Assembly: GCA_001818315.1 (NCBI GenBank)
Contig: MHKF01000012.1
Location: 23,976 to 87,975 of the forward strand
Length of the DNA stretch: 64,000 nucleotides
Reading direction: 5' to 3'
Source: Candidatus Kerfeldbacteria bacterium RIFCSPLOWO2_02_FULL_42_19
Lineage (GTDB): Bacteria > Patescibacteriota > Patescibacteriia > HO2-48-17
Part shown: in pieces, positions 1 through 64,000 of the stretch
How positions within the stretch are numbered: position 1 is the stretch's first letter
How the letters are laid out: each line of letters opens with the position of its first letter
Translations under genes and position numbers: made by a program
Notes under the pieces: generated by a model
Databases searched by the model: none
What the model saw: only the letters and a program-made list of their open reading frames with translations
What the model was told of the DNA's origin: nothing

Positions 1-840
1 CAAGTGGATACGCTTGGGAATAATAGCAACGCTACTGCGGTGCGGATCAAGTTTAATAAACAAGATCGTATTCTGGCTGCGCCGGCTATTTCCGGTGGTC
101 CGCAAGTGCGTGTGTTTAATGAAAAAGGAAAACTTCTGCATCAATTTTTTGCCTATAGTGAAAGTTTTCGCGGTGGTGTTCGATTAGCCTCTTGTGATCT
201 TGACGGCAACGGCAATGCTGAAGTTATTACTGCACCTGGTCTCGGCGGCGGCCCGCAAGTGCGGGTATTCGATATGAATGGGAAAACGAAATTTACTCAA
301 GGATTTTTCGCCTACCCGAGTAATTTTAAGGGCGGTGTTTTTGTAGCTTGCGGTGACCTCGACGGCGACGGTCGTGCCGAGATTATTACTGGCACTGGCG
401 CAGGCGGCGGCCCGCAAGTGCGCGTGTTCGATAAGTCAGGGAATACGCGTTTTACTCCCGGTTTCTTTCCATACGATAGTAAGTTCCGCGGAGGCGTACG
501 TGTTGCTTCGGGAGATGTGAATGGTGATGGTATCGCAGAAATTATTACTGCACCTGGTCCTGGCGGCGGCCCACAGGTACGTCTTTTTGATCGCACTGGA
601 AAACCTGTGCTGGTAGCCGGTGGGTTTATGGCTTATGCGAGTAGTTTTAAGGGTGGCGTGAATCTTGCGATCGGCGATATTGATCAGGATGGAGCAGAGG
701 AGATCATCACCGGGGTTGGTGCTTCTGGATCACCACTGGTGCGAGCGTTTCATTACAAGGGTACGACTATCGAAAGTGAATTTTCTGCTTTTGACCAATC
801 CTTTAAGGGTGGTATTGTTGTTGCTGGAGGTTTTGAATAA
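1..840 (+). CDS. FG-GAP/VCBS-type beta-propeller repeat protein, 5' truncated by the window edge
   Basis: The ORF runs from the window edge. Four to five tandem ~60-aa repeats carry D-x-D-x-DG-x-AE-IITG-G-GGGPQVRVF motifs (integrin-alpha FG-GAP-like Ca-binding blades). The same module occurs at the C-terminus of the 49770..54305 protein. Confidence 0.7.
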   Translation, partial: QVDTLGNNSNATAVRIKFNKQDRILAAPAISGGPQVRVFNEKGKLLHQFFAYSESFRGGVRLASCDLDGNGNAEVITAPGLGGGPQVRVFDMNGKTKFTQGFFAYPSNFKGGVFVACGDLDGDGRAEIITGTGAGGGPQVRVFDKSGNTRFTPGFFPYDSKFRGGVRVASGDVNGDGIAEIITAPGPGGGPQVRLFDRTGKPVLVAGGFMAYASSFKGGVNLAIGDIDQDGAEEIITGVGASGSPLVRAFHYKGTTIESEFSAFDQSFKGGIVVAGGFE

Positions 841-867
841 TAGATTTGAGTTTGGTAATAATGCTTT

Positions 868-1215
868 ATGTTCCGTCCCGTTTCTATTACAGGTTTTATA
901 TTTTTAGGATTTTTTATTTTGAGTGGATGCCAAAAGCAACAGCAAACACGTCCACCGGAAAAAGCTTTGCAAGCGGCGCAGGAACTTTATGCGCAGGCGG
1001 TTGACGCTGATGCCGATCTTTCGTCCGGACCATGTCTTTCCAATGGTCTTTTTTCCGGCGTCTCACCAGAAGACCAATGGGTTGTTGATATCGTACACGC
1101 TCCGCGTCTTGATATCGATAATCTTCCAGCGAATCAATGTGCAGCCTACCGTAATGGCGAAGCGAAACATTTTATTGAACTCGATCTTGACGGAAAGCTT
1201 ATAAAGTTTTTTTAA
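868..1215 (+). CDS. small lipoprotein, hypothetical
   Basis: N-terminal hydrophobic signal ending in the lipobox LSGC; 115 aa with no recognisable domain. Confidence 0.5.
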   Translation: MFRPVSITGFIFLGFFILSGCQKQQQTRPPEKALQAAQELYAQAVDADADLSSGPCLSNGLFSGVSPEDQWVVDIVHAPRLDIDNLPANQCAAYRNGEAKHFIELDLDGKLIKFF

Positions 1216-1220
1216 CAGTA

Positions 1221-1248
1221 ACAGGGAGTCTCAGATGAGAATCCCTGT
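1221..1248. terminator. stem-loop between convergent genes, putative bidirectional terminator
   Basis: ACAGGGA...TCCCTGT inverted repeat (7-bp stem). It lies between the stop at 1215 (+) and the stop of the minus-strand small ORF at 1292. Confidence 0.4.
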
Positions 1249-1291
1249 CCTTTAAAGTTCCTCAATTTTTTCACTGGTAGTTTTCATTCGC

Positions 1292-1462
1292 TTAGTACCA
1301 CTTTGGTGTGTAATCCTTGGTACCTTTAGACCGTCGTTTGTATCCGCCGTGGTTGTCACGTTTTCGTCGAACGATTCCGGTAGCCTTGCAACGTTCACAC
1401 CATTTGTAAAGTGGTTTTTCGGCGCGACATTGTGGACATGTTTTATACCTTTCTTTCATCAT
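1292..1462 (-). CDS. small basic zinc-ribbon protein, 56 aa, absent from the ORF track (<60 aa)
   Basis: Translation MMKERYKTCPQCRAEKPLYKWCERCKATGIVRRKRDNHGGYKRRSKGTKDYTPKWY has a CxxC-x12-CxxC arrangement and is Lys/Arg-rich. A strong SD AAGGAGA sits 6 nt upstream of ATGATG, and the hairpin at 1221..1248 is downstream. Confidence 0.5.
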   Translation of the reverse strand: MMKERYKTCPQCRAEKPLYKWCERCKATGIVRRKRDNHGGYKRRSKGTKDYTPKWY

Positions 1463-1639
1463 GAGTTTCTCCTTTCCTACTCACGTCTCCAGGTTGAACG
1501 TCATGTTTATGTCGTAGGTAGAATATATACTCACTGAATTTTTTTGCAAGGATACCAAGATGTACGATATAGAGTACGTTCTTTTTCAATCTCGTGCGAA
1601 TGTTTGATGATTGAGTGTTGTCCGTGTTAGACTCAGGAT

Positions 1640-2248
1640 ATGAAAATTCCAAAACAAGCACGATGTGTATTTCGTGGAGTCATTTTCGACGTGTATCAAT
1701 GGAAGCAGCGATTGTACGACGGTTCGACGGTTACTTTCGAACGTCTCAAGCGGCCGGACACTGTGCAGGTTATTGCAACCAGCGGCAAAAAAATTTTTAT
1801 TTCTGATGAAAAACAACCTGATCGTCCACGGTTTTTTTCCCTTTTTGGTGGCCGAATAGAAGTTGGTGAAACGCCTCTCGAAGCCGCGAAAAGGGAATTT
1901 TTTGAAGAATCGGGCATGGAATCGCCTGATTGGGAGTTTGTAAAATATTACGAACCCGTCGTAAAAATTGATTGGAAGATTCATTTGTTCATTGCGCGTC
2001 ATTGTGAACAAAAATCACGGCAGCAGTTAGAGGCAGGGGAAAGGATTCGCGTGCGAGCTGTTTCATTTCAGCAATTTTTCAATATTGTATTTTCTTCTAA
2101 ATTTCGTGGGGTAGAATTTTCCTATGACATGTTAAAAATGCGAACATTGCAACGGCGAGAATTTGAGGCGTTTCGCAGACATTTATTTGATGGGACTGTC
2201 GCCGAATACCGTTTTTTATACAATGTGCAAAACAAAAGAGGAGGATGA
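1640..2248 (+). CDS. NUDIX hydrolase
   Basis: Nudix box GGRIEVGETPLEAAKREFFEESGM (G-x5-E-x7-REUxEExGU). A possible promoter TTGCAA-18-TATAGA lies upstream (~1546..1575). The last ~19 codons and the stop lie inside repeat sequence (see 2192..2349). Confidence 0.8.
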   Translation: MKIPKQARCVFRGVIFDVYQWKQRLYDGSTVTFERLKRPDTVQVIATSGKKIFISDEKQPDRPRFFSLFGGRIEVGETPLEAAKREFFEESGMESPDWEFVKYYEPVVKIDWKIHLFIARHCEQKSRQQLEAGERIRVRAVSFQQFFNIVFSSKFRGVEFSYDMLKMRTLQRREFEAFRRHLFDGTVAEYRFLYNVQNKRGG

Positions 2249-2349
2249 TTCTCCTTTCTCAGCACACTGTGCAGTGTGAGTGTTTCGAAAGCGAGGGCTA
2301 TCCTCTTCTTTTGTTTTGTGTCTTGAACAAGAAAACATTCGGTGACCGT
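2192..2349. repeat. composite interspersed repeat: family-A left terminal inverted repeat (GGGACTGTCGCCGAATACC, 2192-2210), family-B hairpin element (2229-2318), and an A-right-TIR-like sequence CATTCGGTGACCG (2337-2349)
   Basis: Direct sequence matches to the elements at 54395..54616, 24671..24812, 20878..21041 and 36427..36588. The B core is CTCAGCACACTGTGCAGTGTGAGTGTTTCGAAAG. Confidence 0.7.
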
Positions 2350-2464
2350 TGATTCATCTGCTTGACTCTTGTGTGATTTCACAGTAGTTTGAGTATATTT
2401 GTCAGCTCATTTGCGTCGAAATATTTTTTTTCTGGTATAGAACCGGAAGGAAAGGAGGAAAAAC

Positions 2465-3217
2465 GTGAGGAATCAGAATTATTTTGATCTTTTGGCATTG
2501 TTCCGTACCTCGCCATTTGGAGAGGATCCGGAGCAGTGTCTTCCTGATCCGGGTGTAGTTTCACAATTCATGTCAACGCTTGTAGCGTACATTTCGAAGG
2601 CGAAGACTTCCTTGAAGATTGCTTCGGGTGAAGCTAATTTCCACCTTTACAGTGATCCGCAATTCCTACAAGTGTTGCGATTCCTTGCGCAACGCGGAGT
2701 TCGTATCGCGTTGGTTCTTGGTCCCGTGGTTTCTCGTGGATTGACGCAGAATTCTCCGGAGATGTTTCAGTTAACACAGGATGGTAGTCTTGAGATCTAT
2801 TATCGAGCACAGCGCGGTGGGACTGCCGAGGTATTCCTCTGTGATGATAGAGAAGCGTGGCTGTGTGATCGATGGTCGCCAGATTTTTGTTTTCAGACGC
2901 CTCCTGTGATTCGTCACCTTTCAGTCAAAAATACTCGTGACATGTTGCAGTTCAATGCTGTACTCCGGACCTTCAAGCATTTCATGGCTTTTCAAAATAG
3001 GGTCATCGATCCATGGAGCGACTTCTTGGTACTTCGACCATCGGAGATTCGTGCTCTTCGCGCAAGCCTTGATGTCCCTGAGATGTACGAGTCGCTGCAA
3101 TTGCAGGACCTTGTTTCTCTGCTGCGCGATGCTCGTAGGTTGGAACTGGAACGGAAACCACAAGGCTGGGCAGTTTCTATGAATGTTCACGCGTTCGATG
3201 CGAGTTCAGCAATGTAA
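2465..3217 (+). CDS. hypothetical protein
   Basis: 250-aa ORF with a GTG start preceded by AAGGAGG SD. I see no recognisable motif. Confidence 0.55.
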   Translation: MRNQNYFDLLALFRTSPFGEDPEQCLPDPGVVSQFMSTLVAYISKAKTSLKIASGEANFHLYSDPQFLQVLRFLAQRGVRIALVLGPVVSRGLTQNSPEMFQLTQDGSLEIYYRAQRGGTAEVFLCDDREAWLCDRWSPDFCFQTPPVIRHLSVKNTRDMLQFNAVLRTFKHFMAFQNRVIDPWSDFLVLRPSEIRALRASLDVPEMYESLQLQDLVSLLRDARRLELERKPQGWAVSMNVHAFDASSAM

Positions 3218-3345
3218 TTTTGAGCAGGCTGTCTCGAAACTCATAGCAGTTTTAAGACAGCCTGTTTCGCATTTTGACGACAGTGCAGGTATAGTAAAGG
3301 TGGACTTCTGTTTTAGGCTTATAGATTTTTTATTCCATTCAATCC

Positions 3346-4671
3346 ATGGTTTTTAAAGAATTATTTAAAAAAATAATTCCTGCAACAATTTTGAGCGCCT
3401 ATCATTTGATGCTTGCATGGGTTGCTGCAGTTTGGTATCGATTTCCTTCTCGTAGGCTTATTGTTATTGGCGTAACCGGTACGAAAGGAAAATCGACGAC
3501 GAGTTTTTTTATTACTAAACTTCTCGAAACACTCGGTGAATCTGTCGGGCTCTCGGGCACGATTATGTTTAAGGTTGGACGTCGCGAATGGCCGAATACT
3601 CTCAAGATGACGATGCCAGGTCGATTTCGTTTGCAGCGATTATTGCGGGATATGGTTCGTGCGGGTTGCGCGTTCGCTGTGATCGAGACAACTTCAGAAG
3701 GTATTGCTCAGCACCGGCATCGCGGCATCGACTATGACGTGCTTGTTTTTACAAATCTTTCTCCAGAGCATATCGAGCGACACGGGAGTTTTGAAGCGTA
3801 TAAGCGTGCTAAACAATCGTTGTTTCAGAATTTGCATCGTAGTTTTCATAAAAATCTTTTTTTCCATAAGCAAGTTCGGCGTATTCTTAAAGTTATCGTT
3901 GTGAATCGTGATGATCCTCATTTCGCTGGTTTTGTGCAATTTTCTGCTGATCAACACGTCGCTGTGAGTCTCTGTGATACAGCTGCTGCAATTTTTGCTC
4001 GCGATGTTATTTCAAATGACTCCGGCAATACATTTACCGTGGCCGATCAACATTTTACTTTGTCGTTACTTGGAGATTTTAATGTCATGAATGCTTTACT
4101 CACATTAGCCGTCGGTGCCGTGTTTGATTTTTCTTTAGAGCATATGAGGTTGGCGCTTGCGAAACTCCCGCAGATTCCAGGGCGTATGCAGCGCATTGAT
4201 GGAGGTCAGGATTTTACGGTGATTGTTGATTACGCTCATGAACCCAAAAGTATGGAAGCGTTGTTTCGTAATGCAAAGCGTCTACGAAAAAATCCGCAGA
4301 GTCGCATTATTACTCTGATAAGTTCTACCGGCGGTGGTCGAGATGTTGCACGTCGACCTATGCTCGGTAAACTCGCTGGTGGGTATGCGGATATTGTGAT
4401 TGTGACTGACGAAGATCCGTATGATGAGGATCCGAATGTTATTATGCAAGCGGTTGCAAGGGGTGTTGTCGAAGCTGGAAAAATACTCGGTCAAACTTTT
4501 TTCATTTTTCAAGATCGCAAGGAAGCTATTTTCGAAGCCATTCGTTTGGCTCGTAGTGGTGATGTAGTGCTTTTACCCGCAAAAGGCTCGGAACGAGTCA
4601 TGGCCGTAGCACATAATACACATATTCCGTGGAGCGACGAAGCTATCGCTCGAGAAGCTTTGAAAAAGTAG
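3346..4671 (+). CDS. murE: MurE-like Mur ligase (UDP-MurNAc-tripeptide synthetase family) that lacks the N-terminal UDP-binding domain and carries an N-terminal TM helix instead
   Basis: P-loop GVTGTKGKSTT. It matches E. coli MurE segment by segment: TMPGRFRLQRLLRDMVRAGC and FTNLSPEHIERHGSFEAYKRAK align with LQRLLAEMVDAGC and [22 protein letters not shown]. The C-terminal LLPAKGSE...SD motif is also MurE-like. The DNPR position reads DEDPY. An in-frame stop at 3322 rules out an upstream extension. Confidence 0.65.
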   Translation: MVFKELFKKIIPATILSAYHLMLAWVAAVWYRFPSRRLIVIGVTGTKGKSTTSFFITKLLETLGESVGLSGTIMFKVGRREWPNTLKMTMPGRFRLQRLLRDMVRAGCAFAVIETTSEGIAQHRHRGIDYDVLVFTNLSPEHIERHGSFEAYKRAKQSLFQNLHRSFHKNLFFHKQVRRILKVIVVNRDDPHFAGFVQFSADQHVAVSLCDTAAAIFARDVISNDSGNTFTVADQHFTLSLLGDFNVMNALLTLAVGAVFDFSLEHMRLALAKLPQIPGRMQRIDGGQDFTVIVDYAHEPKSMEALFRNAKRLRKNPQSRIITLISSTGGGRDVARRPMLGKLAGGYADIVIVTDEDPYDEDPNVIMQAVARGVVEAGKILGQTFFIFQDRKEAIFEAIRLARSGDVVLLPAKGSERVMAVAHNTHIPWSDEAIAREALKK

Positions 4672-4740
4672 TTTTTCTTTCATCATAGCTTCTTTTTACC
4701 CTTTCCGCTTCGTACTTGACATTTTTATTCCCGTTATTTC

Positions 4741-4769
4741 TTGACAGAGTTTTGAACTTGTTGTAAACT
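4741..4769 (+). promoter_or_regulatory. putative sigma70-like promoter upstream of rpoB (TTGACA-17-TAAACT)
   Basis: Hexamer spacing read directly from the sequence; there is a second TTGACA at 4716. I have no independent support for it. Confidence 0.3.
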
Positions 4770-4946
4770 TTTTACTAGCATAAGCCTTTATTCTTGGCAA
4801 ATCAACCACTCCATGTTTTCATTCTTCGCTTTGTTACGATGAGGAGCGGTCATTCCAGATTTCTTTAGAAACAGAAAACTGGCCTTTTTTATATTTTTAT
4901 TTCGATTTTCGTCGCAGCCCTTTTGTCTCATCATTAAATTCTCTCC

Positions 4947-8303
<3,357 letters not shown>

Positions 8304-8309
8304 CTATTC

Positions 8310-11300
8310 TTGAGACTTATGTTGGAAAACATTACACTTCGTGTTCAAGATTTTAAAGCGATTCGTTTGAAACTCGCGTCACCTGACGAGATACTTGATT
8401 GGTCTCATGGCGAAGTAACTCGACCTGAGACAATTAATTATCGCACACAACGGCCAGAACGTGATGGATTGTTTTGTGAACGTATTTTTGGTCCATCGAA
8501 AGATTGGGAGTGTTATTGTGGAAAGTATAAGAGGATTCGTTATAAGGGTATTGTTTGTGATAAGTGTGGTGTGGAAGTTACGCGTTCTGTTGTGCGACGT
8601 GAGCGCATGGGTCATATTCAACTTGCGGCGCCTGTGTCGCATATTTGGTTTCTCCGCGGTGTCCCTTCAAAAATTGGTTTTATTCTTGATCTCTCTGTAC
8701 AAGCGCTCGAAAAAGTTATCTATTTCGCGAATTTTATTATCACAAATGTTGATGAGACGCTGAAGGAAAAAACCCTTGTCCAGATTTATGATGAAGCCAA
8801 GTCAAAGCGACACAGTATCCAAGGTGAATATCAACAAACAGTGCAAGATATTGAAAAACGCAAAAAAGCAGCTTTACATCAAGCAACTGGAACGCAGCGC
8901 AAGACTCTTACGGAGGAATTTGAACAGGAGCTTATCAACGCTGCCGTTATGCGAGATGAAAAATTGAAGGATTTGGACACGGCTGTAGATCTTGCGAAGA
9001 AAGAACTTAAAAATCTTGAGTCTCTGCAAATTTTATCTGAAAGTGAATATCAAGATCTTTCTTTAAAGTATGGTCATGTATTTGAGGCTAGTATTGGCGC
9101 TGAAGCCATCCGGAAACTTTTGGAACACATTGATTTAGATAAGCTTACTCACGAACTTGCAGAAGCAATAATTGAGAGCGCTAAAAATCAAAAGCGTCGT
9201 CTTGTGCGTCGTTTGAAGTTTGTGCGTAGTCTCAGATTGAATAATATTCGTCCGGATTGGATGATTTTGACGATGTTGCCTGTGATTCCTCCCGATCTTC
9301 GTCCTATGGTGCAACTTGATGGCGGTCGTTTTGCTGCTTCCGATTTGAATGATTTATATCGCCGTGTGATTAATAGGAATAATCGTCTGAAGAGACTTCA
9401 GGAACTTAACGCGCCGGAAGTGATCCAGCGTAATGAAAAGCGTATGCTTCAAGAAGCCGTTGATGCACTCATTGATAACAGCGCCCGTCATGGGAAAACC
9501 GTTACAGCCTCTACAGGTCAAAAGCGGCAATTAAAATCACTTGCGGATATGCTCAAAGGCAAACAAGGTCGTTTTCGCCAGAATCTCCTTGGGAAGCGCG
9601 TAGACTATTCTGGGCGTTCAGTCATTGTTGTTGGTCCTCATTTGAAGCTCCATCAGTGTGGACTGCCGAAGACCATGGCGTTGGAACTTTTTAAGCCTTT
9701 TGTGATGAGTGAATTAATCAAACGCGAAATTGTTTACAATGTTCGGAGCGCAAATCGTTTTATTGAATCTGGCGACGGTCGTATTTGGGACATACTGGAA
9801 GAGATTACGAAGAAATCCTATGTCCTCCTGAATCGTGCTCCGACACTCCATCGATTGGGTATTCAAGCTTTTCAACCGATACTTATTGAGGGTAAGGCTA
9901 TTCAGATCCATCCACTTGTTTGTACGGCTTTTAATGCAGATTTTGATGGTGATCAAATGGCAGTGCATATTCCGCTGACAGCAGAAGCTCAAAAGGAAGC
10001 CGCTCAAATTATGCTTTCGTCAAAGAATTTGTTGAAGCCGGCAACGGGTGATCCGGTTGTTTCCCCGAGCCAAGATTTAGTTCTTGGTGTGTATTACATG
10101 ACAACATTTGCGCAGAAAGAACGTGCACATGTTTTTGAGAGTCCCATAGAGGCGTTGAATATGTATGCCCTGGGGCATATCGGTATTCAAACCCGCATCC
10201 GAGTTCGTATAGATCAGAAAATTATTGAAGATGACACACAATCTGATCTGAAGAAAGGCATTGTCCTCACTTCAGTTGGGAGAATACTTTTCAATCAAGT
10301 TTTACCAGAGAGCATGCAGTTTATCAATAAAACGCTTGATAAGAAAGGACTCCGTCAGGTGATTGCGGAATGTTTGCGTCTGCACGGACGTGAACGTACA
10401 GTGGAACTTTTGGATGCTATTAAGATGGCGAGTCTGACCTACTTAACGAGTTCTGGTCTGAGTTGGGGTATGGACGATTTGATGATCCCAAAGGAAAAAA
10501 CAGATATTGTGAGCGCAGCTGAGAAAGAAGTTGATGAGTTGCAGTCGCAGTATGACGCTGGTCTTTTGACCGACGAGGAGCGACATGCTCGTATTGTTGC
10601 AGTATGGACTCGTGTAAAGAATGACATCACCGACCTCAGTCAGAAAACGCTCGATCCATATGGTTCTGTGTATGCTATGATTAATTCCGGATCACGAGGT
10701 TCTTGGGGCCAAACGACGCAGATGATGGGTATGAAGGGACTTGTTGTTAGTCCTTCAGGTAGTACTATCGAATTGCCTGTGAAGCGGAGTTTTAAAGAAG
10801 GTTTTGATGTATTGGAATATTTTATTTCGACACACGGCGCTCGGAAAGGTTTGACGGATATTGCTTTACGTACTGCGAATGCAGGGTATCTTACTCGGCG
10901 TTTGGTGGATGTGGCACAAGATGTTGTGGTTATACAAGAAGATTGCGGCGATCGCGTTGGAATTACATGGCGGAAAGAGGAAGTCGGTGAAATGGGTCCT
11001 GCACTGGAAGATCGCGTGATTGGGCGTGTACTTGCTAAACCCATTCTTCATCCGAAGACAAAAAAAGAAGTATTGAAGGCCGGTGAACTCGTAACTTCTG
11101 AGCATAGTAAAATATTGAAGAAATTAGGTTTGAAAGAGGTTACGTTTCGCTCTGTTTTAACCTGCAAGACGTTACGAGGAATTTGTCAGCAATGTTATGG
11201 TTACGATTTAGGCCACAATACCTTAGTTGCACTCGGTACCGCTGTGGGTATTATTGCTGCACAAAGTATTGGTGAACCGGGCACCCAGTTGACTATGAGA

Positions 11301-12218
11301 ACCTTCCATACCGGCGGTGTTGCTGGAGCGGATATCACACAAGGATTACCACGTGTGGAAGAACTTTTTGAAGCCCGACCTATTAAGAGTGCTGGTATAC
11401 TTTCTGAAGTCGATGGCGAGGTTTTGGAAGTGAAAGAAGAAGGAAAGCAAAAGACCCTTGTGCTGCGTTATTCAAAACCCACTAAACAAGTCGTAACTAT
11501 TGCAAAGGGTGATAAGGTAGAGGTTAAAGATGGCGATCAAGTCCGTGTTGGTGACATCTTACTCAAACACGTTTCCGAAAATATTCCTGCGCATGTTGAT
11601 GGGAATGTTAAAATTGAAAATCGCCAGATCATGGTCTTTGGTACTGAAGAGAAAGTTGTGGAATATGCTCTTCCGATTGGCTTTGGTGTGAAGGTTGGAG
11701 TTGGAGATCTTGTAACTCAGGGTATGCAGCTTTCTGAAGGGAGTCTTGATCTTCATCAGCTTTACTTACTCCGAAGCAAACTTGACACACAGAAATATAT
11801 TATTAAAGAGATCCAATACATTTATGCTTCTCAGGGACAAGATCTGAACGATAAGCATCTTGAGGCTATCGTGCGTCAGATGTTTTCGCGATATTACATT
11901 AAGGACGCACGTGATACCGATATGATTACCGGTGATATTGTTGCTTTGCATCAAATCATTCGCGCGAATCAGAAGGTTAAAACTTCAGGAGGAAAAGAAG
12001 CTCTTACCGAACCTCTGTTGCTGGGTATTACAAAGGTTTCGCTTTCAACAGATAGCTTCTTAGCCGCTGCTTCGTTTATTGAAACTGCTAAAGTTCTCAT
12101 CGACGCCGCAATTTCCGGTAAAGTTGATGATTTGTCCGGGTTGAAAGAAAACGTTATTATCGGGAAACTTATTCCTGTCGGCACTGGCTTTGTGCCTCCT
12201 GTGAGTCAGGAAAAATAA
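8310..12218 (+). CDS. rpoC: DNA-directed RNA polymerase subunit beta'
   Basis: 1302 aa with the NADFDGDQMAVH catalytic motif and a Zn-binding Cys cluster near the N-terminus. It starts 6 nt after rpoB. Confidence 0.98.
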   Translation: MRLMLENITLRVQDFKAIRLKLASPDEILDWSHGEVTRPETINYRTQRPERDGLFCERIFGPSKDWECYCGKYKRIRYKGIVCDKCGVEVTRSVVRRERMGHIQLAAPVSHIWFLRGVPSKIGFILDLSVQALEKVIYFANFIITNVDETLKEKTLVQIYDEAKSKRHSIQGEYQQTVQDIEKRKKAALHQATGTQRKTLTEEFEQELINAAVMRDEKLKDLDTAVDLAKKELKNLESLQILSESEYQDLSLKYGHVFEASIGAEAIRKLLEHIDLDKLTHELAEAIIESAKNQKRRLVRRLKFVRSLRLNNIRPDWMILTMLPVIPPDLRPMVQLDGGRFAASDLNDLYRRVINRNNRLKRLQELNAPEVIQRNEKRMLQEAVDALIDNSARHGKTVTASTGQKRQLKSLADMLKGKQGRFRQNLLGKRVDYSGRSVIVVGPHLKLHQCGLPKTMALELFKPFVMSELIKREIVYNVRSANRFIESGDGRIWDILEEITKKSYVLLNRAPTLHRLGIQAFQPILIEGKAIQIHPLVCTAFNADFDGDQMAVHIPLTAEAQKEAAQIMLSSKNLLKPATGDPVVSPSQDLVLGVYYMTTFAQKERAHVFESPIEALNMYALGHIGIQTRIRVRIDQKIIEDDTQSDLKKGIVLTSVGRILFNQVLPESMQFINKTLDKKGLRQVIAECLRLHGRERTVELLDAIKMASLTYLTSSGLSWGMDDLMIPKEKTDIVSAAEKEVDELQSQYDAGLLTDEERHARIVAVWTRVKNDITDLSQKTLDPYGSVYAMINSGSRGSWGQTTQMMGMKGLVVSPSGSTIELPVKRSFKEGFDVLEYFISTHGARKGLTDIALRTANAGYLTRRLVDVAQDVVVIQEDCGDRVGITWRKEEVGEMGPALEDRVIGRVLAKPILHPKTKKEVLKAGELVTSEHSKILKKLGLKEVTFRSVLTCKTLRGICQQCYGYDLGHNTLVALGTAVGIIAAQSIGEPGTQLTMRTFHTGGVAGADITQGLPRVEELFEARPIKSAGILSEVDGEVLEVKEEGKQKTLVLRYSKPTKQVVTIAKGDKVEVKDGDQVRVGDILLKHVSENIPAHVDGNVKIENRQIMVFGTEEKVVEYALPIGFGVKVGVGDLVTQGMQLSEGSLDLHQLYLLRSKLDTQKYIIKEIQYIYASQGQDLNDKHLEAIVRQMFSRYYIKDARDTDMITGDIVALHQIIRANQKVKTSGGKEALTEPLLLGITKVSLSTDSFLAAASFIETAKVLIDAAISGKVDDLSGLKENVIIGKLIPVGTGFVPPVSQEK

Positions 12219-12243
12219 AATTTATTTTTATTCGACGCATCGT

Positions 12244-12723
12244 ATGCGCAATTTTACAAAAATTTTCGTTCCATCGATTCTTGTGAGTACCTTTGTTTTT
12301 GCTGGATGCAATCAGCAAACTACAGAGACAAACGCAGATGTCACTGTCGACGCCACATCCTCAACTTCTGTCGCTAACTCTTCTGCTGATAGCACTTCTA
12401 CGCTCAATTCGGATAGTGCTCGCGAGACGAAGAACACTTCGCAAGGCACCATGAAAGAATTTAAGGTTGTTGCCAAGCGTTTTGTTTTTGAACCGGCAAC
12501 ACTGCGAGTCAAAAAAGGAGATACGGTGCGATTGCAGATTACGAGTATGGATACCGATCACGGTTTTGCCATCGCTGAGTTTGGAGTGAATGCAACAATT
12601 CCTGCTGGTAAAACTGTGACCGTAGAGTTTGTTGCCGATAGGCAGGGCACGTTTACGACACAATGTTCGGTATTTTGTGGCACTGGACACCCTGATATGC
12701 AAGGTACATTGATCGTCGAATAA
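12244..12723 (+). CDS. CuA-type cupredoxin lipoprotein (cytochrome c oxidase subunit II-like domain)
   Basis: Lipobox FAGC. The motif H-x34-C-x3-C-G-x2-H-x2-M (DHGF...QCSVFCGTGHPDM) reproduces the CuA binuclear-site ligand spacing exactly. The stop TAA abuts the ATG of the next gene. Confidence 0.7.
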   Translation: MRNFTKIFVPSILVSTFVFAGCNQQTTETNADVTVDATSSTSVANSSADSTSTLNSDSARETKNTSQGTMKEFKVVAKRFVFEPATLRVKKGDTVRLQITSMDTDHGFAIAEFGVNATIPAGKTVTVEFVADRQGTFTTQCSVFCGTGHPDMQGTLIVE

Positions 12724-14427
12724 ATGGATCTCTTTATTGAGATAAGTCTCATTATAGTTCTTGCGGCGTTTATTGCTGGACTTGCGCATCTTCTGAAGCA
12801 GCCGCTTATTATTGGTTATATTTTAACCGGCCTTCTTGTTGGTCCGAAAGTATTGAATCTGCTCCGCGCTTCCGATGTGATTCATATTTTTTCACAGATT
12901 GGCATCGCTCTGCTTTTATTTATTGTTGGGCTTGGTCTGCGACCGAAAAATATTCGCCGACTCGGTAATGTTGCCGTGATTACTGGTGTCGGGCAAGTGC
13001 TCTTTACTTCACTGATCGGCTTTGCAATTGTACGCTTATTTGGTTTTAATGCTACGACGTCATTGTATATTGCGATTGCTTTGACATTCAGTAGTACGAT
13101 TATTATTTTGAAGTTGCTTTCAGATAAGCGGCATCTCGGTACGCTCTACGGTCAAATTTCTATTGGCTTTCTTTTGGTTCAAGATATTATTGCGACCTTG
13201 ATTCTGATTTTTGTTTCGTCGTTTTCTGAAGGCCAACGTTTTATGGAAGTAGCGTTGCTCCTTTTATTGAAGGGAGTTCTCCTTGGCAGTGTTTTATATT
13301 TTTGCACTCGGTATGTACTACCTCCTCTTTCTTTCTTTTTTGCGCGCAAGCAAGAATTTTTATTTTTGTTTTCCATTGCCTGGGGTCTTGGACTTGCAAG
13401 TCTTTTTCATCTCTTAGGATTTTCTATCGAGATCGGCGCGCTTGTTGCTGGCGTCGCTCTTTCTACTACGCCGTATCATCTGAATATTAGTTTTAAGATG
13501 CGTCCGGTTCGTGATTTTTTTGTCATACTCTTTTTTATTCTGCTTGGCTCGGAACTTGTTTTTGAGAGTCTGCTTGATATGCTTCTACCGGCTTTTATTC
13601 TTTCTGTTTTTGTCTTGATCGGAAATCCGCTGATTGTGATGACCCTCCTCGGTTTACTGGGTTATAGTAAACGTACGGGTTTTATGGCGGGCTTAACGGT
13701 TGCTCAGATTAGTGAATTCTCTTTGATTCTGATGGCTTTAGGGAGTGATCTGGGTCATATTTCTCAAGATGCTGTAGCGCTCGTGACGGTTGTAGGGCTT
13801 GTCACTATCGCTGGTTCAACGTATTTGATACTCTATGCTGAAAAAATATATCCGTATCTCGCACCCTATCTTTCTCTTTTTGAAAAAAAACATAGAAAAG
13901 CCGAACAACATGTTGCGCAGTATGATATGTTTCTGTTTGGTTATAATCGAGTCGGGTATGATTTTGTTCAAGTTTTTCGAGATTTAAAGAAAAAGTTTCT
14001 TGTTGTTGATTTTGATCCTGAAGCTGTACAGAGACTGTCTCACTCGAATATTCCTGTGAAATACGGTGATGTCGGTGATAGTGAATTTCTCGCAGAACTT
14101 GATTTGGAGCATGCTATATTAGTTGTTTCTACGATACCGGATTTCGAGACAAATGCCTTTCTTGTACAGCGCATTCGGAGTGTAAACTCGCGTGCGATTG
14201 TCATTGTGATTTCCCATAATATTTCTTGCGCGCAGCAATTATATGACTTCGGCGCTTCCTATGTGATGATGCCTCATTTTTTGGGTGCGCAGTATGCGGC
14301 AATGATGATTGAACGCTATGGTTTTGATGTACAGCGATTTCACAAAGAACGCACTGAACACCGTAGTTATCTTCGTCAAAGGCAGGTTTTGGGCCACGAA
14401 CATCCCGTCGCTGAAAGTCTCCGTTAG
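12724..14427 (+). CDS. Kef-type (CPA2) cation:proton antiporter with a C-terminal RCK/TrkA-N domain
   Basis: N-terminal multi-TM domain (LIIGYILTGLLVGP...) followed by a Rossmann-like segment FLFGYNRVGYDFV and a regulatory domain. Confidence 0.75.
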   Translation: MDLFIEISLIIVLAAFIAGLAHLLKQPLIIGYILTGLLVGPKVLNLLRASDVIHIFSQIGIALLLFIVGLGLRPKNIRRLGNVAVITGVGQVLFTSLIGFAIVRLFGFNATTSLYIAIALTFSSTIIILKLLSDKRHLGTLYGQISIGFLLVQDIIATLILIFVSSFSEGQRFMEVALLLLLKGVLLGSVLYFCTRYVLPPLSFFFARKQEFLFLFSIAWGLGLASLFHLLGFSIEIGALVAGVALSTTPYHLNISFKMRPVRDFFVILFFILLGSELVFESLLDMLLPAFILSVFVLIGNPLIVMTLLGLLGYSKRTGFMAGLTVAQISEFSLILMALGSDLGHISQDAVALVTVVGLVTIAGSTYLILYAEKIYPYLAPYLSLFEKKHRKAEQHVAQYDMFLFGYNRVGYDFVQVFRDLKKKFLVVDFDPEAVQRLSHSNIPVKYGDVGDSEFLAELDLEHAILVVSTIPDFETNAFLVQRIRSVNSRAIVIVISHNISCAQQLYDFGASYVMMPHFLGAQYAAMMIERYGFDVQRFHKERTEHRSYLRQRQVLGHEHPVAESLR

Positions 14428-14452
14428 TGCTATACTGGGATTATCGCCATAG

Positions 14453-16726
14453 GTGTTTTCGTCACGAAATTTTCAATTATTTCTGAGTATTTTCATGCCT
14501 CGTAGTCCCAAGAAAATTGCCAAGCGCGAAACTTCAGTTCTCGATACACTTTCCCCAAAACTTCACCCGCAAGCACAACGCGGAATTCTTGTCATTCTCC
14601 TTTTTGCATTTGGCGCCCTGGCGTTTTTAAGTTTTTTACATGTCGCTGGCCGTGTTGGTGAATGGTTCGCATGGGCACTGATGCTTTTTTTTGGTTGGGG
14701 GAGATTTTTGGTACCTGTTATTGTTTTTGCTCTCGGGTATGTACTTTTGTTTGCGCGTAAATACCAATGGCGATTTGTGGAATATGGCGGTTTTGTACTG
14801 TTGTTGTTGAGTATTTTTGGCATGCTTCATTTTCTTGTACCGGCTGACGCAATGGTTGATAGTATTCCAGTTGGTCAGGGAGGCGGTTACGTTGGTTTCG
14901 CTGTTGCTTGGGTTGTGTATTCACTGTTCGGAGTGTACGCAGGTTGGGTAGTATTTGCTACATTGTTTTTGATTGCTATTCTTTTAGTTTTTAATAACAC
15001 GGCCATTCTTTGGTTGAATCGCATTGGCGGTTTCGCAGGTTTTCTTTCGCGTCTTAAAGATTGGTTTCGTAAAACTGAAGTACATCAAGAGGAATTAGCG
15101 TCTCCTCAGGAAGCTAGCACTGATACCTCTATTATGTCTGCATCGGTAAATCGCGCAAAACCAGAAGACGATCGTGAACCTTCACAGCTTGTATCGCGCG
15201 AGGACGTTGGAACTCAGGAGCATATTCCATTTTCTATTCGACATCCCAGACGGATTGAGATACCGCTTTCGTTGTTGCAAGATAAAGCCGGAAAAGCAAC
15301 GGCGCGAGATATTGTTGTGAATCGGGATCGTATTCAGACGACGTTGAAGAATTTTGGTATTGAAGTAACGATGCATGATGTACACGTTGGGCCAACAGTT
15401 ACGCAGTATGAATTGAAACCCGCTGATGGTGTGAAATTATCCCAAATTCTTACTTTAAAGCGCGATTTGGCATTGGCTTTAGCAGCTCATCCTATTCGCA
15501 TTGAAGCGCCGATCCCTGGGAAAGCACTCGTGGGTATTGAAGTGCCAAATCAATCTGTGGCACTCGTGCGTTTGAAGGAATTGTTGCAGGCACAGGAATT
15601 TAAAAAACGTCGTTCACATTTGACGTTGGCTATCGGCAAGGACGTGGCTGGAACAGTGTTTCTTGCCGAACTTGGAAAAATGCCCCATATGCTTATCGCC
15701 GGGGCGACAGGTTCAGGGAAATCCGTTGCTATTAATAGTCTCATTCTGGGTTTGTTGTTTCAGAATAGCCCTACATCACTGCGATTGATATTGATTGATC
15801 CAAAACGGGTGGAACTCACGGTTTATAATGATATTCCGTATCTTCTGACTCCAGTTATTACGGACTATGAGAAAACAGTGAATGCCTTGAAGTGGGCCGT
15901 GGGGGAGATGGATCGACGCTATGAACTTCTTTCACAAGCTCAGAAACGTCATCTTGATAACTACAACGCGACTGCTCTTGAGAAATTACCGTACATCGTT
16001 ATTGTCATTGATGAATTAGCTGATCTTATGGCAACCTCGGCTCGAGAAATTGAAGCTATTGTTGTGCGTCTGGCACAAATGGCGCGGGCGGTTGGTATCC
16101 ATTTGATTCTTTCTACGCAGCGACCTTCAGTAGACGTGATTACCGGACTCATTAAAGCAAATATTACGACACGTCTTGCTTTTGCAGTCGCTTCGATTAT
16201 TGATTCACGTACTATTCTGGATTTTCAAGGCGCTGAGTCTCTTTTAGGGAACGGAGATATGTTGTATATTTCTGCTGAGCTCTCAAAACCGAAACGACTT
16301 CAGGGTACTTTTGTGGATGATGCTGAGATTAATAATGTAGTAGCCTTTTTACGCAAGCAGCAGGAGCCGAATTATAATTCGGATATTGTGACGCGGCAAT
16401 CGCGTGTTATGGTCCCCGGAGCTTTTCAGGATGCAGAGGACGAAGATGAGTTGTTGGATGCAGCGAAACGTGTCATTATAGAGTCAGGAAAAGCGTCGGC
16501 GTCACTTTTACAGAGGAGGCTCCGTGTGGGGTATGCGCGCGCTGCTCGTATTCTGGATATTCTCGAAGAACAAGGCATTATTGGGCCCGCAGATGGAGCA
16601 AAGCCTCGTGAAATTCTGATTACTTCCGAAGAAGGATTTGACACTGCGCCGGCTTTAACGGAAGAAAGCGAAATGACAGAGACGGAAGACGATGCGCCGC
16701 CGTCACTCCGTCGCAAATCTTTCTAA
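14453..16726 (+). CDS. ftsK: DNA translocase FtsK/SpoIIIE
   Basis: N-terminal TM region, Walker A LIAGATGSGKSVAINS, an RLAQMARAVGIHLILSTQRPS motor motif, and a C-terminal gamma winged-helix (LLQRRLRVGYARAARILDILEEQGIIGP). Confidence 0.92.
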   Translation: MFSSRNFQLFLSIFMPRSPKKIAKRETSVLDTLSPKLHPQAQRGILVILLFAFGALAFLSFLHVAGRVGEWFAWALMLFFGWGRFLVPVIVFALGYVLLFARKYQWRFVEYGGFVLLLLSIFGMLHFLVPADAMVDSIPVGQGGGYVGFAVAWVVYSLFGVYAGWVVFATLFLIAILLVFNNTAILWLNRIGGFAGFLSRLKDWFRKTEVHQEELASPQEASTDTSIMSASVNRAKPEDDREPSQLVSREDVGTQEHIPFSIRHPRRIEIPLSLLQDKAGKATARDIVVNRDRIQTTLKNFGIEVTMHDVHVGPTVTQYELKPADGVKLSQILTLKRDLALALAAHPIRIEAPIPGKALVGIEVPNQSVALVRLKELLQAQEFKKRRSHLTLAIGKDVAGTVFLAELGKMPHMLIAGATGSGKSVAINSLILGLLFQNSPTSLRLILIDPKRVELTVYNDIPYLLTPVITDYEKTVNALKWAVGEMDRRYELLSQAQKRHLDNYNATALEKLPYIVIVIDELADLMATSAREIEAIVVRLAQMARAVGIHLILSTQRPSVDVITGLIKANITTRLAFAVASIIDSRTILDFQGAESLLGNGDMLYISAELSKPKRLQGTFVDDAEINNVVAFLRKQQEPNYNSDIVTRQSRVMVPGAFQDAEDEDELLDAAKRVIIESGKASASLLQRRLRVGYARAARILDILEEQGIIGPADGAKPREILITSEEGFDTAPALTEESEMTETEDDAPPSLRRKSF

Positions 16727-17406
16727 TGTATATGTCGCCATTTACTTCCCGTAGGATTACGTATCAGACGCTTGGAGAACAGTTGCGAGCTTTGCGCACT
16801 TCTGAAGGTCTGTCGGTGTCTGATGTTTCCGCAGCTATTCGGGTTCGGCAGGAATATATCGCAGCGCTCGAAGCTGGACATTACACTGTATTGCCGAGCG
16901 GTATTTATATTCGCAATTTTCTTAAAGAGTACGCCACATTTTTAGGCGTCAGTTGGAAACGGGTTATTACTCTTTATGAAAAAGAAATGCGTGCATTCGC
17001 GCAGCACATCGAAAAGGGGAAGTATTTTGCAAAACAAGGGCCTTCGTTGCGCGCCGTTGTTGTTCCCAAATTGCTACGTATCGGACTTCTTTCTACGCTT
17101 ATGTTTGTGGTGTTCCTGTACATCGGTTTTTCTGTGTATACGACTTTCGCGCCGCCTCGTTTGATTGTTTCTGAGCCATTTGATAATCTCATAGTGCAGG
17201 ATCACGTCTTGCATGTTATCGGAAGCACTGATTCAGCATCGCAGGTTATGATTAATGGGCAGTCTGTGCCAGTGCAAGCAAGCGGGGGTTTTGAACAGAG
17301 AGTATCTTTGCATGATGGGCTGAATACTATTGTTATTACGGCGCAAAATAAACATAGTCGGACTCGGACCGTGTCTCGGCAAGTGGTTGTAGAACCTTCG
17401 TCTTAA
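16726..17406 (+). CDS. rodZ: RodZ-like cytoskeleton protein (HTH_25 + TM + DUF4115-like)
   Basis: N-terminal XRE-type HTH (LGEQLRALRTSEGLSVSDVS...YIRNFLKEYATFLGV), one TM helix, and a C-terminal periplasmic domain. The ATG overlaps the ftsK stop (TAATG). Confidence 0.6.
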   Translation: MYMSPFTSRRITYQTLGEQLRALRTSEGLSVSDVSAAIRVRQEYIAALEAGHYTVLPSGIYIRNFLKEYATFLGVSWKRVITLYEKEMRAFAQHIEKGKYFAKQGPSLRAVVVPKLLRIGLLSTLMFVVFLYIGFSVYTTFAPPRLIVSEPFDNLIVQDHVLHVIGSTDSASQVMINGQSVPVQASGGFEQRVSLHDGLNTIVITAQNKHSRTRTVSRQVVVEPSS

Positions 17407-17424
17407 TTTCATTTATGTTTTTTT

Positions 17425-18513
17425 ATGTCTCAAACAAAGCTTCTTTCGCAATCTGATACGTCCGTTAAAAATTCGCAGCGTGGTGCTGTCAAAATCAATA
17501 TAGGGGAGAGTCGTTTGCGTGCGGCACAACAGGCTGTTGATCAAATAAGAGAACGTTTCGGTGATGGTTCTATTATGCGTCTTGGAGAAGCGAAGTCACT
17601 GCAAGTTGACGTAGTTCCGACCGGTTGTATTTCACTTGATCTTGCGTTGGGCGTCGGTGGATTTCCGCGCGGTCGAGTTATTGAGATTTTTGGACCCGAA
17701 GCTTCCGGCAAGACAACACTTGCGCAGCATGCGGTTGCTGCAGTGCAAAAGCGCGGCGGTGTGGCAGCTTATGTTGATGCTGAACATGCGCTGGATCCTG
17801 AATACGCTAAACACATTGGCATCAATATTAATGACATGTATATTTCTCAGCCAGATACTGGAGAACAGGCATTGGAAATTGTAGAGACCCTTGTGCGTTC
17901 CAATGGTGTTGATGTGATTGTTGTCGATTCAGTTGCTGCTCTTACTCCGCGTGCAGAGATTGAGGGAGAAATGGGGGATAGTCACATGGGTTTACAGGCG
18001 CGGCTTATGAGTCAGGCACTTCGCAAATTGACCGGGATCATTAGTAAGTCGCACACGATAGTAATTTTTATCAATCAGACACGTATGAAACTAGGAGTGT
18101 TTTTTGGTAATCCCGAGACAACGACCGGAGGTATGGCATTGAAGTTTTATTCCTCGGTCCGTATTGAGGTGCGTCGCGCCGCTCAGATTAAGCAAGGTGA
18201 GAAAATTATCGGCAATCGTATTAAGGCGAAGATTGTGAAGAATAAAGTCGCTGCGCCATTTCGTAGTACTGAATTTGATATTATGTATAATCAAGGTATT
18301 TCTTTAGCGGGTGACTTGTTGGATACCGGTGTGCAATTCGGCGTGATTACGAAGAGCGGTAATTCGTTTGCTTATAAAAATGCGAAACTTGGTATCGGTC
18401 GAGAAAACGCGAAAAAGACAATTGAGACGGATCGAAAACTTTCGAATGAACTACGACAGGAAATTATTGCCAAAGCGAAAGAATCCGCAGAATCGCAAGA
18501 GGCGCAAAAGTAA
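17425..18513 (+). CDS. recA: recombinase RecA
   Basis: Walker [12 protein letters not shown] and the conserved L1/L2 regions; 362 aa. Confidence 0.97.
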
Positions 18514-18520
18514 ATCGAAC

Positions 18521-18685
18521 AGCGGAGTAAGGGGTAATATATATTTTTTCAAATGCTGTGATATCCAAGCATGAATGTTTTGTATTTTTGAAAAAGTTTT
18601 TTGAGTGCACACTCTTCTCGCTCTCTGATGAAAGTTACTTATCACAACGCATTTGAAGAAAACATATATTACCCCTTACTCCGCT
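18521..18685. repeat. 165-bp near-perfect palindromic element immediately downstream of recA
   Basis: Left arm AGCGGAGTAAGGGGTAATATATATTTT (18521-18547) pairs with right arm AAAACATATATTACCCCTTACTCCGCT (18659-18685) with one mismatch. The arms extend inward (TTCAAATGC/GCATTTGAA and TGTGATA/TATCACA) to ~44 bp around a ~75-nt central loop. Confidence 0.8.
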
Positions 18686-19016
18686 TTCATGTACATTAAA
18701 AATTTTTCGATAACTGAAGAAGCCGCATTCCCCTTTGTATGGAATTCGGCTTCTTAATGTGTGCGATGTGATGCTATAGTGTTTTATGCAGATCGCGGAT
18801 TTGTTTTCCGTATTCGTTGACAAGCACGACCCTCTCCTTTCTTCGGTTTTTCCATCGTATTCTCTACTTTGAAAGTAGATGCGTTAGCATTTTAACAATC
18901 TTTCTGTTTTTGTCAAACACAAAACTCCTTTCACACTTCTATCGCTTGAATGTTCGTATATTTTCAAGCGGCACAGGAATGCAAGGAGTACATTTTGTTT
19001 TATTCTCCCGCCGTAT

Positions 19017-19334
19017 TTATATGTTGAGTTTTTTTGCGAGGTCACTCACGAGTGGAATTTCCCAGTACTTTCCAGATATTGCTTGCGCAAATCCTACAAT
19101 AATCACTACAAAGATGACGAGATTGAGAAGCCATCCTAGAAATGGAATAAACCAACAAATGACTGACGCGATAAAGAGTATGATGCCTTGTTTTGCGTGA
19201 AACTGTGCGAACGGGCTATCCTTTTTTAGGATGAGTATCACGATACTGATAAACCATAAATAACTCAGTGCTGCAAGTACTTTGTTTTCTTCAATATCTT
19301 TAGTGTCGCTTGTATTGATTTTTTTTTCTGCCAT
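19017..19334 (-). CDS. DUF4870-family small membrane protein
   Basis: ALSYLWFISIVILIL...HAKQGIILFIASVI pattern. I trimmed the start to the ATG at 19334, which has a perfect SD AGGAGGTGA 7 nt upstream, so there is no overlap with the upstream gene. Confidence 0.6.
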   Translation of the reverse strand: MAEKKINTSDTKDIEENKVLAALSYLWFISIVILILKKDSPFAQFHAKQGIILFIASVICWFIPFLGWLLNLVIFVVIIVGFAQAISGKYWEIPLVSDLAKKLNI

Positions 19335-19348
19335 AGTATCACCTCCTT

Positions 19349-19795
19349 TCAGATTTTGAGTGATGTCTGTGATGTATGATGCTTTGTGTTGCGTTGAAAG
19401 TATCCGATCAATAGGATCGTCATTTGAGTGATGAGGAAACTGAGCAATACCCACAGTGCGGATTGTGTGATGATAGCGAACGCGCTCCAGATGGTTTTGT
19501 TTTGGATTATTTCTACAATAGCAATACTCGTACCGCTTGCGACGCCGCTCACGAGGTTGCTCATAATCATATGTTCTTTTGCGCGATATTGATGTTGATA
19601 CAGCTGAGAGCTGATGAAGATTATGAGGACGATATTCGCTAGTATTATGAGATGGAGGGTGTATGTTTCTAAGTATGCCGCAATATTAAAAATCAAGAGT
19701 ACGAGTGTCGGTTTACTCACCAGCATGAAGATTTTCTGCATATTCTCTTGTGTAATATTGTGTTTTGTTTGGTTTTTTTGTTCTGCTATTTCCAT
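19349..19795 (-). CDS. hypothetical polytopic membrane protein
   Basis: 148 aa with 4 predicted TM segments. It is on the same strand as 19017..19334 and 14 nt upstream of it, so probably co-transcribed. Confidence 0.5.
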   Translation of the reverse strand: MEIAEQKNQTKHNITQENMQKIFMLVSKPTLVLLIFNIAAYLETYTLHLIILANIVLIIFISSQLYQHQYRAKEHMIMSNLVSGVASGTSIAIVEIIQNKTIWSAFAIITQSALWVLLSFLITQMTILLIGYFQRNTKHHTSQTSLKI

Positions 19796-19941
19796 ATTTT
19801 TCTTCTTGTAGCATATCTCAAACCGGCTTTCGAGGCAAAATTTTGGTGTACGTGTGATACGAGTTTTTCTACGATCCCGAGTATTTCTCTCTCTTTTTGT
19901 ATCCTATGACGCAATGTGAGTTGCTGACGATTGTGCCGCGG

Positions 19942-20700
19942 TTATTTTTTTTGACCGCTTTTGGTATATTCCGCAATTACTGTTTTCATTGCCGCCACTT
20001 CGGCTTGTATGGTGCGGTTTAAGGAAAAAGCTGAGGCTACGGAATAAACGTACGGCATTTCGAGGCAGAAGGAGTATGGGATGCCTTCATGATGCATTCG
20101 CTCTTCGAATGACCCGTCTGGTTTTGGTTGTACAATGAGACCATTATGTGCTTGCATTGAAAAAATACGAGATTTTTTACAAATGGGGATGTATCGATTT
20201 ATGCTCGTCAGTATTTTTCGTGGGAGCAGTATTGGTTGTTCATTGCGAATATATGCGTGCAGGTAAGCGCATGTGTTTACATCATCTCCATGGAGTGCCA
20301 TGAAGCAGTGGACATTTTCTTTCTTCATAGTATTGTAAAGCGCTCTGTTTTCTTTTTTGAATGTGTGATTGCGAAAATGTCTATTGAGATTGATGTTTTG
20401 AAAATTACGTTCCCTGCAAGCATGAAATCCTGTAGGATTGGCTACTGGAAACAGTATAATTTTTGGTACGTTTTGTTTTTTAAAGTTGATGCTTTTGAGT
20501 AATTTTAACATCGCGAATGACCCAGATATTTCGTCGCCATGAATTCCTGCTGAAAAACATACAGTTTTGTGAGCGTTGCCTGGAATAGTGACTTTGAAGA
20601 GGGGGTATTCATTCCTTTTACCAACAAAACTAATAACCTCGAGACGAAAATGTCTCTGTGCACAAATGGATGTAAGTTTTTGGATGTAGGAGAAATACAT
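19942..20700 (-). CDS. M14-like zinc hydrolase (succinylglutamate desuccinylase/aspartoacylase family)
   Basis: GIHGDEISG and ALHGDD motifs typical of AstE/AspA and MpaA-type enzymes. Confidence 0.5.
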   Translation of the reverse strand: MYFSYIQKLTSICAQRHFRLEVISFVGKRNEYPLFKVTIPGNAHKTVCFSAGIHGDEISGSFAMLKLLKSINFKKQNVPKIILFPVANPTGFHACRERNFQNINLNRHFRNHTFKKENRALYNTMKKENVHCFMALHGDDVNTCAYLHAYIRNEQPILLPRKILTSINRYIPICKKSRIFSMQAHNGLIVQPKPDGSFEERMHHEGIPYSFCLEMPYVYSVASAFSLNRTIQAEVAAMKTVIAEYTKSGQKK

Positions 20701-20877
20701 AAAATACCTTCAGGTTCAGGCGTTTCTTGATCACAGATATTTTGGCTTATATCGGCCATATTTTTATGATTATACCTCATTTTGCAACGCGCACTTATGT
20801 CTTATCCTTGTTGTTATGTTCTGATACTATAATTTTAAGATAACCAAAATTTATTTTTGTGTAAAGTTTTACTTTTA

Positions 20878-21041
20878 GGGGTCTGTCGCCGAATACGCTT
20901 TCGTCTGTGAAATCGTAGAATTTCGTGACAGAACCGCTGAATAAATTTTGAGGTTTATATGGAATATAAGCTGAAAAATTTTGAAGCGATTCTGGCCGAA
21001 ATGCTACGATTGCAACAGAAATGGTATTCGGCGACAGACCC
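20878..21041. mobile_element. family-A MITE-like element, copy 1 (164 bp, no coding capacity)
   Basis: Terminal inverted repeats GGGTCTGTCGCCGAATAC at 20878-20895 and 21024-21041. It is ~90% identical over its full length to the reverse complement of 36427..36588. Both copies are flanked by TTTTA/TTTA(A). Confidence 0.8.
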
Positions 21042-21123
21042 TTTATACAAACACAACCCCCGAAATAGTGGGGATTGTGTGATTACAATCTCAGAGCCCT
21101 GTGTTTTGGTTTTTAAGAGATTT

Positions 21124-22827
<1,704 letters not shown>

Positions 22828-22848
22828 CTACCTTCTGCTTTGTGATAT

Positions 22849-23139
22849 TTATGCTTCGATGATCGCGAGAATGTCCGATTCGTTCGCAATCATGTATTCT
22901 TCATCGTTGATTTTGACTTCGGTTGGACCGTATTTTGCAAAAATTACTTTTTGACCTTTTTTGACCTCCATTTGCGCACGTTGCCCGTTCTCTAAAAGTT
23001 TTCCTGGGCCGACGGCAATGACTTCAGCCTCTTCCGGTTTTTTTTCGACCGTGTCGGGAAGGAAAATGCCTGACTTGGTCATTTCTTCTTTTTTTATTGG
23101 TTTGAGGATCACACGATCACCTAATGGTTGCAGTTGCAT
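22849..23139 (-). CDS. groS: co-chaperonin GroES
   Basis: 96 aa, MQLQPLGDRVILKP... Confidence 0.95.
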   Translation of the reverse strand: MQLQPLGDRVILKPIKKEEMTKSGIFLPDTVEKKPEEAEVIAVGPGKLLENGQRAQMEVKKGQKVIFAKYGPTEVKINDEEYMIANESDILAIIEA

Positions 23140-23214
23140 AGGTTTAGATGTGTTAATGATTGAAAATAGCTAGATGTAGCGAAGTATATAAAACCTACAT
23201 TCGTATAGAGGTGG

Positions 23215-23241
23215 TTAGCACTCAAAAGTTTGGAGTGCTAA
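23215..23241. promoter_or_regulatory. CIRCE operator (HrcA binding site) in the groES leader
   Basis: Perfect match to TTAGCACTC-N9-GAGTGCTAA (TTAGCACTCAAAAGTTTGGAGTGCTAA). Confidence 0.9.
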
Positions 23242-23249
23242 CTTTTCCT

Positions 23250-23278
23250 ATCTTATCGGTAAAGTTTTTTTTCGTCAA
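23250..23278 (-). promoter_or_regulatory. putative groESL promoter (TTGACG-17-TAAGAT on the minus strand), immediately followed by CIRCE
   Basis: Hexamers and 17-nt spacer read from the sequence. The same ~37-bp segment recurs at 24596..24632. Confidence 0.5.
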
Positions 23279-23323
23279 GAGCTTCTTATTGTAACATGAC
23301 ATATGCAACTCATATGAGAAAAA

Positions 23324-23479
23324 ATGAGTATGCGTATACAATCAAAGGAAATCATCCGTTCTTTTAAAAAGACGGGCTCCGCCGCAACAGCGGCACAGGA
23401 GGCTCAGCATCCATACAACTACTTGTATATCGTTGGCTTACAAGAGCCCGGAGCGGTTGGAGTAACTATCTCCGCATGA
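23324..23479 (+). CDS. possible small ORF (51 aa), speculative
   Basis: ATG..TGA ORF reading MSMRIQSKEIIRSFKKTGSAATAAQEAQHPYNYLYIVGLQEPGAVGVTISA, followed by the 23557..23600 terminator. It has no convincing SD and no homology. Confidence 0.2.
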   Translation: MSMRIQSKEIIRSFKKTGSAATAAQEAQHPYNYLYIVGLQEPGAVGVTISA

Positions 23480-23556
23480 AGCCCTGAGGCTATGAGTGCA
23501 AAATGTGTTTTCCTAAAATAAAGTTAAAATGTCATAGTTTTATGGAAATGAAAAAT

Positions 23557-23600
23557 GCCTTGCGGGTTCAGAAATGAATTTTCTGAATGCAAGGCTTTTT
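23557..23600. terminator. bidirectional rho-independent terminator
   Basis: GCCTTGCGGGTTCAGAAA-TGAA-TTTTCTGAATGCAAGGC hairpin with AAAAA on the 5' side and TTTTT on the 3' side. It sits just downstream of the stop of the minus-strand gene 23644..24528. Confidence 0.65.
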
Positions 23601-23643
23601 GAGGAAGGGGCTTGTGGTGGGATTTGATGAGTTGGGTAGGGGG

Positions 23644-24528
23644 CTATGAGATTGGTCCTTTGAGAAGACCGAGGCTTAAGCCTGCGAGAACACAGCGTGC
23701 GAACATGCCATTGGTGTTTTTCAGCACGTGTCCCTCCGGACCCCAGAGGTCGGAGGCGGGAATGATCACTGGATAGGATTTCATTTCCCTGATGTCTGGA
23801 TTGACCACTTGGCCTACCTTGATCTTTGCAGCTGCCGGTTCTTTGATGAGGGCGAGGTAGAGCGTCGGCATGTTGTTTGTGAGGCCAGGATCCACGTGGA
23901 TTGGACCGATATCAATTACTTCCTCGACATCCTCGGGACCGAGTCCGATCTCCTCGCTTGTCTCGCGCAGGAAGCCAGAGATTTTTTTGCTGAAGTCCTG
24001 GGGGCTGAAAAAGAATCCGCCTGGCAGATCGTACAGTGATTGTCCAGCGGCAAACGAGTTGGCCACTGAGAGTATGAGGTGTGTTGTTTCTCCCTCGCTG
24101 CGTACCAGAACGAGTCCTTTGCTGCCTGAGTATGGACCTTGCCGCCAGCTGAAGAACTGGTAGCGAAACCGGAAGTCATCATCCAGTCGCTTCACGCCAA
24201 ACTGGACGAAGATGCCATAGACGCGTTCTGCCGGAATGCCAAGATAGGTCATTTCCTCGATTGAAACGCCGCCGATGATTGTCGGGCGATGTGCCAAATG
24301 TTGCAAAAATCCTATGCAGTCATTAGCATCGCGCAGTTCGAAGAGTCCCAGCAGCTGAGCTTGGATCACCGGTGAACTCTTCTTAAACCAGTCCTTTTCC
24401 AGGATGGTTTTTCGGGTTTCCAGTCGGATGATTTCCGCATCTTTTGACCCTTGTGTTGGAGGAAGGTACTGTGCACGTATGATTTGCGCGGTTTCCTCAC
24501 ATGCTTGTTTCAGTTGTGTAATGTTCAT
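23644..24528 (-). CDS. hypothetical protein with a degenerate Nudix-like motif
   Basis: 294 aa with LPGGFFFSPQDFSKKISGFLRETSEEIGL resembling REUxEExGU. The SD is GGAGG and there is a 5'-UTR hairpin CCCGAC/GTCGGG. The gene has its own copy of the groESL promoter segment. Confidence 0.5.
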   Translation of the reverse strand: MNITQLKQACEETAQIIRAQYLPPTQGSKDAEIIRLETRKTILEKDWFKKSSPVIQAQLLGLFELRDANDCIGFLQHLAHRPTIIGGVSIEEMTYLGIPAERVYGIFVQFGVKRLDDDFRFRYQFFSWRQGPYSGSKGLVLVRSEGETTHLILSVANSFAAGQSLYDLPGGFFFSPQDFSKKISGFLRETSEEIGLGPEDVEEVIDIGPIHVDPGLTNNMPTLYLALIKEPAAAKIKVGQVVNPDIREMKSYPVIIPASDLWGPEGHVLKNTNGMFARCVLAGLSLGLLKGPIS

Positions 24529-24595
24529 TGAAAACCTCCGTGATGTTGATGTGTCCCGACGGTTTGTCGGGGCGGTTTCTGTTTCAAGCGCCTAT

Positions 24596-24624
24596 ACTTT
24601 ATAAGCAAAGTTTTTTTTCGTCAA
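24596..24624 (-). promoter_or_regulatory. putative promoter of 23644..24528 (TTGACG-17-TAAAGT), a duplicate of the groESL promoter segment
   Basis: AGCTCTTGACGAAAAAAAACTTT is shared verbatim with 23256..23283. Confidence 0.45.
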
Positions 24625-24670
24625 GAGCTGGAGTACCTCATGAATCTCCTACGATTTTTTGCTCATTTTT

Positions 24671-24769
24671 AACTATAGAAAAAGAGGAGGAAGACTTCTC
24701 CTTTCTCAGCACACTGTGCAGTGTCAGTGCTTCGAAAGCGAGAGTCATTCCCCTCTTTTTCTATAGTTA
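24671..24769. repeat. family-B hairpin element, copy 2 (99 bp) with a perfect 17-bp terminal inverted repeat AACTATAGAAAAAGAGG
   Basis: Core TCTCAGCACACTGTGCAGTGTCAGTGCTTCGAAAGCGAGAG. The arms covary relative to the other copies. Confidence 0.8.
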
Positions 24770-24778
24770 AAACTCATG

Positions 24779-24812
24779 TTTCACAGACGAAAGCGTATTC
24801 GGCGCCAGACCC
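24779..24812. repeat. solo family-A TIR fragment (34 bp)
   Basis: TTTCACAGACGAAAGCGTATTCGGCGCCAGACCC is the reverse complement of the first 34 bp of element 20878..21041 with one mismatch. Confidence 0.75.
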
Positions 24813-24848
24813 TTGTTGTAGTGATGTTCAGTAGAGAGGCGACTGTTT

Positions 24849-25448
24849 CTATGTTTTGTTACTTTTATTTTTTTTACTCTTCTCCTGTAACTGTGGCTTC
24901 ATCCGTCCTTCTTTTTCTAAACGATCGACCGCTGCTCTCCACTGTGCCGATGCTTGATCTATGTCATCACTTGGCGATATTAATGGTTTATTTTCTGTTT
25001 CTTTTTCGTAAGCTTCGAGTTCCTTTTTAACAATTTCAAATTCTGGATCGTATTTTTTTTCACGACTTTCTTGTGTGATTTTCCCTTCTCTTTCTAAACG
25101 ATTCACCGTTTCTCTCCAACGAGCTGACTCCGCGTTTATTTCTTCCATACTCACAGGTTCTCGTTTTGTTTTACGTCCTTTTTCTTCTTGCTTCATCTCT
25201 TCCAGAATTTCTTGTCGCACTTTTTCAATTTCGGATTGCCTGTGCACTTCTTCTTGCATTTTTTCTTGCTGCAATTTTATATTTTTCGCTCGTGTTTTTG
25301 TTTCCCATCCCTTCATTTGACTTCGCATTTTTGAGAGTATCGTTGTATCAGCTTCGCTTTCGGGAGCGAGATTTTCTTCGTCGAGCGGCGGAATGTCTGT
25401 TTCAACTGATTCGGTTTCGGGAATTTGACGTTTTGGTTTTTCTGGCAT
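24849..25448 (-). CDS. hypothetical charged protein with an internal repeat
   Basis: 199 aa, Glu/Lys-rich, with two copies of an ~25-aa repeat (SARWRETVNRLEREGKI / SAQWRAAVDRLEKEGRM). Confidence 0.45.
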   Translation of the reverse strand: MPEKPKRQIPETESVETDIPPLDEENLAPESEADTTILSKMRSQMKGWETKTRAKNIKLQQEKMQEEVHRQSEIEKVRQEILEEMKQEEKGRKTKREPVSMEEINAESARWRETVNRLEREGKITQESREKKYDPEFEIVKKELEAYEKETENKPLISPSDDIDQASAQWRAAVDRLEKEGRMKPQLQEKSKKNKSNKT

Positions 25449-25519
25449 ACATTTTGAATTACTGGTAATCTCCCTTCAGATTATCACATTTTGTTGAGTA
25501 TCACCAAGGAGGTGTCGAA

Positions 25520-25804
25520 ATGTCTGAATTTTTTGAGCTTCACCAAGAAGCTTATAGACGCGGGAGAAAATACTATCTTCAGGGTAATCTCGGTCAAGCT
25601 CGAGTGTTCTTTGTGAAAGCTATCGAGATATTTCCGCAAGGACTCGAGGCGTGGTACGGACTTGCGTTGTGTTATGAATGCGACGTGAGTTTACCGGACG
25701 CGCGTCTGCAATGGGCGCGTGTGATTTATAACAATCTTGCGGGGTTTCAACACGAAGGGGGTAAGCAAGGTCTCGTTCGACTACAATCTAAAGAGGGGCT
25801 ATGA
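25520..25804 (+). CDS. small hypothetical protein (TPR-like)
   Basis: 94 aa with AAGGAGGTG SD 7 nt upstream. Confidence 0.5.
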   Translation: MSEFFELHQEAYRRGRKYYLQGNLGQARVFFVKAIEIFPQGLEAWYGLALCYECDVSLPDARLQWARVIYNNLAGFQHEGGKQGLVRLQSKEGL

Positions 25805-25930
25805 TGTGATAACATCGAGGTCCCTCGTACTGTTTTGTTCGAATGACTGCATATAATTTTTCGTTGCGAAATTTTAAATCGGCGACAGTCCCAATTAAGG
25901 AGAAATAATATGAGGGAATACATCTATCAT

Positions 25931-27316
25931 TTATTCGAAGTCAAGTTTATTATGCGCGTGATGGATATATTTCCATTCTTTGAACCACAGGCCGATGATC
26001 AACCAAAAAATGAGTATGCCGCTCGTAAGCGTCCAGAAATAGTGATCGAAGGATCCTAAGAATATCACGAGCGCAGCGTTGAGAGTCATCGGTAAAAATA
26101 ACATACTTCGTTTCGCATGTTCTGCGTATTCTCTATACGGAGCGTGATGAGAGGTATATTGTGCGAGACTGATTCCAATCGTGATCAAAAGTATTATGTA
26201 TGCTAGTAGACCGAAAATGCCAATTTCAATCAGGATTATAAGTGGTACGTAATGCACCGGTTGATACCACCAGCCGGGTTGAGTATCGTCGATTTTTTTG
26301 TATACCGCATAGGTGTACGTTCCAAGACCAACTCCGAAAATCCATTGGTCGTCGTGGAGGAGTTGCAATGCTTGTGTGGTATAGAGTTTTCGAGTTTCTT
26401 GTGATTGTTGTTCGAGTCGCGCGTTACTTGCGAGGCGTGAAAATACTATTTCTGAGCTGCTTGCGATGAGAGTGAGGAATAGAAAAAGTATAATGCCAAT
26501 CCATTTCCATTGCCTCGCGCGATAGTGTGTATGACTTGTTGCGATTCCTGCTATGAGGAGTCCAAAGAGCAGAGCAAGCCAAGCGCTTCGTGAGAATGTC
26601 AAAAAAATTCCGAGAGTGATTATGAGACTGCCAACTGTAACTATGAATCTTTTTTTGATACTACCGCTTGTCATGACGAGTGCGCTTCCGGCAAAGAGCG
26701 TGATGAGCAGCCAGCCGGCGAGCATATTAGGATGTGGAAAAGAACCGTAACTTCGCAGGAGTCGGTATTGGCTTGTTTCGATGACACTGACGCCATGCGT
26801 GAGCGGCGATTGCGCGGCAAGACCGAGCCATTTTGTTTCTGGAACTTCTTGCATGGCAAATTGTATGTAAGCAAAGATGCTTTGGAATACGCCGGCAGCA
26901 AGGAGCGCCCAGAGAATTTTTTTGGTATGGATGTGTGACTGCTGCAGAATACCAACGAGTATCAGCCCTTCCATCAATCGTAGCCAGGCATATCCGCTGA
27001 GTTTGGAATCAAGACTCCATGTCAATGAAAAGAAGCCAATCACTGCCAAAAGCATGAATACAATAATGAGCGCGCTGTGAGGAGCATGCGGAATGGATCG
27101 GTCGTTGGTTGTTTTTTTATATTGAGCGTGACTTATGAGCCATGTCGTGAGGATGAGAAAAAAAAGAATATCAATGGCATAGAGGCTGAAGCTGCCGTAT
27201 TCCCATAGTTCATTATTCAATGTGCCTTGTGTGAGCATCCATCGCGTTTGCAAAGGCAGCAGAAATACAAAAACATATACGAGCATTGAAAGAAATGTAG
27301 ATAAGCGATGTCGCAT
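25931..27316 (-). CDS. O-antigen ligase/polymerase-family (Wzy_C-like) polytopic membrane protein
   Basis: About 12 TM segments and a FLTFSRSAWLALLFGLL motif typical of the Wzy_C/WaaL family. Confidence 0.5.
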   Translation of the reverse strand: MRHRLSTFLSMLVYVFVFLLPLQTRWMLTQGTLNNELWEYGSFSLYAIDILFFLILTTWLISHAQYKKTTNDRSIPHAPHSALIIVFMLLAVIGFFSLTWSLDSKLSGYAWLRLMEGLILVGILQQSHIHTKKILWALLAAGVFQSIFAYIQFAMQEVPETKWLGLAAQSPLTHGVSVIETSQYRLLRSYGSFPHPNMLAGWLLITLFAGSALVMTSGSIKKRFIVTVGSLIITLGIFLTFSRSAWLALLFGLLIAGIATSHTHYRARQWKWIGIILFLFLTLIASSSEIVFSRLASNARLEQQSQETRKLYTTQALQLLHDDQWIFGVGLGTYTYAVYKKIDDTQPGWWYQPVHYVPLIILIEIGIFGLLAYIILLITIGISLAQYTSHHAPYREYAEHAKRSMLFLPMTLNAALVIFLGSFDHYFWTLTSGILIFWLIIGLWFKEWKYIHHAHNKLDFE

Positions 27317-27346
27317 TCTCTAATGCGTTACGAGATTTTTTTCTTT

Positions 27347-28363
27347 CTATACAGGATGTGCTTTGGCTGGAGCATGATCGGATTTCGTTACCCACAATCT
27401 CATATACTTTTGCATGCCGGATTGTCGCATGATTGTCCGTTTTTGATAGTCCTCAATTTTCTTTTGCCAGATTTGTTGGATAGCGAGACGCTGATCATGT
27501 GCATGGAGTTTGATCAGGGTATCGTTTATTACAACACGTGTATCCGGTGCATCCGCAAGTTTTTTGAGAATCCCAGGCAATATCCATTGTTGAATTTTTC
27601 TGAGGGAGGGTTCATGACTCAAGAGCTTTGTGAGTGAATGTATGAATGGAAGTCGCAACGCTTTGAGGAGACGCGATGACACGGTGATGATCGGTTCGAA
27701 ATTTGGCAGGTAGTCTGTAATCCATTGATTGGCATCTATAAAAGTTTCGTATTGTTGATTTTGGTTGTGGATCGGCAACATGGTAGCGACCCAGTAGATA
27801 AAGTTGATGTCTGGCGAGGTAATACGTTCGTTCGTGAGATTGAAGTGTTCTGGCGTCGTGTAAAAACAAAGACAGATTTTGTCTTTTTTTTCAACATGAT
27901 GCTGTGAAATTTTTGGACGGAGTTTGAGTAGTTTTGCTGGAAGTGTTGCGAAGAATCGTGTGGACCACAACTTGCCGGAGCTTGTGAGAATCGCAATATC
28001 AAGATCGCTGTCTTCGTGAGCATTGTGGATCGCAACTGAATTCGTTATTAATATTGCTTCAACATATGGAAGACTTGCAAGAAAGCGCAGGTATCTTTGC
28101 CTTTTACGTAATTTTTTTTCTGTGATCACGTGACGTCGCAGTCGTGTGTGTACGATTTTCGAGCGACCCTTCAGGTGATACATTCCAAACGTATTTTCAA
28201 TTTCTGGATGTTGTTCGAGTCCTGCAAATACCTCTGGAATACTTGCTTTGTTTTGCCAGAGCCATTGATGTGTTTCAAGGAGGGTTAATGGATACTCAGA
28301 GAGATCAAAATAATTGAGCGTTGCGTAGAGAGCTTCTTCAAGTTGTGTCTTTGTTTGCGGCAT
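27347..28363 (-). CDS. hypothetical protein, possible nucleotidyltransferase fold
   Basis: VAIHNAHEDSDLDIAIL resembles the hG[GS]/DxD signature of Pol-beta-type nucleotidyltransferases. The gene is 31 nt upstream of the ligase-like gene on the same strand. Confidence 0.35.
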   Translation of the reverse strand: MPQTKTQLEEALYATLNYFDLSEYPLTLLETHQWLWQNKASIPEVFAGLEQHPEIENTFGMYHLKGRSKIVHTRLRRHVITEKKLRKRQRYLRFLASLPYVEAILITNSVAIHNAHEDSDLDIAILTSSGKLWSTRFFATLPAKLLKLRPKISQHHVEKKDKICLCFYTTPEHFNLTNERITSPDINFIYWVATMLPIHNQNQQYETFIDANQWITDYLPNFEPIITVSSRLLKALRLPFIHSLTKLLSHEPSLRKIQQWILPGILKKLADAPDTRVVINDTLIKLHAHDQRLAIQQIWQKKIEDYQKRTIMRQSGMQKYMRLWVTKSDHAPAKAHPV

Positions 28364-28411
28364 AAGATTTTTTTTCTTATGCTCAGTATAGCATACATTT
28401 GATTCATTTTT

Positions 28412-31297
28412 TTATTTATTTGGCAATATTCGTACGGTCTTCTTTGATTGAATACTTTTTTTCAAGAATTGGCCGGTGTAGCTTTTTTTGATGCGTGCGA
28501 TATCTCTGGGTGTGCCTTCGGCTACGATGTATCCGCCACGATCGCCGCCTTCAGGACCGAGGTCGATAACCCAATCGGTTGATCTAATCACATCCAAATT
28601 GTGTTCGATGATGAGCACGGTATTTCCTTTATTGACGAGTTGATGTAAGACCGATAGGAGGCGTTTGACGTCTTCAAAGTGGAGTCCAGTCGTGGGTTCG
28701 TCCAGAATGTAGAGCGTTTTTCCTGTGGATCTGCGGGAGAGCTCGGTTGCGAGTTTGACGCGCTGTGCTTCGCCGCCCGACAGTGTCGTCGCGTTTTGTC
28801 CTAATTGGAGGTATCCAAGTCCTACATCAAACAGCGTTTTGAGTTTTTGATAGATCAGAGGGATGTTACTAAAAAATTGCATCGCTTCTTCCACCGTCAT
28901 TGTGAGGATGTCGGCGATATTTTGATTCTTGTAGTGGATTTCGAGCACCTGTTCATTGAAGCGCTTGCCGTGACATTCATCGCATTCGACATACACATCT
29001 GGAAGAAAATGCATTTCGATTCTCGTGACGCCGTCGCCCTGGCAGGCTTCGCAGCGACCGCCGCGGACGTTAAAACTAAAACGTCCCGCTTTATAGCCTC
29101 GCATTTTCGCTTCCGGAAGCTCGGTAAACAGATCGCGAATAGGAGTAAAGACGCCGGTGTATGTTGCTGCGTTGGAACGCGGCGTGCGACCAATGGGTGA
29201 TTGATCAATGTTGATGACTTTATCGATGTGTTCAATGCCTTTAATAGTTTTGTGTTTGCCCGGCAGATCTTTCGCGTTGTAAAAATAACGGTTCAGAGCT
29301 TTCGCGAGGATTTCCGTCATCAACGTGGATTTTCCTGAACCCGAAACACCCGTGATGCACACGAATTTTCCGAGCGGAATCCGCACCGTGATATTTTTCA
29401 AATTAAATTCTTCCGCGTTTTCGATCACGAGCATTTTGTTGTTACCTTTTCGATAGCGCGTCGGCGCTTCAATAGCAATTTTTCCTGCGAGATATTTTCC
29501 GGTAAGCGATTTTTTATTTTTCGCAACTTCACGCGGTGTGCCTTGCGCAACGATTGCGCCGCCATGTTTTCCAGCACCCGGACCGATGTCAATAATATGA
29601 TTCGCTGCCCACATCGTTTCTTCATCGTGTTCCACAACGATGACGGTGTTTCCAAGATCGCGTAGGGTTTTAAGTGTGTTGATGAGCTTAGCGTTATCGC
29701 GTTGATGGAGCCCAATACTGGGTTCGTCCAGAATGTAAATAACGCCTACGAGGGATGAACCGATCTGTGTCGCAAGTCGAATTCTCTGTGATTCGCCGCC
29801 AGAGAGTGTTGCTGCTCCACGGTCGAGTGTTAGATAATCTAAACCTACGTTGTGGAGAAATCCAAGACGCGCTTTGATTTCTTTCAGGACTTGCGCAGCA
29901 ATTATTTTTTGTCTCTCGGTAAGCGTTTTTGGTAATTGCTCGAAAAATCGTTGTGCTTGTTCGATGCTCATGCTATTCACATCCGCAATAGACTTGCTGT
30001 GAATGAGTACGCTTGATGCCGTAGTATTGAGGCGTGTCCCTTTACATTGCTCGCATCGATACGAACGCATGTAGCTTTCGATTTCGGATCGGATATATTC
30101 TGATTCCGTTTCTTTGTAGCGGCGTTCTAAATTGGGGATGACACCTTCGTATGCGGTGACGTATTCTTTAATTTTGCTTGTGCCAAATTCGTTATTGACA
30201 TTATACAGCGTTTCGCCGGTGCCGTAGAGAACGAGTTCGATGTGATTTTTTGTAAGATCTTTGATAGCAGTGCGGATCGAGAATTCATTTTTTTTTGCAA
30301 CAGCATCCACGATGCGGAGCATCCATGTTTGATTGGCTGCCGTGCGTGACCAAGGTCGAATCGCGCCCTCTGCAATGCTCAAATTTTTATTCGGAATAAT
30401 GAGCTCTGGATCGACTTCGAGTCTGGTTCCAAGGCCCGTACATTCTGGGCATGCGCCGTGTGGACTATTAAATGAAAAGCTTCGCGGTTCTATTTCCGGC
30501 AAGTTGAGTCCACATCGTGTGCATGCAAAATGTTGACTGAACAGTTTGTCTTTTTCATGGGTGGCGTCGTGGACGATCGCAAGCCCATTGCCAAGTTCCA
30601 GTACGGTTTCAAGCGAATCGCGGAGTCTGCCGCGTTTTCCACGCAATTCCGGCGACATTGTGAGGCGATCGACGACAACGTCGATGTTATGCTTTTTTTG
30701 TTTTTCAAGATCAAGATCGAGCGCTTCTTCGATACTCATGAGTATGTTATCGACACGAACGCGTGTGAATCCGCTTTTTCGCGCTTCTTCAAAGATGTGT
30801 TTATGTTCACCTTTTTTATCGTGGACAATCGGGGCTATCAGCATGATTTTCGTTTCAATAGCGAGCTTGCCGATTGTTTCGATGATTTGTTCGATGGTTT
30901 GTTTGAGAACCGGAATGTGACAGTTCGGACAATGCGGTGTGCCGATGCGCGCAAACAATAAACGCAGATAGTCGTGGATTTCTGTGACAGTGCCTACAGT
31001 TGAGCGTGGATTATGCGACGTGCTTTTTTGGTCGATGGAAATTGCCGGAGAAAGGCCTTCGATGCTATCAACATCGGGTTTATCCATGAGGCCAAGAAAC
31101 TGTCGTGCGTATGCGGATAGGCTTTCCACGTAACGACGTTGACCCTCAGCGTAAATTGTGTCGAATGCCAACGAAGATTTTCCTGAACCTGAAAGGCCCG
31201 TCATGACGACGAGCTTGTTTCTTGGGATAGTGACATCTATGTTTTTAAGATTGTGGACGCGCGCGCCTTTGATGACAATATTTTCGGTTGAGTGCAT
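28412..31297 (-). CDS. uvrA: excinuclease ABC subunit A
   Basis: 961 aa with tandem ABC ATPase modules, Zn-finger Cys pairs, and [14 protein letters not shown] / [10 protein letters not shown] Walker A motifs. Confidence 0.97.
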
Positions 31298-31504
31298 ACA
31301 ACAATGAATCGCGTAGTTTTGGAAGAATCCAGCTTATTATATTCGCAAACGCGCTTTGGGTCAACGTTCATAAAAAGCATTGTGACTCCGGAAGCGATAG
31401 TACGCTCGGAGTCACGTTGTGGAAAGGAGCTGTGTTTTTGGGTATGTCTCGAAACTTCTTGATTTTGTGATGGGTGTTTGTGAAGAAGCGGTCGTGACAC
31501 AGTA

Positions 31505-31825
31505 TTATTTCGTTTGACTGTTTGATGCAAGTATTATGTCGATATCTTCTGGAAACCCTTTGGCGAAAGAAAGTTCTACTGTGATGACGTCGTCGGATTT
31601 TTCATTTCCTGGCACTGCTTTTCCTTCCAGGAAATACCACTTTGAGTCTGGTTCTCCATCCTCTGTTGCATGTTTAACGATGTGTGCGTCTCTTTCGAGC
31701 AGCATCGCTGTTTGTTTCAAGAACTGAATCAGATCTTTCCTATTCGTATTCGCCAACCCACTTTCAAAGCGCAATGTTGTTATGATTCGCGACTTCAGCA
31801 TTTTGATACTCCTTATCATGAACAT
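31505..31825 (-). CDS. hypothetical protein
   Basis: 106-aa ORF upstream of uvrA on the same strand; no motif recognised. Confidence 0.35.
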   Translation of the reverse strand: MFMIRSIKMLKSRIITTLRFESGLANTNRKDLIQFLKQTAMLLERDAHIVKHATEDGEPDSKWYFLEGKAVPGNEKSDDVITVELSFAKGFPEDIDIILASNSQTK

Positions 31826-31962
31826 TCCCCCACTATATACTAGAGTGTTTTACGTTTGTGGTATCGTAGAGAATACATCGTAGTGTGTCAAATTTTGTGT
31901 CTCTTGCATAGCCGATGTTATAGTTTCAAGGAGTAGTCCACAATTGGTTTTGTTTCGGTTGT

Positions 31963-33360
31963 TTGATGTTTTTACCCTCTATCATTTTTTATATGTTTTC
32001 GTGGATTCAAAAGAATCAACTGACGCGTGGAGCGGCGATACTTTTTGTGACTGCTTTTGCAAGTTATTTTCTTGGGCTCGTGCGCGATCGGCTCCTTGCA
32101 CATACGTTTGGTGCAGGCGTGGAGCTTGATGTGTATAACGCAGCGTTTTTAGTGCCGGATCTTTTGTTGAATATTTTTGTTGCAGGTGCTTTGCAGGCAG
32201 CGTTTCTTCCTATTTTAGGGCAAGTTTTTGTGCAGCGCGGGAAAGAAACCGCTGATCGACTCGCGAGTACTATTTTGAATACCGCGCTTTTCACGATGTT
32301 GATATTGGGAGTCGTGAGTTTTATGTTGATACCGAAATTTTCTTTCGTACTTGCGCCTGGGTTTACAGCCGAGCAAAAGACGCTTCTTGTGACTCTCACG
32401 CGCCTTTTGCTTCTTTCACCTTTGATTTTCGCTGCGAGTAATACTTTCGGTGCCATGCTCGTGAGTCGTAAACGATATCTCGCGTACGGACTTTCGCCGG
32501 TGTTGTATAATTTTGGCATTATTCTTGGTGTGGCGGTGTTTGCGCGTTGGTTAGGAATTTTTGGTGTAGTAGTTGGAACGCTTCTTGGTGCTGTGTTGCA
32601 TCTTACGATTCGGTTGCTTGATGTGCGTTCGTTATCTTTTCAGTATCGTAAGTTTTTGCACTGGCAAGACCCTGCGTTTCGAAAAATTATTGAACTTATG
32701 ATTCCTAAAATGATTGGTCATCCTGCTGAACAGCTTACGTTTTTCGCCTTTACGACGGTCGCTTCGACACTTGCAGTGGGGAGTATCACGATGATGAATT
32801 TTGCGCGCAATTTTATGAGTGTTCCCGTGAGTTTGTTTGGTATTGCGTTTGCAACGGCTACGTTTCCTCTGTTAGCAGAAGCGCGTGCTTCTTTACAACG
32901 AGAGCAATTCTGGCAGTATGTGCGCGACGGTGCCCGAAAGATTTTGTATTTCACGATACCTTCTGCGGTTGTATTTGCATTATTCAGTAGTGTGATTGTT
33001 CGTAGTTTTCTTGGCAGCGGGAAGTTTGATGCATCGGCGGTCACGGGCACGGCAATGCTCTTGAGTATTTTTGCTTTGAGCGTTCCTCTTGAGAGTATTG
33101 CGCATTTGCTCGCGCGTAGTTTTTACGCACTGCAGAATACTTGGTTTCCGGTACTTTGTTCTCTTATCGGATTTGGTGTTGCGAGCGGTGTTGCGGCGAT
33201 ATTAGCAAAGCAGTTGGGCCTTTCATCGCTTGGCTGGGGATTTTTTGTCGGGAGTATATCGAAAGTGTTGTTATTGATTTTTGTCCTGCGGTATCGATTT
33301 CACCGAGCGTTTGCCGTCGCGACGGCTGTGGACAAAAATGGTATTGACACACTACCATGA
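31963..33360 (+). CDS. murJ: lipid II flippase MurJ/MviN
   Basis: 465 aa, 12-14 TM segments, and a conserved N-terminal region (LLAHTFGAGVELDVYNAAFLVPDLLLNIF). Confidence 0.85.
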   Translation: MMFLPSIIFYMFSWIQKNQLTRGAAILFVTAFASYFLGLVRDRLLAHTFGAGVELDVYNAAFLVPDLLLNIFVAGALQAAFLPILGQVFVQRGKETADRLASTILNTALFTMLILGVVSFMLIPKFSFVLAPGFTAEQKTLLVTLTRLLLLSPLIFAASNTFGAMLVSRKRYLAYGLSPVLYNFGIILGVAVFARWLGIFGVVVGTLLGAVLHLTIRLLDVRSLSFQYRKFLHWQDPAFRKIIELMIPKMIGHPAEQLTFFAFTTVASTLAVGSITMMNFARNFMSVPVSLFGIAFATATFPLLAEARASLQREQFWQYVRDGARKILYFTIPSAVVFALFSSVIVRSFLGSGKFDASAVTGTAMLLSIFALSVPLESIAHLLARSFYALQNTWFPVLCSLIGFGVASGVAAILAKQLGLSSLGWGFFVGSISKVLLLIFVLRYRFHRAFAVATAVDKNGIDTLP

Positions 33361-33503
33361 GATGCTACGATGAAATCACAAAGACGATGGTCGTCTTCGT
33401 AAAGAATTCTTATGATGAGGATTCTTTCTCTGACGCTCTTTTCATTTCCCAAACCCTGATACGCTTCATCACCCATTGAAGCGTATCGCAAAAGGAGTAA
33501 ACC

Positions 33504-34466
33504 ATGAAAAAACATGGGATGATTTCAGTGGGAATGATAACGTTCCTGCTGCTCTGCGGAGCTGCTCTCCTTCCCCTCAAAAAGGCTCATCTCGAATCCT
33601 GTGAAAGACGGGATGGGCTGTGTTTCAACCTCGAGGAGATCGTGCAGAACGGCGATCTAAGGACTGTTGCGAAGCGTGCTGATTTCGATGCTCTTGTGAC
33701 ACTCAAACCGCACGGAGAGCTCTTCGGCTTCGAACGCGATGGGATTCTCTCTCTGTATTCTCTTCTTGCCGATTTGCGTGAAGGTGATCGTGTAAGAGGA
33801 GTCCGGTACTACGCGGACGAGACATACTTTGAGTTTCTTTTCACGATTGGGGGAGAACTTCTCGCGGCAAACGAGATACTTTATCCATGGATTCTCAAAG
33901 AGAAGGTGAAAAAACTCGATGATGAGGCTGCGGAGAATCCACCAACGGATTCGGGGGATGAAGCGCAGGGCATGAGCGCGGCTGCCAGTTGTACCGCCAC
34001 TTTCAAATTCCCGTATCAGGATGAAAATCCGAATGTCCTGACATCCTATGTCTGGCACCTCGAAACCGTGAAGTATGCTGGTGACTTCAACTGGGGCGCA
34101 GGAAACGCTGACTGCTGGCTTTCTGTTCTAAACTCTGCTCGTGGTATCGTGTGGAGTGCGGGCTGGCTTGGTAACTATGGCTGGCAGGTGCAGATGGGGC
34201 ATGTCTCTCCCTACTGGACCCGGGTGGCTCATGGTATGACTGATCCCAATAACTTCATCAGTCCGGGAAACGATCTTCTCCAGGGAACCTTCCTCATGAA
34301 CCGAGGTTCCACGGGAAAGTCTTCCGGCTGCCACACCCACCTTGAGTTCTGGAGGGGTAACACATCTACATCTTTCAACGGCTTTTCCTGCTACCCACAG
34401 GTTGCGCAGGGAGGAACCTATCGTTCGTATCAGACGTATGTCCGGCCTCCAAAGGGTAATCCATAA
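33504..34466 (+). CDS. secreted M23-family metallopeptidase (LytM-like C-terminal domain)
   Basis: Signal peptide, HxxxD (HGMTD) and HxH (CHTHLEFW) motifs in M23 order; AAAGGAG SD. Confidence 0.55.
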   Translation: MKKHGMISVGMITFLLLCGAALLPLKKAHLESCERRDGLCFNLEEIVQNGDLRTVAKRADFDALVTLKPHGELFGFERDGILSLYSLLADLREGDRVRGVRYYADETYFEFLFTIGGELLAANEILYPWILKEKVKKLDDEAAENPPTDSGDEAQGMSAAASCTATFKFPYQDENPNVLTSYVWHLETVKYAGDFNWGAGNADCWLSVLNSARGIVWSAGWLGNYGWQVQMGHVSPYWTRVAHGMTDPNNFISPGNDLLQGTFLMNRGSTGKSSGCHTHLEFWRGNTSTSFNGFSCYPQVAQGGTYRSYQTYVRPPKGNP

Positions 34467-34645
34467 CCCTTTATTTGCACATTGTCTCTTTCTGAAAAAA
34501 CAGGGGAAGTGTCTTACGACGCTTCTCCTTCCTTTCTTTTCATAAAAAATGTTACCATGAATAGGTCCGTTACTCTTGAAGAACCAACAATACAATAATT
34601 TATTTCATCTCCAAGCAGCAAGTCGCGGCGAATAATTAAAACCTG

Positions 34646-35323
34646 ATGAATAAAATATTTTCTCTTTTCCTCATCGCTACAACGCTCATTCTTGGTGGGT
34701 GCGCTCTTTCTTCCAAGAATCAGGAAAATAATTCCAATGCATCCACCAACGCGTCCGCAAAAAATACCTCTTCAGTGAATGCCCAGACTTCAAACAGTTT
34801 TGTTTCGAATACGAAAGCAACAACGTCCAATGACGAAACCGACGCTGCCGTTGTCGAACTTGGCCACGGATATGCCATTTCCCTGCCATCGGGATGGAAA
34901 GTGACTGATCGAGAAGAGAGACAGGAGAGTGCCTTTGTCCCGTCTGCAGGTCCGGAAATAACGACCACAATTCATCAAATTTCACGTGAAGATCTTTTCG
35001 ATCCCGCGGTCGTGTTTGAAACCTTCCCGGTTAATGCTTCTCTCAGTGCTCAAGAGGTGGCCCAGCTCGCAGACATCACCTGCAAGAAGCCGGGCGCTTC
35101 TGAGGAGGTGAAGATTGCTTCTCTTCCTGGATATGTCGTAACCAGATCTTCCGATTTTTGCGAGGATGGGACAGGAATTACTTTTCAAAAATACTACTTT
35201 CTGAAAAAGCAGGGAAGTCCCCAGACCCTCATGGCGATATTTTATGCCGAATCCGAAGCAGAATACAATCAGCTGAAGAATGACTTTGATGCCATCCTTC
35301 AGTCTGTGAGTTTAGCTGAGTAA
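34646..35323 (+). CDS. lipoprotein, hypothetical
   Basis: Lipobox LGGC followed by an Asn/Ser/Thr-rich linker and a globular domain. Confidence 0.5.
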   Translation: MNKIFSLFLIATTLILGGCALSSKNQENNSNASTNASAKNTSSVNAQTSNSFVSNTKATTSNDETDAAVVELGHGYAISLPSGWKVTDREERQESAFVPSAGPEITTTIHQISREDLFDPAVVFETFPVNASLSAQEVAQLADITCKKPGASEEVKIASLPGYVVTRSSDFCEDGTGITFQKYYFLKKQGSPQTLMAIFYAESEAEYNQLKNDFDAILQSVSLAE

Positions 35324-35441
35324 TATTCTCGACAGCATCTTTTGTGTCTGGCAAAGTAGAGCCCTCGCGTCTCGAGGCTTTGGTCGGGATCCCCCGATGT
35401 ACGTCGGGCGGTTCTTCGTAACGAGTATTTTTTGCGGACAT

Positions 35442-36362
35442 TTAATTTGGTTCAATAATAATCATCAATTTTTCTCCACTTTCCACGTTTCCATTATTCC
35501 AATCGTGGATCGCGTTCATGAGTGTTGATGCCTTATACACATAACCTTCACCGCGTTTGGTGCCTGGATCATTGGTAATAAAATTGTCATCTTTAGTGTA
35601 GCCGCGAATAACGAGCATGTGATACAGTGGACCTTCGCCGGTAAAGTAAGGGTTACCAAGCATACGCCCAGCAGCTGGAATCATCACGGGAAAACCTTGC
35701 GTGAGCGCTGCTTTGATAGTTTCTATTTTTGCTGGTTCCACACGTACGTTCGTGTATCCCCATAGGTCTTGTATGAATCGAGCGGTTTCTTGAGCGGTTG
35801 TGTCTTTATAAAATCCATAATACTGTTCTTGAAAATCTACAAGATCGAGAATTTTTTTGTCAGCGCGCGCTGGATCAAGCGTGAGATTTGTATAGAAAGC
35901 GTGGACCATGAGCGCTGCCGCTTCCTCACATGCTTCTTGGTAGGGGAGCGCCCAATTCGCGTACGGCGCTTGTGACGTGAATGGCACCGCGAGATTGATG
36001 GATTCCGGAATAATAGCGTTGGGTTTTTTGATTTCGGTCGTGTCCTGAGTAGTTTGCTCTTGCGGCATCGCTGATTCATTTGCAAATTCGAGAGTGTTCA
36101 GCTGTTCGGTCTCGAGATTTTTTTGCGTTGTTTCTGCCGGTGCATTGGATGTTGCGTTTGTTACTTCGTCGACGTTTTGTACTTCTCCATCATTTATATT
36201 TTGCAGCTGTTGTACCTCTGCATAACTTTGTGCTTGAGGTAGACTTGATTGAATGCTTGCTCGTTGCCAACTTTCATATGTTTCTCGAAGGCGCGCACGC
36301 AATAAAAATCCAATACCTACGACTAGGATGAGGATGAAGAGTATTTCAAATTTTTTGTACAT
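35442..36362 (-). CDS. membrane-anchored C39-like (papain-fold) cysteine peptidase
   Basis: N-terminal TM helix. The C-terminal domain has Gln/Cys (QAPYANWALPYQEACEEAA) and His (HMLVIRGY) in C39_2-like order. I trimmed the start to MYKKF because the longer ORF runs into the MITE. Confidence 0.5.
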   Translation of the reverse strand: MYKKFEILFILILVVGIGFLLRARLRETYESWQRASIQSSLPQAQSYAEVQQLQNINDGEVQNVDEVTNATSNAPAETTQKNLETEQLNTLEFANESAMPQEQTTQDTTEIKKPNAIIPESINLAVPFTSQAPYANWALPYQEACEEAAALMVHAFYTNLTLDPARADKKILDLVDFQEQYYGFYKDTTAQETARFIQDLWGYTNVRVEPAKIETIKAALTQGFPVMIPAAGRMLGNPYFTGEGPLYHMLVIRGYTKDDNFITNDPGTKRGEGYVYKASTLMNAIHDWNNGNVESGEKLMIIIEPN

Positions 36363-36426
36363 GTTTGGACTGCAATGATTCCGCTCTGCGGAGGTTGTGT
36401 GTAACTTTTCTAACACGACCTTTTAA

Positions 36427-36588
36427 GGGTCTGTCGCCGAATACCATTTCTGCTGCAATCGTAGAATTTCGGTCAGCATCGTTTCAAAATTTTTCGGCTT
36501 ATATTCCATATAAACCTCAAAATTTATTCAGCGATTCTGTCACGAAATTCTACGATTTCGTGACGAAAGCGTATTCGGCGACAGACCC
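36427..36588. mobile_element. family-A MITE-like element, copy 2 (162 bp, inverted relative to copy 1)
   Basis: TIRs AAGGGTCTGTCGCCGAATAC / GTATTCGGCGACAGACCCTT. Flanked by TTTAA on both sides. Confidence 0.8.
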
Positions 36589-36852
36589 TTTAAACAGGAA
36601 GACAGCCGAACTATGACTGGCTGTCTTGGGGAACAATGAATGTACTGGTTGTATTTCGCTGTTAGTTTTATTTTAGCGCCGAAGTTTTCTGGTTTCAAGC
36701 TTCGTTGGTCTACCGATCAGGGAGCGATGATTGAAAGAGTGCTGTTGAAGTCGCAAGCCACTATTTCTTTTCCATTTGAATCCTCCTTGATTCAGTTTGG
36801 TTGTTGGTTGCAAAAATCGCAATAGAACTACGAAAGACATATAAGCACGAGC

Positions 36853-39663
36853 ATGATTGACAGTCAAGATTTTGTGTTTGCGATGTTTTTATGCTGTAAT
36901 TATTCTATGTTTTGTTTTCAATCTTTACATTATTTCGCAAATTATCTGAAGCGTGCATTTTATAGTATTTTGCGAATATTACGATGTCGCACTCTTTATG
37001 TTTTCGCAATCGTGATCTTCATCACCGTTATTGTCGACTCGACGCCTCTTCTCGCTGCGGAAAATTTTGAAGCACCGGATTTTCAGGTCACACTGAGGGT
37101 TGCTGTAGCGCCCCAAGATATTGCTCCTCAAGCACAAGGAAGTTCGCTTCAGCAACTTGTGCGACAGGTTTTGAGGTTTTTCGCTCCTTTCGATCGCGTT
37201 GCACAAGCAACTTCATCTGTGGACGCGAAAACATTCGTTTCAACCGAACCTGTATGGATGCAATTACTTCGTGCTGTGTCACGCCCCGAACCCACACTCA
37301 TTTTTGTTTTTCTTTTTCTCGCATCCCTTTGCTATGCGCTATATGTGACGCGTGGGACAAAACATTTTTTTACTTTATTTTACAAGCCTCGCGCGCATCT
37401 CTTTCATCATCTCGCAAGGCGGAATTCGACCGGAACGTACCTTCACTCGTATGCGCGTTTTCATCTCCATGCTTTCCTTTCGAAGCACTTTGCGCTCGTC
37501 AGCGGTTTTCTCTTATTCGCGAAAGTTACTGTTGTCGCTGGCCTTGCAACTTTACTGTTGGATTTTCCGTTGCTTTCACGCGCTACTGAGCGTGATGTGC
37601 CTGTGTTTCCGGGGGCAATGCTTACATATCACATCGAATATGATAATCAAAGCGATACATCTCTTTCGCGAGTTCAATTTTCTCACGTATTTCCTCCTGG
37701 CACCGCGTATGTTCCCGGAACGTTTCTTTGGAATAACATCTCTCTCACTGATGTAGCTGATGAAGACGGATTTACGATAACCGACGGTGGATTTACTTTA
37801 CAATCGAATCAACTGCCAGTCGGCACAGGATCGTTTTCGTGGAACCTACGAGTCGCTCATCCTGCTCAAACGAACGCTATCGCAAGTAAAGTTGGATATC
37901 AAATAGATGACGGATTGTTGCAACAAACGAATACTTTCGTGAATCCGGTTGTTACTTTGACGATTTCAGGCAAGGCTTTTTATGATGTGAATCGCAATAA
38001 TGTTTTTGACGCAACGACTGAAACCGGCATCGCCGATGTTCACTTCGCTTTGTATGAAGATACGAATCAGAGCGACGTGTTTGACGGAACTGATACACTG
38101 CTTGCGGAAATGAATACTGCGGAACAAGGCCTCTATCATTTTTCGGGTTTGCGTCCAGGACTTTTTTTTGTAAAAGTTGTGGATGCTCGTGAGGGTCCTT
38201 ATGAACTTCTCGGTGGCTTTCAGGAGGTGCGATTGCAGGCGCTGGAGAGTGTCTCGAGTCAAGACGTCGCTTATATTTTACCTGATGTTGCGCAGAAATC
38301 GACGGTAATGTTCGGTACGCTTTGGCATGATATCGATCGTAATCAACAACATGATGATGGCGAGACGAATTTTAGTGATATAGAGTTACGTTTGTATCGC
38401 GATGCAGCGCACAAGGGTGTTTTGGAAACTCTGAATGATACACTTGTTGCAAGTACGTTCACGGATGAGGACGGTCGATTTCGATTTTTAATTCCAGAAG
38501 AAGGTGATTATTTTGTCCTGGTGTTGATGGAACGATTGCCGCAGGGGTATACATTGACGACCGCTAACCAACCGAAGCGTATTGCTGTGGACGTGGATAC
38601 ATCGGAAACGAATGTCGATAGTTTTGGATATGCATTGCCAACGAGCAGCATCGGTGACGAAGTTTTTGAGGATAGCAATAATAATACCTTGCATGATGCC
38701 ACTGAAGCTGGATTTTCTGATGTGCAAGTGCTGTTGTATCGTGACGATGGCTCGGAGCAATTCGAAGAAGCTTTGGATAATCGTATTGCTGAAACTTTTA
38801 CCGATTCCCAAGGGAAATATCTCTTTTCTCATGTAGCTTCGGGAGGGTACTTTGTAATGATTGACACTGCGACACTTCCGGACGAATCCGGATATCGTTT
38901 GACGACAGCTTCCAATCCTCGCTTTGTTGAAATTGTGATCGATACAGATCAAATGAACCTTCTTTCCGATTTTGGGTTTCGTTCGGAAACAGTAGGGAAT
39001 GATATTCCCTCTTCGTCTGGGTCTCAGTCCAATATCGGCACCGGAGCGACTCCACAATCCGCATCATCACGCATGACTACTCAGTCTGCTCAGGTTCCAA
39101 CGGAGACTATTCCTCAAACGAAACTGAATGTTGTACAGAAACCTGTGTCAGATACTCCGCAAGAGCCTGCAGTTACCACGCTTGATGTTGATTCCGATAC
39201 TGACGCTACATTATCTCCACAGAGTGTGGCGCAATCTGAGCAATCTGCTGGCGATAGTGTTCCAACTGTAACGCCGCAGCCAGTTACCACCGAATCTGAT
39301 TCTTCTGGGGAGGGTTTACAAATACAAAATGATACGGGTTATAAGAGTCGTCCTGTTACTTTACGTCCGTGGGCCACAGAAGATGCTTCGCAGGCTGCAT
39401 TCGAGAATCTCCAAAGACAACTTATGCAGTATGCGGTACGTTTGACTCCGTATGCGGCTTCCGTTTCCTGGTTGGAAACTCCGACGCAACGTTTTTCTGT
39501 GTTTCCTCATACACTCTTGCCTATTATCTTTTTTGTTATTGTTCTTTCATATTGTCTTATGTTGCTTCATGCGTCGGAACGTTCAAAATTTTCACACCGC
39601 TCATCCGTTGTTTATAGTCGCAAAAAGCCTCGTCGCAAAACGTATGCGCGCGTTAGTGAATAA
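36853..39663 (+). CDS. large secreted surface protein with four or more SdrD/Cna-B-type repeats, a Ser/Thr/Pro/Gln-rich stalk and a C-terminal TM anchor
   Basis: Repeated D-x-N-x-N-G-x-x-D...G...V-x-V-x-L...G-x-Y-x-F modules (e.g. FYDVNRNNVFDATTETGIADVHFALY...GLYHFSGLRPGLFFVKV). The start codon is uncertain, and the end overlaps the uvrC start by 20 nt. Confidence 0.6.
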   Translation: MIDSQDFVFAMFLCCNYSMFCFQSLHYFANYLKRAFYSILRILRCRTLYVFAIVIFITVIVDSTPLLAAENFEAPDFQVTLRVAVAPQDIAPQAQGSSLQQLVRQVLRFFAPFDRVAQATSSVDAKTFVSTEPVWMQLLRAVSRPEPTLIFVFLFLASLCYALYVTRGTKHFFTLFYKPRAHLFHHLARRNSTGTYLHSYARFHLHAFLSKHFALVSGFLLFAKVTVVAGLATLLLDFPLLSRATERDVPVFPGAMLTYHIEYDNQSDTSLSRVQFSHVFPPGTAYVPGTFLWNNISLTDVADEDGFTITDGGFTLQSNQLPVGTGSFSWNLRVAHPAQTNAIASKVGYQIDDGLLQQTNTFVNPVVTLTISGKAFYDVNRNNVFDATTETGIADVHFALYEDTNQSDVFDGTDTLLAEMNTAEQGLYHFSGLRPGLFFVKVVDAREGPYELLGGFQEVRLQALESVSSQDVAYILPDVAQKSTVMFGTLWHDIDRNQQHDDGETNFSDIELRLYRDAAHKGVLETLNDTLVASTFTDEDGRFRFLIPEEGDYFVLVLMERLPQGYTLTTANQPKRIAVDVDTSETNVDSFGYALPTSSIGDEVFEDSNNNTLHDATEAGFSDVQVLLYRDDGSEQFEEALDNRIAETFTDSQGKYLFSHVASGGYFVMIDTATLPDESGYRLTTASNPRFVEIVIDTDQMNLLSDFGFRSETVGNDIPSSSGSQSNIGTGATPQSASSRMTTQSAQVPTETIPQTKLNVVQKPVSDTPQEPAVTTLDVDSDTDATLSPQSVAQSEQSAGDSVPTVTPQPVTTESDSSGEGLQIQNDTGYKSRPVTLRPWATEDASQAAFENLQRQLMQYAVRLTPYAASVSWLETPTQRFSVFPHTLLPIIFFVIVLSYCLMLLHASERSKFSHRSSVVYSRKKPRRKTYARVSE

Positions 39664-41422
39664 AAAAGTACAAACACTCCCGCAAGAGCCGGGTGTGTAT
39701 TTTTTTCGTAATGCAAAAAACGCGGTGTTATATGTTGGGAAGGCTAAGAATTTACGTAAGCGAGTTTCTTCTTATTTCCAACATTCAAGTCTTGCGTCCG
39801 ATAAAGAAAAAATGGTGACGGAAATTGTTGACCTCGAGTGCATGATCGTCCATTCAGAAACCGAGGCGTTGCTTCTCGAGACTTCCATGATCAAGAAATA
39901 TCGACCGCAGTATAACATTGTTCTCAAAGATGATCGCAATTTTTCTTACATCAAGGTTACTGTTCAAGAGTCTTTTCCCCGGGTGTTCGTTGTGCGTCAG
40001 ATGATTGCGGACGGTAGTAAATATTTTGGACCGTTTCTTTCGATAGCGAGCGTGTATGAGACGTTGCGTGTTCTTCGTACGCTTTTTCCCTTTCGCACGT
40101 GTACGAATATGCCGAAGCGCCCGTGCTTGGAATATCATCTCGGGCGATGTGTTGCACCGTGTGCGATCGAAGAGGGACGACAAGAATATCCTCAATTGAT
40201 TGCCGAAGTTTGCGCTTTCTTACGGGGCGATGCTGCTTTTCTCCTTCGCGCGTTGGAACAAAAAATGCAGACTGCCGCTCGTCGTTTTGAATATGAGAAA
40301 GCCGCACGTTTTCGTGATCAGATAACAGCGATCCGTCGAGTGATGAGTAAACAGCATGTTATTTCACTCCATGATGAATCTCAGGATGTAGTCAGTGTCG
40401 CAAAGTTTGGCGTTCATGCTGCGGTGCACATTTTTTTTGTTCGGCGAGGGCAGGTGAGTGGACAAGCAAAGTTTCCCCTTGAGCATGTTGAAAGCGCTGA
40501 TGAATCTCAAATACTCGAAGCTTTTCTTGCGCAGTACTATACGCAAGTAGCTGAATTACCAAAAGAAGTGATTGTTCCACATCCTGTGTCCGCGGCTTTG
40601 CGAGGAATCAAATGTACCGTACCCAAACGGGGTCACAAGCGAAAGTTATTGCTGATGGGTCAGAAGAACGCCCTTGCCTTTGTTCAGGCAACCTACGCGC
40701 ATAAGAAGATTAACGTTCAGCACACTCATCAATCTCTTGAGGAGCTTCAAACAATTCTACATCTTTCAACGTTGCCACGTCGCATAGAAGTGTATGATAT
40801 TTCGAATATTCAGGGTTATGAAGCAGTTGGTTCGATGATTGTTTTTGTAGAAGGCAAAGCACGTAAAGATCAGTATCGAAAATTTAAGATTCACAGTATT
40901 GATACTCCGAACGATTTTGCTATGCTTCAGGAGGTTTTATTTCGTAGATTCAAACGTCATCGTGAGTGGGGTACGCCCAATCTTTTGCTCATCGATGGAG
41001 GTAAAGGTCAACTGAGTAGCGTGATTCAAGTATTGGACGCTTTAGGTATTCAAATTCCAGCTGCAGCTTTAGCGAAGCGCGAAGAAGATATTTTTGTACA
41101 GCACAGAGATGCTAAAAATAACGTGCAAAAATTCCCTTTTTCTTTTCAAAGTATAAGATTACCGAAAGACTCGCCAACCCTTTTATTACTCCGACGCATG
41201 CGCGATGAAGCTCATCGTTTTGCGATTGAGTTTTATCGCAAGCGCCATCGTAAAGTTCTTACGCGTTCACTCCTGGATGAGGTTCCCGGTATTGGCCCTC
41301 AACGTAAGAAAGCACTTTTGAATCGTTTTGGGTCCGTTCAAAATATTGCGCGCGCGTCGGATCTCGAGCTTCTTTCACTTATCGGCGTTCAAGCAACGCA
41401 AGCTATCCGCAGTTTTCTTTAA
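39644..41422 (+). CDS. uvrC: excinuclease ABC subunit C
   Basis: GIY-YIG N-terminus (GVYFFRNAKNAVLYVGKAKNLRKRVSSYF), a UvrB-interacting region, an RNase H-like endonuclease domain and a C-terminal HhH. I placed the start at MRALVNKK rather than the upstream tracked M. Confidence 0.93.
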   Translation: MRALVNKKVQTLPQEPGVYFFRNAKNAVLYVGKAKNLRKRVSSYFQHSSLASDKEKMVTEIVDLECMIVHSETEALLLETSMIKKYRPQYNIVLKDDRNFSYIKVTVQESFPRVFVVRQMIADGSKYFGPFLSIASVYETLRVLRTLFPFRTCTNMPKRPCLEYHLGRCVAPCAIEEGRQEYPQLIAEVCAFLRGDAAFLLRALEQKMQTAARRFEYEKAARFRDQITAIRRVMSKQHVISLHDESQDVVSVAKFGVHAAVHIFFVRRGQVSGQAKFPLEHVESADESQILEAFLAQYYTQVAELPKEVIVPHPVSAALRGIKCTVPKRGHKRKLLLMGQKNALAFVQATYAHKKINVQHTHQSLEELQTILHLSTLPRRIEVYDISNIQGYEAVGSMIVFVEGKARKDQYRKFKIHSIDTPNDFAMLQEVLFRRFKRHREWGTPNLLLIDGGKGQLSSVIQVLDALGIQIPAAALAKREEDIFVQHRDAKNNVQKFPFSFQSIRLPKDSPTLLLLRRMRDEAHRFAIEFYRKRHRKVLTRSLLDEVPGIGPQRKKALLNRFGSVQNIARASDLELLSLIGVQATQAIRSFL

Positions 41423-41448
41423 AAGAATTTACTTTTTATCTTACGTAA

Positions 41449-42840
41449 TCACCGATCTTGATCTGGAGTGAATTCGTAAGCCCCAAGATCATATTTTGCA
41501 TTACCGTCATTATTACCATCAACTGGTCGTGGAAAATTTCGTACATCTATCTCAGGTCCATCCTCTGCTTTGTCTATTGTTGGTGACTTAGAGCCTGGCA
41601 CGTGAGTATCTCCAATAAAATCTGGATTTCCCCAAAGAACATCTGGATCATTACAGAGATCGCTACAAGTTCCATTCGGTGACCAGAGTAGAGATGTTCG
41701 TCCATCATTAAAATCTGGATAGTTGATATTCTGCATAGGTGTTTCTCCACCTGTTATAATTGAGTGACTTATTTGTACGCGTCCTCCACAATTTTCAGTG
41801 CATTGAATCCCCACTCGATTTCCTTCTATCGTAGAGTTTATTAATTCAATGATTCCGCTCGTATTTGTTTCTATACCAATATCTGCATAATCAATATCCA
41901 AATTCATCATATCCATTCCACTACGATCCTGTAATTCTATGCCGCCTTCTTTTACTCGCGTTCGACTTGTGCGCATGTACGTGTCGCCATACATAGTGAT
42001 AGCTCCTGAACCGCCAATAATATCTACATTTCGTGGAAAAAAGTGGCTAGTATCTTTAAGGATTACGCCATAGGTTCCTGTAATTTCAGAATCTCTTGGA
42101 TATGCATAAGAGTTCCCTTCTAAAATAAGTGTCGCATTACTATTCGGATTCCAAGCTTCAAATTTAGAATTGTAAATATTACTACGTGCATTGATCAAAC
42201 GCATTGCAGAGCTTTCTCTGCCCCCGTCAATATTGAGGTTTTTGACATTTACTTCAATTGTGTCGTGTAGGGTCACTGTTGTACAACTTTCATTCTCTGG
42301 CGTTTTTATGGTTGGATGGTTTTGAGAATTTCCTTGAATAGTAGTGGTTTGTTTATTATCTACTACAATACATTCTCTATAGGCGGTGCCGTCTTCTTTT
42401 GTATCGATCCAGACGATCTCTGTCTCACGCGCAGCGTCGATTGCTGCTTGTACCGTTTGATATTCACAGGGCACCATGCGATATTCATCCTTTGGATTTA
42501 CGATACATTTATTGGGCCCATCGATAGTATCACAAGCATCTCCAACTCTGTCTCCATCTCGATCATTTTGATCCGGATTTGCTACATTTGGACAATTATC
42601 GATACTATCACACACTTTGTCATTATCAACATCATTACATCTTTTATCTGTTAATTTTTTGGATATCAAGTCTGATATCACTGGAGTATTTTTGGTGTAA
42701 CCTCCTATAAAACCGGCTGCGATCCCACCTCCAATAGCAAGCGTTGCTGCGCTAATAGCCACGGTAATAATGATTTTTTCTGCGGCCACTTTTGTTTGAC
42801 TTTTTGTCGTAATCGGACTGGGTAGTTTTTTGTTTGGCAT
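41449..42840 (-). CDS. membrane-anchored right-handed beta-helix protein with thrombospondin type-3 (Ca-binding) repeats
   Basis: N-terminal TM, TSP3-like DNDKVCDSIDNCPNVANPDQNDRDGDRVGDACD, parallel beta-helix repeats, and a C-terminal D-x-D-x-DG-x-x-D-x-GAYEF (choice-of-anchor-like) motif. Confidence 0.55.
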   Translation of the reverse strand: MPNKKLPSPITTKSQTKVAAEKIIITVAISAATLAIGGGIAAGFIGGYTKNTPVISDLISKKLTDKRCNDVDNDKVCDSIDNCPNVANPDQNDRDGDRVGDACDTIDGPNKCIVNPKDEYRMVPCEYQTVQAAIDAARETEIVWIDTKEDGTAYRECIVVDNKQTTTIQGNSQNHPTIKTPENESCTTVTLHDTIEVNVKNLNIDGGRESSAMRLINARSNIYNSKFEAWNPNSNATLILEGNSYAYPRDSEITGTYGVILKDTSHFFPRNVDIIGGSGAITMYGDTYMRTSRTRVKEGGIELQDRSGMDMMNLDIDYADIGIETNTSGIIELINSTIEGNRVGIQCTENCGGRVQISHSIITGGETPMQNINYPDFNDGRTSLLWSPNGTCSDLCNDPDVLWGNPDFIGDTHVPGSKSPTIDKAEDGPEIDVRNFPRPVDGNNDGNAKYDLGAYEFTPDQDR

Positions 42841-42983
42841 ATTTATTATTTTATTAACTTTTGCGAATTTTGCTTTTTTTCGGTTTATTATTTATGAATA
42901 ATAGCATATTTTTGAACAAAAGTAAATTTTTTTCGTATCGAGTTTGATATCACACTCGTATCGGACCTTCGCAATATATTTTT

Positions 42984-45119
42984 TTAGCTTAACGCATGTT
43001 GTTCCGCGCTGATTATTTTCAGGAGATGCTGTGGAATATCGGCAAGAAATCGTGACGGTTCGTTCATTTGCGTTGCGCCGTAGATGGTTCGTTGCGCTGC
43101 GTAGGAAATATACAATTCCGTTTTGGCGCGTGTGATCGCAACATAACATAGGCGTCGTTCTTCTTCCATTTCTTCTGGTGTCCAGAGACTGCGCGCGTGC
43201 GGAAACAGTCCCTCTTCCATTCCTACAAGAAAGACCGTCGGAAACTCTAATCCCTTCGCTGCATGAACCGTCATCATCGTGACTGCATTCGCCGCATTGT
43301 CGTATGTATCTATATCGCTTATAAGACTTGCTTCCTCTAAAAAGGCCACGATCGTTTCCTCGCCTTTTTTATTTTGGAATTTGCGCATCACAGTTTTGAG
43401 TTCCTGAATATTTTCCCACCTCGCTTCACCTTCTTGTGTTCCGTCGAGTAAGGCGTCTTTGTAACCAGTTTTTTTCACGAGCAGATCGAGTATCTCAATA
43501 GGCGGTAGGTTTATGGCATCCTGTTTGATACTTTCGAAATTCTGTGCAAATTGTTTGAGCGCCAGAGTTTGCTTTGTTGGAATTTCAGGAGCCATCTCTT
43601 GGATGATTTCAAAAAAGTTTTTATGATGTTCGCGCGCGTATTGCTCGACCTTCAGCCACGAGCGTTTGCCTATCCCTCGCGGCGGTTCATTGATAATACG
43701 TTCCAAACTGACCCAATCATCCGCATTCACCAGCACACGCAGATAGGCGAGCACGTCTTTAATTTCCTTGCGTTCGTAAAATTGAATCCCACCGACGATC
43801 GTGTAGGGGACTCCATATTGCAGAAACGCTTCTTCAAAAACACGCGATTGCGCGTTGGTGCGAAAAAGAATCACATACCGAGAAAAATCCTTTCGTTTAT
43901 TATTATGTCGGATCGTTTGTTCTAAGAGTTGCTGCGATCGTTCTTTTTGAAACGAGCGCGCTGCCATAATTTTTTCCAAGACACTATGACTTTTTTGTGT
44001 CTCAGTATCTACCGGTTCATACACAAGCTCATCCGTTGTTTTGTTTTTGAATTCTGCATTGTGAGTGTTAACGTTCTCTGTGAAAGAGGCGTGATTGAGC
44101 GGAAGGTCAAAAATAGTGCGTACAATATATTCAGCCTCATCACGCTCGTCCATCGCTTGGTAGATCATAACCCTCGCGCCTTGTTTATTTTTTGTCCAAA
44201 GTTTTTTATCTTTTTGTTTCTGCTTGAGTCGAATCATGTGGTTACTAACCTCGACAATGTTCGCGGTGGAACGATAATTCTCTTCAAGCATGATGATTTT
44301 GGCTTCCGGATAGTCCTGTTCGAAATTGAGAATATTTTGGATATTAGCACCCCGGAAGGAATATATAGATTGCCAGTCATCGCCAACGCAGCAAATGTTT
44401 CGCTGTTTTTCGGCAAGCATTTTTAAGAGGATGTATTGCACTTCATTCGTGTCCTGATATTCGTCAACAAGAAGGTATGGAAATGCACGTTGGTATTTTG
44501 TAAGAATATTCGGGTGTGTTTTCCAGAGCTCCACGGTTTTCAAGAGCAAATCATCGAAATCAAGGGCGTTGTGTTCGTGTAACGCTTTTTGGTATGCATC
44601 ATAAATTTTTGCCGTGAGTTCTTCTTTGAAATTCTGTGCGCTTTCGCCGAACATTTCTGGAGAGAGCATAGTATTTTTTGCTCGTGAGAGAATGCGTTGA
44701 ACACTCGAGGGTGCTATTGTTTTCGTGTCGATCCTTATATCTTTCATGACTTTTCTGATGAGTTGCTGAGAATCGTTCGTATCGAAGATGGTGAAATTTT
44801 TTTTGAAACCTAAGTTTTCAATCTCTCGGCGTAGTATTTGTACACAGAAGGCGTGGAATGTGCCCATAATGGGCGTGATAGTTCTCTGGTGCGCAAGGAG
44901 TTTCATAGCGCGTGTTTTCATTTCTTGCGCCGCTTTGTTCGTAAATGTGAGCGCAACAATATTCTGCGGCTGAATGCCTTCTAAAATCATATAGGCTATG
45001 CGATAGGTGAGTGTCATTGTTTTACCTGAACCGGCGCCAGCGATAATTAAAACAGGACCATGAATAGTCTGTGCTGCCTTTTGTTGCTCTGGATTGAGTG
45101 CTTTGAGTATAGGATGCAT
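42984..45119 (-). CDS. uvrD: ATP-dependent DNA helicase UvrD/PcrA family
   Basis: Walker A AGAGSGKT and SF1 helicase motifs over 711 aa. Confidence 0.9.
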   Translation of the reverse strand: MHPILKALNPEQQKAAQTIHGPVLIIAGAGSGKTMTLTYRIAYMILEGIQPQNIVALTFTNKAAQEMKTRAMKLLAHQRTITPIMGTFHAFCVQILRREIENLGFKKNFTIFDTNDSQQLIRKVMKDIRIDTKTIAPSSVQRILSRAKNTMLSPEMFGESAQNFKEELTAKIYDAYQKALHEHNALDFDDLLLKTVELWKTHPNILTKYQRAFPYLLVDEYQDTNEVQYILLKMLAEKQRNICCVGDDWQSIYSFRGANIQNILNFEQDYPEAKIIMLEENYRSTANIVEVSNHMIRLKQKQKDKKLWTKNKQGARVMIYQAMDERDEAEYIVRTIFDLPLNHASFTENVNTHNAEFKNKTTDELVYEPVDTETQKSHSVLEKIMAARSFQKERSQQLLEQTIRHNNKRKDFSRYVILFRTNAQSRVFEEAFLQYGVPYTIVGGIQFYERKEIKDVLAYLRVLVNADDWVSLERIINEPPRGIGKRSWLKVEQYAREHHKNFFEIIQEMAPEIPTKQTLALKQFAQNFESIKQDAINLPPIEILDLLVKKTGYKDALLDGTQEGEARWENIQELKTVMRKFQNKKGEETIVAFLEEASLISDIDTYDNAANAVTMMTVHAAKGLEFPTVFLVGMEEGLFPHARSLWTPEEMEEERRLCYVAITRAKTELYISYAAQRTIYGATQMNEPSRFLADIPQHLLKIISAEQHALS

Positions 45120-45149
45120 ATGATGTACTGTAGCAAAGCTGTACGAAAT

Positions 45150-45178
45150 TTGACAAATTTTTATAAAAATGGTAACTT
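45150..45178 (+). promoter_or_regulatory. putative promoter TTGACA-17-TAACTT in the divergent uvrD/secG intergenic region
   Basis: Hexamer match only; the leader to secG would be ~270 nt. Confidence 0.25.
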
Positions 45179-45446
45179 GGATATATTGTTATTCGAGGAA
45201 GTATCTTTTTATCTTATTTTCGATTCATTTTTAGCTCATTTATTTCTTCGTCAGCACTGATCGGCCTGAGGAGAATGTGATCTCCTTCATTGATTTTCAA
45301 ACTTTTTCAAACTCCCAAACATTTTATTCTCAAAATTTTGAGACATTTCCATTCGAAATATTTTCATATTTTTTGCCTCCCGCACATTTTGTGATTTGCA
45401 GAGCCAATGTTTGGAACGGAAATGATAACAAAATAAATACGAATTC

Positions 45447-45662
45447 ATGCAATTTGTACTGAGTGTCGCGCAATTTATTGTGAGTTTACTTCTGATATTT
45501 GCTATTATTTTGCAGCAAAAGGGCGCAGGGCTGGGAAGTGCATTTGGGGGTGAGGGAAGCCTCTATAGCACAAGGAGGGGTCCAGAGCGTGCTTTGTTTC
45601 TTACAACGGTTGTACTCAGCATTCTTTTTGTTGGTCTCGCGGTTGCGTTGATCATCGTATAG
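45447..45662 (+). CDS. secG: preprotein translocase subunit SecG
   Basis: 71 aa with two TM helices and the LLQQKGAGLGSAFGG signature. Confidence 0.85.
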   Translation: MQFVLSVAQFIVSLLLIFAIILQQKGAGLGSAFGGEGSLYSTRRGPERALFLTTVVLSILFVGLAVALIIV

Positions 45663-45699
45663 AGTTTTTATCTTTGAGTTTTGCACCCTGTAGAGTATT

Positions 45700-47511
45700 A
45701 TGAGATTTTCATTGTTCAAGTTATTTTCTGCTTTTAAGCAACGTAAAGAACTTCGGAAACATCGTGAAACCACAGATGTCAATAGAAAACTTGTGTTCGC
45801 CCAATCTCCACTGCGCATTCCTCGTTTTGCGCAGTTGAAGTATTTATTTGTTGTGTTTTCTCCTCGCGAACGACTCAGTTTTTTTCTGGCATTTTTCATA
45901 TTCGTGGCCGCACTGTTGGGAATAGGAACGCGATACTACTTACGAAACACTTTTGTCGTGCCTATAGCCGGTGGGGAGTATTCCGAAGCTCTTGTTGGAA
46001 AACCCGAATATGTGAATCCTATATTATCCCAAACGAGTGATGTAGATGCTGATATTACACGTCTCGTTTTCTCTAGTCTTTTTACTTTTGATGTGAACCA
46101 AAATCTTATTCCTGATCTTGTCAATACGTACGCCTTGAGTGAAGATCAACGCACATATACTTTTTATTTGCGACAGGATGCTACGTGGCATGACGGCGTA
46201 ACTTTGACTGCCGATGATGTCATCTTCACTATTTTGAGTATTCAGGATCCGGAATTTCAAAGTCCACTGTTACCGAGTCTTCGCGGCGTGCAAGTGAATA
46301 AGATTGATGATTTTACTTTTAATATGACACTTACGGAACCCTTCGCTCCATTTTTATCGGGGTTCACTTTTGGTATTCTTCCCGAACATTTGTGGTATGA
46401 TATTCCTCCAGCAAATGCACGTCTCGCGCAATTAAATCTGAAACCAATTGGGAGCGGTCTATTTCGCTTTGATACGCTTGTGAAAGACAAAGCTGGAGTT
46501 ATCACGTCGTATACTCTTGTGCGGAATGATTCGTATTACGGCCAAAAACCGTATTTAGAACGTGTGCATTTCGCTTTATTTCCGGATATTTTTTCTGCAC
46601 TCGAAGCTATCCGCAAAAAAGAAGTTGACGGTTTGGGTTTTATTCCAAAATCAGAACGTAATATTCTGGTGAATAAAAATAAAAATTTGGAATTTTATTC
46701 TCTCCATCTTCCGCAATACTCCGCTGTCTTTTTTAATCAAAAGAATAGTCTGCTTGCCGACAAACAAATACGCAAAGCGCTTGTGTATGGATTTGATCGT
46801 GAGCGTATTATTCGTGAAGCATTAGTAGGTGATGGAGATGTGATTTATACTCCGATTCTGCCCGGTTACATTGGACATAATGCTGAAGTTGAAAAATACG
46901 GTTACGATCCTGAGAGAGCAAAAAAAATACTTGATGAGGCAGGTTGGGTATTTCTTGATGGAGATGCCGTGCGTCATAAGAATGGCAAGGAACTTGCGTT
47001 TGCAATTACGACGGTGGATCAACCAGAGTATGTTGCGACGGCGAATATTCTCAAGGAATCTTGGGAAAAACTTGCGATTCGTGTGGAACTGAATATCATC
47101 AGTCAGGCTGAGATGCAATCCAAAATTATTAAACCTCGTGCGTATGAAGCTCTTCTCTTTGGCGAAATTGTTGGTATTGATCCTGATCCCTATCCTTTCT
47201 GGCATTCTTCGCAAAGTAAACACCCTGGTCTCAATCTCGCAGTTTTCTTTAATAAAAATGTTGACAAGTTACTTGAAGAAGCGCGTAAGACTTCCGATGC
47301 TGAACAACGTCGACTGAAGTATTTGCATTTTCAAAATATCCTTGCTGACGAATTACCCGCAATCTTTCTTTACAATCCGTTTTATACCTATGCAGTGAGT
47401 CAGGACGTTCGGGGAGTTGCATCGCGTTATATCACTACACCATCTGATCGTTTTCGCGACATTGTTGAATGGTATCGCAAAACCGAAAGGCAATGGAAAA
47501 CTTCACCTTAA
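45700..47511 (+). CDS. family-5 (Opp/Dpp-type) ABC substrate-binding protein with an N-terminal TM anchor, orphan
   Basis: SBP_bac_5-like body (PEYVNPILSQTSDVDADITRLVFSSLF...). No permease or ATPase genes are adjacent. Confidence 0.7.
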   Translation: MRFSLFKLFSAFKQRKELRKHRETTDVNRKLVFAQSPLRIPRFAQLKYLFVVFSPRERLSFFLAFFIFVAALLGIGTRYYLRNTFVVPIAGGEYSEALVGKPEYVNPILSQTSDVDADITRLVFSSLFTFDVNQNLIPDLVNTYALSEDQRTYTFYLRQDATWHDGVTLTADDVIFTILSIQDPEFQSPLLPSLRGVQVNKIDDFTFNMTLTEPFAPFLSGFTFGILPEHLWYDIPPANARLAQLNLKPIGSGLFRFDTLVKDKAGVITSYTLVRNDSYYGQKPYLERVHFALFPDIFSALEAIRKKEVDGLGFIPKSERNILVNKNKNLEFYSLHLPQYSAVFFNQKNSLLADKQIRKALVYGFDRERIIREALVGDGDVIYTPILPGYIGHNAEVEKYGYDPERAKKILDEAGWVFLDGDAVRHKNGKELAFAITTVDQPEYVATANILKESWEKLAIRVELNIISQAEMQSKIIKPRAYEALLFGEIVGIDPDPYPFWHSSQSKHPGLNLAVFFNKNVDKLLEEARKTSDAEQRRLKYLHFQNILADELPAIFLYNPFYTYAVSQDVRGVASRYITTPSDRFRDIVEWYRKTERQWKTSP

Positions 47512-47658
47512 ACGCATCAAATTTGTTTCGGTATCATTTTTGTTTCTGTCATCACCTCTAAGAGCGCGCTCGCGAATATCTCTCTTTAATACATCAACAT
47601 CAGCGTCCTTCATTTTCAATCTTCAACATTTTTTTCTCTTACATTTTATTATTTCACT

Positions 47659-49572
47659 ATGTCTGCACAATTTCTTCATTCTTCACAACGCCCTATGCTC
47701 CTTGATTTTTATTTGCCTGCGAGTAAACGTCCGACAGCGCCACTTATAACACCCTCACCAACTTCACTGGTAACACGCAGAACTTCACCTCCGCAACATG
47801 AACAGCAAACACATAGTTCAATTTCGCGACATCGCACGGCGCATGTTTCGCGTACAACGTACGCACCAACACATGTTCCATCGCCAGTTCTGCGATCTGT
47901 ACCGCATTCGAAAGATCGCTTACGTATTGTCGTTCTGGGTGGTGCAGAAGAGGTTGGTCGCAACTGTACGTTTTTGGAATACGGCGATGACATCATCATT
48001 ATCGACTTAGGACTTCAATTTCCAGAAGAAGAACATCCTGGCGTCGATTACATCGTTCCTAATATCAGTTATTTTAAAGGTAAGGAAAAGAATATTCGTG
48101 GTGTGATTATTACTCACGGTCACTATGATCATATTGGTGCGATTCCTCACTTAGTTCCAAGATTAGGTAATCCGCCACTCTATGGTACGAAACTCACTCT
48201 GGCTATTATCAAAAAGCGCCAAGAAGATTTTCCAGAATCTGGAAAATTGCATTTGCGTCTCATTGAAGAGGATACGGTACTCCGTTTGGGCAAATTCACG
48301 GTGCATTTTTATCGTGTGAATCACAATATTCCTGATTGCGTGAGTATTGTGATTGATACCCCTGAGGGTACTATTGTGCACACTGGCGATTTTAAATTCG
48401 ATTTTAATCCAGTGATGGATGCGCCGATAGATTTTATGCGCATTGCGCAATTCGGCGCACGAGGTGTTTTAGCATTACTTTCTGACAGCACGAATGTGTG
48501 GCTTCCTGGACACCAAATTTCCGAATCTTTGGTTGGTGATCAAATGCGTACGATATTTCAGAAAGCGCCCGGGCGTCTTATTATCGGTACATTTGCGTCA
48601 CTCTTGAGTCGTGTCCAGCAAGTCATTTGGCTTGCCGAAGAATTTGATCGGCGTGTTGTGATTGAGGGGTATAGTATGCGCACGAATGTGGAAATTGCGC
48701 TCAAATTTGGGTACCTCCAGGCGAAAGGGAATACCATTGTTTCTCCGGAGACTGCACTGAAATTGCCGAATAAAAAGTTGGTGATTATGTGTACTGGTGC
48801 TCAAGGAGAAGATAATGCCGCGTTGATGCGCATTGCCGCAAAAGAACATAAACGTTGGCAAATCGAACCAACGGATTCTATTATATTTTCTTCTTCAGTT
48901 ATTCCGGGTAACGAGCGTTCCGTGCAGCGGTTGCGTGATACGTTGGTTAAAGAAGGTGCTCTCGTATATCACAGTGATATGATGGATATTCATGCCGGCG
49001 GTCACATTAAAGCTGAGGATTTAAAACTTCTGATTCGTCTTTTGAAACCAAAATATCTTATTCCGTTAGAAGGGAATCATTTTATGTTACGCGCTGCCGG
49101 TGAGGTCGCGAAAAGCATTGGTTTTCAACAGGAGAATGTTCTGGTAACTTCAAATGGAGCAGTGATTGAAGCAAAAGACGGTCATGTTGTTTTGACTAAG
49201 GAAAAAGCTAATGCTGAGCATGTTTTTGTTGATGGCCTTGGTGTTGGAGATGTGAGTCATGTTGTACTGCGTGATCGCCAGATGATGGCTGCTGATGGTA
49301 TGGTTGTTATTATTGCGACCGTTAAATCTGACACCGGTGAGCTTGTTGGTTCGCCAGATATCATCTCACGCGGTTTTGTATATATGAAAGAGAGTAAACA
49401 GTTGATTGAAGACGTGCGGCTCAAAGTTAAAAATATTTTAAAAGATAAAAATCCGAAACTTGCTGCGAATGAGATGTATCTGAAGAATAAAATTCGCGAT
49501 GACGTCGGTCAATTTCTTTTTCAAAAGACTGAGCGTCGGCCTATGATACTGCCGGTATTATTGCAAGTCTAG
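47659..49572 (+). CDS. rnj: ribonuclease J (beta-CASP metallo-beta-lactamase) with a ~95-aa low-complexity N-terminal extension
   Basis: HxHxDH motif ITHGHYDHIG plus beta-CASP and C-terminal domains. The N-terminus is S/T/P/H/R-rich. Confidence 0.85.
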   Translation: MSAQFLHSSQRPMLLDFYLPASKRPTAPLITPSPTSLVTRRTSPPQHEQQTHSSISRHRTAHVSRTTYAPTHVPSPVLRSVPHSKDRLRIVVLGGAEEVGRNCTFLEYGDDIIIIDLGLQFPEEEHPGVDYIVPNISYFKGKEKNIRGVIITHGHYDHIGAIPHLVPRLGNPPLYGTKLTLAIIKKRQEDFPESGKLHLRLIEEDTVLRLGKFTVHFYRVNHNIPDCVSIVIDTPEGTIVHTGDFKFDFNPVMDAPIDFMRIAQFGARGVLALLSDSTNVWLPGHQISESLVGDQMRTIFQKAPGRLIIGTFASLLSRVQQVIWLAEEFDRRVVIEGYSMRTNVEIALKFGYLQAKGNTIVSPETALKLPNKKLVIMCTGAQGEDNAALMRIAAKEHKRWQIEPTDSIIFSSSVIPGNERSVQRLRDTLVKEGALVYHSDMMDIHAGGHIKAEDLKLLIRLLKPKYLIPLEGNHFMLRAAGEVAKSIGFQQENVLVTSNGAVIEAKDGHVVLTKEKANAEHVFVDGLGVGDVSHVVLRDRQMMAADGMVVIIATVKSDTGELVGSPDIISRGFVYMKESKQLIEDVRLKVKNILKDKNPKLAANEMYLKNKIRDDVGQFLFQKTERRPMILPVLLQV

Positions 49573-49620
49573 ATCGAGAGTTTGGTAATTTTTGTCTCGT
49601 ATATTTATCCACAGTTTCTT

Positions 49621-49649
49621 TTGACTTGTTTTTTTGAGAGGGTTATACT
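49621..49649 (+). promoter_or_regulatory. putative strong sigma70-like promoter TTGACT-17-TATACT upstream of the 49770 giant gene
   Basis: Near-consensus hexamers with a 17-nt spacer. Confidence 0.45.
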
Positions 49650-49769
49650 GTAGTGAGTTGATTCTTGAGTGCCTTCATGCAAACAGGAGGTAAAAATCAA
49701 AAAAATATTTTTATCGATATCAACTGCGTAAATTTCGTACGCGCATTTTAATTATTTTATTTTTTTGTT

Positions 49770-52700
49770 ATGAGTATGCCTTTTCGTGCGTCGGGTAATG
49801 CCCGAGGTATCACTTTAGTACCTTCATTGCGTGCGACGATCGCTTTCCTTGCCGCGACGATCGTACTGTTTGCTATGTTTATCGTGCTGCTTTTTGCTTT
49901 TCCAGTTGATGCAGCGGGAAAAAATAAACCTACGCAGCCAATCGATGTCGCTGATAATGATAGTCGTATTGAAGACGTAACAGCCGTTGCTGCCGATACT
50001 ACACCGAGTGCAACCACCAGTTATACAGTTTCAATTCAGCTTACTGAGAGCATTCAACAAGGTGGCGAACTCCGTGTTGATTTTCAACTGACAGCCGGCT
50101 GTCCTCCACAAGCCGATTGGGCTACGCAGTGTCGTTTTGGTTTTACCGATGATGCTACTGTTTCCGGACTACCTGCCGGAGCCGTGTCAAATATTGCCGA
50201 CGTCAATGCTGATTCTTCACAGTTTGGTATTCGTGCAGAATCGGGAGCGATTGCGGCTGGCACGTTGGCTTTGACTGTTTCGGGTGTGAAAAATCCGAGC
50301 GCAGGAGGACTTGCGCGCGTGATGGTTGACAGTGTAGTACCTAGTGATGAACCGGATTGTCCATCTTCTGACGATAATGGCGATGACGATGGGGAGGAAG
50401 ATGAACATCAAGAATCAGAAGTGAATAAAGCTGATGATCAGGAAATGTGTTTTCCAGATATGACTGCTTCCGATCCTATCTATCTCGGCACTATGGCAGT
50501 TGTTGGTGCAGTAACATACAAAGGTGGAGATCTCGATGGTCAGCCAGTTTCTTATGGTTGGGTCAATGCCGGCACAAAGGATTTTTGGACAGGAAGTTCT
50601 ACAGATCGATTCGGAGCTTATGCGATTCCACTGCCGCTTCCGCAGGGGAAATATCAAATTCGTGCAGAAGTACCGATGGGCATCACCGGTTATATCCCAG
50701 CAGTCAAAGAAATTGAGTATAAAGGTACGACAATCACCCAGGATTTAACTCTTGGCATTGCAGTCAAAACTTTGAGTGGTACCGTTAAGTACGCTGATGG
50801 CAATGCAGTGGCTGATGCCTCGGTGTGGATTAATAGTCGTACTAATTTTATGGGTACTGGCGCAGAGGTGAATGAAAAAGGGGAATACAGTGCTTCTCTG
50901 GATTGTGGTGATTACGATATGAATTTGGGTCCAAAATGGGATCCTGAAACTAATCAACCTTCCAGTGTGGATTGGATGTATAATCAACCACCAAAGCAGG
51001 TTTCTTTTGCCTGCGATGGTCAACAGCAAACACAGACCGTCGATTTTACTGTGCAAAAGTCTGATTCAAAGGTCATTGGTACGCTTGTTGACAACAATGG
51101 CAAACCAGCTGATGGTCATGTCGAGCTTCGCACCAAGGAAGGGAGTGGAAACGGGAGTCACACCGATCAAAAAGGGAAGTTTTCCATTCCTATTACTGCC
51201 GGTACGTATGAAATGAATGTGTGGACACAACAGCAGGATTTATATTTTACAGGGCAAAAAGTTGAAGTTCCAACAGGTAAGACTGTGGATGTTGGGACGC
51301 TTCAGTTATCAAAACGCGATGCGCAAATCACTGGTACCGTCACAGACTCAAACGGTACTCCTTTGAGCGGAATGAATGTGAATGCGTGGATGCCGGGAGC
51401 TCAAGGTTGGTCAAATGCGCAGACCGATGACAAGGGTCAGTACACTCTCTATGTTTTCGTTGGTGAATGGGAAGTTGGAATTCACTCAGGAGAAGGTGAA
51501 GACAGTAGTGATCAAAATTACATTCAACCACAGAATCAACGTGTGAAGATTGAAAAGTCCGGGCAGACTGTTAGTGATATCAACTTTAAACTGGAGGCAG
51601 CGGATGCAACGATTGCAGTGCAGGTTGTGGATCAGGATAATAACACGATGAGTGATTTGTACGGATGGGCGTTCTGCCATCTTGAGGGTCAATTTGGACC
51701 AGGAAATGAATTTGGTGCTTCCGTGCAACGCGGTCAGGCCAGTATCCCTGTTCGCGGCGGAGAGACCTATGTTTGCGGTATGGGTTTTCCTCCGGAGATG
51801 CCATTTTCTTTAGAAGAAGAACAAAAAGTTCAGATTAACTCTGGCGAAAGTAAAGATGTCACGATGCGTTTGGTTGAGAATGATGCTGTTATTCATGTCA
51901 TTGTTAAAGATCAAGATGGTAAACAGTTGAAGAATGTGGAGGGATTTGTCTTTGCCTTTACCCCAGAAGGATTTAGTCATTTTGGTGAACCGTTGAAACC
52001 CGATGGTACAGCACATTTGACCGTGCGTGGGGGAAAGAAATACGTTGTTGGTTATGATTTCCGTGAAAATTCAGGATATCTCAATTCTCATCCCGACTTC
52101 AAACCCTTTGAGGTTCCTGAGGACTCTACGGTGACTCGTGTACTGACGGCTTATAAAGCAGACGCGAGTATTAGTGGTACAGTGACTGACCCGGATGGAA
52201 AACCAATGTTTGCATGGGTTGGTGCGAGTAACCGCGCTTCACTTGAAGACAAAGCGCAACTTGATACCGGTGTAGAAGGTGCACAAGTCATTGACACCGG
52301 CACTCAAACCGGTCCAGATGGAAAATATAAACTTCTCCTTGTTTCTGGTGAATTCGAAGTTTTTGCCGGTGGAGAATTTGGTGGGAAAAAAGATTTACTC
52401 CCTCCACAACTTTCAAGCGTTACGGTGAAAACTGGTGATGCACTGACATTGGACATGCAATTTCGTTCAGCCGATGCAACTGTCTCTGGTGCTGTGACGT
52501 ATGCTGATTCCGGTAAAACTGTTCCGATTGGTTTCTGCTGGGCATGGTCAGATGAGCAAGGATTTTCCGGGAATATGTTGAGCAATGGAAAATACACTAT
52601 CCCGCTTGTGGAGGGCACCTGGTTTGTGGGTTGTGATTCCTTTAATCCAAACAAAGGTGAAGGAGAGTTTTATCGCGCACAAGAAGCGATAGTGACAGTG

Positions 52701-54305
52701 ACGAAGGGTGACACTATCACGCAAGATTTTCAACTCAGTAAGGCCTTATTCGAGATTCCTGATGGTGTATCGGAGACCTTTAGTTGTACAACTTTGAAAG
52801 AGATGCGACTTCCTGACGGCACAATTGTGAAGATTCCCGCGAATGCTTTGTGCACAGACGGTGATGTGACCGTGACCGCTGATCCGGCGACTGATGTATT
52901 TCGTACCAATGACGCAAAGCTTCTTATGTACGCATGGAATCTTGAAGCTTTACAGGACGGTCAACTTATCGAGAGCTTTAATTCCAATGTGACTATTATT
53001 ATTCCGTATAGCCAAGAAGTTGTTGATGAGGAAGGTATTGATGAATCGAATCTGCTGGCAAAATTCTTCGATGATTCTACGAGTACCTGGCAGACACCGG
53101 ACAACGTCACAGTGGATACTGAAGCTAACTTGGTCACCGCACAAGTAGATCACTTTACAGAGTTTGCAGTGACCAATAGCGGTGATACGAAGACAAGTAG
53201 TGAAGTGAAAGAAACAACACAAAAGAAACAACGTCATGATATTGTGATTACTCCGTGGTCCAAGGGTGGTCCGCAGGTTGCGGTGTGGAATAAAGATGGG
53301 AAACTGATTACGACGTGGTTTGCTTATGGACAGGATCTGCGCATGGGAATCACGACCTTTAGTGGCGATCTTGATGGCAATGGCGTACCAGAAGTGATTA
53401 CGATTCCTGGTGAAGGCTTTAGTTCGCAGGTTCGTGTTTTTGACGGCACAAATGGAAAAATTTTGAGTCAGTTCTTTGCCTATGATACCGCTTTCAAGAA
53501 AGGTATCAATCTTGCAGTGTATGATCTCGATGGCGATGGAGATCAAGAAATTATTACGGTTCCAGCCAAGGACGCGACTGCTGATGTAAAGATTTTCGAT
53601 CGCAATGGTACGCTTGTCATGCGGTTCAACGCGTATGGGTCGACCTTCACGAAGGGCGCTTTAGTAGCTGCGATGGATTTAGATGGAGATAAACTCGGTG
53701 AAGTTGTTACAGCGCCAGTTGATGGTTCAGGGCAGATTCGTATCTGGTCAGCCAGTAAGGATGATGGTCCTGTTGCTCAATTCGATGCGTACGGCGCTGG
53801 ATATAATAAAGGTATTGCGTCTCTCGTATTGAATGATCTCGATGGAGATGGAAAGGGTGAAATTATCACAACTCCACGGGAGGGTAGTTCACAAGTTCGC
53901 ATCTTTAATCGTTCTGGGAAAGTCATCACGCAGTTCAATGCCTATGGTGAGGGCTTTAAGGGTGGTTCACGTATTGCAGTTGGAGATACTGATGGCGATG
54001 GCAAGCAAGACCTTGTAGCTTTGCCGAATGCGAATGGTTCTGCGCAGGCTCGTATCTTTACAAAGGATGGAGCGGTGAAATCGCAGTTCTTCGCATACCC
54101 GTCGGAGACGACGCGTCCAGGAAGATTCTCAGCAATGCTTGCTGATTTGGATGCCAATGGCAAAGATGAAGTGATCTTCGGCACGGGTGTGGATTTGGGA
54201 CCAAACGTGCGCATTTTTGATCAGAACGGTAAGACCATTGCGCAATTTATGGCATTGCATCCTGGCTTCCGCGGCGGTATGAATGTGAATGCCGTAGCGA
54301 GATAG
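49770..54305 (+). CDS. giant (1511 aa) surface protein with N-terminal TM/signal, ~8 carboxypeptidase-regulatory-like beta-sandwich repeats and a C-terminal FG-GAP beta-propeller
   Basis: Repeats of the form GTVTDSNGTPLSGMNVNAW / GTLVDNNGKPADGHVELR. The C-terminal blades (GGPQVAVWN...DLDGNGVPEVITIPGEG..SQVRVFD) are the same module as ORF 1..840. Confidence 0.7.
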   Translation: MSMPFRASGNARGITLVPSLRATIAFLAATIVLFAMFIVLLFAFPVDAAGKNKPTQPIDVADNDSRIEDVTAVAADTTPSATTSYTVSIQLTESIQQGGELRVDFQLTAGCPPQADWATQCRFGFTDDATVSGLPAGAVSNIADVNADSSQFGIRAESGAIAAGTLALTVSGVKNPSAGGLARVMVDSVVPSDEPDCPSSDDNGDDDGEEDEHQESEVNKADDQEMCFPDMTASDPIYLGTMAVVGAVTYKGGDLDGQPVSYGWVNAGTKDFWTGSSTDRFGAYAIPLPLPQGKYQIRAEVPMGITGYIPAVKEIEYKGTTITQDLTLGIAVKTLSGTVKYADGNAVADASVWINSRTNFMGTGAEVNEKGEYSASLDCGDYDMNLGPKWDPETNQPSSVDWMYNQPPKQVSFACDGQQQTQTVDFTVQKSDSKVIGTLVDNNGKPADGHVELRTKEGSGNGSHTDQKGKFSIPITAGTYEMNVWTQQQDLYFTGQKVEVPTGKTVDVGTLQLSKRDAQITGTVTDSNGTPLSGMNVNAWMPGAQGWSNAQTDDKGQYTLYVFVGEWEVGIHSGEGEDSSDQNYIQPQNQRVKIEKSGQTVSDINFKLEAADATIAVQVVDQDNNTMSDLYGWAFCHLEGQFGPGNEFGASVQRGQASIPVRGGETYVCGMGFPPEMPFSLEEEQKVQINSGESKDVTMRLVENDAVIHVIVKDQDGKQLKNVEGFVFAFTPEGFSHFGEPLKPDGTAHLTVRGGKKYVVGYDFRENSGYLNSHPDFKPFEVPEDSTVTRVLTAYKADASISGTVTDPDGKPMFAWVGASNRASLEDKAQLDTGVEGAQVIDTGTQTGPDGKYKLLLVSGEFEVFAGGEFGGKKDLLPPQLSSVTVKTGDALTLDMQFRSADATVSGAVTYADSGKTVPIGFCWAWSDEQGFSGNMLSNGKYTIPLVEGTWFVGCDSFNPNKGEGEFYRAQEAIVTVTKGDTITQDFQLSKALFEIPDGVSETFSCTTLKEMRLPDGTIVKIPANALCTDGDVTVTADPATDVFRTNDAKLLMYAWNLEALQDGQLIESFNSNVTIIIPYSQEVVDEEGIDESNLLAKFFDDSTSTWQTPDNVTVDTEANLVTAQVDHFTEFAVTNSGDTKTSSEVKETTQKKQRHDIVITPWSKGGPQVAVWNKDGKLITTWFAYGQDLRMGITTFSGDLDGNGVPEVITIPGEGFSSQVRVFDGTNGKILSQFFAYDTAFKKGINLAVYDLDGDGDQEIITVPAKDATADVKIFDRNGTLVMRFNAYGSTFTKGALVAAMDLDGDKLGEVVTAPVDGSGQIRIWSASKDDGPVAQFDAYGAGYNKGIASLVLNDLDGDGKGEIITTPREGSSQVRIFNRSGKVITQFNAYGEGFKGGSRIAVGDTDGDGKQDLVALPNANGSAQARIFTKDGAVKSQFFAYPSETTRPGRFSAMLADLDANGKDEVIFGTGVDLGPNVRIFDQNGKTIAQFMALHPGFRGGMNVNAVAR

Positions 54306-54361
54306 ATGCGATAGCGAGGTTGCGAACATTGCGGAAGCTTTTTCGCAAAATCCAAAAGAAG

Positions 54362-54393
54362 GCCCCGGTTTTTTTCGGGGTCTTCTTGTATAC
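54362..54393 (+). terminator. putative rho-independent terminator of the giant gene
   Basis: GGCCCCGG-TTTTTTT-CGGGGTC hairpin followed by a T-rich tract. Confidence 0.4.
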
Positions 54394-54394
54394 T

Positions 54395-54616
54395 GGGACT
54401 GTCGCCGAATACGCTTTCTTCTGTGAAAAATATATTTTAACTTGATAATTCCGCGCTAGCTTACTGCGCGGAGGTTCATTATGGAAAAAGAGGATGCAGA
54501 CTCTCGCTTTCGAAGCACTAACACTGCACTGTGTGCTGAGAAAGGAGAGTCTGCATCCTCTTTTTCCATAATGAAAACTCATTTCGCACATCCGAAAGTG
54601 CATTCGGCGACAGTGC
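54395..54616. repeat. composite element: family-A left TIR (54395-54428), a spacer with the AACTTGATAATTCCGCGC motif, a nested family-B hairpin element (54477-54573), and an A-right-TIR-like CATTCGGCGACAGTG (54601-54615)
   Basis: GGGACTGTCGCCGAATACGCTTTCTTCTGTGAAA matches the first 34 bp of 20878..21041. The B element here has TIR CATTATGGAAAAAGAGG / CCTCTTTTTCCATAATG. Confidence 0.75.
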
Positions 54617-54618
54617 TA

Positions 54619-57570
54619 TTATTGAGGAACAAGTTGCACCTTATTTTCTTCGCGCCTTTGTAGTTGCTGAACGAGTTGTGTGATTTTTTCGAGCCAGTGA
54701 TTTCCAAGTTGGGATTGCTTCGTCCGCACATGAAAGTTTGTCACATATTCCCAGGGTTCTCTGTAAAGTCCTTTTGGTATTACTTCGCTTGTTTTGATGA
54801 TGATTTTAAAATCCTGGGGTTTCGTGTCAAGTATTGGAACGGAGTCAATCTCAGTCAGTATACTTTGTTCTGCGAGTATTTTTATTTTGATGAGTTGTAA
54901 TAGGTTGTGTAAGGTTGTTGGTAAAGGAACATGCGTTGAAAGTTTTTGCTTTAAGTCGTTGAATGCATCTACAGATTCGATTTTTGCAAGTTTTCGATAT
55001 AATTCCAAGCGTTTTTCTTCGTTGGGTTCGTATTCCAATGGGATGTATGCTTCGAGCGGCAAATCGATGTGTACATCTCTTTTTACAGCGACACTTTTTG
55101 AATGTTGTAATTCATCGACCGCAAATTTCATGAGTCGCAGATAAAGATGAAGTCCGATGCGTACGGCGTGTCCATGTTGTTCTTTTCCGAGAATATTACC
55201 GATCCCGCGAATTTCCATATCACGTTTGGCGATGTCCAGGCCAGCTCCGAGTTCGCTTGCTTCTTCGAGTGCTGTAAGTCGCTCGTGAGCTGTTTCACTC
55301 AATTTGTTTCGGTGCGTTAAAAAGTAGGCAAAGGCTTGACGATTGCCTCTGCCGATGCGTCCCCGTAGTTGATGGAGTTGGGCGAGTCCAAAGTTTTCTG
55401 CCTCGTCCACAATGAGCGTATTCACATTTGGAAGATCGATGCCATTTTCGATAATCGTGGAACAGAGCAGTATATCGATTGATCCTTGATCAAAAACATG
55501 CATGACGTTTGCAAGTGTCGTATCAGGTAATTGACCGTGCGCAATGCCGATGTGCGCTTTGGGGAGCAGCGTCTGGATTTCATATTTGCGTTTTTCGATG
55601 CTCGGAATATGGTTGTGAAGAAAATAAACTTGTCCTTTACGGTTGAGTTCGAAAGCGAGCGCTTTTTGGATCACTGCATCACTCGTATGAGCAACATGAG
55701 TTTGGATTGCTTTACGGTTTGACGGTGGAGTTTCGAGGTAACTTATCGATTTAATGCCGGAAAGGGCAAGATACAGGGTCCGCGGAATGGGTGTTGCAGA
55801 GAGTGTCAAAACGTGCACGCCGGTTTTGAATGCAATGAGTTTTTCTTTTTGTTTGACGCCAAAGCGTTGTTCTTCATCGATAATCACAAGTCCGAGTTTT
55901 GGAAACTGAATGTCTTTTCCAAGGAGCGTGTGCGTTGCGATGATCACGTCAATGAGCCCGTCTTTGAGCGCTCGTTGTGTTTGTTGTTTTTCTTTTGATT
56001 TTTTCCATCTCGTTAAAAGCGCTCCTCGTATTGGTAGACCCTTGGTTCGTTCTGTGAATGTGTCGAAGTGTTGTTGTGCTAAGATCGTTGTCGGAGCAAG
56101 TAATGCTACTTGATATCCGTTGAGTGCTGCGTGCACTGCTGCACGCAGAGCGATTTCTGTTTTTCCGAATCCAACATCGCCACACAGAAGGTGATCCATA
56201 GGAGTTTCTGTGGAAAGTTCCTGAACAATTTTTTTGAGCGCCGTTTTTTGATCTTGTGTCAGTTCATAGGCGAATGTTTCTTCGAGTATTGTTTCCTCTG
56301 ATTGTATTGTGAATGTGCTGGTTTTCGCGTTCGCACGTTTCGCATGCTGATCCAGGAGTTCTTTGGCAATGTGTTCTGTGCTTTTTTTTACAATATGCAG
56401 AGTTTCCTGCCAGGTATTTCCAGAGAGTGAATGGAGTTTAGGATGTTCTGTACCTACGTAGCGTTCGATGCGATCCAGTTGATCAACGGGTACGAAGAGT
56501 TTATCTTTTCCAGCGTACTGAATTGCAACGAAGTCTCGATTTTTTCCGTTGATGTACATACGTGTGAGACCGATGTATTTACCGATGCCGTGATAGATAT
56601 GCACAACAAAACACCCAAGCGTGAGTTGGTCGAGGGTAATTTTTGTTTTTGTTTTTCGGAGCGAAGTTTGTTTTTCTGTTTTTCCAAAAAGATGGAGATC
56701 GGTGAGGAAAAGTACCCTGTGTTTTGGATCAATGAAGCCTTTGTCTTGCGCAAGGTTGAAAGTGTTCTGTATATTTTCCGGAAGTATCGTGATTTTCGGG
56801 AATGTTTCTTTGGGGAAGAGGGTTTGTATTTTGTGGGGATGATCTGTAGTAATAAAAATTTGAAAGTCGCCGTATTTTCGCGCATCTTTTTGTATGCGGG
56901 TTACGTCGCTGTGATACCACTGCGGTATTTTGAATCTCACATTATTTAGATTTTCCAAAAGAGTGTGATGCGGAAAATAGTTTTGAATAGTCCACGGTGT
57001 TTGTTTTTCTGATATTAAGTTGATAGGTAATTTGAGTTTCGAAATTTTTTTGAGTACTGCTTTTGTATTGTGATGGATACGTGTGATCTGTTCTATATTA
57101 TTTTCTTCAAACTGTATGCGATAGAGATCAGTCTCATTCGGAAGCCAGACTTCTAGAATTTCGCCTTTGCCCGCGAAGGTAAGGGGGGTATTGCAAGTTT
57201 TTTCATGTGTGAATCCTTGGCGTATAAGAAAACTCGCAATGTGTCTGGGTTCGTATATGTTTTGTTTTATTAAGGTGAGTGATGATTCTTTGAGAGTTTG
57301 TGGATTTTTGAGCGTAAGCGTTTCGATGTCTTTTATAGCGATAATAATATTCGCTTCGTGAGGTAGAAATAGGAGTGTTTGTTGCGAATATTGTGGTACT
57401 GTTTTTGCAAGTGTTGCGACTGAAGCGTTTTTTGTAAAACGCATCACGAGTTCGGCAAGCGTTTTTTGCTCTTCCGTATTTTTTGAAAAATACAAAACAC
57501 CCTTGTGTGATGTAAGAGGGATGTGTGCAAGCGTGTATGCCTTTGCTGGAAGTCCGAGTATTGCTGGCAT
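54619..57570 (-). CDS. mfd: transcription-repair coupling factor Mfd
   Basis: RecG-like SF2 motor (GDVGFGKTE, DEEQRFGV) and a C-terminal TRCF domain. At 983 aa the N-terminal UvrB-homology module is shorter than in E. coli. Confidence 0.9.
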   Translation of the reverse strand: MPAILGLPAKAYTLAHIPLTSHKGVLYFSKNTEEQKTLAELVMRFTKNASVATLAKTVPQYSQQTLLFLPHEANIIIAIKDIETLTLKNPQTLKESSLTLIKQNIYEPRHIASFLIRQGFTHEKTCNTPLTFAGKGEILEVWLPNETDLYRIQFEENNIEQITRIHHNTKAVLKKISKLKLPINLISEKQTPWTIQNYFPHHTLLENLNNVRFKIPQWYHSDVTRIQKDARKYGDFQIFITTDHPHKIQTLFPKETFPKITILPENIQNTFNLAQDKGFIDPKHRVLFLTDLHLFGKTEKQTSLRKTKTKITLDQLTLGCFVVHIYHGIGKYIGLTRMYINGKNRDFVAIQYAGKDKLFVPVDQLDRIERYVGTEHPKLHSLSGNTWQETLHIVKKSTEHIAKELLDQHAKRANAKTSTFTIQSEETILEETFAYELTQDQKTALKKIVQELSTETPMDHLLCGDVGFGKTEIALRAAVHAALNGYQVALLAPTTILAQQHFDTFTERTKGLPIRGALLTRWKKSKEKQQTQRALKDGLIDVIIATHTLLGKDIQFPKLGLVIIDEEQRFGVKQKEKLIAFKTGVHVLTLSATPIPRTLYLALSGIKSISYLETPPSNRKAIQTHVAHTSDAVIQKALAFELNRKGQVYFLHNHIPSIEKRKYEIQTLLPKAHIGIAHGQLPDTTLANVMHVFDQGSIDILLCSTIIENGIDLPNVNTLIVDEAENFGLAQLHQLRGRIGRGNRQAFAYFLTHRNKLSETAHERLTALEEASELGAGLDIAKRDMEIRGIGNILGKEQHGHAVRIGLHLYLRLMKFAVDELQHSKSVAVKRDVHIDLPLEAYIPLEYEPNEEKRLELYRKLAKIESVDAFNDLKQKLSTHVPLPTTLHNLLQLIKIKILAEQSILTEIDSVPILDTKPQDFKIIIKTSEVIPKGLYREPWEYVTNFHVRTKQSQLGNHWLEKITQLVQQLQRREENKVQLVPQ

Positions 57571-57652
57571 GTTTTGAGTATACCATGAATCCTTATCAAA
57601 GAAATTTTTTTGCTTCTCAATATTTTCATCGCAGCAAGCAAGTTTATAGAAT

Positions 57653-57735
57653 GAAAAGAGGAGGAGACTCTATCTTTCGAAGCACTAACAATGCACAGTG
57701 TGCTGAGACAGTATAGAGTCTCACTCCTCTTTGTC
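57653..57735. repeat. family-B hairpin element, copy 4
   Basis: Core CTTTCGAAGCACTAACAATGCACAGTGTGCTGAGACAG flanked by complementary arms GAAAAGAGGAGGAGACTCTAT / ATAGAGTCTCACTCCTCTTTGTC. Confidence 0.75.
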
Positions 57736-57841
57736 TGTACAATCAAAACTCGCTTTTTAGAGGCGAAGCGTATGTGATGGAATTTAAAAAATGCAAAACC
57801 TTCCACAGAAAGTGTGGAAGGTACGGTGTGCGATGGAGAGA

Positions 57842-58792
57842 TTATTTGTTTGTTTTGAGGAGAGATGGAGATGGGTCGAAATCTGGCAGGAACGCTTCCG
57901 GATGGGGATGAAACACAATTTGTGCCCATGTGAAAAGACACGGGTGTTCGTTTGCTACTTCAACGAATCTAAACAACAGGGCTTGGTTGAGCGCGGGCGC
58001 TGAAGCAGCATGCCTACAAAATCCACTTTCGAAAAGGTCTGGCATACCCCATTGATGAGCATAGAAGCATTGTTGAAAGGATGTGTAATGTTGGATGTAC
58101 CAAATATATTCACAATCCTTTCTTGTGAGGGGATCAGCGAGTTCAATATCGGCGAAAATTTTTTTCTGATTTTCGGTTGCTGCGTGCCACTGAAAATACA
58201 TTTCAATCTCGCGACTGAACTTCAGTATCCCCCCTATTACTTCTCTATTGCTTTGTAACTTGGCGAGGAGAAACTCATTCAAGATCAAGGTTGGATACAG
58301 TGGATAGAGATGCCAATCTTGCGGCTTTTTTGTTGCCTGTACCGAAGGAAGTGGCCGCGTTGAGAATCGTACAAACTGACCTTCCGTGCGGAACTCAATC
58401 ATCATACTTTCGTTATGGATAAGTTTGATGATTTCGTTCGCCATATTTTTATCCGGATAGTGACTCGTCAAGAATACTATCCTATCTATCAAAGCCTTTG
58501 TATTCTCTGGATTCCGTTCACGCGCTTTTTCGACAGGCCAATCATAAGGTGGAATTGCGGGTAATTCAGGCATATCTCCAGTCTCGACAGGTGGAACTGT
58601 GCTTTCGATATGCCAGTCGTGTTGGAGTTCTTTGATCACAAGTTTTTTCTGGAGTGCGATTCGCTCCTGGACCCCCTCCTCATTTTCACAACTGCAGTCG
58701 CAATTGCTCGTCACGCTCATCATTCCTATGACGAGCATTACGATGATGACTGTGCGGAGTCGTACATTTTTCCAAAGAGCAGTCGTTGGCAT
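57842..58792 (-). CDS. hypothetical secreted or membrane-anchored protein
   Basis: 316 aa with N-terminal TM/signal and a Cys-rich SNCDCSC stretch. Confidence 0.4.
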   Translation of the reverse strand: MPTTALWKNVRLRTVIIVMLVIGMMSVTSNCDCSCENEEGVQERIALQKKLVIKELQHDWHIESTVPPVETGDMPELPAIPPYDWPVEKARERNPENTKALIDRIVFLTSHYPDKNMANEIIKLIHNESMMIEFRTEGQFVRFSTRPLPSVQATKKPQDWHLYPLYPTLILNEFLLAKLQSNREVIGGILKFSREIEMYFQWHAATENQKKIFADIELADPLTRKDCEYIWYIQHYTSFQQCFYAHQWGMPDLFESGFCRHAASAPALNQALLFRFVEVANEHPCLFTWAQIVFHPHPEAFLPDFDPSPSLLKTNK

Positions 58793-59124
58793 TTTTATCT
58801 CTCCTTTTGATGATTTTTTTTTTCTATTTTTTTGTCTACGTCTTTGGCTCGTTACTTTGTGGTGACGTAAACAGGAAGAGGATATACGAAAAATACAATT
58901 TTGTCAATCCTTAGCAGAATTTTTTATTTCGCTTCATTTTTTTGTATTGCTTATTCAAAATGTTGTTCATCATTCGAATACGAAGGGTCCGCTCACAATA
59001 ATTCTTTGTAAGCGGACTCTGGTAATGTCCTGTGTGCGTGTCTTCCGATCTCCGTGGTTGATAGACGCTTTGCGTCCTGTTTGATAGAATACAATTACAT
59101 TTTTATCTATGAGTTTTACATGAT

Positions 59125-60126
59125 ATGCGAGTTCCTCATTCGTCCAAACCGCGGGTTCTTAGTGGCATTCAACCTACAAACGTGCTGCATATTGGGAATT
59201 ATCTTGGTGCGATCAAGCAATGGGTTGATATGCAGAAAGAGTATGAATGTTTTTTTTGTATTGTCGACCTTCATGCGATTACTGTTCAACAAAAGTCCAA
59301 AAGCCTTCATGAAAATATCCGCAGACTCGCTGCGTTTTATATCGCGTGCGGAATTGATCCTGCGGTTTCCACTATTTTTGTTCAATCGCGAGTATCAGGA
59401 CACGCTGAACTCGCTTGGATATTAAATACGCTGGTGAAAGTTTCGGAGCTTGAGCGTATGACGCAATATAAAGATAAATCCAATCAACATCGGACGAATA
59501 TTAATGCCGGTCTTCTTGATTACCCGGTACTTATGGCGGCTGACATCCTGCTTTATGATACCGATGTCGTGCCGGTGGGGGAGGATCAATCACAACATGT
59601 TGAACTTACATGTACGTTAGCACGGCGATTGAATACCCAGTTTGGAAATGTTTTGAAAGTTCCAAAATTGAAGTTGTGTGTGGAAACAGCGCGTATTGCA
59701 GCACTGGATGATCCTTTGAAAAAGATGAGTAAGAGCGCATCGAGTGCTATGAATTATATTGCTCTTGACGATGCCTCCAAAACCATACAGCAAAAGTTTC
59801 AAAAAGCAGTGACAGACTCTGGTCGGACGATTGTTTTTGATCCGAAGCGACCCGGGCTATATAATCTTTTAACGATTTATAAAGCTTTTACCGATGAATC
59901 CGAACAGGCGATTGAAGAACACTTTCGTGGGAATGGGTATGCAGCACTTAAACAAGAAGTTGCTCGCGTCGTGATTCAGGCGCTTGAACCTATTCAAGAT
60001 CGCTATCATGCGTTACTTGATCGTCGATCTGAACTTGAACAGATACTTGACGCAGGAACGAAGCATGCTCATGCGATCGCGCGGGTTACGCTTGAAAGAG
60101 TTTTTCGTGCTCTTGGTCTTGGGTAA
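59125..60126 (+). CDS. trpS: tryptophan--tRNA ligase
   Basis: HIGH-type motif TNVLHIGNYLG and KMSKS motif KKMSKS; 333 aa. A possible extended -10 TGATAGAAT lies ~40 nt upstream. Confidence 0.95.
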   Translation: MRVPHSSKPRVLSGIQPTNVLHIGNYLGAIKQWVDMQKEYECFFCIVDLHAITVQQKSKSLHENIRRLAAFYIACGIDPAVSTIFVQSRVSGHAELAWILNTLVKVSELERMTQYKDKSNQHRTNINAGLLDYPVLMAADILLYDTDVVPVGEDQSQHVELTCTLARRLNTQFGNVLKVPKLKLCVETARIAALDDPLKKMSKSASSAMNYIALDDASKTIQQKFQKAVTDSGRTIVFDPKRPGLYNLLTIYKAFTDESEQAIEEHFRGNGYAALKQEVARVVIQALEPIQDRYHALLDRRSELEQILDAGTKHAHAIARVTLERVFRALGLG

Positions 60127-60486
60127 AAAAAAGAGCCTATACTTTTGCACTCTTATAGAAATGCGGAGGAGGGCACGATACCGCGAGACTGGTTGTGGCG
60201 AACCAGTTTCGTTAGCGTGCAGCTTGAAAGCTGAGCGCATACATTATAGGCTGTGTGTATTATAGTTGTTTGTAAATTCTCGTCAAGTTAGCCATACTTT
60301 GTTGACGATTTTTGTGTTTATTGGTAACTTTAAACTTGATAATTCCGTGCGCTCTCGGCGCAGGGAGACTGGATCCGCAGATTTGTAAAGATCACGGTAT
60401 GGTATATGCTGTAGTTCTGGGAATGTCGTTCCTGATTTTCCTTTGATTAACAAGAGTTTCAATCTTTCGTATTCCGGAAACGATTT

Positions 60487-61884
60487 GTGACATTACAAGA
60501 GCTTCGCATACAACATCCTTGTTTTCACTATCGGTCGTTCGCATATGCCCTGAAGGGCGAGATACTTCAGCTTGATTTTGTATTTGAACTTGAACCTGAT
60601 ATTATCTTTCAGCCACGGACTTTCATACATGGTCTTGATATCACGCGTTTTTCTACGCTTCGTCCGCAGCTATTGAATCATTTTATTTTTCATCTCGGTC
60701 TGCTTGAATTATTGAGTTATTGGAAGACAGCGTGTTCTCCTGTGATTGAGATCGCTTCCGGTGTTTTGGATGAAGCGCAGATTGCTTGGTGGCAGGATTT
60801 ATTTTTACAGGGTCTTGGTGAGTTTTTCTATGTCAATCAAATTGATTATACCGCTCCTGACTTTGTGCGTTTTAAGGTTCTGCCTCACACACGGGCGTAT
60901 ACCGAAAGTGATAGTACTCCACAATGTTTTCAAGGGAGTCTTGATGCCAAACGGATACTTGTGCCTGTTGGGGGAGGTCGTGACTCTATCGTTACATTAG
61001 AGTTTCTGAAAAAGACTCCGCATGAACTTTCTGCTTTTCTGATCAATCCAACACAAGCGCAACGTGATGTAGTGCAAATCAGTGAATTGACCCGTCAGAT
61101 TATTGTTGAGCGTAGATTAGATTCGAAACTTTTTGATTTGAACGCTGCTGGATACTTGAACGGTCATGTGCCCATTTCTGCGTATTATGCGTTCTATGCG
61201 TGTTTTGTCGCAGTTCTTTTAGGATACAAATTCGTCTCGATTTCGCAGGAACGTAGTTCGAACGAAGGAACAGTCGATTTTTATGGCTTGTCTGTGAATC
61301 ATCAATATTCGAAGACATTTGAATTTGAAGAGAAATTTCGTAAGTATTTCACCTCTGTGTTAGCTTCTGATTTGGAATATTTTAGTTTGTTACGCCCGTT
61401 GTATTCGGTGCAAATTTCCAAGATTTTTGCGAATACGCCAAAATACTTTCCTGTTTTCCGCAGTTGCAATCGCGGACAAAAGACGAATACATGGTGTGGG
61501 GTTTGTGCGAAATGCTTGTTTACATACGCATCGTTGTTTCCTTTTGTATCGGAATCAGTTTTGCAGAGTATTTTCGGGGCCGACATATTATCGAAGTCCG
61601 AGCTTCGTGAGACCGCATTAGAGCTCATCGGTAAGCGCCCAGCGAAACCCTTTGAATGCGTCGGTACGTTTGAGGAAAATAAAGTTGTTTTCTTTTTGTG
61701 TATGCAAAAATTTCAAAAGTCGTATGCAGATAAGCCGTTGCCATCGGTACTTGGCGTCGTTTCTGCGGCACTTGTGGAAGAAACCGATATGGCGCAGCGT
61801 GCGCAGGCGCTTCTGAGTTCCTGGAATACGCAACATCATGTGCCAGAGCAGTTTGCCGAGCTCCTCCATGCTTTTGTTGAATGA
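60487..61884 (+). CDS. PP-loop-like ATP pyrophosphatase-fold protein with a C-terminal Cys cluster, uncharacterised
   Basis: ILVPVGGGRDSIVTLEF resembles the SGGxDS PP-loop. The C-terminus carries CNRGQKTNTWCGVCAKC. Putative GTG start; the gene ends 40 nt upstream of murD. Confidence 0.5.
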   Translation: MTLQELRIQHPCFHYRSFAYALKGEILQLDFVFELEPDIIFQPRTFIHGLDITRFSTLRPQLLNHFIFHLGLLELLSYWKTACSPVIEIASGVLDEAQIAWWQDLFLQGLGEFFYVNQIDYTAPDFVRFKVLPHTRAYTESDSTPQCFQGSLDAKRILVPVGGGRDSIVTLEFLKKTPHELSAFLINPTQAQRDVVQISELTRQIIVERRLDSKLFDLNAAGYLNGHVPISAYYAFYACFVAVLLGYKFVSISQERSSNEGTVDFYGLSVNHQYSKTFEFEEKFRKYFTSVLASDLEYFSLLRPLYSVQISKIFANTPKYFPVFRSCNRGQKTNTWCGVCAKCLFTYASLFPFVSESVLQSIFGADILSKSELRETALELIGKRPAKPFECVGTFEENKVVFFLCMQKFQKSYADKPLPSVLGVVSAALVEETDMAQRAQALLSSWNTQHHVPEQFAELLHAFVE

Positions 61885-61923
61885 TTTGGAGTCATCAATC
61901 AGACATGTTAGAGTGCAAATATT

Positions 61924-63333
61924 ATGCTACAAATTTTAGAATCACTTGCTCACAAAAATATTCTTATTCTCGGTTTCGCTCGAGAAGGCGTTAGTACGTT
62001 GAAGTTTCTCAGGAAAATATTTCCTAAAAAAGTCATTGGCATTGCTGATGTTTTACCTGAATCACAACTTTCTTCTGCAGCGCGCGAGTTGCTTGCGCAA
62101 GAACAACATTTTGTGAAAACGTACTTTGGTTCAACGTATCTTTCGCAACTTTCTGATTACGATGTAATTTTTAAGGCCTCTGGGATTCCACCGAGTATGC
62201 CGGAATTGCAGCAATCTCAAAAGCAAGACGCGCGTGTGCTCTCCAATGTCTCTTTGTTTTTTGATCTTTGTCCGGGCACGATTATTGGAGTGACAGGTAC
62301 AAAGGGCAAGAGTACGACATCGGCATTGATTGCCTCTGTGCTTTCGCGAGGCCAATCAGACGTTCGACTCGCTGGGAATATCGGGATTCCACCGCTGGAA
62401 AGTCTTCAAGGCGCGACGCGCAAAACTTTGTTTGTATTAGAATTATCGAGTTTTTATCTCGCGGGGCTTGAAAAAAGTCCGCACGTTGCCGTAGTTCAAA
62501 ATATTGTCTCCGAACACGGGGATTATCATGGCAGCTTTCAAGCGTACATTAAAGCGAAATCGAAGATTGTTCGTTATCAAACAACGCAGGATATTGTGAT
62601 TTTTAATGCTGATTTTTCGTTGCCATTACAGATCGCTCTCCAGTCTTCTGCACAAAAATTTTCGTTTTCGTTCACATCTTCACAAGCTCATTGTTTTGTA
62701 GAAGATGAATTTTTTGTTTGGAATCACAACGGTAAAAAAGAGAGAATCTTTCCTTGTCGTACGATGTCACTCCTCGGGAAATTCAATCGCTATAATGTGA
62801 TGCCGGCGATTGTCCTCGGAAAACTCTTTGGTGTAACGAATCACGATATCGCTGACGCTGTATCCCATTTTCAGCCTCTCAAGCATCGTCTGAATTTCGT
62901 TGCCGATATTCAGGAGATTGATTTTTATGATGACAGTCTTTCAACGGTTCCTGAAGCCGCTATTGCAGCGTTAGAAACTTTTGCAGGACGGGATATAGTT
63001 TTGCTTGCCGGCGGTTTTGATCGTGGACAAGATTATACGCAGCTTGCGGAGAAGATTATGGAACTGCATGTGAAAGCGCTTGTACTTTTTCCAACAACAG
63101 GCGAGCGTCTCTGGGAGTGTGTGCAGCGTATAGGTAGCGGTCTGCAAAAATCACTTCCTGCGCATGTTTTTGTTTCTAACATGCAAGAAACGGTTACGCA
63201 AGCAATTGTATTTGCAGAGAGGGGTGACGTTGTGCTTCTGAGTCCTGCAGCCCCAAGTTTTGGCATGTTCCGCAATTATACAGATCGCGGTATGCAGTTT
63301 CAGGAGGCTGTAAAAATTTTAAAAAAAGTTTAA
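61924..63333 (+). CDS. murD: UDP-N-acetylmuramoylalanine--D-glutamate ligase
   Basis: N-terminal Rossmann-like ILILGFAREG, P-loop GVTGTKGKSTT, and a C-terminal LLSPAAPSFGMFRNYTDRGMQF that matches E. coli MurD [22 protein letters not shown]. Confidence 0.85.
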   Translation: MLQILESLAHKNILILGFAREGVSTLKFLRKIFPKKVIGIADVLPESQLSSAARELLAQEQHFVKTYFGSTYLSQLSDYDVIFKASGIPPSMPELQQSQKQDARVLSNVSLFFDLCPGTIIGVTGTKGKSTTSALIASVLSRGQSDVRLAGNIGIPPLESLQGATRKTLFVLELSSFYLAGLEKSPHVAVVQNIVSEHGDYHGSFQAYIKAKSKIVRYQTTQDIVIFNADFSLPLQIALQSSAQKFSFSFTSSQAHCFVEDEFFVWNHNGKKERIFPCRTMSLLGKFNRYNVMPAIVLGKLFGVTNHDIADAVSHFQPLKHRLNFVADIQEIDFYDDSLSTVPEAAIAALETFAGRDIVLLAGGFDRGQDYTQLAEKIMELHVKALVLFPTTGERLWECVQRIGSGLQKSLPAHVFVSNMQETVTQAIVFAERGDVVLLSPAAPSFGMFRNYTDRGMQFQEAVKILKKV

Positions 63334-63522
63334 GCCCTCGTTTCGTCTGCGGCTTGCATGTGACCTCCTTATGTAGTCTGTAGAGTGTTTTGAACTCATT
63401 GTTACGGCAACGGGTTCTGTTTTGGATTTATAGATGCGTTTTGTATCTTTGTCAAATACACGGCATCGTAGAACAGCGAAAACTGTTATTTTTGCATTTA
63501 TACACGTGTGAAATTTTTGTTA

Positions 63523-64000
63523 TTATCCACGTATGAGTGCAAGAATTTCTTGTGTTTTTGCGTCGCGAAGTTCTGGGGTATCAGCTTCGAGATTCAACCG
63601 AAGTTTTGGTTCGGTGTTGGATCCGCGTACGTTGAACCAGAAGTCCGGATATTCAAAAGTTATGCCGTCGAGCGTATCGAGGCGCGCGTCTTTGAAATGT
63701 TCCTTGAGACGCACAAGAACTGCATCTTGATCGCGCACTTCAGAATTTGTTTCTTCAATCGCATAGTATTTTTGATACTTGCGGACGAGTTCAGAAAGTT
63801 TCTTCCCTGTTTGAGACAGTATTTCCAATACGATGAGCGCGGTGATGAACGCGCTATCGGCACGGAAGTTGTCGATATAATAAAAATGTCCGGAATGCTC
63901 GCCAGCAAATATCGCTCCGGTTTTTTGCATGCGTTCTTTAATGAAGGTATGACCGACGCGCTCGCGAATTGCTTGACCGCCGAGCGTCCGTATTGTTTCC
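63523..64000 (-). CDS. phosphohexomutase family (GlmM/ManB-like), C-terminal part, continuing beyond the window
   Basis: GGEHSGHFYY and RGSNTEPKLRLNLEA motifs. The reading frame stays open upstream of the tracked M (…TLGGQAIRERVGHTFIKER-MQKTG). Confidence 0.6.
   Translation of the reverse strand, partial: ETIRTLGGQAIRERVGHTFIKERMQKTGAIFAGEHSGHFYYIDNFRADSAFITALIVLEILSQTGKKLSELVRKYQKYYAIEETNSEVRDQDAVLVRLKEHFKDARLDTLDGITFEYPDFWFNVRGSNTEPKLRLNLEADTPELRDAKTQEILALIRG

Follow-up and report, generated by a model that had tools for sequence, protein, structure and literature searches.

A short MurE homologue lacking the UDP-binding domain across Patescibacteria

MurC, MurD, MurE and MurF are regarded as sharing a three-domain plan that includes a UDP-binding domain at the N-terminus. 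Among peptidoglycan Mur ligases that lack it, the best known is MurT, which works on lipid II. A MurE-like reading frame with a very short N-terminus, found in a 64,000-nucleotide stretch of DNA from a Candidatus Kerfeldbacteria genome (the whole stretch analysed, hereafter the window), raises the question of whether its product is a genuine MurE, which amino acid it adds and to which substrate. We hold it, with a probability of about 0.62, to be the Patescibacteria (CPR) orthologue of MurE in a two-domain form that would handle its substrate as proposed below. If so, uridine contacts would be dispensable in a bona fide UDP-MurNAc-peptide ligase, and such a natural minimal Mur ligase would be useful in enzymology and inhibitor design. 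If not, the wall pathway of the Patescibacteria, a very large and mostly uncultured phylum of ultra-small bacteria, would be organised differently. We found no mention of a truncated Patescibacteria MurE in the open-access literature searched. Databases label these short proteins simply as MurE.

Domain content and distribution of the short MurE

Pfam scanning of the 441-residue protein identified Mur_ligase_M (PF08245) at residues 43-256 (E=8e-38) and Mur_ligase_C (PF02875) at residues 279-413 (E=1e-25). The N-terminal domain 1 (PF01225) gave no match in this protein even at E<=1; the same scan detected it at residues 25-102 of E. coli MurE, which served as the positive control. In BLASTP, residue 11 of the query paired with residue 82 of E. 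coli MurE, and the MurE model TIGR01085 (EC 6.3.2.13 / 6.3.2.7) matched at 339.9 bits (cutoff 257.3) over profile positions 59-471 only. The domain scan, which an earlier note on this DNA had proposed as a check, thus confirmed that note's description of a MurE homologue without the UDP-binding domain. The note had also taken an in-frame stop to exclude an upstream extension, and the DNA agrees: direct reading showed no start codon between the TAG at 3322-3324 and position 3346, so that any N-terminal extension is barred (Table 1). The upstream gene stops at 3217, leaving a spacer of 128 nt.

Table 1. Positions of the features discussed, numbered from the first nucleotide of the window
Feature	Position	Strand	Remarks
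In-frame TAG stop	3322..3324	+	8 codons before the ATG; stop-to-stop ORF starts at 3325
Short (two-domain) murE, Patescibacteria type	3346..4671	+	441 aa; ATG start
Cationic amphipathic helix, residues 2-10 (VFKELFKKI)	3349..3375	+	helix in the AF2 model; conserved; at the former place of domain 1
Retained helix, residues 13-30 ("TM helix" of the earlier note)	3382..3435	+	homologous to E. coli MurE ~84-103; pLDDT 93-98
Y19-H20	3400..3405	+	96% conservation among short forms; located where domains 1 and 2 formerly met
P-loop GVTGTKGKST, G42-T51, with K49	3469..3498	+	invariant columns; GxTGTxGK invariant
Loop K87-M-T89-M90-P-G92-R93	3604..3624	+	T89, canonical substrate-binding Thr; K87 and R93, family-specific basic residues
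K156	3811..3813	+	invariant; aligned with E. coli K224, an active-site Lys that is carbamylated there; modification putative
E356-D357-P358-Y359, replacing DNPR	4411..4422	+	Asn to Asp, Arg to Tyr
E416	4591..4593	+	equals E. coli E468, the contact to the distal amino group of the diamino acid being added (PMC3829189)
rpoB	4947..8303	+	downstream of murE
rpoC	8310..12218	+	after rpoB
MurJ lipid II flippase	31963..33360	+	TIGR01695, 243 bits (cutoff 235.55)
MurL epimerase homologue	60487..61884	+	PF26299 + PF26298; NF041275 E=1e-74, full length, below equivalog cutoff
Full-length MurD-family ligase, N-domain present	61924..63333	+	TIGR01087, 338 bits, profile positions 1-440

The predicted fold is that of MurE. 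The AF2 model (pLDDT 94.6, pTM 0.93) superposed on S. aureus MurE (4c13) with a TM score of 0.84 and an rmsd of 2.4 A over 426 columns, and on E. coli MurE (1e8c) with a TM score of 0.82 and an rmsd of 2.8 A over 432 columns. The top 34 Foldseek matches were MurE or plant MurE-like chains, and the best PDB sequence matches were MurE without exception. The short protein thus shares the M and C domains and the fold of canonical MurE, to which it is ~30-34% identical over residues 11-441. By contrast, it lacks the ~80 residues of domain 1 that form the uridine and diphosphate site, and carries a cationic amphipathic helix and a Tyr-His pair instead.

The absence of domain 1 is lineage-wide. All 120 of the 120 best homologues were 425-490 aa long and without PF01225, and in 79 of them the N-terminus lay exactly 39 residues ahead of GxTGT. 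Of the 150 top-ranking cluster representatives at 50% identity, ~145 aligned from residue ~2-8 in both proteins and had the ~40-residue N-terminus in common. At ~73-75 loci from different Patescibacteria MAGs, an in-frame stop lay a median of 49 codons before the P-loop, and the short gene was kept across Paceibacteria-type, Saccharimonadia-type and Peribacteria-type genomes. Three loci considered as non-CPR relatives (L082, L084 and L085, from Paenibacillus, Pontibacillus and a Eubacteriales MAG) proved to hold ordinary full-length DNPR MurE in dcw clusters and so served as controls. The best-scoring canonical relative (P0250) is not a CPR protein; its gene sits in a dcw cluster of Firmicutes-like type.

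The chance that a frameshift, a misassembly or a wrong start call shortened a normal murE is next to negligible. The identical 441-aa protein is recorded from a Ca. Kerfeldbacteria MAG and occurs on 14 contigs from several sources, and a public 320-kb scaffold carries the same gene call. Hundreds of independent homologues share its length and conserved N-terminus. With the in-frame stop, the contigs, the scaffold and the other Patescibacteria loci in agreement, and with both the missing domain and the non-DNPR motif (see below) holding lineage-wide, we rejected an assembly error hiding an N-domain, the circumstance that the earlier note had named as fatal to its claim.

Nor does a separate small protein seem to contribute domain 1 in trans, as that note had suggested. 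Its one attraction is that it would account for what domain 1 does; nothing else speaks for it. We built an N-domain HMM from five canonical MurE N-domains. Three Firmicutes loci served as controls, and in these it picked up the N-domains of both MurE and MurF (E 9e-36 to 1e-7). In a six-frame search of ~0.94 Mb, comprising the window and ~80 Patescibacteria loci, it gave no match at E<=10. The adjacent ORF at 2465..3217 (250 aa) had no family match and was rejected as a source of the domain. Elsewhere the upstream neighbour is CutA1, YjbQ or RuvA, and in several genomes it abuts or overlaps the murE start; such unconserved neighbours also argue against a partner encoded there. We regard supply in trans as highly improbable.

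Active-site residues and the amino acid added

We compared residues in a 255-sequence alignment that included five canonical MurE sequences. By this alignment, the short MurE retains all catalytic residues. The catalytic and substrate residues (the P-loop Lys, the Glu, the Lys, the His pair and those of domains 2 and 3) are identical to those of the five canonical enzymes; kept are K49, E114, S117, R124, H142, H146, K156, N249, R280, D295, R332, D333, R337, R391, K413 and E416. The P-loop, the Mg2+ ligands, the position of the carbamylated Lys, the domain 2 residues and the Glu that contacts the distal amino group are shared with canonical MurE. Also retained are the domain 2 residues through which M. 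tuberculosis MurE contacts its MurNAc-dipeptide, T195 as T89, S223 as S117 and R230 as R124 (roles of T195/T196, PMC6736417; roles of DNPR, Glu-468 and Ala-409, PMC3829189).

Other positions are specific to the short family, namely Y19, H20, M90, G92, R93, G331, D357 and Y359. Where canonical MurE has xTTxxx, the short MurE has KMTMxGR, its K87 being invariant in 118 close homologues, and GGGRD stands in place of GGDRD. The third difference is at the specificity motif, which the earlier note had rightly called altered: residues E356-Y359 read EDPY, whereas canonical enzymes have DNPR (meso-DAP type) or DNPA (S. aureus). EDPY was present at 67 of ~80 related loci, whereas Saccharimonadia have EEDDR. 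The short MurE thus lacks the DNPR motif of the meso-DAP subtype, and all equivalog-level MurE models scored it under their cutoffs (for example NF001126, 321.9 bits versus 373).

Two DNPR residues, Asn and Arg, bind meso-DAP through its distal carboxylate (PMC3829189), and in Lys-adding enzymes Arg416 is swapped for Ala or Asn (PMC6736417). Because both distal-carboxylate binders are replaced here, the residue added is probably L-Lys or L-Orn rather than meso-DAP. Against this, the prediction rests on two substitutions, and Tyr is not among the variants (Ala, Asn) reported at the Arg416 position of Lys enzymes. In S. aureus MurE, specificity was reported not to depend on the motif at the DNPR position alone (PMC3829189). 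When overexpressed in E. coli, this Lys-adding enzyme causes lysis (PMC6736417). The conserved EDPY would predict that most Patescibacteria are without meso-DAP at position 3, which would bear on wall cross-linking, on recognition by hosts and immune receptors and on the amino acids to be scavenged. The open-access literature searched offered no data on the make-up of Patescibacteria stem peptides.

Genomic context

Canonical murE differs from the short gene in its setting as well: the latter is mostly outside the dcw cluster and often just upstream of rpoBC. In the window and at two further loci (L002 and L003), it adjoins rpoBC, and the murE-rpoB-rpoC order is kept in other Patescibacteria. 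At two related loci (L006 and L008), murD lies immediately upstream of the short murE, and at another (L029) the order is murE-mraY-ftsW-murG, with murE and mraY overlapping by 8 nt and no murF between them. Within the window, a murL-murD pair lies 56 kb from murE; its pairing with MurL makes the MurD-family ligase probably a MurD2 type. The MurJ homologue indicates that the organism makes peptidoglycan. No Patescibacteria murF was found in any CPR locus retrieved, nor in the 10 kb flanking the window on each side. The MurD homologues traced in the murF search were mostly from non-CPR organisms.

Could these genomes carry a canonical MurE elsewhere, with the short protein acting on another acceptor such as a glycopolymer, a recycling intermediate or a peptide? 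The location beside rpoBC and the sub-cutoff equivalog scores would fit such a paralogue, and the sequence covered was ~0.94 Mb, made up of the window and ~80 loci. However, the short form was the sole MurE-like gene in that Patescibacteria sequence, it is conserved in all three genome types named above, and in some genomes it adjoins murD or mraY-ftsW-murG. It also keeps the domain 2 residues for the MurNAc-dipeptide (T89, S117 and R124), and public sources label it MurE. We consider a paralogue of this kind very unlikely.

The N-terminal remnant and the substrate

The ~40-residue remnant consists of a Lys-rich amphipathic helix, a conserved Pro, the Tyr-His pair and a helix entering the P-loop strand. 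Across the family (n=194), the helix at residues 2-10 had a mean hydrophobic moment of 0.685, versus 0.398 in shuffled sequences, and a net charge of +2.8. At the positions of Y19 and H20, canonical MurE has L/S/T/F and N/R/Q/Y, respectively, and lacks the pair; where this pair would sit relative to the substrate pyrophosphate, we infer from PMC6113224.

The earlier note had read the residues before the P-loop as a transmembrane helix and membrane anchor, which our results do not support. Segment 13-31 reached a Kyte-Doolittle maximum of 1.66, barely above the usual threshold, and only 9 of 120 homologues reached 1.6 (median 1.08). On the Hessa biological scale, the best 19-mer of the query summed to an unfavourable +2.96 kcal/mol, and the 253 short forms had a median of +7.3 kcal/mol, none of them at or below 0; both sets of figures are simple scale sums and not the output of a trained predictor. 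In alignment with E. coli and M. tuberculosis MurE, each residue of the segment moreover falls on a soluble helix located just ahead of the P-loop strand. With insertion energy unfavourable, hydrophobicity unconserved and a soluble counterpart, we rejected a single-pass anchor. Helix 13-30 is nonetheless clearly more hydrophobic than that counterpart (+3 to +7 versus +10 to +17 kcal/mol).

The note's analogy with MurT stood in one respect and failed in every other tested. Like MurT, the short MurE is without the N-terminal UDP-binding domain and has a short N-terminus (~35 residues in MurT, PMC6113224). MurT carries a DUF1727 C-terminal domain, a Zn-ribbon insertion and a DNAAD motif, and depends on GatD as its partner. 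The short MurE has an ordinary PF02875 C-terminal domain and scored 29.3 bits against the MurT model NF052464 (cutoff 800), and no GatD-type gene was present among the called neighbours of the murE loci. We therefore rejected membership in the MurT family.

A MurT-like substrate is a separate matter. The enzyme might work at the membrane, adding residue 3 to undecaprenyl-pyrophosphoryl-MurNAc-dipeptide; a UDP-binding domain would be of no use there and would collide with the bilayer, as in MurT. The loss of domain 1 across the phylum is consistent with this, as is the structural work on MurT, which places the pyrophosphate of bound substrate at the domain 1/2 boundary in MurE and MurF and argues that the membrane would leave no room for an N-domain (PMC6113224). 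The remnant's conserved first helix, cationic and amphipathic, the raised hydrophobicity of helix 13-30 and the murE-mraY overlap at L029 point the same way. Against it, a conserved transmembrane segment is absent, and the protein resembles MurE and not MurT. MraY would need to take UDP-MurNAc-dipeptide and MurF would need to work on lipid too, and we saw no hint of either here. The window also encodes a full-length MurD and a MurL, which by homology would act on UDP-linked substrates (characterised homologues use soluble UDP-MurNAc-peptides, PMC8788868). A lipid-linked substrate is less economical than a UDP-MurNAc-peptide, and we think it unlikely. Of the note's proposal of a stem-peptide ligase on a lipid-linked precursor, the missing domain has held up and the transmembrane anchor has not. 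It is quite unlikely, too, that the short MurE sits at the inner membrane face, tethered by its N-terminus, and uses lipid-linked MurNAc-dipeptide or an acceptor recognised without UDP; were it so, part of the "cytoplasmic" Mur pathway would have shifted to the membrane in Patescibacteria.

For the preferred reading, a two-domain MurE acting on UDP-MurNAc-peptide, we propose the following mechanism. The ancestral uridine-binding domain 1 (~80 residues) would have been deleted from the ATP-dependent MurE ligase for residue 3 of the stem peptide. In canonical MurE, domain 1 contains the uridine site and domain 2 binds the bulk of the substrate (PMC3829189); the short enzyme would likewise hold its substrate mainly through domain 2. 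As in other Mur ligases, ATP would be held by K49 of the P-loop and Mg2+ by E114 and carbamylated K156. The gamma-carboxylate of D-Glu would be phosphorylated, and the acyl phosphate would then be attacked by the alpha-amino group of the diamino acid held in domain 3, with E356 and E416 retaining the contacts to its distal amino group. The N-terminal Lys face and Y19/H20, together with K87/R93, may make up for the lost UDP-diphosphate contacts; they may also, or instead, attach the enzyme to the membrane as a peripheral protein. The hydrophobic helix 13-30 and the cationic amphipathic helix would also fit an enzyme working at the membrane.

Other ligases share parts of this architecture. FolC/FPGS, the M domain of cyanophycin synthetase and CapB/PgsB are likewise ligase cores without a UDP-binding domain, but their acceptors are not muramyl peptides, and the short MurE matched the cyanophycin synthetase and FolC models at E=9e-27 and 6e-12, respectively, versus 2.5e-101 for murE. 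The archaeal pseudomurein ligases (pMurC, pMurD1, pMurD2 and pMurE) are also divergent members of the Mur family in a reduced or unusual wall pathway, although they match weakly, with pMurE at 47.8 bits (cutoff 600) and 6vr7 ranking far below MurE in Foldseek.

Domain composition of the short murE

The earlier note had described the 441-residue protein as a MurE homologue without the N-terminal domain, preceded by an in-frame stop, and our searches bore this out. A Pfam scan identified the Mur-ligase middle domain at residues 43-256 (E=8e-38) and the C-terminal domain at residues 279-413 (E=1e-25); PF01225 (N-terminal 'Mur_ligase') was absent even at E<=1, and the same scan placed it at residues 25-102 of E. 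coli MurE, our positive control. The NCBIfam model TIGR01085 (murE) matched with 339.9 bits (cutoff, 257.3), beginning at profile position 59. BLASTP paired residue 11 with E. coli MurE residue 82, and phmmer set residue 10 against M. tuberculosis MurE residue 118. Reading the sequence directly, we found no start codon between the upstream TAG and the murE ATG. It is unlikely that the truncation is an artefact, since the identical protein occurs on 14 contigs from a Candidatus Kerfeldbacteria MAG and the gene call is repeated in a public 320-kb scaffold.

Coordinates of features in the window and in two related loci
Feature	Position	Strand	Remark
short murE	3346..4671	+	441 residues, ATG start; spacer 128 nt, preceding gene ends at 3217
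in-frame TAG	3322-3324	+	eight codons 5' of murE ATG
250-aa ORF	2465..3217	+	directly 5' of murE; public scaffold has this gene call too; unmatched in Pfam and NCBIfam
short murE-rpoB-rpoC	3346..12218		murE directly upstream of rpoB-rpoC
MurJ	31963..33360	+	TIGR01695 above cutoff
MurL homologue	60487..61884	+	PF26299, PF26298; NF041275 E=1e-74; directly 5' of murD
full-length MurD-family ligase	61924..63333	+	TIGR01087 338 bits, profile positions 1-440
putative surface proteins	4..840, 36853..39663, 49770..54305		large, repeat-rich; one of 1511 aa
L029 (Nomurabacteria MAG)	6004..10629		murE-mraY-ftsW-murG; murE/mraY overlap 8 nt; murF not between
L088 (Roizmanbacteria MAG)	8526..11347		murL-murD pair

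Distribution of the short form

All of the best 120 homologues were 425-490 aa long with middle and C-terminal domains only, and about 145 of the 150 best 50%-identity cluster representatives measured 410-480 aa, with alignments that start at residue ~2-8 of both proteins, although these counts are non-independent events because the homologues share phylogeny. Scanning species-representative genomes gave about 77 loci assigned to named lineages of Patescibacteria (among them Falkow-, Buchanan-, Moran-, Kaiser-, Staskawicz-, Doudna-, Nomura-, Taylor-, Lipton-, Magasanik-, Campbell-, Ryan- and Peribacteria, together with Paceibacterota, Minisyncoccales and Saccharimonadales-type bins). In the 73 Patescibacteria loci clear of contig ends, an in-frame stop lay a median of 49 codons 5' of the P-loop. 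Three loci from outside the CPR were also recovered (Paenibacillus, Pontibacillus and an Eubacteriales MAG), and these encoded ordinary MurE in dcw clusters, with 104-107 residues ahead of the P-loop and the DNPR motif present; in this sample of loci, the short N-terminus and a non-DNPR motif co-occurred. Judged by sequence, the short murE is thus a lineage-wide architecture and no accident. We found no description of a MurE without domain 1 in CPR/Patescibacteria in the open-access literature; genome papers count the short gene plainly as murE (e.g. PMC11809585).

Short murE genes of the Patescibacteria type also lay on six contigs (L006, L013, L021, L053, L064 and L080) with bin labels of Gammaproteobacteria, Azotimanducaceae, Bathyarchaeia or Bdellovibrionales; all of these labels probably reflect errors of binning or labelling. 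In a Peribacteria-labelled bin (L073, 5530..7263), the stop-to-stop frame extends about 140 residues upstream and resembles a riboflavin kinase domain (GFPTVN...GVYA...GPKPTF), which might reflect either a gene fusion or a pair of genes without an intervening stop. Two other homologues carry C-terminal fusions, to DUF192 (P0143, 613 aa) and to an Archease domain (P0223, 589 aa).

The N-terminal remnant and the search for domain 1

The proposal that a transmembrane helix anchors the protein did not hold. Both phmmer and BLASTP matched the segment (~residues 10-31) to the canonical MurE helix ahead of the P-loop strand, a stretch of 25 residues in E. coli MurE, and its hydrophobicity was borderline and unconserved. 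As simple scale sums, the Kyte-Doolittle value was 1.66 against a family median of 1.08 (>=1.6 in 9/120 homologues), and the Hessa-scale value was +2.96 kcal/mol against a median of +7.3, with 0 of 253 short forms at <=0; the five canonical counterparts, at +10 to +17 kcal/mol, were far less hydrophobic. In many homologues the segment contains Arg, Lys or Glu. The AF2 model (pLDDT 94.6, pTM 0.93), with helices at 2-10 and 13-30, could be superposed on the MurE structures of S. aureus and E. coli at 2.4-2.8 A, across 426-432 of 441 columns, which fits a remnant helix in its canonical position.

A conserved helix, cationic and amphipathic, spans residues 2-11, with a net charge of +2.8 and a mean hydrophobic moment of 0.685 versus 0.398 for shuffles (n=194; 99% of proteins exceeded their own shuffle median). 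In an alignment of 250 short forms, a conserved Pro (94%) and then a Tyr-His pair (96% each; Y19/H20) follow; the pair is absent from five canonical sequences. MurE and MurF complexes place the substrate pyrophosphate where domains 1 and 2 meet (PMC6113224), and for that reason the Lys face, together with Y19/H20 and with the family-specific K87/R93, may make up for the missing diphosphate and uridine contacts; alternatively, these residues might hold the enzyme at the surface of the membrane.

That a separate domain 1 acts in trans, also raised earlier, is unlikely. An HMM built from five canonical MurE N-domains had no match at E<=10 in six frames of the window and the Patescibacteria loci (~0.94 Mb). 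It recovered the MurE N-domains of three Firmicutes loci at E about 1e-34, although these belong to its training set, and the MurF N-domains of those loci, which serve as an independent control, at E 4e-12 to 1e-7. The genes 5' of murE vary among genomes, frequently overlapping its start.

Active site, substrate and neighbouring genes

When the 250 short forms were aligned with the five canonical sequences, all functionally important residues at least 90% conserved in the short forms matched canonical MurE: the P-loop Lys K49, E114, S117, R124, the His pair H142/H146, K156 (aligned with the carbamylated Lys), N249, R280, D295, R332, D333, R337, R391 and K413-G-x-E416. The domain 2 substrate contacts of M. 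tuberculosis MurE, T195, S222 and R230 (PMC6736417), corresponded by phmmer alignment to T89, T116 and R124, all conserved, and the adjacent S223 to S117. The 441-aa protein is predicted to work like MurE, with most MurE features present; it departs in one textbook feature, domain 1, and in the meso-DAP motif. With MurT, the lipid II amidotransferase subunit, it shares solely the absent N-domain: it scores below the cutoff of the MurT model, lacks the MurT C-terminal domain and has no GatD-type gene among its called neighbours.

The DNPR position reads E356-D357-P358-Y359, confirming the altered motif. The Asp that binds the distal amino group is conservatively replaced by E356, and E468 is retained as E416. 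Asn and Arg, the residues that form hydrogen bonds to the distal carboxylate of meso-DAP (PMC3829189), give way to D357 and Y359, and Lys-adding enzymes have Ala or Asn for this Arg and a more acidic pocket (PMC3829189, PMC6736417); the added amino acid is hence inferred to be L-Lys or L-Orn, diamino acids that lack the distal carboxylate. We place moderate confidence in this, given that Tyr is uncharacterised there and that specificity in S. aureus MurE is not fixed by the motif alone (PMC3829189). Saccharimonadia-type loci (L075, L079, L081 and L083) also have a short MurE, with EEDDR for EDPY (Arg kept, Pro lost) and HMTT in place of KMTMxGR, so the residue at stem-peptide position 3 may vary among Patescibacteria classes. 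In L003, a FemAB-family gene close to the murE homologue hints weakly at a Lys-type branched wall.

Three further peptidoglycan genes lie in the window, those for MurJ, the MurL homologue and the MurD-family ligase. The window MurD match spans the whole profile, and its N-domain is therefore present; by homology of MurD and MurL, the organism would make the normal soluble MurE substrate, which renders a lipid-linked substrate rather unlikely. A paralogue with another role, which needs a second full-length MurE, seems quite improbable, the short form being the sole MurE-like gene in the ~0.94 Mb of Patescibacteria sequence covered. Pfam revealed no Mur ligase beyond MurD among about 35 window proteins, and murF, murC and ddl went undetected within 6 kb on either side of murE in the ~80 loci from Patescibacteria.

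The MurL-MurD stretch (60487..63333) looks like the glutamate-racemase-independent MurD2/MurL route, which a 2021 review gives only for certain Gamma- and Alphaproteobacteria and rare actinomycetes (PMC8788868). The window MurD has its closest homologues (42-51% identity) mostly in large-genome non-CPR organisms (labels Chloroflexi, Anammoxibacter, Egibacteraceae), Roizmanbacteria being the sole named CPR hit; the murL-murD module may differ in history from the remainder of the genome. In two relatives (L006, L008), murD lies directly 5' of the short murE.

The short murE also directly precedes rpoB-rpoC in L002 and L003, an order kept in several Patescibacteria genomes; it is unusual to find a cell-wall gene beside the RNA polymerase operon. 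The repeat-rich putative surface proteins of the window, of a kind typical for CPR cell surfaces, carry FG-GAP, SdrD B-like and CarboxypepD_reg domains.

Follow-up and report, generated by a model that had tools for sequence, protein, structure and literature searches.

A solitary CuA-type cupredoxin, predicted to be a lipoprotein, encoded next to a Kef-type antiporter in Candidatus Kerfeldbacteria

What does a small protein with the ligands of a CuA centre do in a groundwater member of Candidatus Kerfeldbacteria (CPR), and does the antiporter gene that directly follows its own have any part in that work? In textbooks, the CuA centre is confined to cytochrome oxidase and N2O reductase. CPR and DPANN, for their part, are mostly without cytochromes and respiratory complexes. 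We analysed the 64-kb stretch of DNA that carries the gene (referred to as the window), part of a 320-kb contig. The relevant features, with the evidence for each in brackets, are the following.

4947-8303, + strand: rpoB (Pfam RNA_pol_Rpb2_1-7; identical genes in L001)
8310-12218, + strand: rpoC (Pfam Rpb1_1-5; identical genes in L001)
12244-12723, + strand: cupredoxin ORF (cup), 159 aa (ORF and translation, Pfam, PDB and fold matches)
12244-12309, + strand: signal peptide with lipobox, MRNFTKIFVPSILVSTFVFAG then C22 (sequence reading)
12310-12447, + strand: Ser/Thr/Asn/Asp-rich disordered tether, 46 residues, 23-68 (composition, AF2)
12448-12720, + strand: CuA cupredoxin domain, residues 69-159 (AF2, fold match)
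12559-12561, + strand: codon CAC for His106, first CuA ligand (alignment column)
12664-12699, + strand: CuA ligand loop, C141-S-V-F-C145-G-T-G-H149-P-D-M152 (codons read)
12721-12726, + strand: cup/kef junction, TAA followed by ATG, 0-nt spacer (sequence GAA TAA/ATG GAT)
12724-14427, + strand: CPA2 cation:proton antiporter (kef), 567 aa, with C-terminal RCK/KTN (TrkA_N) domain (Pfam)
14453 or 14495 to 16726, + strand: ftsK (Pfam, NCBIfam)
16726-17406, + strand: HTH_25 RodZ-like gene (Pfam, NCBIfam)
17425-18513, + strand: recA (Pfam, NCBIfam)

The CuA-type cupredoxin and its family

Read from the translation, the ligands are spaced H106-x34-C141-x3-C145-G-x2-H149-x2-M152, a full CuA set encoded at 12559-12561, 12664-12666, 12676-12678, 12688-12690 and 12697-12699 respectively. 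The exact CuA spacing claimed by the initial annotation is thereby borne out, and each ligand aligns with the CuA domain of Thermus ba3 oxidase (2CUA) in a gapless 85-residue alignment (E=3e-12, 31% identity), where the loop falls on Thermus CNQYCGLGHQNM and no ligand is missing. Pfam reports both Cupredoxin_1 (PF13473, 1.1e-12) and COX2 (2.6e-10; 40.7 bits vs. a cut-off of 22), each above its gathering score. In the AF2 model, residues 70-158 form a nine-strand beta-sandwich with pLDDT of ~98, for which the best Foldseek match is again 2CUA (rmsd 1.0 Å over 90 columns). With Pfam, the 2CUA alignment and AF2/Foldseek in agreement, the match to CuA cupredoxins is beyond chance. H106 and C141 are invariant in a 45-sequence alignment, and C145, H149 and M152 are each at least 90% conserved; within the domain, the orthologue is 77% identical, and homologues from DPANN and CPR are 53-62% identical.

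The protein has only one hydrophobic segment (residues 4-22), with n-region charges R2/K6 and a putative lipobox F-A-G-C22 (VFAG/C), and these export features are kept in a 60%-identical orthologue (L089). A lipobox-like motif is found in 46 of 120 family representatives, and Lgt genes adjoin family members at 4 loci; no lgt or lsp was found in the 64-kb window. Between anchor and domain lies the tether, 70% of which is S, T, N, D and Q (AF2 pLDDT ~60); it is the part of the protein diverging most in L089, and its length varies across the family. The cup product is a genuine solitary CuA-type cupredoxin and is predicted to be a lipoprotein. Identical copies are present on 15-21 metagenome contigs. 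Recent horizontal acquisition was considered and discarded, as base composition gives no signal (GC 45% in cup, 43.5% in the window), and an antisense ORF of 142 aa at 12361-12789 is mechanical and unsupported.

A profile search recovered hundreds of small proteins of this kind, among them a close orthologue (P0002, E~5e-51). Clustered at 50% identity, the family has 1,074 representatives at E<=1e-30, or 6,555 at E<=1e-10, mostly 140-210 aa long (median 153 aa; 104 of 120 members no longer than 220 aa). Its members are small, with an N-terminal export or anchor signal, a low-complexity linker, no catalytic domain, and a single ~90-aa domain with the consensus loop CSVFCGxGHxxMxGTLxV; the window protein, at 159 aa, shares all of these traits. 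Alternative anchors in the family are SLH, a DUF5777 outer-membrane barrel and DUF7282, all of which place the CuA domain at the cell surface.

A genome scan with a 17-sequence alignment returned 262 matches, of which the best 80 come mainly from DPANN (Woese-, Aenigm-, Micr- and Nanoarchaeota, including the complete genomes AR10 and AR15) and CPR (Kerfeld-, Magasanik-, Roizman-, Morani-, Peregrini- and Dojkabacteria). CPR and DPANN sequences are mixed in a neighbor-joining tree of 90 aa (no support values), in which this lineage stands apart from other Kerfeldbacteria. The same tree, again without support values, splits the small CPR/DPANN proteins from the NosZ CuA domains. P0080, whose 1,166 aa contain nine cupredoxin repeats, was entertained as a “poly-CuA wire” and rejected, the repeats being type-1 (C-x-F-H-x-M) and not CuA.

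Orphan CuA proteins of this kind form a large family that had been noticed before, and the window protein is a further, bacterial (Kerfeldbacteria) member. It had been called unusual, which is true against textbook CuA proteins, but the family has already been described in DPANN archaea (PMC10936187). The literature on Kerfeldbacteria and CPR oxygen adaptation held nothing specific on the window cupredoxin. Three roles had been suggested for it, namely redox sensing, copper handling and a remnant of lost respiration. The last is not supported: ligand set and domain are strongly conserved in more than 1,000 CPR/DPANN sequence clusters, which points to a selected function and not to decay; a copper-handling or redox role fits the comparative data best.

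Neighbouring genes in relatives and the possible role of copper

We sampled the neighbourhoods of 120 non-redundant cupredoxin loci for thiol-redox, SOD, copper and NapH-like genes. At least one of these classes lies within 1.5 kb at 36 loci and anywhere in the flanking DNA examined at 47, leaving 73 with none, and these counts are phylogenetically non-independent across loci. The thiol-redox neighbours within 1.5 kb are DsbD_TM (7), DoxX (7) and Trx (4), and the copper-gene neighbours Cu-ATPase (4), type-1 cupredoxin (4) and CueO-like multicopper oxidase (MCO; 2). An Fe/Mn SOD gene is the neighbour at 8 loci, always directly downstream on the same strand, although most of the cupredoxin-SOD pairs placed on the tree (L014, L026, L040) fall within one Microgenomates/Roizmanbacteria clade. 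Fusions occur as well: Trx(CPHC) with CuA (L048), three Trx domains with CuA followed by DsbD (L019), and, in Spirochaetes, a transmembrane segment with a CuA-like domain, a two-domain MCO and SCO1. Thioredoxin-like reductases and Sco are established CuA maturation factors (PMC6669012). In the window itself there is no SOD, Trx, DsbD, DoxX, Cu-ATPase or MCO gene.

No single partner is common to all 120 loci, and a dominant conserved neighbour, such as a membrane partner, did not emerge from all-against-all clustering of 1,346 ORFs. Recurrent neighbour clusters are mostly housekeeping genes (EF-P, TrmD, AsnRS-like, HhH-GPD glycosylase), which reflect lineage synteny. The thiol-redox and Cu-ATPase neighbours may reflect only assembly of the site, not its function.

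On these comparative data we consider it fairly probable (about 0.6) that the cup product is an exported CuA one-electron relay in copper, thiol and oxidative-stress homeostasis, and that its adjacency to kef is incidental. Fold, ligand set, export signals, family membership, the recurrent neighbours and fusions and the missing conservation of the Kef pairing are observed; copper occupancy, electron transfer, partners and physiological purpose are what we infer, as follows. The binuclear cupredoxin would be exported and lipid-anchored at Cys22 to the outside of the cell membrane, where the flexible 46-residue tether would hold the copper-loaded domain outside the Kerfeldbacteria cell. There it would most likely relay single electrons within an extracytoplasmic network, with copper as its bound cofactor. 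In relatives, the CuA cysteines are probably kept reduced by, or exchange electrons with, the neighbouring DsbD/CcdA, DoxX and thioredoxin-like proteins. A P-type Cu-ATPase is the probable source of the copper, and electrons are probably exchanged with oxidants, for instance via CueO-like multicopper oxidases.

Instead of carrying electrons, the protein might handle copper: its extracellular Cys2His2Met site would bind one or two Cu ions, and the copper that a Cu-ATPase exports would be buffered, reduced or passed on there, much as by CupA, a chaperone with a cupredoxin fold, or by CopI/CusF-type proteins of the periplasm. We regard this as unlikely, though as a serious candidate. Cu P-type ATPases with an HMBD lie within 10 kb at ~11 of the 120 loci and directly adjacent at three (L043, L062, L068), CueO/CopA-type multicopper oxidases are adjacent at two (L079, L046) and nearby at two more (L124, L144), and a Kerfeldbacteria locus (L028) has the order Cu-ATPase, CorA, HtrA, type-1 cupredoxin, (HU), CuA cupredoxin. 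CupA also sets a precedent, as a cupredoxin fold whose binuclear Cys/Met site serves a chaperone (PMC5646241). However, the full CuA set is conserved, with both His and an axial Met or Gln, and such a set typifies rigid centres for electron transfer and not labile sites for handing copper on. The density of Cu-ATPase genes near the cupredoxin gene is only ~1.8 times that in the distal flanks, a copper-resistance gene is missing at most loci and in the window, and adjacency to a Cu-ATPase is equally explained by supply of cofactor copper (a CopA2-type role; PMC8475189).

More speculatively, and in our view rather doubtfully, the surface-tethered CuA domain could be the missing one-electron wire of CPR and DPANN, leading from thiol-disulfide exchange to oxygen or ROS in a non-respiratory, extracytoplasmic chain. 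On the thiol side, the chain would comprise DsbA-like CPHC thioredoxin lipoproteins, DoxX/MauE-type membrane proteins and DsbD/CcdA; on the oxygen side, multicopper oxidases, with co-regulation of SOD. If true, it would let the symbionts fold proteins oxidatively and/or defend themselves against oxygen with no respiratory chain, or even exchange electrons with the host surface.

The antiporter pairing and the respiratory reading

The gene arrangement reported initially holds, and its ORF coordinates are exact. The TAA of cup abuts the ATG of kef with 0 nt between stop and start, the kef product carries Na_H_Exchanger (1e-55) and TrkA_N (1.5e-19) domains, as claimed for a CPA2 antiporter with an RCK domain, and Pfam and NCBIfam confirm the flanking genes of the same-strand run rpoB-rpoC-cup-kef-ftsK-rodZ-recA. 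The gaps along this run are 6, 25, 0, 25, -1 and 18 nt, so the claim that none exceeds 26 nt stands if ftsK starts at 14453 (maximum 25), but not with ATG 14495, the gene callers' choice, which makes the kef-ftsK gap 67 nt. Neither a terminator-like nor an above-background promoter-like signal was detected from rpoC to recA, and Rfam gave no matches, so that no RNA element or terminator sets cup-kef apart; cup and kef probably share a transcript with rpoBC...recA, which agrees with the co-expression proposed before. The antiporter (NCBI OGY79089.1, Candidatus Kerfeldbacteria) matches KefC/KefB models of NCBIfam partially (158.7 and 136.2 bits vs. equivalog cut-offs of 752 and 804) and YbaL at 136.3 bits (cut-off 700), with a partial CPA2 match likewise under its cut-off; judged from its sequence, it is a CPA2 member, but below the cut-offs for the glutathione-gated KefC/KefB equivalogs.

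The weight placed on coupling to Kef did not survive comparison. Tight spacing is the norm in this genome, where 13 of 31 same-strand gene pairs are separated by 30 nt or less, and the cup-kef pairing is limited to this Kerfeldbacteria lineage and one relative (Kef identity 79%). Tests from both sides, by tblastn and phmmer over 160 loci on the cupredoxin side and on the Kef side too, ruled out a conserved module beyond the immediate lineage. The pairing is absent at ~118 other non-redundant cupredoxin loci, including three of other Kerfeldbacteria (L028, L030, L037), and Kef is absent from all 80 metagenome loci checked; a tblastn search with the window Kef against 88 loci matched its own lineage and one weak DPANN case only; and three Kef orthologue loci (Woesearchaeota, another archaeon, Falkowbacteria) have no cupredoxin. 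At the orthologous locus of the relative (L089), the cup-kef spacer is 7 nt and rpoC is not upstream; exact abutment is therefore not conserved. The adjacency looks like a lineage-specific gene order in a compact genome rather than a functional unit.

We accordingly think it very unlikely that the cupredoxin is an antiporter partner, that is, an exported redox or copper domain that would sense the outside state and modulate K+/H+ exchange, by analogy with the redox-active subunits KefF/KefG, whose genes lie 5' of kefC/kefB and overlap them. Such a partnership would suit the abutting stop and start codons, the kefF-kefC precedent of a small oxidoreductase gene 5' of kef with a few-base overlap (PMC10224563), and a DPANN locus (L010) with a distant Na/H exchanger 0.8 kb downstream. 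Further, the order cup-kef-ftsK is kept in the relative (60% cup and 79% Kef identity) despite a different upstream gene, which leaves a small chance of real coupling. Besides the missing pairing, however, the spacer varies (0 vs. 7 nt), unrelated genes are often packed as tightly here (ftsK and rodZ overlap by 1 nt), the cupredoxin is without a flavodoxin fold, and the lipoprotein, exported as predicted, would sit across the membrane from the cytosolic KTN domain, the part that KefF binds.

The respiratory reading fares no better. The window protein is not a nitrous-oxide reductase, and most probably not a heme-copper oxidase subunit II. As the initial annotation stated, no oxidase subunit I, heme or other respiratory gene is nearby: the ORFs scanned in the 64-kb window include no gene for respiration, heme or copper, a phmmer search with CyoB of E. 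coli, which may miss a very divergent subunit I, found no CyoB/COX1 homologue in the window or the 120 small-cupredoxin loci, and a NosZ propeller is absent from the window and from every small-cupredoxin locus. Neighbours of family members considered as COX1 or NosZ propeller proved to be NapH/MauN-like ferredoxin membrane proteins (~490 aa; L054, L060, L080, L086) or CueO-like MCOs (517-546 aa).

That the protein is a displaced heme-copper oxidase subunit II, or the module through which electrons enter an N2O or nitrite reductase, with its partner encoded elsewhere in the genome, strikes us as the least probable reading of all. The Pfam COX2 match, the ba3 subunit II as best solved-structure match and the NosZ C-terminal CuA domains as best NCBIfam partial matches are in its favour; the search for a partner covered 64 kb of the 320-kb contig. 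Against it, the Glu of the A-type CSELCG loop is replaced by Val. The two transmembrane docking helices of COX2 are missing, the sole hydrophobic segment being the predicted signal/lipobox, and the modelled 46-residue disordered tether would be incompatible with a fixed CuA-to-heme distance. Family models score far under their cut-offs (CoxB, TIGR02866, 49.9 vs. 147.7 bits; NosZ models, covering only their last ~100-147 positions, 67.8-69.6 vs. 625-700 bits), and COX1 or the NosZ propeller adjoins none of 120 small family members. Some CPR do encode NirK or cytochrome o oxidase (PMC5581439; PMC12577380), but respiratory complexes are mostly missing in CPR (PMC12577380), DPANN carriers are without all other respiratory genes, and a DPANN protein failed to complement a Pseudomonas nosZ mutant (PMC10936187).

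A large conserved orphan CuA family in non-respiring organisms suggests a third job for the CuA centre, a job that probably matters to the way ultra-small symbionts deal with oxygen, copper or disulfide chemistry at their surface. The comparative data move the hypothesis off N2O reduction, respiration and Kef regulation, and towards a connection, open to testing, with thiol-redox proteins, SOD, Cu-ATPases, multicopper oxidases and Sco. Metagenome labels such as “cytochrome c oxidase subunit II” or “nosZ” on such genes overstate respiratory or denitrifying potential.

Comparison with known systems

The closest described relatives are the DPANN “NosZ-like” proteins (Zhang et al., 2024, mBio, PMC10936187), a likeness that we draw from their description. 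They too are short, with a CuA site only (C-x3-C-x3-H), are predicted to lie outside the membrane, and occur in hosts without other respiratory genes; they were placed between Cox2 and clade II NosZ, and their NosZ-HMM scores of 20-58 bits are a range to which we liken the 68-70 bits here (PMC10936187). Among the best 80 of 262 genome matches, the closest to the window protein are likewise DPANN (Woesearchaeota and others, 53-60% domain identity). The hosts differ, a groundwater CPR bacterium here and a marine oxygen-deficient-zone archaeon there, as does the proposed function: N2O reduction was suggested, with negative complementation (PMC10936187), whereas the neighbourhoods here suggest thiol, copper and oxidative stress.

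The CuA domain of Thermus thermophilus ba3 subunit II (2CUA, 1EHK) has the same fold and six ligand positions, with the loop CSVFCGTGHPDM here corresponding to CNQYCGLGHQNM in Thermus. Instead of a transmembrane helix and a subunit I, the window protein has a predicted lipid anchor and a long disordered tether. The C-terminal CuA domains of NosZ (clades II and III) give the top family-model scores (L-NosZ 69.6, Sec-NosZ 67.8 bits, C-terminal domain only) and superpose on the window model with rmsd 1.4 Å, and the “CS.FC” start of the loop is one that we take to resemble that of NosZ; the entire catalytic beta-propeller with its CuZ site is missing here.

KefF-KefC and KefG-KefB of E. coli are similar in gene arrangement alone, with a small redox-protein gene directly 5' of, and touching, a CPA2/KTN antiporter gene (PMC10224563). 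KefF itself, a quinone reductase with a flavodoxin fold, is cytosolic and binds KTN (PMC10224563), whereas the window protein is a predicted exported copper cupredoxin and not a KefF/KefG-type NAD(P)H:quinone oxidoreductase. CupA of Streptococcus pneumoniae (4F2E), a membrane-tethered cupredoxin with a binuclear Cys/Met copper site and a genetic link to a Cu-ATPase, works with CopA on copper inside the bacterium (PMC5646241). Unlike the window protein, CupA is without His ligands, and the sequence and fold matches listed do not include it. CupA faces the cytoplasm, where it serves the cytoplasmic face of CopA. Similarly small and stand-alone is nitrosocyanin (red copper, 1IBY), also a PF13473 cupredoxin (48.5 bits; 33-42% identity over aligned regions). 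Nitrosocyanin is mononuclear and without the second Cys and the C-x3-C-x3-H-x2-M loop, whereas the window protein retains the full binuclear ligand set.

The cup gene and its surroundings

Checking of the ORFs and translations showed that the initial annotation, which had described a solitary CuA lipoprotein coupled to a Kef-type antiporter, was exact in its coordinates and features for two genes:

12244-12723, + strand: cup, 159 aa, cupredoxin lipoprotein
12724-14427, + strand: kef, 567 aa, CPA2 antiporter with a TrkA_N/RCK domain (Pfam)

The ORF reading places the TAA of cup directly against the ATG of kef, and the pair is flanked by rpoB, rpoC, ftsK, an HTH_25 RodZ-like gene and recA, with neither a terminator-like signal nor an excess of promoter-like signals between the genes of this run. 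NCBIfam cut-offs rule out Kef as a KefC, KefB or YbaL equivalog.

The cup protein begins with a lipoprotein signal, MRNFTKIFVPSILVSTFVFAG followed directly by C22, which is its sole hydrophobic segment, and a 46-residue linker (70% S/T/N/D/Q) leads from there to a C-terminal copper domain of ~90 residues, in which the codons spell out the CuA ligand spacing H106-x34-C141-x3-C145-G-x2-H149-x2-M152. Both Cupredoxin_1 (1.1e-12) and COX2 (2.6e-10) exceed their Pfam gathering scores, while the NCBIfam matches (clade III NosZ, 69.6 bits; Sec-type NosZ, 67.8; CoxB, 49.9; nitrosocyanin, 48.5) cover the copper domain only and fall far under the full-length cut-offs. Among solved structures, Thermus ba3 oxidase gives the top match with its CuA domain (2CUA, E=3e-12), which aligns without gaps over 85 residues with all ligands in register. 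An AlphaFold2 model built from 45 homologues has a pLDDT of ~98 for residues 70-158 and ~60 for residues 1-68, and lies within 1.0 Å rmsd of 2CUA over 90 columns and 1.4 Å of NosZ CuA domains. The cup ORF returned no NCBI protein record in our look-up, whereas Kef, RpoB and RecA are deposited as Candidatus Kerfeldbacteria.

A scan of ORFs across the 64-kb window showed CPR-type housekeeping and surface-protein genes, with no respiratory, heme or copper gene among those scanned. Rfam gave no family at gathering score anywhere in positions 1-64000. Just 3' of recA, on the opposite strand (19017-19334, -), is a gene for a small MamF_MmsF-family membrane protein, as judged from the Pfam match of the identical gene in locus L001. 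Positions 4-840, 36853-39663 and 49770-54305 encode large proteins predicted to lie at the surface; they carry FG-GAP, SdrD_B/SpaA and CarboxypepD_reg repeats, a type presumably to be expected of episymbiont surface or adhesion proteins. The 936-aa surface-protein ORF shares ~210 nt with uvrC when the latter is read from its longest-ORF start, and a miscalled start in one of the two genes is the probable cause.

The identical locus is also found on a 320-kb Rifle aquifer scaffold and in several other samples. A sister assembly, L172 (ENA ERZ28563660 scaffold_4616), matches window 12507-20723 at 99.99%, but this stretch is preceded by 973 nt without any relation to the window. The breakpoint, equivalent to window 12507, falls inside cup and creates a chimeric ORF (P0004) with an RNase J beta-CASP-like N-terminus in frame with the last 77 cupredoxin residues; it reflects a misassembly or else a rearrangement in the strain.

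A family of stand-alone CuA proteins

A word-indexed search found 62 small homologues of cup, most of them 110-260 aa long with the same Pfam pair, and with an N-terminus resembling a lipobox and a linker that varies in many of them. In an alignment of 45 sequences, every member retains H106 and C141, conservation of C145, H149 and M152 is 90% or higher, and the loop has the consensus CSVFCGxGHxxMxGTLxV. Among 1.84 billion cluster representatives searched with a profile, 1,074 proteins passed E<=1e-30 and 6,555 passed E<=1e-10, mostly of 140-210 aa.

Scanning one genome per species yielded 262 relatives, of which the best 80 belong mainly to DPANN archaea (Woese-, Aenigm-, Micr- and Nanoarchaeota, including the complete genomes AR10 and AR15) and to CPR bacteria (Kerfeld-, Magasanik-, Roizman-, Morani-, Peregrini- and Dojkabacteria). 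Next in similarity come Acidobacteriota and Spirochaetes, and the lowest-ranking matches are true NosZ proteins (650-690 aa). On the cupredoxin-domain phylogeny proposed in the initial annotation, here a neighbor-joining tree of the 90-aa domain without support values, the group of small proteins excludes NosZ CuA domains, CPR and DPANN sequences are interleaved, and the window protein and its orthologue stand apart from the other three Kerfeldbacteria copies. Tandem CuA domains also occur, namely three in P0077 (two with an axial Gln), two in P0078, and two followed by a cytochrome-d1-type beta-propeller in P0211.

A short "nosZ-like" protein was reported in 21 of 33 DPANN genomes from oxygen-deficient zones; it has a CuA site only, is predicted to lie outside the membrane, branches between Cox2 and clade II NosZ, is carried by genomes without other respiratory genes, and did not complement a Pseudomonas nosZ mutant (Zhang et al., mBio 2024, PMC10936187). 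In CPR generally, respiratory complexes are mostly absent (PMC12577380). The cup gene is a bacterial addition to this known, functionally unsolved family. The orphan-CuA puzzle is real and testable but not new, and the window locus adds no unique mechanistic clue to it.

Neighbors, fusions and a putative role

After de-replication at 90% domain identity, 120 non-redundant loci were compared, using plain longest-ORF gene calls in flanks of +/-10 kb per homologue, with many of the contigs short. The family genes have no dominant single partner; a recurrent theme is found instead, in counts that are phylogenetically non-independent. Within 1.5 kb there are Fe/Mn SOD (8/120, always on the same strand and immediately downstream, at 22-273 nt), DsbD/CcdA-type membrane proteins and DoxX (seven loci each), NapH/MauN-like ferredoxin membrane proteins (five, in non-CPR bacteria), and thioredoxin-like lipoproteins, type-1 cupredoxins and Lgt (four each). 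Copper P-type ATPases lie within 1.5 kb in 4 loci and within 10 kb in 11, and CueO-like multicopper oxidases in 2 and 4, respectively. Neighbors of the thiol, copper, SOD or NapH kind are present in 36 of the 120 loci within 1.5 kb and in 47 within the examined flanks. Of the cup-SOD pairs with a position on the tree, most (L014, L026 and L040) belong to a single clade.

Fusions are more informative than these counts. Four DPANN loci (L013, L100, L048 and L138) pair the CuA cupredoxin, as a neighbor or as a fusion partner, with a thioredoxin-fold lipoprotein whose active site is DsbA-like (CPHC), and a DoxX membrane protein follows; the thioredoxin-cup-DoxX triad is seen in L013 (7681-9124) and L100 (283-1768), an arrangement similar to a MauD/MauE-like pair around a cupredoxin, and the fusion in L048 (6561-7436). 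L019 encodes a fusion of three thioredoxin-like domains with CuA, followed by DsbD. Spirochaetes combine a CuA-like cupredoxin, a two-domain multicopper oxidase and SCO1/SenC in one membrane-anchored polypeptide, with the loop CSVYCGSGHFxQ placing an axial Gln where Met would be; these 590-650-aa fusions are found in the Spirochaetaceae MAGs L058 (9794-11668), L059, L061, L063, L067 and L069. Thioredoxin-like reductases and Sco are the established means by which CuA cysteines stay reduced and receive copper (PMC6669012), so these associations speak well for a site that is probably loaded as CuA.

Other anchors on the CuA domain are SLH repeats, a DUF5777 outer-membrane barrel and DUF7282, and in some members the domain is present two or three times; these layouts indicate that it is always displayed outside the cytoplasm. 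In soil metagenomes, some proteins (L137:4298-5719, L160:1628-3094 and L169:4203-5264) join an N-terminal CuA cupredoxin to a DUF5777 membrane beta-barrel, and in L137 a 487-aa plastocyanin-type protein follows; this cupredoxin-porin layout recalls fused cytochrome-porins. Beside the cupredoxin match of Spirochaetes, Methylomirabilota, Acidobacteriota and Symbiobacteriaceae is a NapH/MauN-like 4Fe-4S membrane protein of ~480-515 aa (L054:873-2357, L060:415-1902, L086:1110-2552 and L080:10288-11835), directly 3' of the small CuA cupredoxin in the first three. This suggests a quinol-linked donor in these non-CPR lineages.

In the reading that we favor, the cup protein is a lipid-tethered, surface-exposed CuA one-electron carrier that probably works in extracytoplasmic copper, thiol-disulfide and oxidative-stress homeostasis rather than in respiration. 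The data show its fold, ligands, signals for export and anchoring, place in the family, and the range of neighbors and fusions; we infer that it holds copper, which way electrons flow, and its partners in the cell. Alternatively, cup could be a copper-buffering or chaperone protein comparable to CupA (PMC5646241), a reading that shares the copper-related neighbors and that we consider rather unlikely.

The pairing of cup and kef

The observation behind the initial annotation was borne out, but its interpretation only in part. The Kef coupling that it highlighted is most likely incidental: co-transcription is likely, whereas functional coupling is unlikely. By tblastn against 88 loci (80 genome loci and a few look-up loci), the window Kef matched its own lineage and one weak, distant DPANN exchanger only, and a further 80 metagenome loci contained no such gene. 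In the de-replicated set, a Kef-like gene lies within 1.5 kb of the cupredoxin gene in 3 of the 120 loci, two of which are the window and its close relative L089. L089 keeps the order cup-kef-ftsK (60, 79 and 83% identity, respectively), with a spacer of 7 nt compared with 0 nt in the window and without rpoC upstream; the 233 nt 5' of its cup (L089:1-233) have stops in all three forward frames, are not the end of rpoC, and gave no Rfam match at gathering threshold.

In three other Kerfeldbacteria the cupredoxin is elsewhere in the genome; in one of them, L028, the order is Cu-ATPase, CorA, HtrA, type-1 cupredoxin, HU and CuA cupredoxin, with SOD ~4.6 kb beyond. After the 79% relative, the best full-length Kef homologues (57-61% identity) are from DPANN (Woese-, Nano- and Pacearchaeota) and Falkowbacteria, and the three Kef homologue loci inspected have no cupredoxin. 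DPANN proteins are likewise among the closest homologues of cup (~60% identity), and these similarities hint at CPR-DPANN sharing of both genes, although the DPANN loci examined do not have them side by side. Tight spacing is normal in this genome, with 13 of 31 same-strand window neighbors <=30 nt apart, six touching or overlapping, and a coding density of 91%.

That cup regulates Kef, as their abutting genes might imply, is improbable. Similarly improbable is that cup is a displaced oxidase or reductase subunit; the small-protein loci contain neither a heme-copper subunit I (query E. coli CyoB) nor a NosZ propeller homologue. The cup-kef arrangement superficially resembles kefF-kefC, in which kef is preceded and overlapped by an oxidoreductase gene (PMC10224563), but KefF is a cytosolic, KTN-binding flavodoxin-fold protein, whereas the cup protein is exported.

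Follow-up and report, generated by a model that had tools for sequence, protein, structure and literature searches.

Non-autonomous DNA transposons (MITEs) of bacteria include Correia/NEMIS in Neisseria, RUP in Streptococcus pneumoniae, and Nezha in cyanobacteria. In general they are small, non-coding, multicopy, and mostly intergenic. They carry terminal inverted repeats (TIRs) flanked by target-site duplications (TSDs), form a long stem-loop, and give rise to deletion derivatives and chimeras. The bcr1 repeat of the Bacillus cereus group is of similar habit, being a non-coding unit of ~155 nt present in dozens of copies with a reported 5-bp TTTAT duplication. No transposase is known for bcr1, and it is not known to have a TIR comparable to an 18-bp perfect repeat. 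REP and REPIN sequences are short, GC-rich palindromes and inverted doublets that lie densely in intergenic regions. Their mobilization by HUH (RAYT-type) enzymes, like that of IS200/IS605, makes no target duplication. Tn3 is the only prokaryotic family known to join G-run ends with a 5-bp AT-rich duplication. Genomes of Patescibacteria are very small and usually described as poor in mobile DNA. TIMEs, which are Tn3-derived miniatures, are 262 bp long with 38-bp inverted repeats, 5-bp AT-rich duplications, and stable hairpin folds; TIMEs and Tn3 transposons are mostly single-copy per replicon, which has been attributed to transposition immunity (PMC4133298).

Here we analyze a repeat family, family A, in a 64,000-nt stretch of DNA (the window). 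The source of the window is Candidatus Kerfeldbacteria bacterium RIFCSPHIGHO2_02_FULL_42_14, an organism of the Rifle aquifer, in which it spans positions 24102-88101 of one 320-kb scaffold. We assign a probability of roughly 0.92 to the reading that family-A repeats are copies of a MITE specific to Patescibacteria. This upholds the original prediction, made from the window alone, of a non-autonomous transposon, and rests on TIRs at both ends, a TSD of fixed length and variable sequence, a small non-coding body, and dispersed copies whose presence is polymorphic, with empty sites in relatives. Family A shares with bacterial MITEs in general all of the traits listed above. It sets itself apart by its 5-bp TSD (TA or 3 bp in several MITEs of other bacteria), its Patescibacteria host, the lack of any cognate insertion sequence among our search results, and its 37-bp TIR-N-TIR derivatives. 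Family A and bcr1 are alike in size, copy habit, and reported length of the duplication, and unrelated in sequence and host. Like TIMEs, family A is non-coding, has AT-rich 5-bp duplications, G-run ends, and stable stem-loops, and forms chimeric or composite derivatives. TIMEs differ in that their inverted repeats are demonstrably homologous to those of known Tn3-family transposons and their hosts are Pseudomonas and other Gammaproteobacteria. Unlike REPINs, which depend on a single-copy HUH enzyme, family A has 5-bp TSDs and precise empty sites. It is a genuine MITE family of an ordinary kind, and new as judged by full-text literature searches, in which neither this family nor another MITE of Patescibacteria was found to be described. 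Nothing usable emerged when full texts were queried for the TIR string or for the ends of IS701 or ISLbi1. The family is of interest for reaching several candidate phyla, for lying densely in very small genomes, for its minimal derivatives of 37 bp, and for a transposase that was not found.

Full-Length Copies in the Window

The window contains two full-length copies in opposite orientation. Copy 1 (20879-21041, plus strand) is 163 nt long, with TIRs at 20879-20896 and 21024-21041, and copy 2 (36427-36588, minus strand) is 162 nt long. They are identical at 153 of 163 positions (93.9%), in line with the two inverted ~163-bp copies of ~90% identity originally predicted, except that copy 1 starts at 20879, one base further in. 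The shared terminal inverted repeat also stood up to inspection. An exact 18-nt TIR, GGGTCTGTCGCCGAATAC, occupies all four ends, at 20879-20896(+), 21024-21041(-), 36427-36444(+), and 36571-36588(-). The same sequence recurs with one mismatch at 2192(+), 24795(-), and 54395(+), giving seven matches in the window where dinucleotide shuffles predict 0.02. A search with an nhmmer profile of the family revealed no further family-A copies in the window.

Homology between the copies stops exactly at the TIRs, where the TSDs begin. Copy 2 is flanked by a perfect duplication, TTTAA (36422-36426 and 36589-36593), and copy 1 by TTTAG (20874-20878) and TTTAT (21042-21046), which match at four of five positions. 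The flanks had been described as TTTA(A)-like; TTTAA does lie on both sides of copy 2, but it is not a fixed sequence, as the duplication is 5 bp long with the general form WTWAW. Copy 1 is bordered by the terminator hairpin of groEL and by the gene that comes next on the minus strand, and its strand folds as a single hairpin (-82.9 kcal/mol; z = -13.9). Copy 2 sits between divergent neighbors, a Peptidase_C39_2 protein (35442-36362, minus strand) and a 936-aa surface protein (36853-39663, plus strand). With one imperfect TSD, the two copies would appear to be old insertions that are not currently active, which fits their 6% divergence.

Beyond the window, a third A-type copy lies on the same scaffold (locus L110, 15579-15740) with a perfect TSD, ATTTT. 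Altogether, the adjoining 16 kb of scaffold hold three more elements, bringing the total to ~10 elements in 80 kb. The loci of the window recur in 12-23 independently assembled contigs.

Chimeric B-Type Elements

The three one-mismatch TIRs of the window each adjoin a second repeat, module B, which is a hairpin of ~100 nt with a nearly perfect stem and a sequence unrelated to the family-A core. The TIR matches at 2192-2210, 24779-24812, and 54395-54428, originally listed as family-A end fragments, are thus real, but they are not isolated fragments: they are termini of chimeric elements. These B-type elements are a sister subfamily in which family-A termini and subterminal arms surround a different core.

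The longest of them (54395-54617, plus strand, 223 nt) has its left end at 54395-54412 (one mismatch) and its right end at 54600-54617 (four mismatches), the latter corresponding to a degenerate right end that had been placed, correctly, at 54601-54615. Its module B (54475-54575) has 31-nt arms (54475-54505 and 54545-54575) that are 100% complementary, and the whole element folds at -117.7 kcal/mol (z = -14.6). Its flanks, ATACT and ATTAT, match at three of five positions. The element at 2192-2348 (plus strand, 157 nt) combines a left TIR (2192-2209, one mismatch), module B (2234-2312), and a right end (2335-2348) with a 4-nt deletion, all within a perfect TSD, TTGAT (2187-2191 and 2349-2353). 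A one-ended element (24667-24812, minus strand) consists of module B (24667-24772) and, next to it, an intact family-A end reaching as far as the TIR at 24795-24812 (one mismatch); a second TIR is not recognizable. A decayed relic at ~57645-57790 retains module B (~57655-57730) and only a trace of a subterminal arm (GAAGCGTAT), with no TIR. A fifth copy lies just downstream of the window (L110, 14380-14562; module B at 14430-14520), and its perfect TSD, ATAAA, indicates that the B-type chimera has itself transposed. All five occurrences of module B on the source scaffold lie inside or beside family-A ends. It was absent from the other loci compared and was found in the source genome alone.

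Architecture and Coding Capacity

The full-length family-A unit measures 161-164 nt and bears the almost invariant 18-bp TIR at each end. Its halves are imperfect inverted copies of each other from TIR to center, and the partner ends were near-identical in the 150 unique elements analyzed. Strict conservation is limited to the 18 bp; the inverted symmetry beyond them is imperfect, extending to ~38-45 nt and further.

TIR pairs fall into size classes of 37, 44, 51, 53, 75, 85, 131, 161-164, and 235 nt, with 161-164 nt and 37 nt being the commonest. The 37-mer is a palindrome of the form TIR-N-TIR, to which the 44- and 51-mers add 7-nt GTATTCG units. The full element contains direct repeats, CCGAATAC, and a deletion between them would leave exactly the 37-mer. 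This match, together with the 7-nt steps, indicates that the short forms are made by slippage.

Near the center of the element, the motif GAGG-N7-ATG starts a short ORF that continues outward across the right TIR. Elsewhere among the subfamilies this ORF has another sequence, lies in another frame relative to the TIR, or lacks a start codon. As it is conserved neither in sequence nor in frame between subfamilies, the element is non-coding, as had been proposed. For the same reason, and since its 3' part mirrors the left arm, the internal peptide (MEYKLKNFE...) was rejected as the N-terminus of a transposase. The outward-reading ribosome-binding site and ATG can nevertheless mislead gene callers into spurious ORFs. 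For example, an 85-aa ORF (20959-21216) starts at the GAGG-ATG of copy 1, continues into flanking DNA, and overlaps the 3' end of groEL on the opposite strand. Public annotation calls this ORF a gene (L114, 4552-4809), which is probably an artifact of the MITE start signal.

Target-Site Duplications and Empty Sites

TSDs were sought at more insertion sites, as the original prediction had advised, using the 150 unique elements for which both flanks were available. Perfect 5-bp duplications flanked 80 of these (2.4% for shuffled partners), and a further 20 matched at four of five positions (shuffled partners, 10.9%). Perfect flank repeats occurred in 53% of elements at length 5, and the other lengths between 3 and 8 each gave 0-4%. 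The duplicated sequences are variable, with a consensus of WTWAW in which position 2 is T and position 4 is A in 74% of cases each. The flanking 5-mers did not behave as part of the conserved sequence, and no shared flanks beyond the TSD, of the kind left by spread through segmental duplication only, were seen.

Comparison of related loci, also advised, revealed two precise empty sites. An 85-nt element of H43-bin112_1 (L037, 1949-2033) lies within a duplicated ATTTA, and a single ATTTA is present at the corresponding site of MM_PC_MetaG.mb.212 (L091). Similarly, a 37-nt element of Modern_marine.mb.217 (L109, 4377-4413) lies within a duplicated TTAAT, and H43-bin112_1 (L074) has a single TTAAT. 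No deletion scars were seen at the empty sites. The locus of copy 1 was compared with that of the closest relative available (L232; 69% identity in the neighboring peptidase). There, the groEL-peptidase spacer is 132 nt long and keeps the terminator hairpin, but holds no element.

A different kind of polymorphism was observed in the L037/L091 pair. A 37-nt TIR-N-TIR unit (L091, 7497-7533) stands where L037 (2778-3726) has a membrane-protein gene of ~950 nt, which suggests an element-associated deletion or replacement.

Distribution

We scanned one genome per prokaryotic species (596 Gb) for the exact TIR. The scan returned at least 109 loci, nearly all in Patescibacteria MAGs. Carriers included Kerfeld-, Falkow-, and Magasanikbacteria, Parcubacteria/Patescibacteria group MAGs, and H43-bin112_1, Modern_marine.mb.217, and MM_PC_MetaG.mb.212. 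Two bins labeled Gammaproteobacteria hold contigs that resemble Patescibacteria: one (L056) shares orthologous ORFs with Patescibacteria loci, and the other (L067) is AT-rich with the same elements around rpsJ. The other single matches fell in GC-rich genomes, in a number close to the chance expectation (~35 per 18-mer in 596 Gb, as calculated). A scan of metagenomes added at least 114 loci, chiefly from Hainich and other groundwater. TIR-bounded elements thus number in the hundreds, in at least 12 other Patescibacteria genomes plus groundwater metagenomes, which answers the original call for further copies. In the Hainich H43 contigs, copies lie 1-2 kb apart at up to ~0.5 sites per kb, a density biased upwards since contigs were chosen for containing the TIR. 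Among IMG/VR viral contigs, the exact TIR had no match, and a degenerate TIR gave no more than six single matches, which are GC-rich and look accidental. Searching the whole element by blastn against phage and plasmid records yielded nothing, with 72,556 plasmids lacking a match over the ends.

Elements are strongly biased to intergenic DNA and often abut gene ends. Coding sequence lay on both sides of only 8 of 137 elements, compared with a coding fraction of ~0.8 by the same crude measure. A 44-nt derivative (L083, 1002-1045) is located within a glycosyltransferase ORF, at its 3' end. The reading frame stays open across the element (...GLSPNTEYGIWRQTL...), which thereby supplies the C-terminal residues of the protein. 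At L067, two full-length elements (3721-3883 and ~4377-4536) flank the gene for ribosomal protein S10, between tuf and rplC, which indicates that the hairpins are tolerated inside a highly expressed operon.

Contigs of H43-bin112_1 (JBBTVV01) and Modern_marine.mb.217 (JAHJAP01) often begin and end within the 18-nt TIR. Such termini identify the TIR repeat as a main cause of fragmentation in these MAGs, where many contigs end exactly in it. More broadly, a family common to several candidate phyla, at up to ~1 site per 2 kb in some MAGs, shows that these streamlined genomes tolerate or use the proliferation of repeats. The invariant 18-mer also serves as a lineage marker and as a handle for finding the transposase. 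In one further locus (L048, 281-3373), residues 519-583 of an anaerobic ribonucleotide reductase (NrdD) form a LAGLIDADG_3 domain, which likely represents an intein or an inserted homing endonuclease.

Hairpin Structure

RNAalifold analysis of ten subfamily representatives predicted a single stem of 56 pairs, with 95.9% of cells paired. Twenty-one of these pairs are changed on both sides, a number that none of 500 column shuffles reached and that exceeds the 4-8 obtained in slid registers. Such covariation of the arms could reflect the co-evolution of both ends with one transposase, an origin of subfamilies by fold-back of one end, or selection on the hairpin. Mismatches within the stem are asymmetric. 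On the strand carrying GAGG...ATG, G.T mismatches outnumber A.C mismatches by 285 to 99 (68:28 in 15 representatives), counts that are not phylogenetically independent. The excess hints at single-strand selection. An RNA function in one orientation is not supported by the position of elements relative to flanking genes (20 antisense and 11 sense, a bias that is not significant). A search of the whole window against Rfam 15 gave no matches at the gathering threshold. A GC-rich hairpin in AT-rich spacers could plausibly act as a terminator or RNA-stabilizing structure.

Search for a Transposase

As the original prediction had stated, no transposase is recognizable in the window: genes called over positions 17447-97434 of the scaffold (~80 kb, including the whole window) gave no transposase or integrase Pfam hit. 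The autonomous parent with a transposase encoded elsewhere, which it had suggested looking for, was not found in the sequences searched. Among the matches listed, ~1.2 Mb of TIR-bearing DNA contained no pair of TIRs (+/-) spaced 0.3-8 kb apart that had matching TSDs and enclosed an ORF resembling a transposase, even allowing up to eight mismatches in total over both ends. Where pairs of insertion-sequence size did have matching TSDs, the two ends belonged to separate small elements that happened to flank ordinary genes.

Several individual candidates were considered and rejected. The 983-aa ORF beside the long B-type element (54619-57570) has the size of a Tn3 transposase, but is Mfd/TRCF. In other genomes, ten ORFs of ~870-1200 aa lie beside TIRs; nine encode housekeeping proteins, such as DNA polymerases, UvrA, and ClpB, and one has no Pfam hit, leaving no transposase among them. 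ORFs just inside solo TIRs were judged by eye to be housekeeping genes, including those for IF-2, RF2, FtsW, Tgt, and MltG. Multicopy ORFs among the loci were orthologues and response regulators only. The autonomous parent may be rare, have diverged ends, or be lost from most genomes.

Mobilization and Origin of the Family

We propose that a transposase supplied in trans, presumably of the DDE type, would bind both 18-bp ends, which are its putative binding and cleavage sites. The ends would be joined to target DNA whose strands are cut 5 bp apart, preferentially at AT-rich, intergenic WTWAW sites, and gap repair would produce the 5-bp duplication. Internal deletion and slippage could then yield shorter forms, down to the 37-bp TIR-N-TIR palindrome, and capture of other sequence between the ends could yield chimeras such as the B-type elements of the window. 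Given its inverted halves, either strand of the element can fold into one long hairpin.

The identity of the parent is a narrower question, within which a Tn3 origin is compatible with the MITE reading. Under this hypothesis, family A would be a Tn3-derived, TIME-like miniature mobilized by a Tn3-family transposase of ~1000 aa encoded elsewhere. The element ends begin with GGG, and their first 11 bases, GGGTCTGTCGC (GGGTCTG...), resemble the Tn3 inverted repeat, GGGGTCTGACGC, a resemblance that we treat only as a lead. In addition, the imperfect inverted symmetry reaches ~38-45 nt and beyond, and 5-bp AT-rich TSDs are found in both Tn3-family transposons and TIMEs (PMC4133298). The copy number argues the other way, with elements 1-2 kb apart and ~10 in 80 kb of scaffold in place of the low copy number of that group, as do the 18 bp (not 38) of strict conservation and the 37-bp TIR-N-TIR units, which are flanked by TSDs of their own and are matched by an empty site. 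On these grounds we do not file family A under TIMEs. Moreover, neither a Tn3-family transposase nor a homologous inverted repeat was found: the ORFs of ~870-1200 aa near TIRs include no Tn3 TnpA, and the ends were unmatched by blastn in the 72,556 plasmids. We therefore regard a Tn3 parent as rather unlikely. It is conceivable, if doubtful, that the transposase instead represents a lineage that has yet to be tied to a family of insertion sequences. It could be a DDE enzyme confined to Patescibacteria, or else a 'domesticated' enzyme present in single copy, analogous to RAYT but making 5-bp duplications. An 18-bp end would suffice for such an enzyme, and the 37-bp hairpins would have colonized most intergenic spacers of some ~1-Mb genomes, to be retained as terminators or RNA stabilizers.

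Other explanations compete with the MITE reading itself. Selection for a functional RNA or DNA structure (a terminator, RNA stabilizer, or protein-binding site), with mobility incidental or past, would account for covariation along the whole stem, the excess of G.T over A.C on one strand, the very stable folds, and a placement that is almost exclusively intergenic and often at gene ends. Yet covarying arms are also expected from shared binding of a transposase or an origin by one-end fold-back, and the mismatch bias may descend from a few master copies. Since the elements are also polymorphic in presence among close relatives, match no Rfam family in the window at the gathering threshold, and lack a significant orientation bias, we consider this explanation very unlikely. 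High intergenic density, hairpin units as short as 37 nt, and the failure to find a multicopy transposase are likewise what would be expected if a HUH enzyme of the RAYT type, present in single copy, had spread palindromes of the REP/REPIN kind in place of a DDE transposase. However, the variable 5-bp duplications at 53% of elements, and empty sites that hold exactly one 5-mer, make such an origin highly improbable. The original prediction had reasoned that a lack of further copies and of empty-site polymorphism would point to a local duplication; further copies and empty sites were both found. A local duplication or assembly artifact is also contradicted by the recovery of the same loci in 12-23 independently assembled contigs, by copies in unrelated contexts of many genomes, and by homology that ends exactly at the TIRs with TSDs, and we give it next to no weight.

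Other Repeats of the Source Scaffold

Two further repeats of the window were observed. One, immediately downstream of recA (18521-18685), is a separate element of 165 nt whose inverted arms of 27 nt are 96% complementary. Its sequence is unrelated to family A, and no copy was present in the other loci compared. In addition, a 31-nt direct repeat, 90% identical between its two occurrences (23253-23283 and 24599-24629), sits upstream of two minus-strand units, the groES-groEL operon and a 294-aa ORF, and may represent a shared promoter or operator.

Follow-up and report, generated by a model that had tools for sequence, protein, structure and literature searches.

Repeats of two kinds, termed here A and B, occur in a 64,000-nucleotide stretch of the genome of Candidatus Kerfeldbacteria bacterium RIFCSPLOWO2_02_FULL_42_19 (the window). 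The A repeat is a MITE of 161-163 bp with 18-bp terminal inverted repeats (TIRs; consensus GGGTCTGTCGCCGAATAC), and the B repeat comprises a long hairpin. At 54395-54617, next to the mfd gene, a B hairpin lies between A-type ends, and the question raised by this locus is whether one mobile element has been inserted into another or whether the composite is an element in its own right. The second answer is favored here: the sequence at 54395-54617 is very probably a single non-autonomous DNA transposon (MITE) of a B-core subfamily, and not an element within an element.

Organization of the Element at 54395

The original prediction described a left A-type TIR with A-internal sequence, a B hairpin, and an A-type right end at 54395-54616, all of which are present (Table 1). 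Over 34 nt, made up of the left TIR and the 16 subterminal nt of A type that follow it, the element is 94% identical to the A element at 20879-20912. Within the core, two arms of 31 nt each (54475-54505 and 54545-54575) are 100% complementary and are separated by 39 nt, and the whole 222-nt element folds as single-stranded DNA with -73.9 kcal/mol (z = -15). The right end lies 1-2 nt before the mfd stop codon (54619-54621).

Table 1. Coordinates of the element at 54395, of the other A-type and B-type copies, and of associated features. Positions are those of the window unless a locus (L) is named.
Feature	Position	Strand	Basis or remark
Intrinsic-terminator-like hairpin, native, 3' of FG-GAP protein gene, outside the MITE	54363-54380	+	terminator scan
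Left TIR of B-type MITE, GGGACTGTCGCCGAATAC	54395-54412	+	1 mismatch to superfamily consensus GGGTCTGTCGCCGAATAC
Subterminal type-1 arm (GCTTTCTTCTGTGAAA...), common to the left end of A elements	54413-54441	+	identity to A, arm typing
Extra 33-nt segment, this copy only: TTGATAATTCC, GC hairpin, then GGAGG	54442-54474	+	
B core, long hairpin	54475-54575	+	covariance model, 109 bits
Right subterminal arm (AAACTCATTTCGCACATCCGAAAGT), inverted counterpart of type-1 arm	54576-54599	+	arm typing
Right TIR, degraded, AGCACTGTCGCCGAATGC	54600-54617	-	4/18 mismatches; tip GGG changed to AGC
Second TTTWAACTTGATAATTCCGYGC copy with GC hairpin, between trpS and murL-like gene	60329-60372	+	
B-type MITE, core forward on minus strand, 157-161 bp	2192-2352	-	covariance model, 88.7 bits
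B-type MITE with single A end (24779-24812), other end lost	24667-24812	-	covariance model
Decayed B-type copy: core, then type-1 arm remnant (AAAACTCGCTTTTTAGAGGCGAAGCGTAT), no recognizable TIR	57647-57775	+	covariance model, 69.4 bits
A-type MITE, 163 bp	20879-21041	+	flanks TTTAG/TTTAT
A-type MITE, 162 bp	36427-36588	-	perfect duplication TTTAA/TTTAA
B-type element, 183 bp	L001:17179-17361		perfect duplication TTTAT/TTTAT
B-type element, 174 bp	L121:2498-2671		
B-type element, 178 bp	L007:6101-6278		
Complete B-type element, 163 bp	L011:5813-5975		flanks CTTAT/TTTAT

Between the left arm and the core this copy carries an additional 33 nt, missing from 11 of the 11 other B-type copies, in which a GC hairpin with stems at 54450-54456 and 54466-54472 folds with -15.4 kcal/mol. 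The motif TTTWAACTTGATAATTCCGYGC occurs twice in the window, at 54439 and at 60333 (60333-60350), against 0.16 copies expected, and both copies run into a GC-rich hairpin followed by GGAG. Its recurrence near 60329 had been predicted and holds, for a motif of 22 nt rather than the 24 nt first given. The accompanying description of a compensatory change in the hairpin was loose: an extra T-A pair and a G/G mismatch distinguish the stems, and the loops are not alike. No copy of the motif AACTTGATAATTCC was found in any locus from other organisms, and Rfam gave no match at 60100-60500. With two copies only, the segment may have arisen as a small insertion or through template switching.

The flanks of the element, ATACT and ATTAT, form no recognizable duplication, and the copy is present and identical in every same-species assembly compared across the site (L001-L004). 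Because its right tip is mutated, a clean duplication is absent, and a secondary 33-nt insert has been acquired, this copy is old and probably immobile. The convergent gene upstream has its own terminator (54363-54380), which the scan calls on the minus strand, the stem being palindromic and the plus-strand tail having 4 T in 8 bases. Since the B stem adjoins the mfd stop codon and is the sole hairpin seen 3' of mfd, the B hairpin with its T-run may at present serve as the mfd terminator.

Other Copies in the Same Genome

The part of this genome that was read, roughly 86 kb, contains three A-type and six B-type copies. The A copies at 20879-21041 and 36427-36588 lie in opposite orientation and are 94% identical, and the third (L001:18378-18539) is 100% identical to that at 36427-36588. 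Two of the B-type copies lie just beyond the window (L001:17179-17361 and L121:2498-2671), and a fourth B hairpin within it, at 57647-57738, had been overlooked in the original prediction and is followed by a decayed A arm. The layout predicted at 2192-2349 is present, though the right TIR is degraded and the A-like subterminal part, with just 68% identity to the left end at 20879, resembles the other A arm; the flanks read TTGAT/TTGAT if the right TIR is truncated and TTGAT/TTCAT if it is full length. A B element followed by a solo A end, predicted at 24671-24812, was likewise confirmed (24667-24812), the A end at 24779-24812 being 97% complementary to 20879-20912. Because B cores within this organism are 77-92% identical and A-type copies 94-100%, the B subfamily is the older one here and is decaying.

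The neighboring genes are ordinary (groEL, mfd, trpS, Mur ligases, and FG-GAP surface proteins; the TrpS gene spans 59125-60126), and the host genome, a metagenome-derived one from the CPR (Patescibacteria), has a G+C content of about 43%. Distances of 10-20 bp separate MITE ends from the terminator-like hairpins of adjacent genes (54363-54380, 21057-21073, 36603-36630, and L121:2686-2716), and T-rich terminator tails may be preferred AT-rich targets of the MITE. The FG-GAP/VCBS-repeat surface proteins (window 4-840 and 49770-54305) contain internal repeats of about 150 bp. The near-identical MAGs represented by L121 and L122 are offset by 153 bp within an FG-GAP/VCBS repeat region at about 9320-9570, which fits a difference in repeat-copy number.

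The B Hairpin and Its Possible Function

An alignment of 11 B cores gives a 36-pair stem that is 91% paired, with double changes at 21 pairs; none of 500 shuffles was as good, and no slid register came close. The apical part of about 28 nt within the 39-nt central part is nearly invariant among copies. The arms can be perfect within a copy while copies differ from one another by 8-28%, and G-T pairs, at about 10 of 45 stem mismatches, are not enriched. Such complementarity could result from DNA-level template switching from arm to arm or from selection on the hairpin. Because template switching in a DNA palindrome gives the same pattern, the covariation is not taken as proof of an RNA, and the swapping of arm types from one side of an element to the other (described below) points to arm-to-arm copying. 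Rfam gave no match in the window at the gathering threshold, and over the composite at 54395 only chance-level ones (E > 0.2).

It has to be considered whether the B core is kept for the use of the host, with mobility secondary, a proposal that is compatible with the element being a MITE. The core could act as a bidirectional intrinsic terminator (A-run, long stem, and T-run on both strands) or as a protein- or RNA-binding hairpin via its apical 28 nt. The many compensated stem changes and the near invariance of the apical GAAGCACTAACANTGCACAGTGTGCTGA across organisms speak for such a role, as do arms that start GAAAAAGAGG and finish CCTCTTTTTC, which places a T-run after the stem on either strand. 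By coordinates, five of the six B-type copies of this organism lie 1-130 nt 3' of a stop codon, among them the copy that adjoins mfd. Several neighboring genes nevertheless have a terminator of their own beside the MITE (54363-54380; L121:2686-2716), and the core has no consistent orientation with respect to genes, being same sense at 24667 and antisense at 57647. The lack of G-T enrichment fits a DNA-level palindrome better than RNA-level selection, the copies decay in both TIRs and core, Rfam has no match, and the terminator scan gives B no score, its loop being beyond the limit of the scan. A function selected in the host is considered unlikely.

Distribution and Ends of the B Core

The conserved center of B (CACNNACANTGCACNGTGTGCTGAG) gave five matches in JGI metagenome contigs and none in 185,579 species genomes. 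The JGI contigs have no other DNA in common with the window, and in them B again lies between A-type ends: besides the elements in L007 and L011 (Table 1), in L008 one TIR of the copy is clear and the other degraded, and the copy in L010, where the contig begins inside the element, has a good TIR at its end. When about 0.69 Mb of CPR loci were searched with a profile HMM (nhmmer) and a covariance model, none of the other A-carrying MAGs gave a B core. The match at L007:1537-1613 was rejected as a divergent B core; it is an unrelated near-perfect long palindrome (L007:1527-1613; CTGTCTCTTCTGTGGTATATATTTTTTCAAGACAC...), recognized by the covariance model through structure alone.

At least one TIR with no more than 4/18 mismatches accompanies 8 of the 12 known B cores, at a TIR-to-core distance of 18-34 nt (70 nt at 54395 owing to the insert); three of the other four have decayed arms only, and one is cut by a contig end. 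Chance pairing of B with A ends is excluded by a control in which only 0.6% of 5000 random 110-nt windows held a TIR match with up to 5 mismatches, most of these being real elements.

Shared Ends with Different Cores

Evidence on how B came to lie between A ends is found in the length and makeup of the composites. B-type elements measure 157-183 bp (163-183 bp for complete units of A end, B core, and A end), and A elements 161-163 bp. Because insertion of a hairpin of about 100 bp into an A element would give about 260 bp and B-type elements are about as long as A, the B core replaces that of A. The A-like part of the composites is confined to the outermost 34-50 nt of either side, and they lack the A core; A-type and B-type elements share, at either end, the TIR and as much as about 34 nt, while the central 85 nt or so differ. 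The subterminal arms of A elements are of two types, type 1 (GCTTTCGTCTGTGAAA) and type 2 (CATTTCTGTTGCAAT), and around B these are combined as type 1/type 1 (54395 and the L001 copy termed L001b), type 1/type 2 (L007, L008, and L121), or type-2-like on both sides (2192 and L011). Where both sides carry the same arm type, the flanks cannot be the halves of a split A element.

The junctions lead to the same conclusion. They are common to copies and organisms, including the linker between arm and core (…ATTTTGATCATAG / CTATGATCAAAAT…). Neither inner ends nor a consistent direct repeat was found flanking B within the elements. Duplications instead flank whole B-type units (TTTAT/TTTAT at L001:17179-17361, TTGAT at 2192, and CTTAT/TTTAT in L011), and the same architecture recurs in L007, L008, L010, and L011, contigs that otherwise have no DNA in common with the window. 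It is concluded with considerable confidence that B is the hairpin core of a sister subfamily carrying A ends, and not a separate element inserted in A. The alternative offered in the original prediction, that A ends mobilize at least two cargos, is supported by complete units of 163-183 bp that recur in unrelated contigs, and also within the same organism, with the same junctions and their own 5-bp duplications.

A mechanism can be proposed in which a transposase supplied in trans would bind the shared ends and insert the unit through a 5-bp staggered cut, so that any sequence between two A-type ends could be moved. A pair of A-type ends would have gained the B core once, and the product would then have spread as a unit. 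A whole element of either type forms a long imperfect palindrome.

Two other histories would leave the same parts side by side. Each composite could be a separate chimera of an A element and an unrelated hairpin locus, formed by recombination or template switching and not belonging to a propagating family. The variation of arm types among B copies indicates that sequence has been exchanged between arms, and the 54395 copy has gained its 33-nt segment related to 60333, both of which would suit this account. The linker and TIR-to-core distance shared across copies and organisms argue for one origin followed by copying, however, and duplications around complete copies argue for transposition of the whole unit, so that independent chimeras are improbable. 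Nor is there much to commend B as an independent mobile hairpin that prefers A elements as its target, a history we regard as very improbable: B is a self-contained palindrome that A ends adjoin in every copy, and direct ATGAG on both sides of the palindrome at 24667-24812 (TTTTAACTATAG...CTATAGTTAAAA) can be read as a 5-bp duplication, but that repeat is seen in one truncated copy only, the corresponding flanks of the other copies being inverted rather than direct; the composites are no longer than plain A, their A core is missing rather than split, intact B without A arms or A-type ends was not found in any collection scanned, and the same junctions in different organisms indicate that the unit spread as a whole. 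A complete outer element, inner termini, and an inner duplication, which would together mark a nested insertion, were thus not found in these composites, and the preferential insertion of B into A suggested by the original prediction is not upheld.

No informative empty site was found: the element is there in every strain sampled, L001-L006 and L122 (strain variants) do not differ at the elements, and the best Mfd homologue outside the species is 53% identical.

The A-End Superfamily in Patescibacteria

The A-type ends that define the 54395 element are widely distributed. A scan with the pattern GGGNNTGTCGCCGAATRCNNTTT, using one genome per species, found at least 106 loci. Among the matches listed, nearly all loci belong to Patescibacteria MAGs (Kerfeld-, Magasanik-, Falkow-, and Azambacteria and several other bins), a few are labelled Gammaproteobacteria, and four in other bacteria resemble chance matches. 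The MAGs labelled as uncultured Gammaproteobacteria (L015, L023, L027, L057, L065, L104, and L114) contain typical MITE copies with duplications; either these labels are wrong or the superfamily extends past Patescibacteria.

The loci among the matches listed contain 306 TIR matches, and TIR positions 1-18 are 69-100% conserved (293 ends). A perfect 5-bp duplication borders 51 of the 90 paired elements with both flanks, and one with a single mismatch a further 15, as against none in a shifted control; the duplications are 92% A+T. The elements are therefore DNA transposons that make a 5-bp staggered cut, and with TIRs at two ends, small size, multiple copies, and no internal transposase gene (37-235 bp) they are MITEs. 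Paired-end elements have lengths of 37, 44, 53, 75, 85, 98, 107, 129, 131, about 161 (53 copies), 178, and 235 bp, the same TIRs enclosing many different cores across Patescibacteria.

The 161-163-bp A form has one architecture across lineages, a single long hairpin in which 61 pairs are predicted and 32 of these show compensated changes. Across class-level CPR lineages (L012-L117, and 20879-21041 and 36427-36588 of the window) this architecture comprises the 18-bp TIR, an asymmetric bubble of about 14 nt, long covarying arms, a conserved internal loop (TTTTGAGG / GCYGAAAAA), and a short, variable hairpin at the apex. That the length is fixed and the loop conserved suggests a constraint beyond the TIRs. 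A conserved peptide encoded in A (ORF 20959-21216, with a start behind GAGG within the element) was rejected, as Magasanikbacteria copies have a stop codon in frame.

At the other extreme are 17 elements of 37 bp (e.g., L014:3041-3077, L053:1316-1352, and L074:5571-5607), consisting of two 18-bp TIRs and one base and mostly bordered by a 5-bp duplication of their own. These could transpose as such or could arise by deletion in place between direct CCGAATAC repeats of the 161-bp form. Abutting TIRs in L046, L050, and L070 were rejected as clean insertions of one MITE in another, being truncated fragments.

One MAG, JBBTVV01 (H43-bin112_1), has 136 TIR matches in the 159 kb sampled. Dozens of its contigs start or stop within a TIR (e.g., L019, L033, L045, L051, L060, and L089), and the repeat is among the main reasons why the assembly of this genome is broken. 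Between the window and loci L018, L043, and L112 of Kerfeldbacteria RIFCSPHIGHO2_12_FULL_48_17, A elements share 88-93% DNA identity, whereas the Mfd proteins are 53% identical, which points to horizontal spread of the MITE or to strong selection. From their RIF-prefixed names, both Kerfeldbacteria MAGs presumably come from the Rifle aquifer study.

Search for a Transposase and Likeness to Known Elements

About 0.7 Mb of loci, with TIR pairs 0.3-8 kb apart and large ORFs beside TIRs, yielded no transposase bounded by these TIRs, and for this reason mobilization in trans is inferred. The ORFs that recurrently adjoin TIRs encode a T2SS ATPase, ClpB, and a large serine recombinase; the ten largest scanned (927-1198 aa) encode DnaE, RpoB, SecA, UvrA, and similar proteins, and two others encode ClpB. 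Viral contigs gave only two chance TIR matches. Two loci were rejected as a parent element: L104, which reads as a CsoR-like/copper-ATPase locus, and a TIR pair 1548 bp apart in L088, which is a MITE split by an IS110-family element. In the latter (L088:3195-4742; Falkowbacteria MFFY01000052) the transposase gene (3557-4681, minus strand; Pfam DEDD_Tnp_IS110 and Transposase_20) lies within a split MITE of about 160 bp, and a large serine recombinase gene (5025-6695) adjoins. Relatives of IS110 are known to target repeats, but L088 is a single case.

The tip of the TIR resembles the inverted repeat of Tn3, GGGGTCTGACGC; the latter sequence lies about 110 nt 3' of blaTEM and occurs in more than 5000 plasmids. 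The TIR begins GGG, and when its first 11 nt (GGGTCTGTCGC) are aligned with positions 2-12 of the Tn3 repeat, 10 of 11 positions agree. Past position 12 there is no similarity (14/37 overall, the comparison being with the Tn3 repeat only), and the inner TAAG motif is absent. No Tn3-family transposase (DDE_Tnp_Tn3) was found in the loci examined. TIMEs, which are MITEs derived from Tn3, make a 5-bp (rarely 6-bp) AT-rich target duplication (PMC4133298), and the duplications here are alike in length and composition. The strictly conserved TIR is 18 bp here as opposed to 38 bp in TIMEs, and at 262 bp TIMEs are longer than the present elements. Judged from their ends and duplications, which are Tn3-like, the elements would work like TIMEs, with putative membership of the Tn3 family.

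Other bacterial MITEs, as the term is defined in PMC4133298, include Correia/CREE of Neisseria, RUP of Streptococcus, and MITEAba12. The present elements resemble them in being small, multicopy, intergenic, and without ORFs, in having TIRs and a short duplication, in folding as hairpins, and in forming subfamilies with common ends and different cores. They differ in their host group, Patescibacteria/CPR with genomes of about 1 Mb, in a duplication of 5 bp rather than TA, in that no autonomous partner was found, and in a length of 161-163 bp and an internal architecture that are conserved across class-level lineages.

REP/BIME repeats are likewise short intergenic palindromes with compensated stem changes and are often near the 3' ends of genes. 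They are mobilized by RAYT (IS200/IS605-like) transposases and have neither DDE-type TIRs nor target duplications. The elements described here differ in their perfect 5-bp duplications (51/90), no RAYT gene was seen in the loci, and the elements are not assigned to this group.

Significance

A full-text literature search found no description of MITEs in CPR/Patescibacteria, the genomes of which are very small. MITE subfamilies with common ends and different cores are well known, and for this reason the composite at 54395 is ordinary once read correctly: it has the normal structure of a subfamily, and as a kind of element it is unremarkable, though its host group is unusual. What appears to be new is the superfamily itself, a TIR-defined MITE superfamily widespread in Patescibacteria and apparently so far undescribed. 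This single superfamily is found in Kerfeld-, Magasanik-, Falkow-, and Azambacteria and several other lineages, with dozens of copies in some MAGs, and its elements are conserved in nucleotide sequence above expectation from the divergence of the host genomes. A more far-reaching proposal, which we hold to be doubtful, is that the cores (B with its 28-nt apex and A with its TTTTGAGG / GCYGAAAAA loop) are selected modules, portable bidirectional terminators or binding sites for host or transposase proteins, spread horizontally among CPR bacteria; if true, it would explain element identity of about 90% between genomes with 53% identical Mfd. The 18-bp TIR provides a defined bait for the missing transposase, and the MITE marks both the break points of assemblies and horizontal exchange among co-resident CPR bacteria.

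Follow-up and report, generated by a model that had tools for sequence, protein, structure and literature searches.

How does a bacterium supply the D-glutamate of its peptidoglycan stem peptide when no glutamate racemase is seen beside its murD gene? This question is raised by the window, the whole 64,000-nt (64-kb) stretch of DNA analysed here, which comes from a CPR bacterium and carries both murD and murE. An earlier note, made from the letters alone, had seen no glutamate racemase in the window. That observation held: tblastn with E. coli MurI found no murI in the 64 kb, and domain scans of 33 of its 35 non-nested ORFs of at least 150 aa found neither Asp_Glu_race nor class-IV aminotransferase domains (the remaining two, mfd and trpS, were judged from their translations). 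The note had also pointed to a 465-aa ORF lying 40 nt upstream of murD as a possible MurL, an ATP-dependent epimerase. The ORF was found as described and it does adjoin murD, with a spacer that measures 39 rather than 40 nt. The genes that bear on the question are:

60487..61884, + strand: murL, GTG start, 465 aa (assigned from NF041275, from PF26299 plus PF26298, and from identity to X. sacchari MurL)
61885..61923, + strand: murL-murD spacer, 39 nt, with both genes on the same strand
61924..63333, + strand: murD, MurD2 type, predicted UDP-MurNAc-L-Ala:L-glutamate ligase, 469 aa (assigned from TIGR01087 and signature residues)
3346..4671, + strand: murE (TIGR01085, 339.9 bits, cut-off 257)

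The genes around murL are trpS, murD and a phosphohexomutase gene. No terminator-like site was found in the murL-murD spacer, the spacers at homologous murL-murD loci are likewise short or overlapping, and the two genes are probably co-transcribed. Promoter and terminator scans gave results at or below the chance level, and Rfam, run on the whole window and on the 360-nt leader in front of murL, detected no RNA element.

The ORF upstream of murD is assigned to the MurL family

The 465-aa ORF matched NF041275, the NCBIfam MurL profile, with an E value of 1e-74 (251.6 bits), its residues 13-462 aligning to positions 10-445 of the 447 in the profile. This score does not reach the 700-bit equivalog cut-off of NF041275, on which X. 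sacchari MurL scores 836.5 bits. Homologues from Alphaproteobacteria, Actinobacteria and other CPR bacteria lie at 230-323 bits, a range that includes the 251.6 bits of the ORF. The cut-off is clade-specific, tuned to Xanthomonadales. Both Pfam MurL domains, PF26299 (MurL_N) and PF26298 (MurL_epimerase_C), are precomputed on the identical protein, whose only copy found lies on a 6,991-bp JGI contig; our Pfam scan of the ORF, performed with a model set lacking these two entries, gave sub-threshold DUF6395 and QueC matches only. BLASTP against the PGAP-annotated X. sacchari MurL gave 34% identity over 333 aa (E 4e-51), and the motifs GGGKDS, NGH, NHQ.SK, SCN...WCGVC.KC and KPFECVG are common to the two proteins. 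The N-termini of homologues align with that of the ORF at the GTG start, and the closest GTDB match is 45% identical. Collectively, these data support assignment of the ORF to the MurL family, with its activity predicted by homology. In the literature library consulted, no paper on MurL in CPR bacteria, or on the fold of MurL, was found.

The earlier note had proposed comparing the ORF with profiles of MurL and of PP-loop families, and had named a match to a PP-loop family of tRNA or cofactor metabolism, together with a canonical murI elsewhere in the genome, as the result that would speak against MurL. According to that reading, the ORF would be a QueC-, TtuA- or LarE-like enzyme that neighbours murD by chance, consistent with sub-threshold matches to QueC (12 bits) and to the PP-loop of TtuA and with a fold resembling both. 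However, no such family was matched at threshold, the MurL match is better by 60 orders of magnitude, and adjacency to murD is kept across phyla, with frequent fusions. The MurL profile, the identity to X. sacchari MurL, the pairing and the fusions effectively refute a tRNA or cofactor enzyme, to which we give very little credence.

The modelled core of MurL resembles QueC

The AlphaFold (AF2) model of the window MurL has a pLDDT of 94.5 and contains a QueC-like PP-loop ATP-pyrophosphatase domain. When the model was searched with Foldseek, the best solved structure was QueC (2pg3, E 4.5e-5, TM 0.62 on the target), followed by QatC (9y02_B, E 9e-5, TM 0.40 on the query) and then by TtuA, argininosuccinate synthase (ArgG) and MnmA. 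These matches, with the conserved PP-loop and four-Cys cluster, agree with the adenylating PP-loop type that had been suggested from the motifs. A sequence search of the PDB revealed no solved MurL; only the PP-loop of TtuA was matched, weakly and over a local stretch. The following parts of the protein were mapped:

60487..60891, + strand: N-terminal domain (~residues 1-135), from Pfam MurL_N; pLDDT 91 when modelled alone
60970..60987, + strand: PP-loop GGGRDS, residues 162-167, predicted to bind the ATP pyrophosphate (from the translation)
61465..61515, + strand: four-Cys cluster C327-x9-C337-x2-C340-x2-C343, predicted QueC-like metal (Zn) site (from the translation)
61645..61665, + strand: KPFECVG, residues 387-393, containing a fifth conserved Cys, C391 (from the translation)

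Among 117 MurL homologues, the PP-loop has the consensus [GS]GGKDS, with G164 and D166 invariant, and it aligns with the SGGxDS loops of TtuA and QueC. MurL carries this SGGxDS-type loop where the first strand of its Rossmann-like core ends, the feature by which the PP-loop ATP pyrophosphatase superfamily is recognised. In the four-Cys cluster, CNRGQKTNTWCGVCAKC (residues 327-343, nt 61465-61515), C327, C337, C340 and C343 are all invariant in the same 117 homologues, and the sub-threshold Pfam matches to QueC and DUF6395 coincide with this stretch. By analogy with QueC, a structural zinc is the most likely occupant of the cluster. Both motifs had been picked out beforehand as GGGRDS and CNRG…WCGVCAKC; they are present, and their invariance or near-invariance in the homologues shows that they are not a product of chance. 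C391, a candidate acid/base residue, is kept in 116 of the 117 homologues, and the KPFECVG motif around it is also present in X. sacchari MurL. In the N-terminal domain, E74, Y78 and K80 are invariant and W79 is found in 116/117. A fold search with this domain alone gave RNase-H-like noise at TM < 0.4 and no meaningful solved structure; substrate binding is its putative role. As modelled, the core of MurL is supported as an adenylating PP-loop fold, in agreement with published work in which the reaction needs one ATP and yields AMP (PMC8788868, PMC5808125).

The second rank of QatC in the Foldseek search raises another reading, in which the ORF is a QatC-like part of the anti-phage system QatABCD. 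PADLOC models, however, match neither MurL nor MurD, and QatA-, QatB- and QatD-like neighbours are absent. We attribute the resemblance between MurL and QatC to their shared QueC-like core. With no PADLOC match, the defence-system reading was rejected, and we find it scarcely credible.

The downstream ligase is most likely of the MurD2 type

The 61924..63333 ORF matched the murD profile TIGR01087 at 338 bits, against a cut-off of 212. Pfam scans detected Mur_ligase_M and Mur_ligase_C above threshold and MurD-like_N below it (22 of 27 bits), and the protein is 29-30% identical to X. sacchari MurD2. Previous work showed that K319T makes E. coli MurD accept L-Glu and that mutation of E197 and R358 of X. 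oryzae MurD2 switches its stereospecificity (PMC8788868). Alignment placed the corresponding positions in the window MurD as follows:

62512..62514, + strand: Glu197 codon (= E. coli Asp182, X. oryzae MurD2 Glu197)
62938..62940, + strand: Leu339 codon (= E. coli Lys319)
63022..63024, + strand: Arg367 codon (= E. coli Lys348, X. oryzae MurD2 Arg358)
63253..63261, + strand: Pro444-Ser445-Phe446 (= E. coli Ala414-Ser415-Leu416, X. oryzae MurD2 Pro433/Phe435)

E206 and R367 of X. sacchari MurD2, together with a Pro and a Phe, align with E197, R367, P444 and F446 of the window MurD, and the E. coli K319 column holds Ile339 in X. sacchari MurD2 and Leu339 in the window. The use of K319 loss as a mark of MurD2 originates in the present analysis, which combined the X. 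sacchari sequence with the published effect of K319T. We then counted these columns in 69 MurL-linked MurDs (68 loci plus the window MurD). The 182 column contains Glu in 64/69 and Asp in 3/69, the 348 column contains Arg in 68/69, and Lys at the 319 column is found in none of the 69. The P444 column is variable, with Pro in 19/69. K319 is present in E. coli MurD and in all four species with solved canonical MurDs, while D182 and K348 are present in E. coli MurD and in three of those four; the exception is S. agalactiae, with Thr at 182 and Arg at 348. Given the S. agalactiae MurD and the three linked MurDs with Asp at 182, no single MurD2 signature position is fully diagnostic in these alignments.

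The combination of residues suggests that the ligase beside murL is most likely a MurD2-type L-Glu enzyme. Both halves of the earlier proposal are thus supported: an adenylating PP-loop enzyme by the fold matches and the conserved motifs, and a MurL-family protein with an L-Glu-type MurD next door by NF041275, the MurL Pfam domains, the identity to X. sacchari MurL and the MurD2 residues. The plain name MurD (D-Glu ligase), which NCBIfam and PGAP would give, probably misstates the chirality of the substrate.

In PP-loop enzymes such as QueC, NAD synthetase and asparagine synthetase, adenylation is usually coupled to attack by ammonia. With QueC as the nearest fold of MurL, the adenylated alpha-carboxylate of the stem-peptide Glu could instead go on to amidation (iso-glutamine) or to attack by another nucleophile, and the ligase would be an ordinary D-Glu MurD. 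The residues for L-Glu specificity in the ligase and the absence of K319 argue against amidation, as do the full-length co-linearity of the ORF with the biochemically defined MurL family and the lack of a glutaminase partner adjoining murL; we regard it as highly improbable.

A predicted route to D-Glu by epimerisation after ligation

We propose, with a probability of about 85%, that the murL-murD2 operon supplies the D-Glu of the stem peptide without free D-Glu, the catalytic steps being assigned by homology with their Xanthomonas counterparts. Xanthomonas already provides a known case of this route, which is here placed in a CPR bacterium. L-glutamate would be added first by the MurD2-type ligase and would then be flipped by MurL, the ATP-using epimerase. 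In the QueC-like PP-loop domain of MurL, Mg-ATP would adenylate the alpha-carboxylate of the terminal Glu, with ATP spent and AMP formed, and for Xanthomonas MurL it has been reported that ATP is consumed and that AMP is the end product (PMC8788868, PMC5808125). The activated alpha-carbon would lose its proton and regain one on the opposite face, with the conserved residues C391, H227, H272 and K276 as candidates for acid and base; the epimerisation may pass through an oxazolone. The peptide would next be extended by MurE (3346-4671). Such a pair would explain normal peptidoglycan in a CPR bacterium without free D-glutamate.

The MurD2/MurL module could also work and yet be redundant or conditional, if murI or a D-amino-acid aminotransferase gene is present elsewhere in the genome; the absence of murI is established for the 64-kb window. 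The published cases of the pathway, however, are genomes without murI and dat (PMC8788868), and no second murD was found within the window. In addition, a ligase in which E197, R367 and L339 enforce L-Glu specificity would use free D-Glu inefficiently, by analogy with XOO_1320. We consider a second source of D-Glu an unlikely but serious alternative.

MurL-MurD pairs and fusions are found in many phyla

The murL-murD arrangement of X. sacchari matches that of the window. The same order, murL followed by murD, was found at 69 of 80 GTDB loci from many phyla, with murD directly 3' of murL at 60 loci and, at another 9, no more than 3.4 kb away on the same strand. Seven of the 80 loci, all with sufficient flanking sequence, carry murL without a nearby murD, and orphan MurL-like genes are found on Pseudonocardia plasmids, so the MurL family may include members with other substrates. 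Among the best 150 family representatives, 28 are ~800-1070 aa long. All ten of the long proteins examined are fusions with an enzyme of cell-wall precursor synthesis: nine contain a Mur ligase, before or after the MurL part, and one contains MurB. The E/[LI]/R signature is present in 24 of the 26 fusions with a ligase part that matches MurD well. The family extends to at least 594 species representatives and at least 3,442 clusters at 50% identity.

Reviews confine the MurD2/MurL pathway to relatively few genera, see in it a narrow-spectrum drug target, and describe MurL as a protein without known conserved domains. Judging from the homologues collected here, the MurL family seems to reach much further than the reviews state. 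With murL-murD2 pairs and fusions conserved across at least 594 species representatives from many phyla, the argument for a narrow-spectrum target is weakened. Tentatively, and at odds slightly short of even, the bypass might reach beyond a niche in Xanthomonadales and a handful of other genera and rank as a major or even the principal supplier of stem-peptide D-Glu across much of the CPR/Patescibacteria and in many Bacteroidales, Acidobacteria, Chloroflexia and others. Its epimerase would then be a PP-loop/zinc enzyme derived from QueC and in many cases fused to MurD2. If this is true, thousands of "MurD, D-glutamate ligase" annotations carry the wrong substrate chirality, and the PP-loop, the four-Cys site, C391, H227 and H272 become concrete residues for the mechanism. 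The QueC-like PP-loop/four-Cys fold would also provide a structural starting point for MurL.

Comparison with known systems

The window MurL resembles Xanthomonas MurL in its co-linear full-length homology, its conserved motifs and its place directly upstream of a MurD2-type ligase. It differs in sequence, being 34% identical and below the equivalog cut-off, and in its host, a CPR bacterium that RpoB (79%) places near Kerfeldbacteria, a lineage absent from the distribution given in reviews. The ligase shares with Xanthomonas MurD2 the Mur-ligase architecture, the E and R of the L-Glu specificity pair, the P and F, and a hydrophobic residue at K319, but is distant from it in overall sequence (29-30% identity, X. 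sacchari).

QueC, the 7-cyano-7-deazaguanine synthase, is a PP-loop ATP pyrophosphatase that activates a carboxylate with ATP and has a four-Cys zinc site in its C-terminal part. As modelled, MurL would share with it the core fold, the place of the PP-loop, the C-x(8-9)-C-x2-C-x2-C cluster and the activation of a carboxylate. At 12 bits against the gathering score of 22 for the QueC family (PF06508), MurL is a superfamily relative and not a member, and hhalign of the MurL family against E. coli QueC gave a weak match (probability 19%) in which the PP-loops align. QueC lacks the N-terminal domain (~135 aa) and the C-terminal helical extension (~120 aa) of MurL. By analogy with Xanthomonas, MurL would further differ in its predicted substrate, a nucleotide-sugar dipeptide, and in its outcome, epimerisation as opposed to amide or nitrile formation.

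The canonical route uses MurI and a D-Glu-adding MurD. MurI, which is unrelated to MurL in sequence and fold, is a cofactor-independent two-Cys racemase that acts reversibly on free glutamate. MurL instead acts after ligation, at the cost of one extra ATP and in one direction (PMC8788868).

Genomic context of the murL and murD-family ORFs

The earlier note had drawn attention to a PP-loop-like gene directly upstream of murD and suggested a MurL-type function. Both ORFs and the quoted motifs are present, and the downstream ORF belongs to the MurD family (TIGR01087, 338 bits against a cut-off of 212, with Mur_ligase_M and Mur_ligase_C domains found).

60487-61884, + strand: murL ORF (window MurL), 465 aa, GTG start
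Window MurL residues 162-167: GGGRDS motif
Window MurL residues 327-343: CNRGQKTNTWCGVCAKC
61924-63333, + strand: murD-family ORF (window ligase), 469 aa, 39 nt after the murL ORF
4-840, 36853-39663 and 49770-54305, + strand: large predicted surface proteins with FG-GAP, SdrD_B, SpaA and CarboxypepD_reg repeats

The window RpoB is 79% identical to a Candidatus Kerfeldbacteria RpoB, with best matches all in Patescibacteria. The gene content (RNase J, FtsK, RecA, GroEL, UvrABCD, MurJ, MurE and large repeat-rich surface proteins, one of 1,511 aa) fits a CPR genome; surface proteins with these four repeat types are typical of CPR cell-surface repertoires. As the earlier note had stated, no glutamate racemase is visible: tblastn of the 64-kb window with E. 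coli MurI gave no match. Of the 35 non-nested ORFs with 150 aa or more, 33 were searched for Asp_Glu_race and class-IV aminotransferase domains and had neither; the other two (mfd and trpS) were judged by translation only. A redundant role for the pair, beside a murI elsewhere in the genome, is rather unlikely.

Rfam detected no family at gathering score across the window (1-64000), and no tRNA, rRNA or riboswitch. The 360-nt non-coding gap between trpS and murL (60127-60486) holds a hairpin-forming stretch, ACTGGTT...AACCAGT (~60189-60208); when E values up to 1 were allowed, this gap still matched nothing in Rfam, and a convincing + strand promoter was likewise absent. Elsewhere, the TIGR01085 match of the 441-aa MurE ORF (3346-4671, +) begins at profile position 59 of 472, so that either the N-terminal domain appears to be largely missing or the start is miscalled. 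The UvrC ORF as listed (39452-41422, +) shares 212 nt with the 936-aa ORF before it, and its GIY-YIG domain starts only at residue 80; the real start probably lies further downstream. A small cupredoxin/COX2-like gene (12244-12723, +), an unusual rpoBC operon neighbor, lies directly 3´ of rpoC and 5´ of a Na+/H+ exchanger gene with a TrkA-N domain.

The upstream ORF belongs to the MurL family

The profile comparison proposed in the earlier note favors MurL. NF041275 (UDP-N-acetyl-alpha-D-muramoyl-L-alanyl-L-glutamate epimerase, MurL) covers window MurL end-to-end (E 1e-74, 251.6 bits, profile positions 10-445 of 447). QueC family membership was rejected (12 bits against 22; hhalign probability 19%). 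The 251.6 bits fall below the equivalog cut-off of 700, which is tuned to Xanthomonadales: the X. sacchari MurL, annotated as such, reaches 836.5 bits, and homologues from Alphaproteobacteria, Actinobacteria and other CPR, as well as JGI-named ones, have 230-323 bits. With the Xanthomonas pair taken from a PLSDB record, window MurL was 34% identical to X. sacchari MurL over 333 aa (E 4e-51), with all family motifs in common. An identical protein on a 6,991-bp JGI metagenome contig carries precomputed Pfam matches to MurL_N (PF26299) and MurL_epimerase_C (PF26298); our own scan gave only sub-threshold QueC and DUF6395 because the Pfam set used was without these two models. Apart from this copy, the closest MurL shares 63% identity with window MurL, and the following ones at most 49%.

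The downstream ligase has MurD2-type residues

Four positions set X. oryzae MurD2 apart from the E. coli enzyme (D182→E197, K348→R358, A414→P433, L416→F435); an E197D/R358K double reversion turns it to D-Glu, and K319T makes E. coli MurD able to take L-Glu (PMC8788868). Aligned at these columns, the window ligase is of MurD2 type, judged by its residues.

Residues at signature columns, numbered by E. coli MurD (182, 319, 348, 414, 416)
E. coli MurD: D, K, K, A, L
P. aeruginosa MurD: D, K, K, A, L
A. baumannii MurD: D, K, K, A, F
T. maritima MurD: D, K, K, A, F
S. agalactiae MurD: T, K, R, A, W
X. sacchari MurD2: E206, I339, R367, P443, F445
Window ligase: E197, L339, R367, P444, F446

Current models would name the window ligase a D-glutamate ligase, as PGAP does for the MurD2 orthologue in X. 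sacchari itself.

Predicted fold and mechanism of MurL

The AlphaFold2 model of window MurL, built with 37 homologues as input, was confident (pLDDT 94.5, pTM 0.93). Its top Foldseek match in the PDB was QueC (2pg3, E 4.5e-5, TM 0.62 on target), followed by QatC, TtuA, argininosuccinate synthase and MnmA, all PP-loop ATP pyrophosphatases. The ~135-residue N-terminal domain, modelled and searched by itself, had no informative structural relative, and a sequence search detected no solved MurL structure. The PP-loop reads [GS]GGKDS in 117 family members; all of these have C327, C337, C340, C343, H227, H272 and K276, and 116 have C391. The C-x9-C-x2-C-x2-C spacing, which we take to be like that of the QueC zinc site, predicts a metal site. 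In Pfam, DUF6395 matches weakly (E 0.008) at this cluster (residues 317-345), and that uncharacterised family may have the QueC/MurL metal-binding module in common.

MurL has been described as lacking known conserved domains and as using up one ATP with formation of AMP (PMC8788868, PMC5808125); a PP-loop assignment fits this stoichiometry. In the proposed route the window ligase would first add L-Glu. MurL would adenylate the terminal alpha-carboxylate via the PP-loop, and the acidified alpha-proton would then be exchanged, possibly through an enolate or oxazolone, with C391, the invariant histidines and the invariant lysine as candidate catalysts. Hydrolysis would set free the D-epimer and AMP, making the reaction one-way, and MurE would continue the stem peptide.

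Distribution, gene pairing and fusions

At least 594 MurL relatives were confirmed among GTDB species representatives, the best 80 of which belong to Parcubacteria, Microgenomates, Saccharibacteria, Bacteroidales, Acidobacteria, Rokubacteria, Chloroflexia, Proteobacteria and others. Among these 80 loci, 60 have a murD homologue on the same strand directly 3´ of murL and nine more have one 0.5-3.4 kb downstream; seven have no murD within the flanks and four are truncated. MurL-linked MurDs (68 loci with near-full-length murD plus the window ligase) have Glu at column 182 in 64/69, Arg at 348 in 68/69 and Lys at 319 in none. When 1.84 billion representatives were searched with a profile, 3,442 MurL clusters (50% identity) were found at E ≤ 1e-3 and 1,619 at E ≤ 1e-30. 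Among the top 150, 28 (about a fifth) have a length of about 800-1070 aa. Ten of these long metagenomic cluster representatives were checked (P0241, P0246, P0249, P0255, P0260, P0274, P0285, P0304, P0343 and P0362): nine join MurL and a Mur ligase, with either one first, and the tenth is MurB-MurL. Layouts comprised MurL-MurD, MurD-MurL, MurL with a ligase having a MurC/E-type N-domain, and MurB-MurL; the E/[LI]/R signature occurs in 24 of the 26 fusions whose ligase part fits MurD well. Because adjacency is conserved and fusion repeated, these data are strong evidence that MurL and MurD catalyse consecutive steps.

The ligase signature, the match to the MurL family over the full length, and the synteny and fusions speak against a different use of the MurL adenylate, such as amidation, and against a tRNA or cofactor role. 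A defence role is disfavored on the same grounds and by PADLOC, which gave no match, so that QatC was rejected as the identity of window MurL.

MurL-like genes with the annotation "hypothetical protein" occur on three Pseudonocardia plasmids, among them P. alni pPaSha1 (L086:5764-7164; NF041275, 323 bits). With no murD within 6 kb, these may be orphan family members with a different substrate. The X. sacchari R1 "plasmid unnamed" (NZ_CP010410.1, 508 kb) encodes murL-murD and a bifunctional aspartate kinase/diaminopimelate decarboxylase; since these are core cell-wall genes, the record may represent a chromid or a part of the chromosome that was wrongly assigned.

Comparison with the known pathway

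The MurD2/MurL pathway, correctly described in the earlier note and represented by family models, was already known (Feng et al., 2017; reviewed in PMC8788868, PMC5808125). Two points, which database curators may already know, go a modest step beyond these reviews: the core of the epimerase can be recognised as a PP-loop domain of QueC-like type that has a four-Cys site, and the family appears to be distributed much more widely than the "relatively few bacterial genera" to which the reviews limit the pathway.
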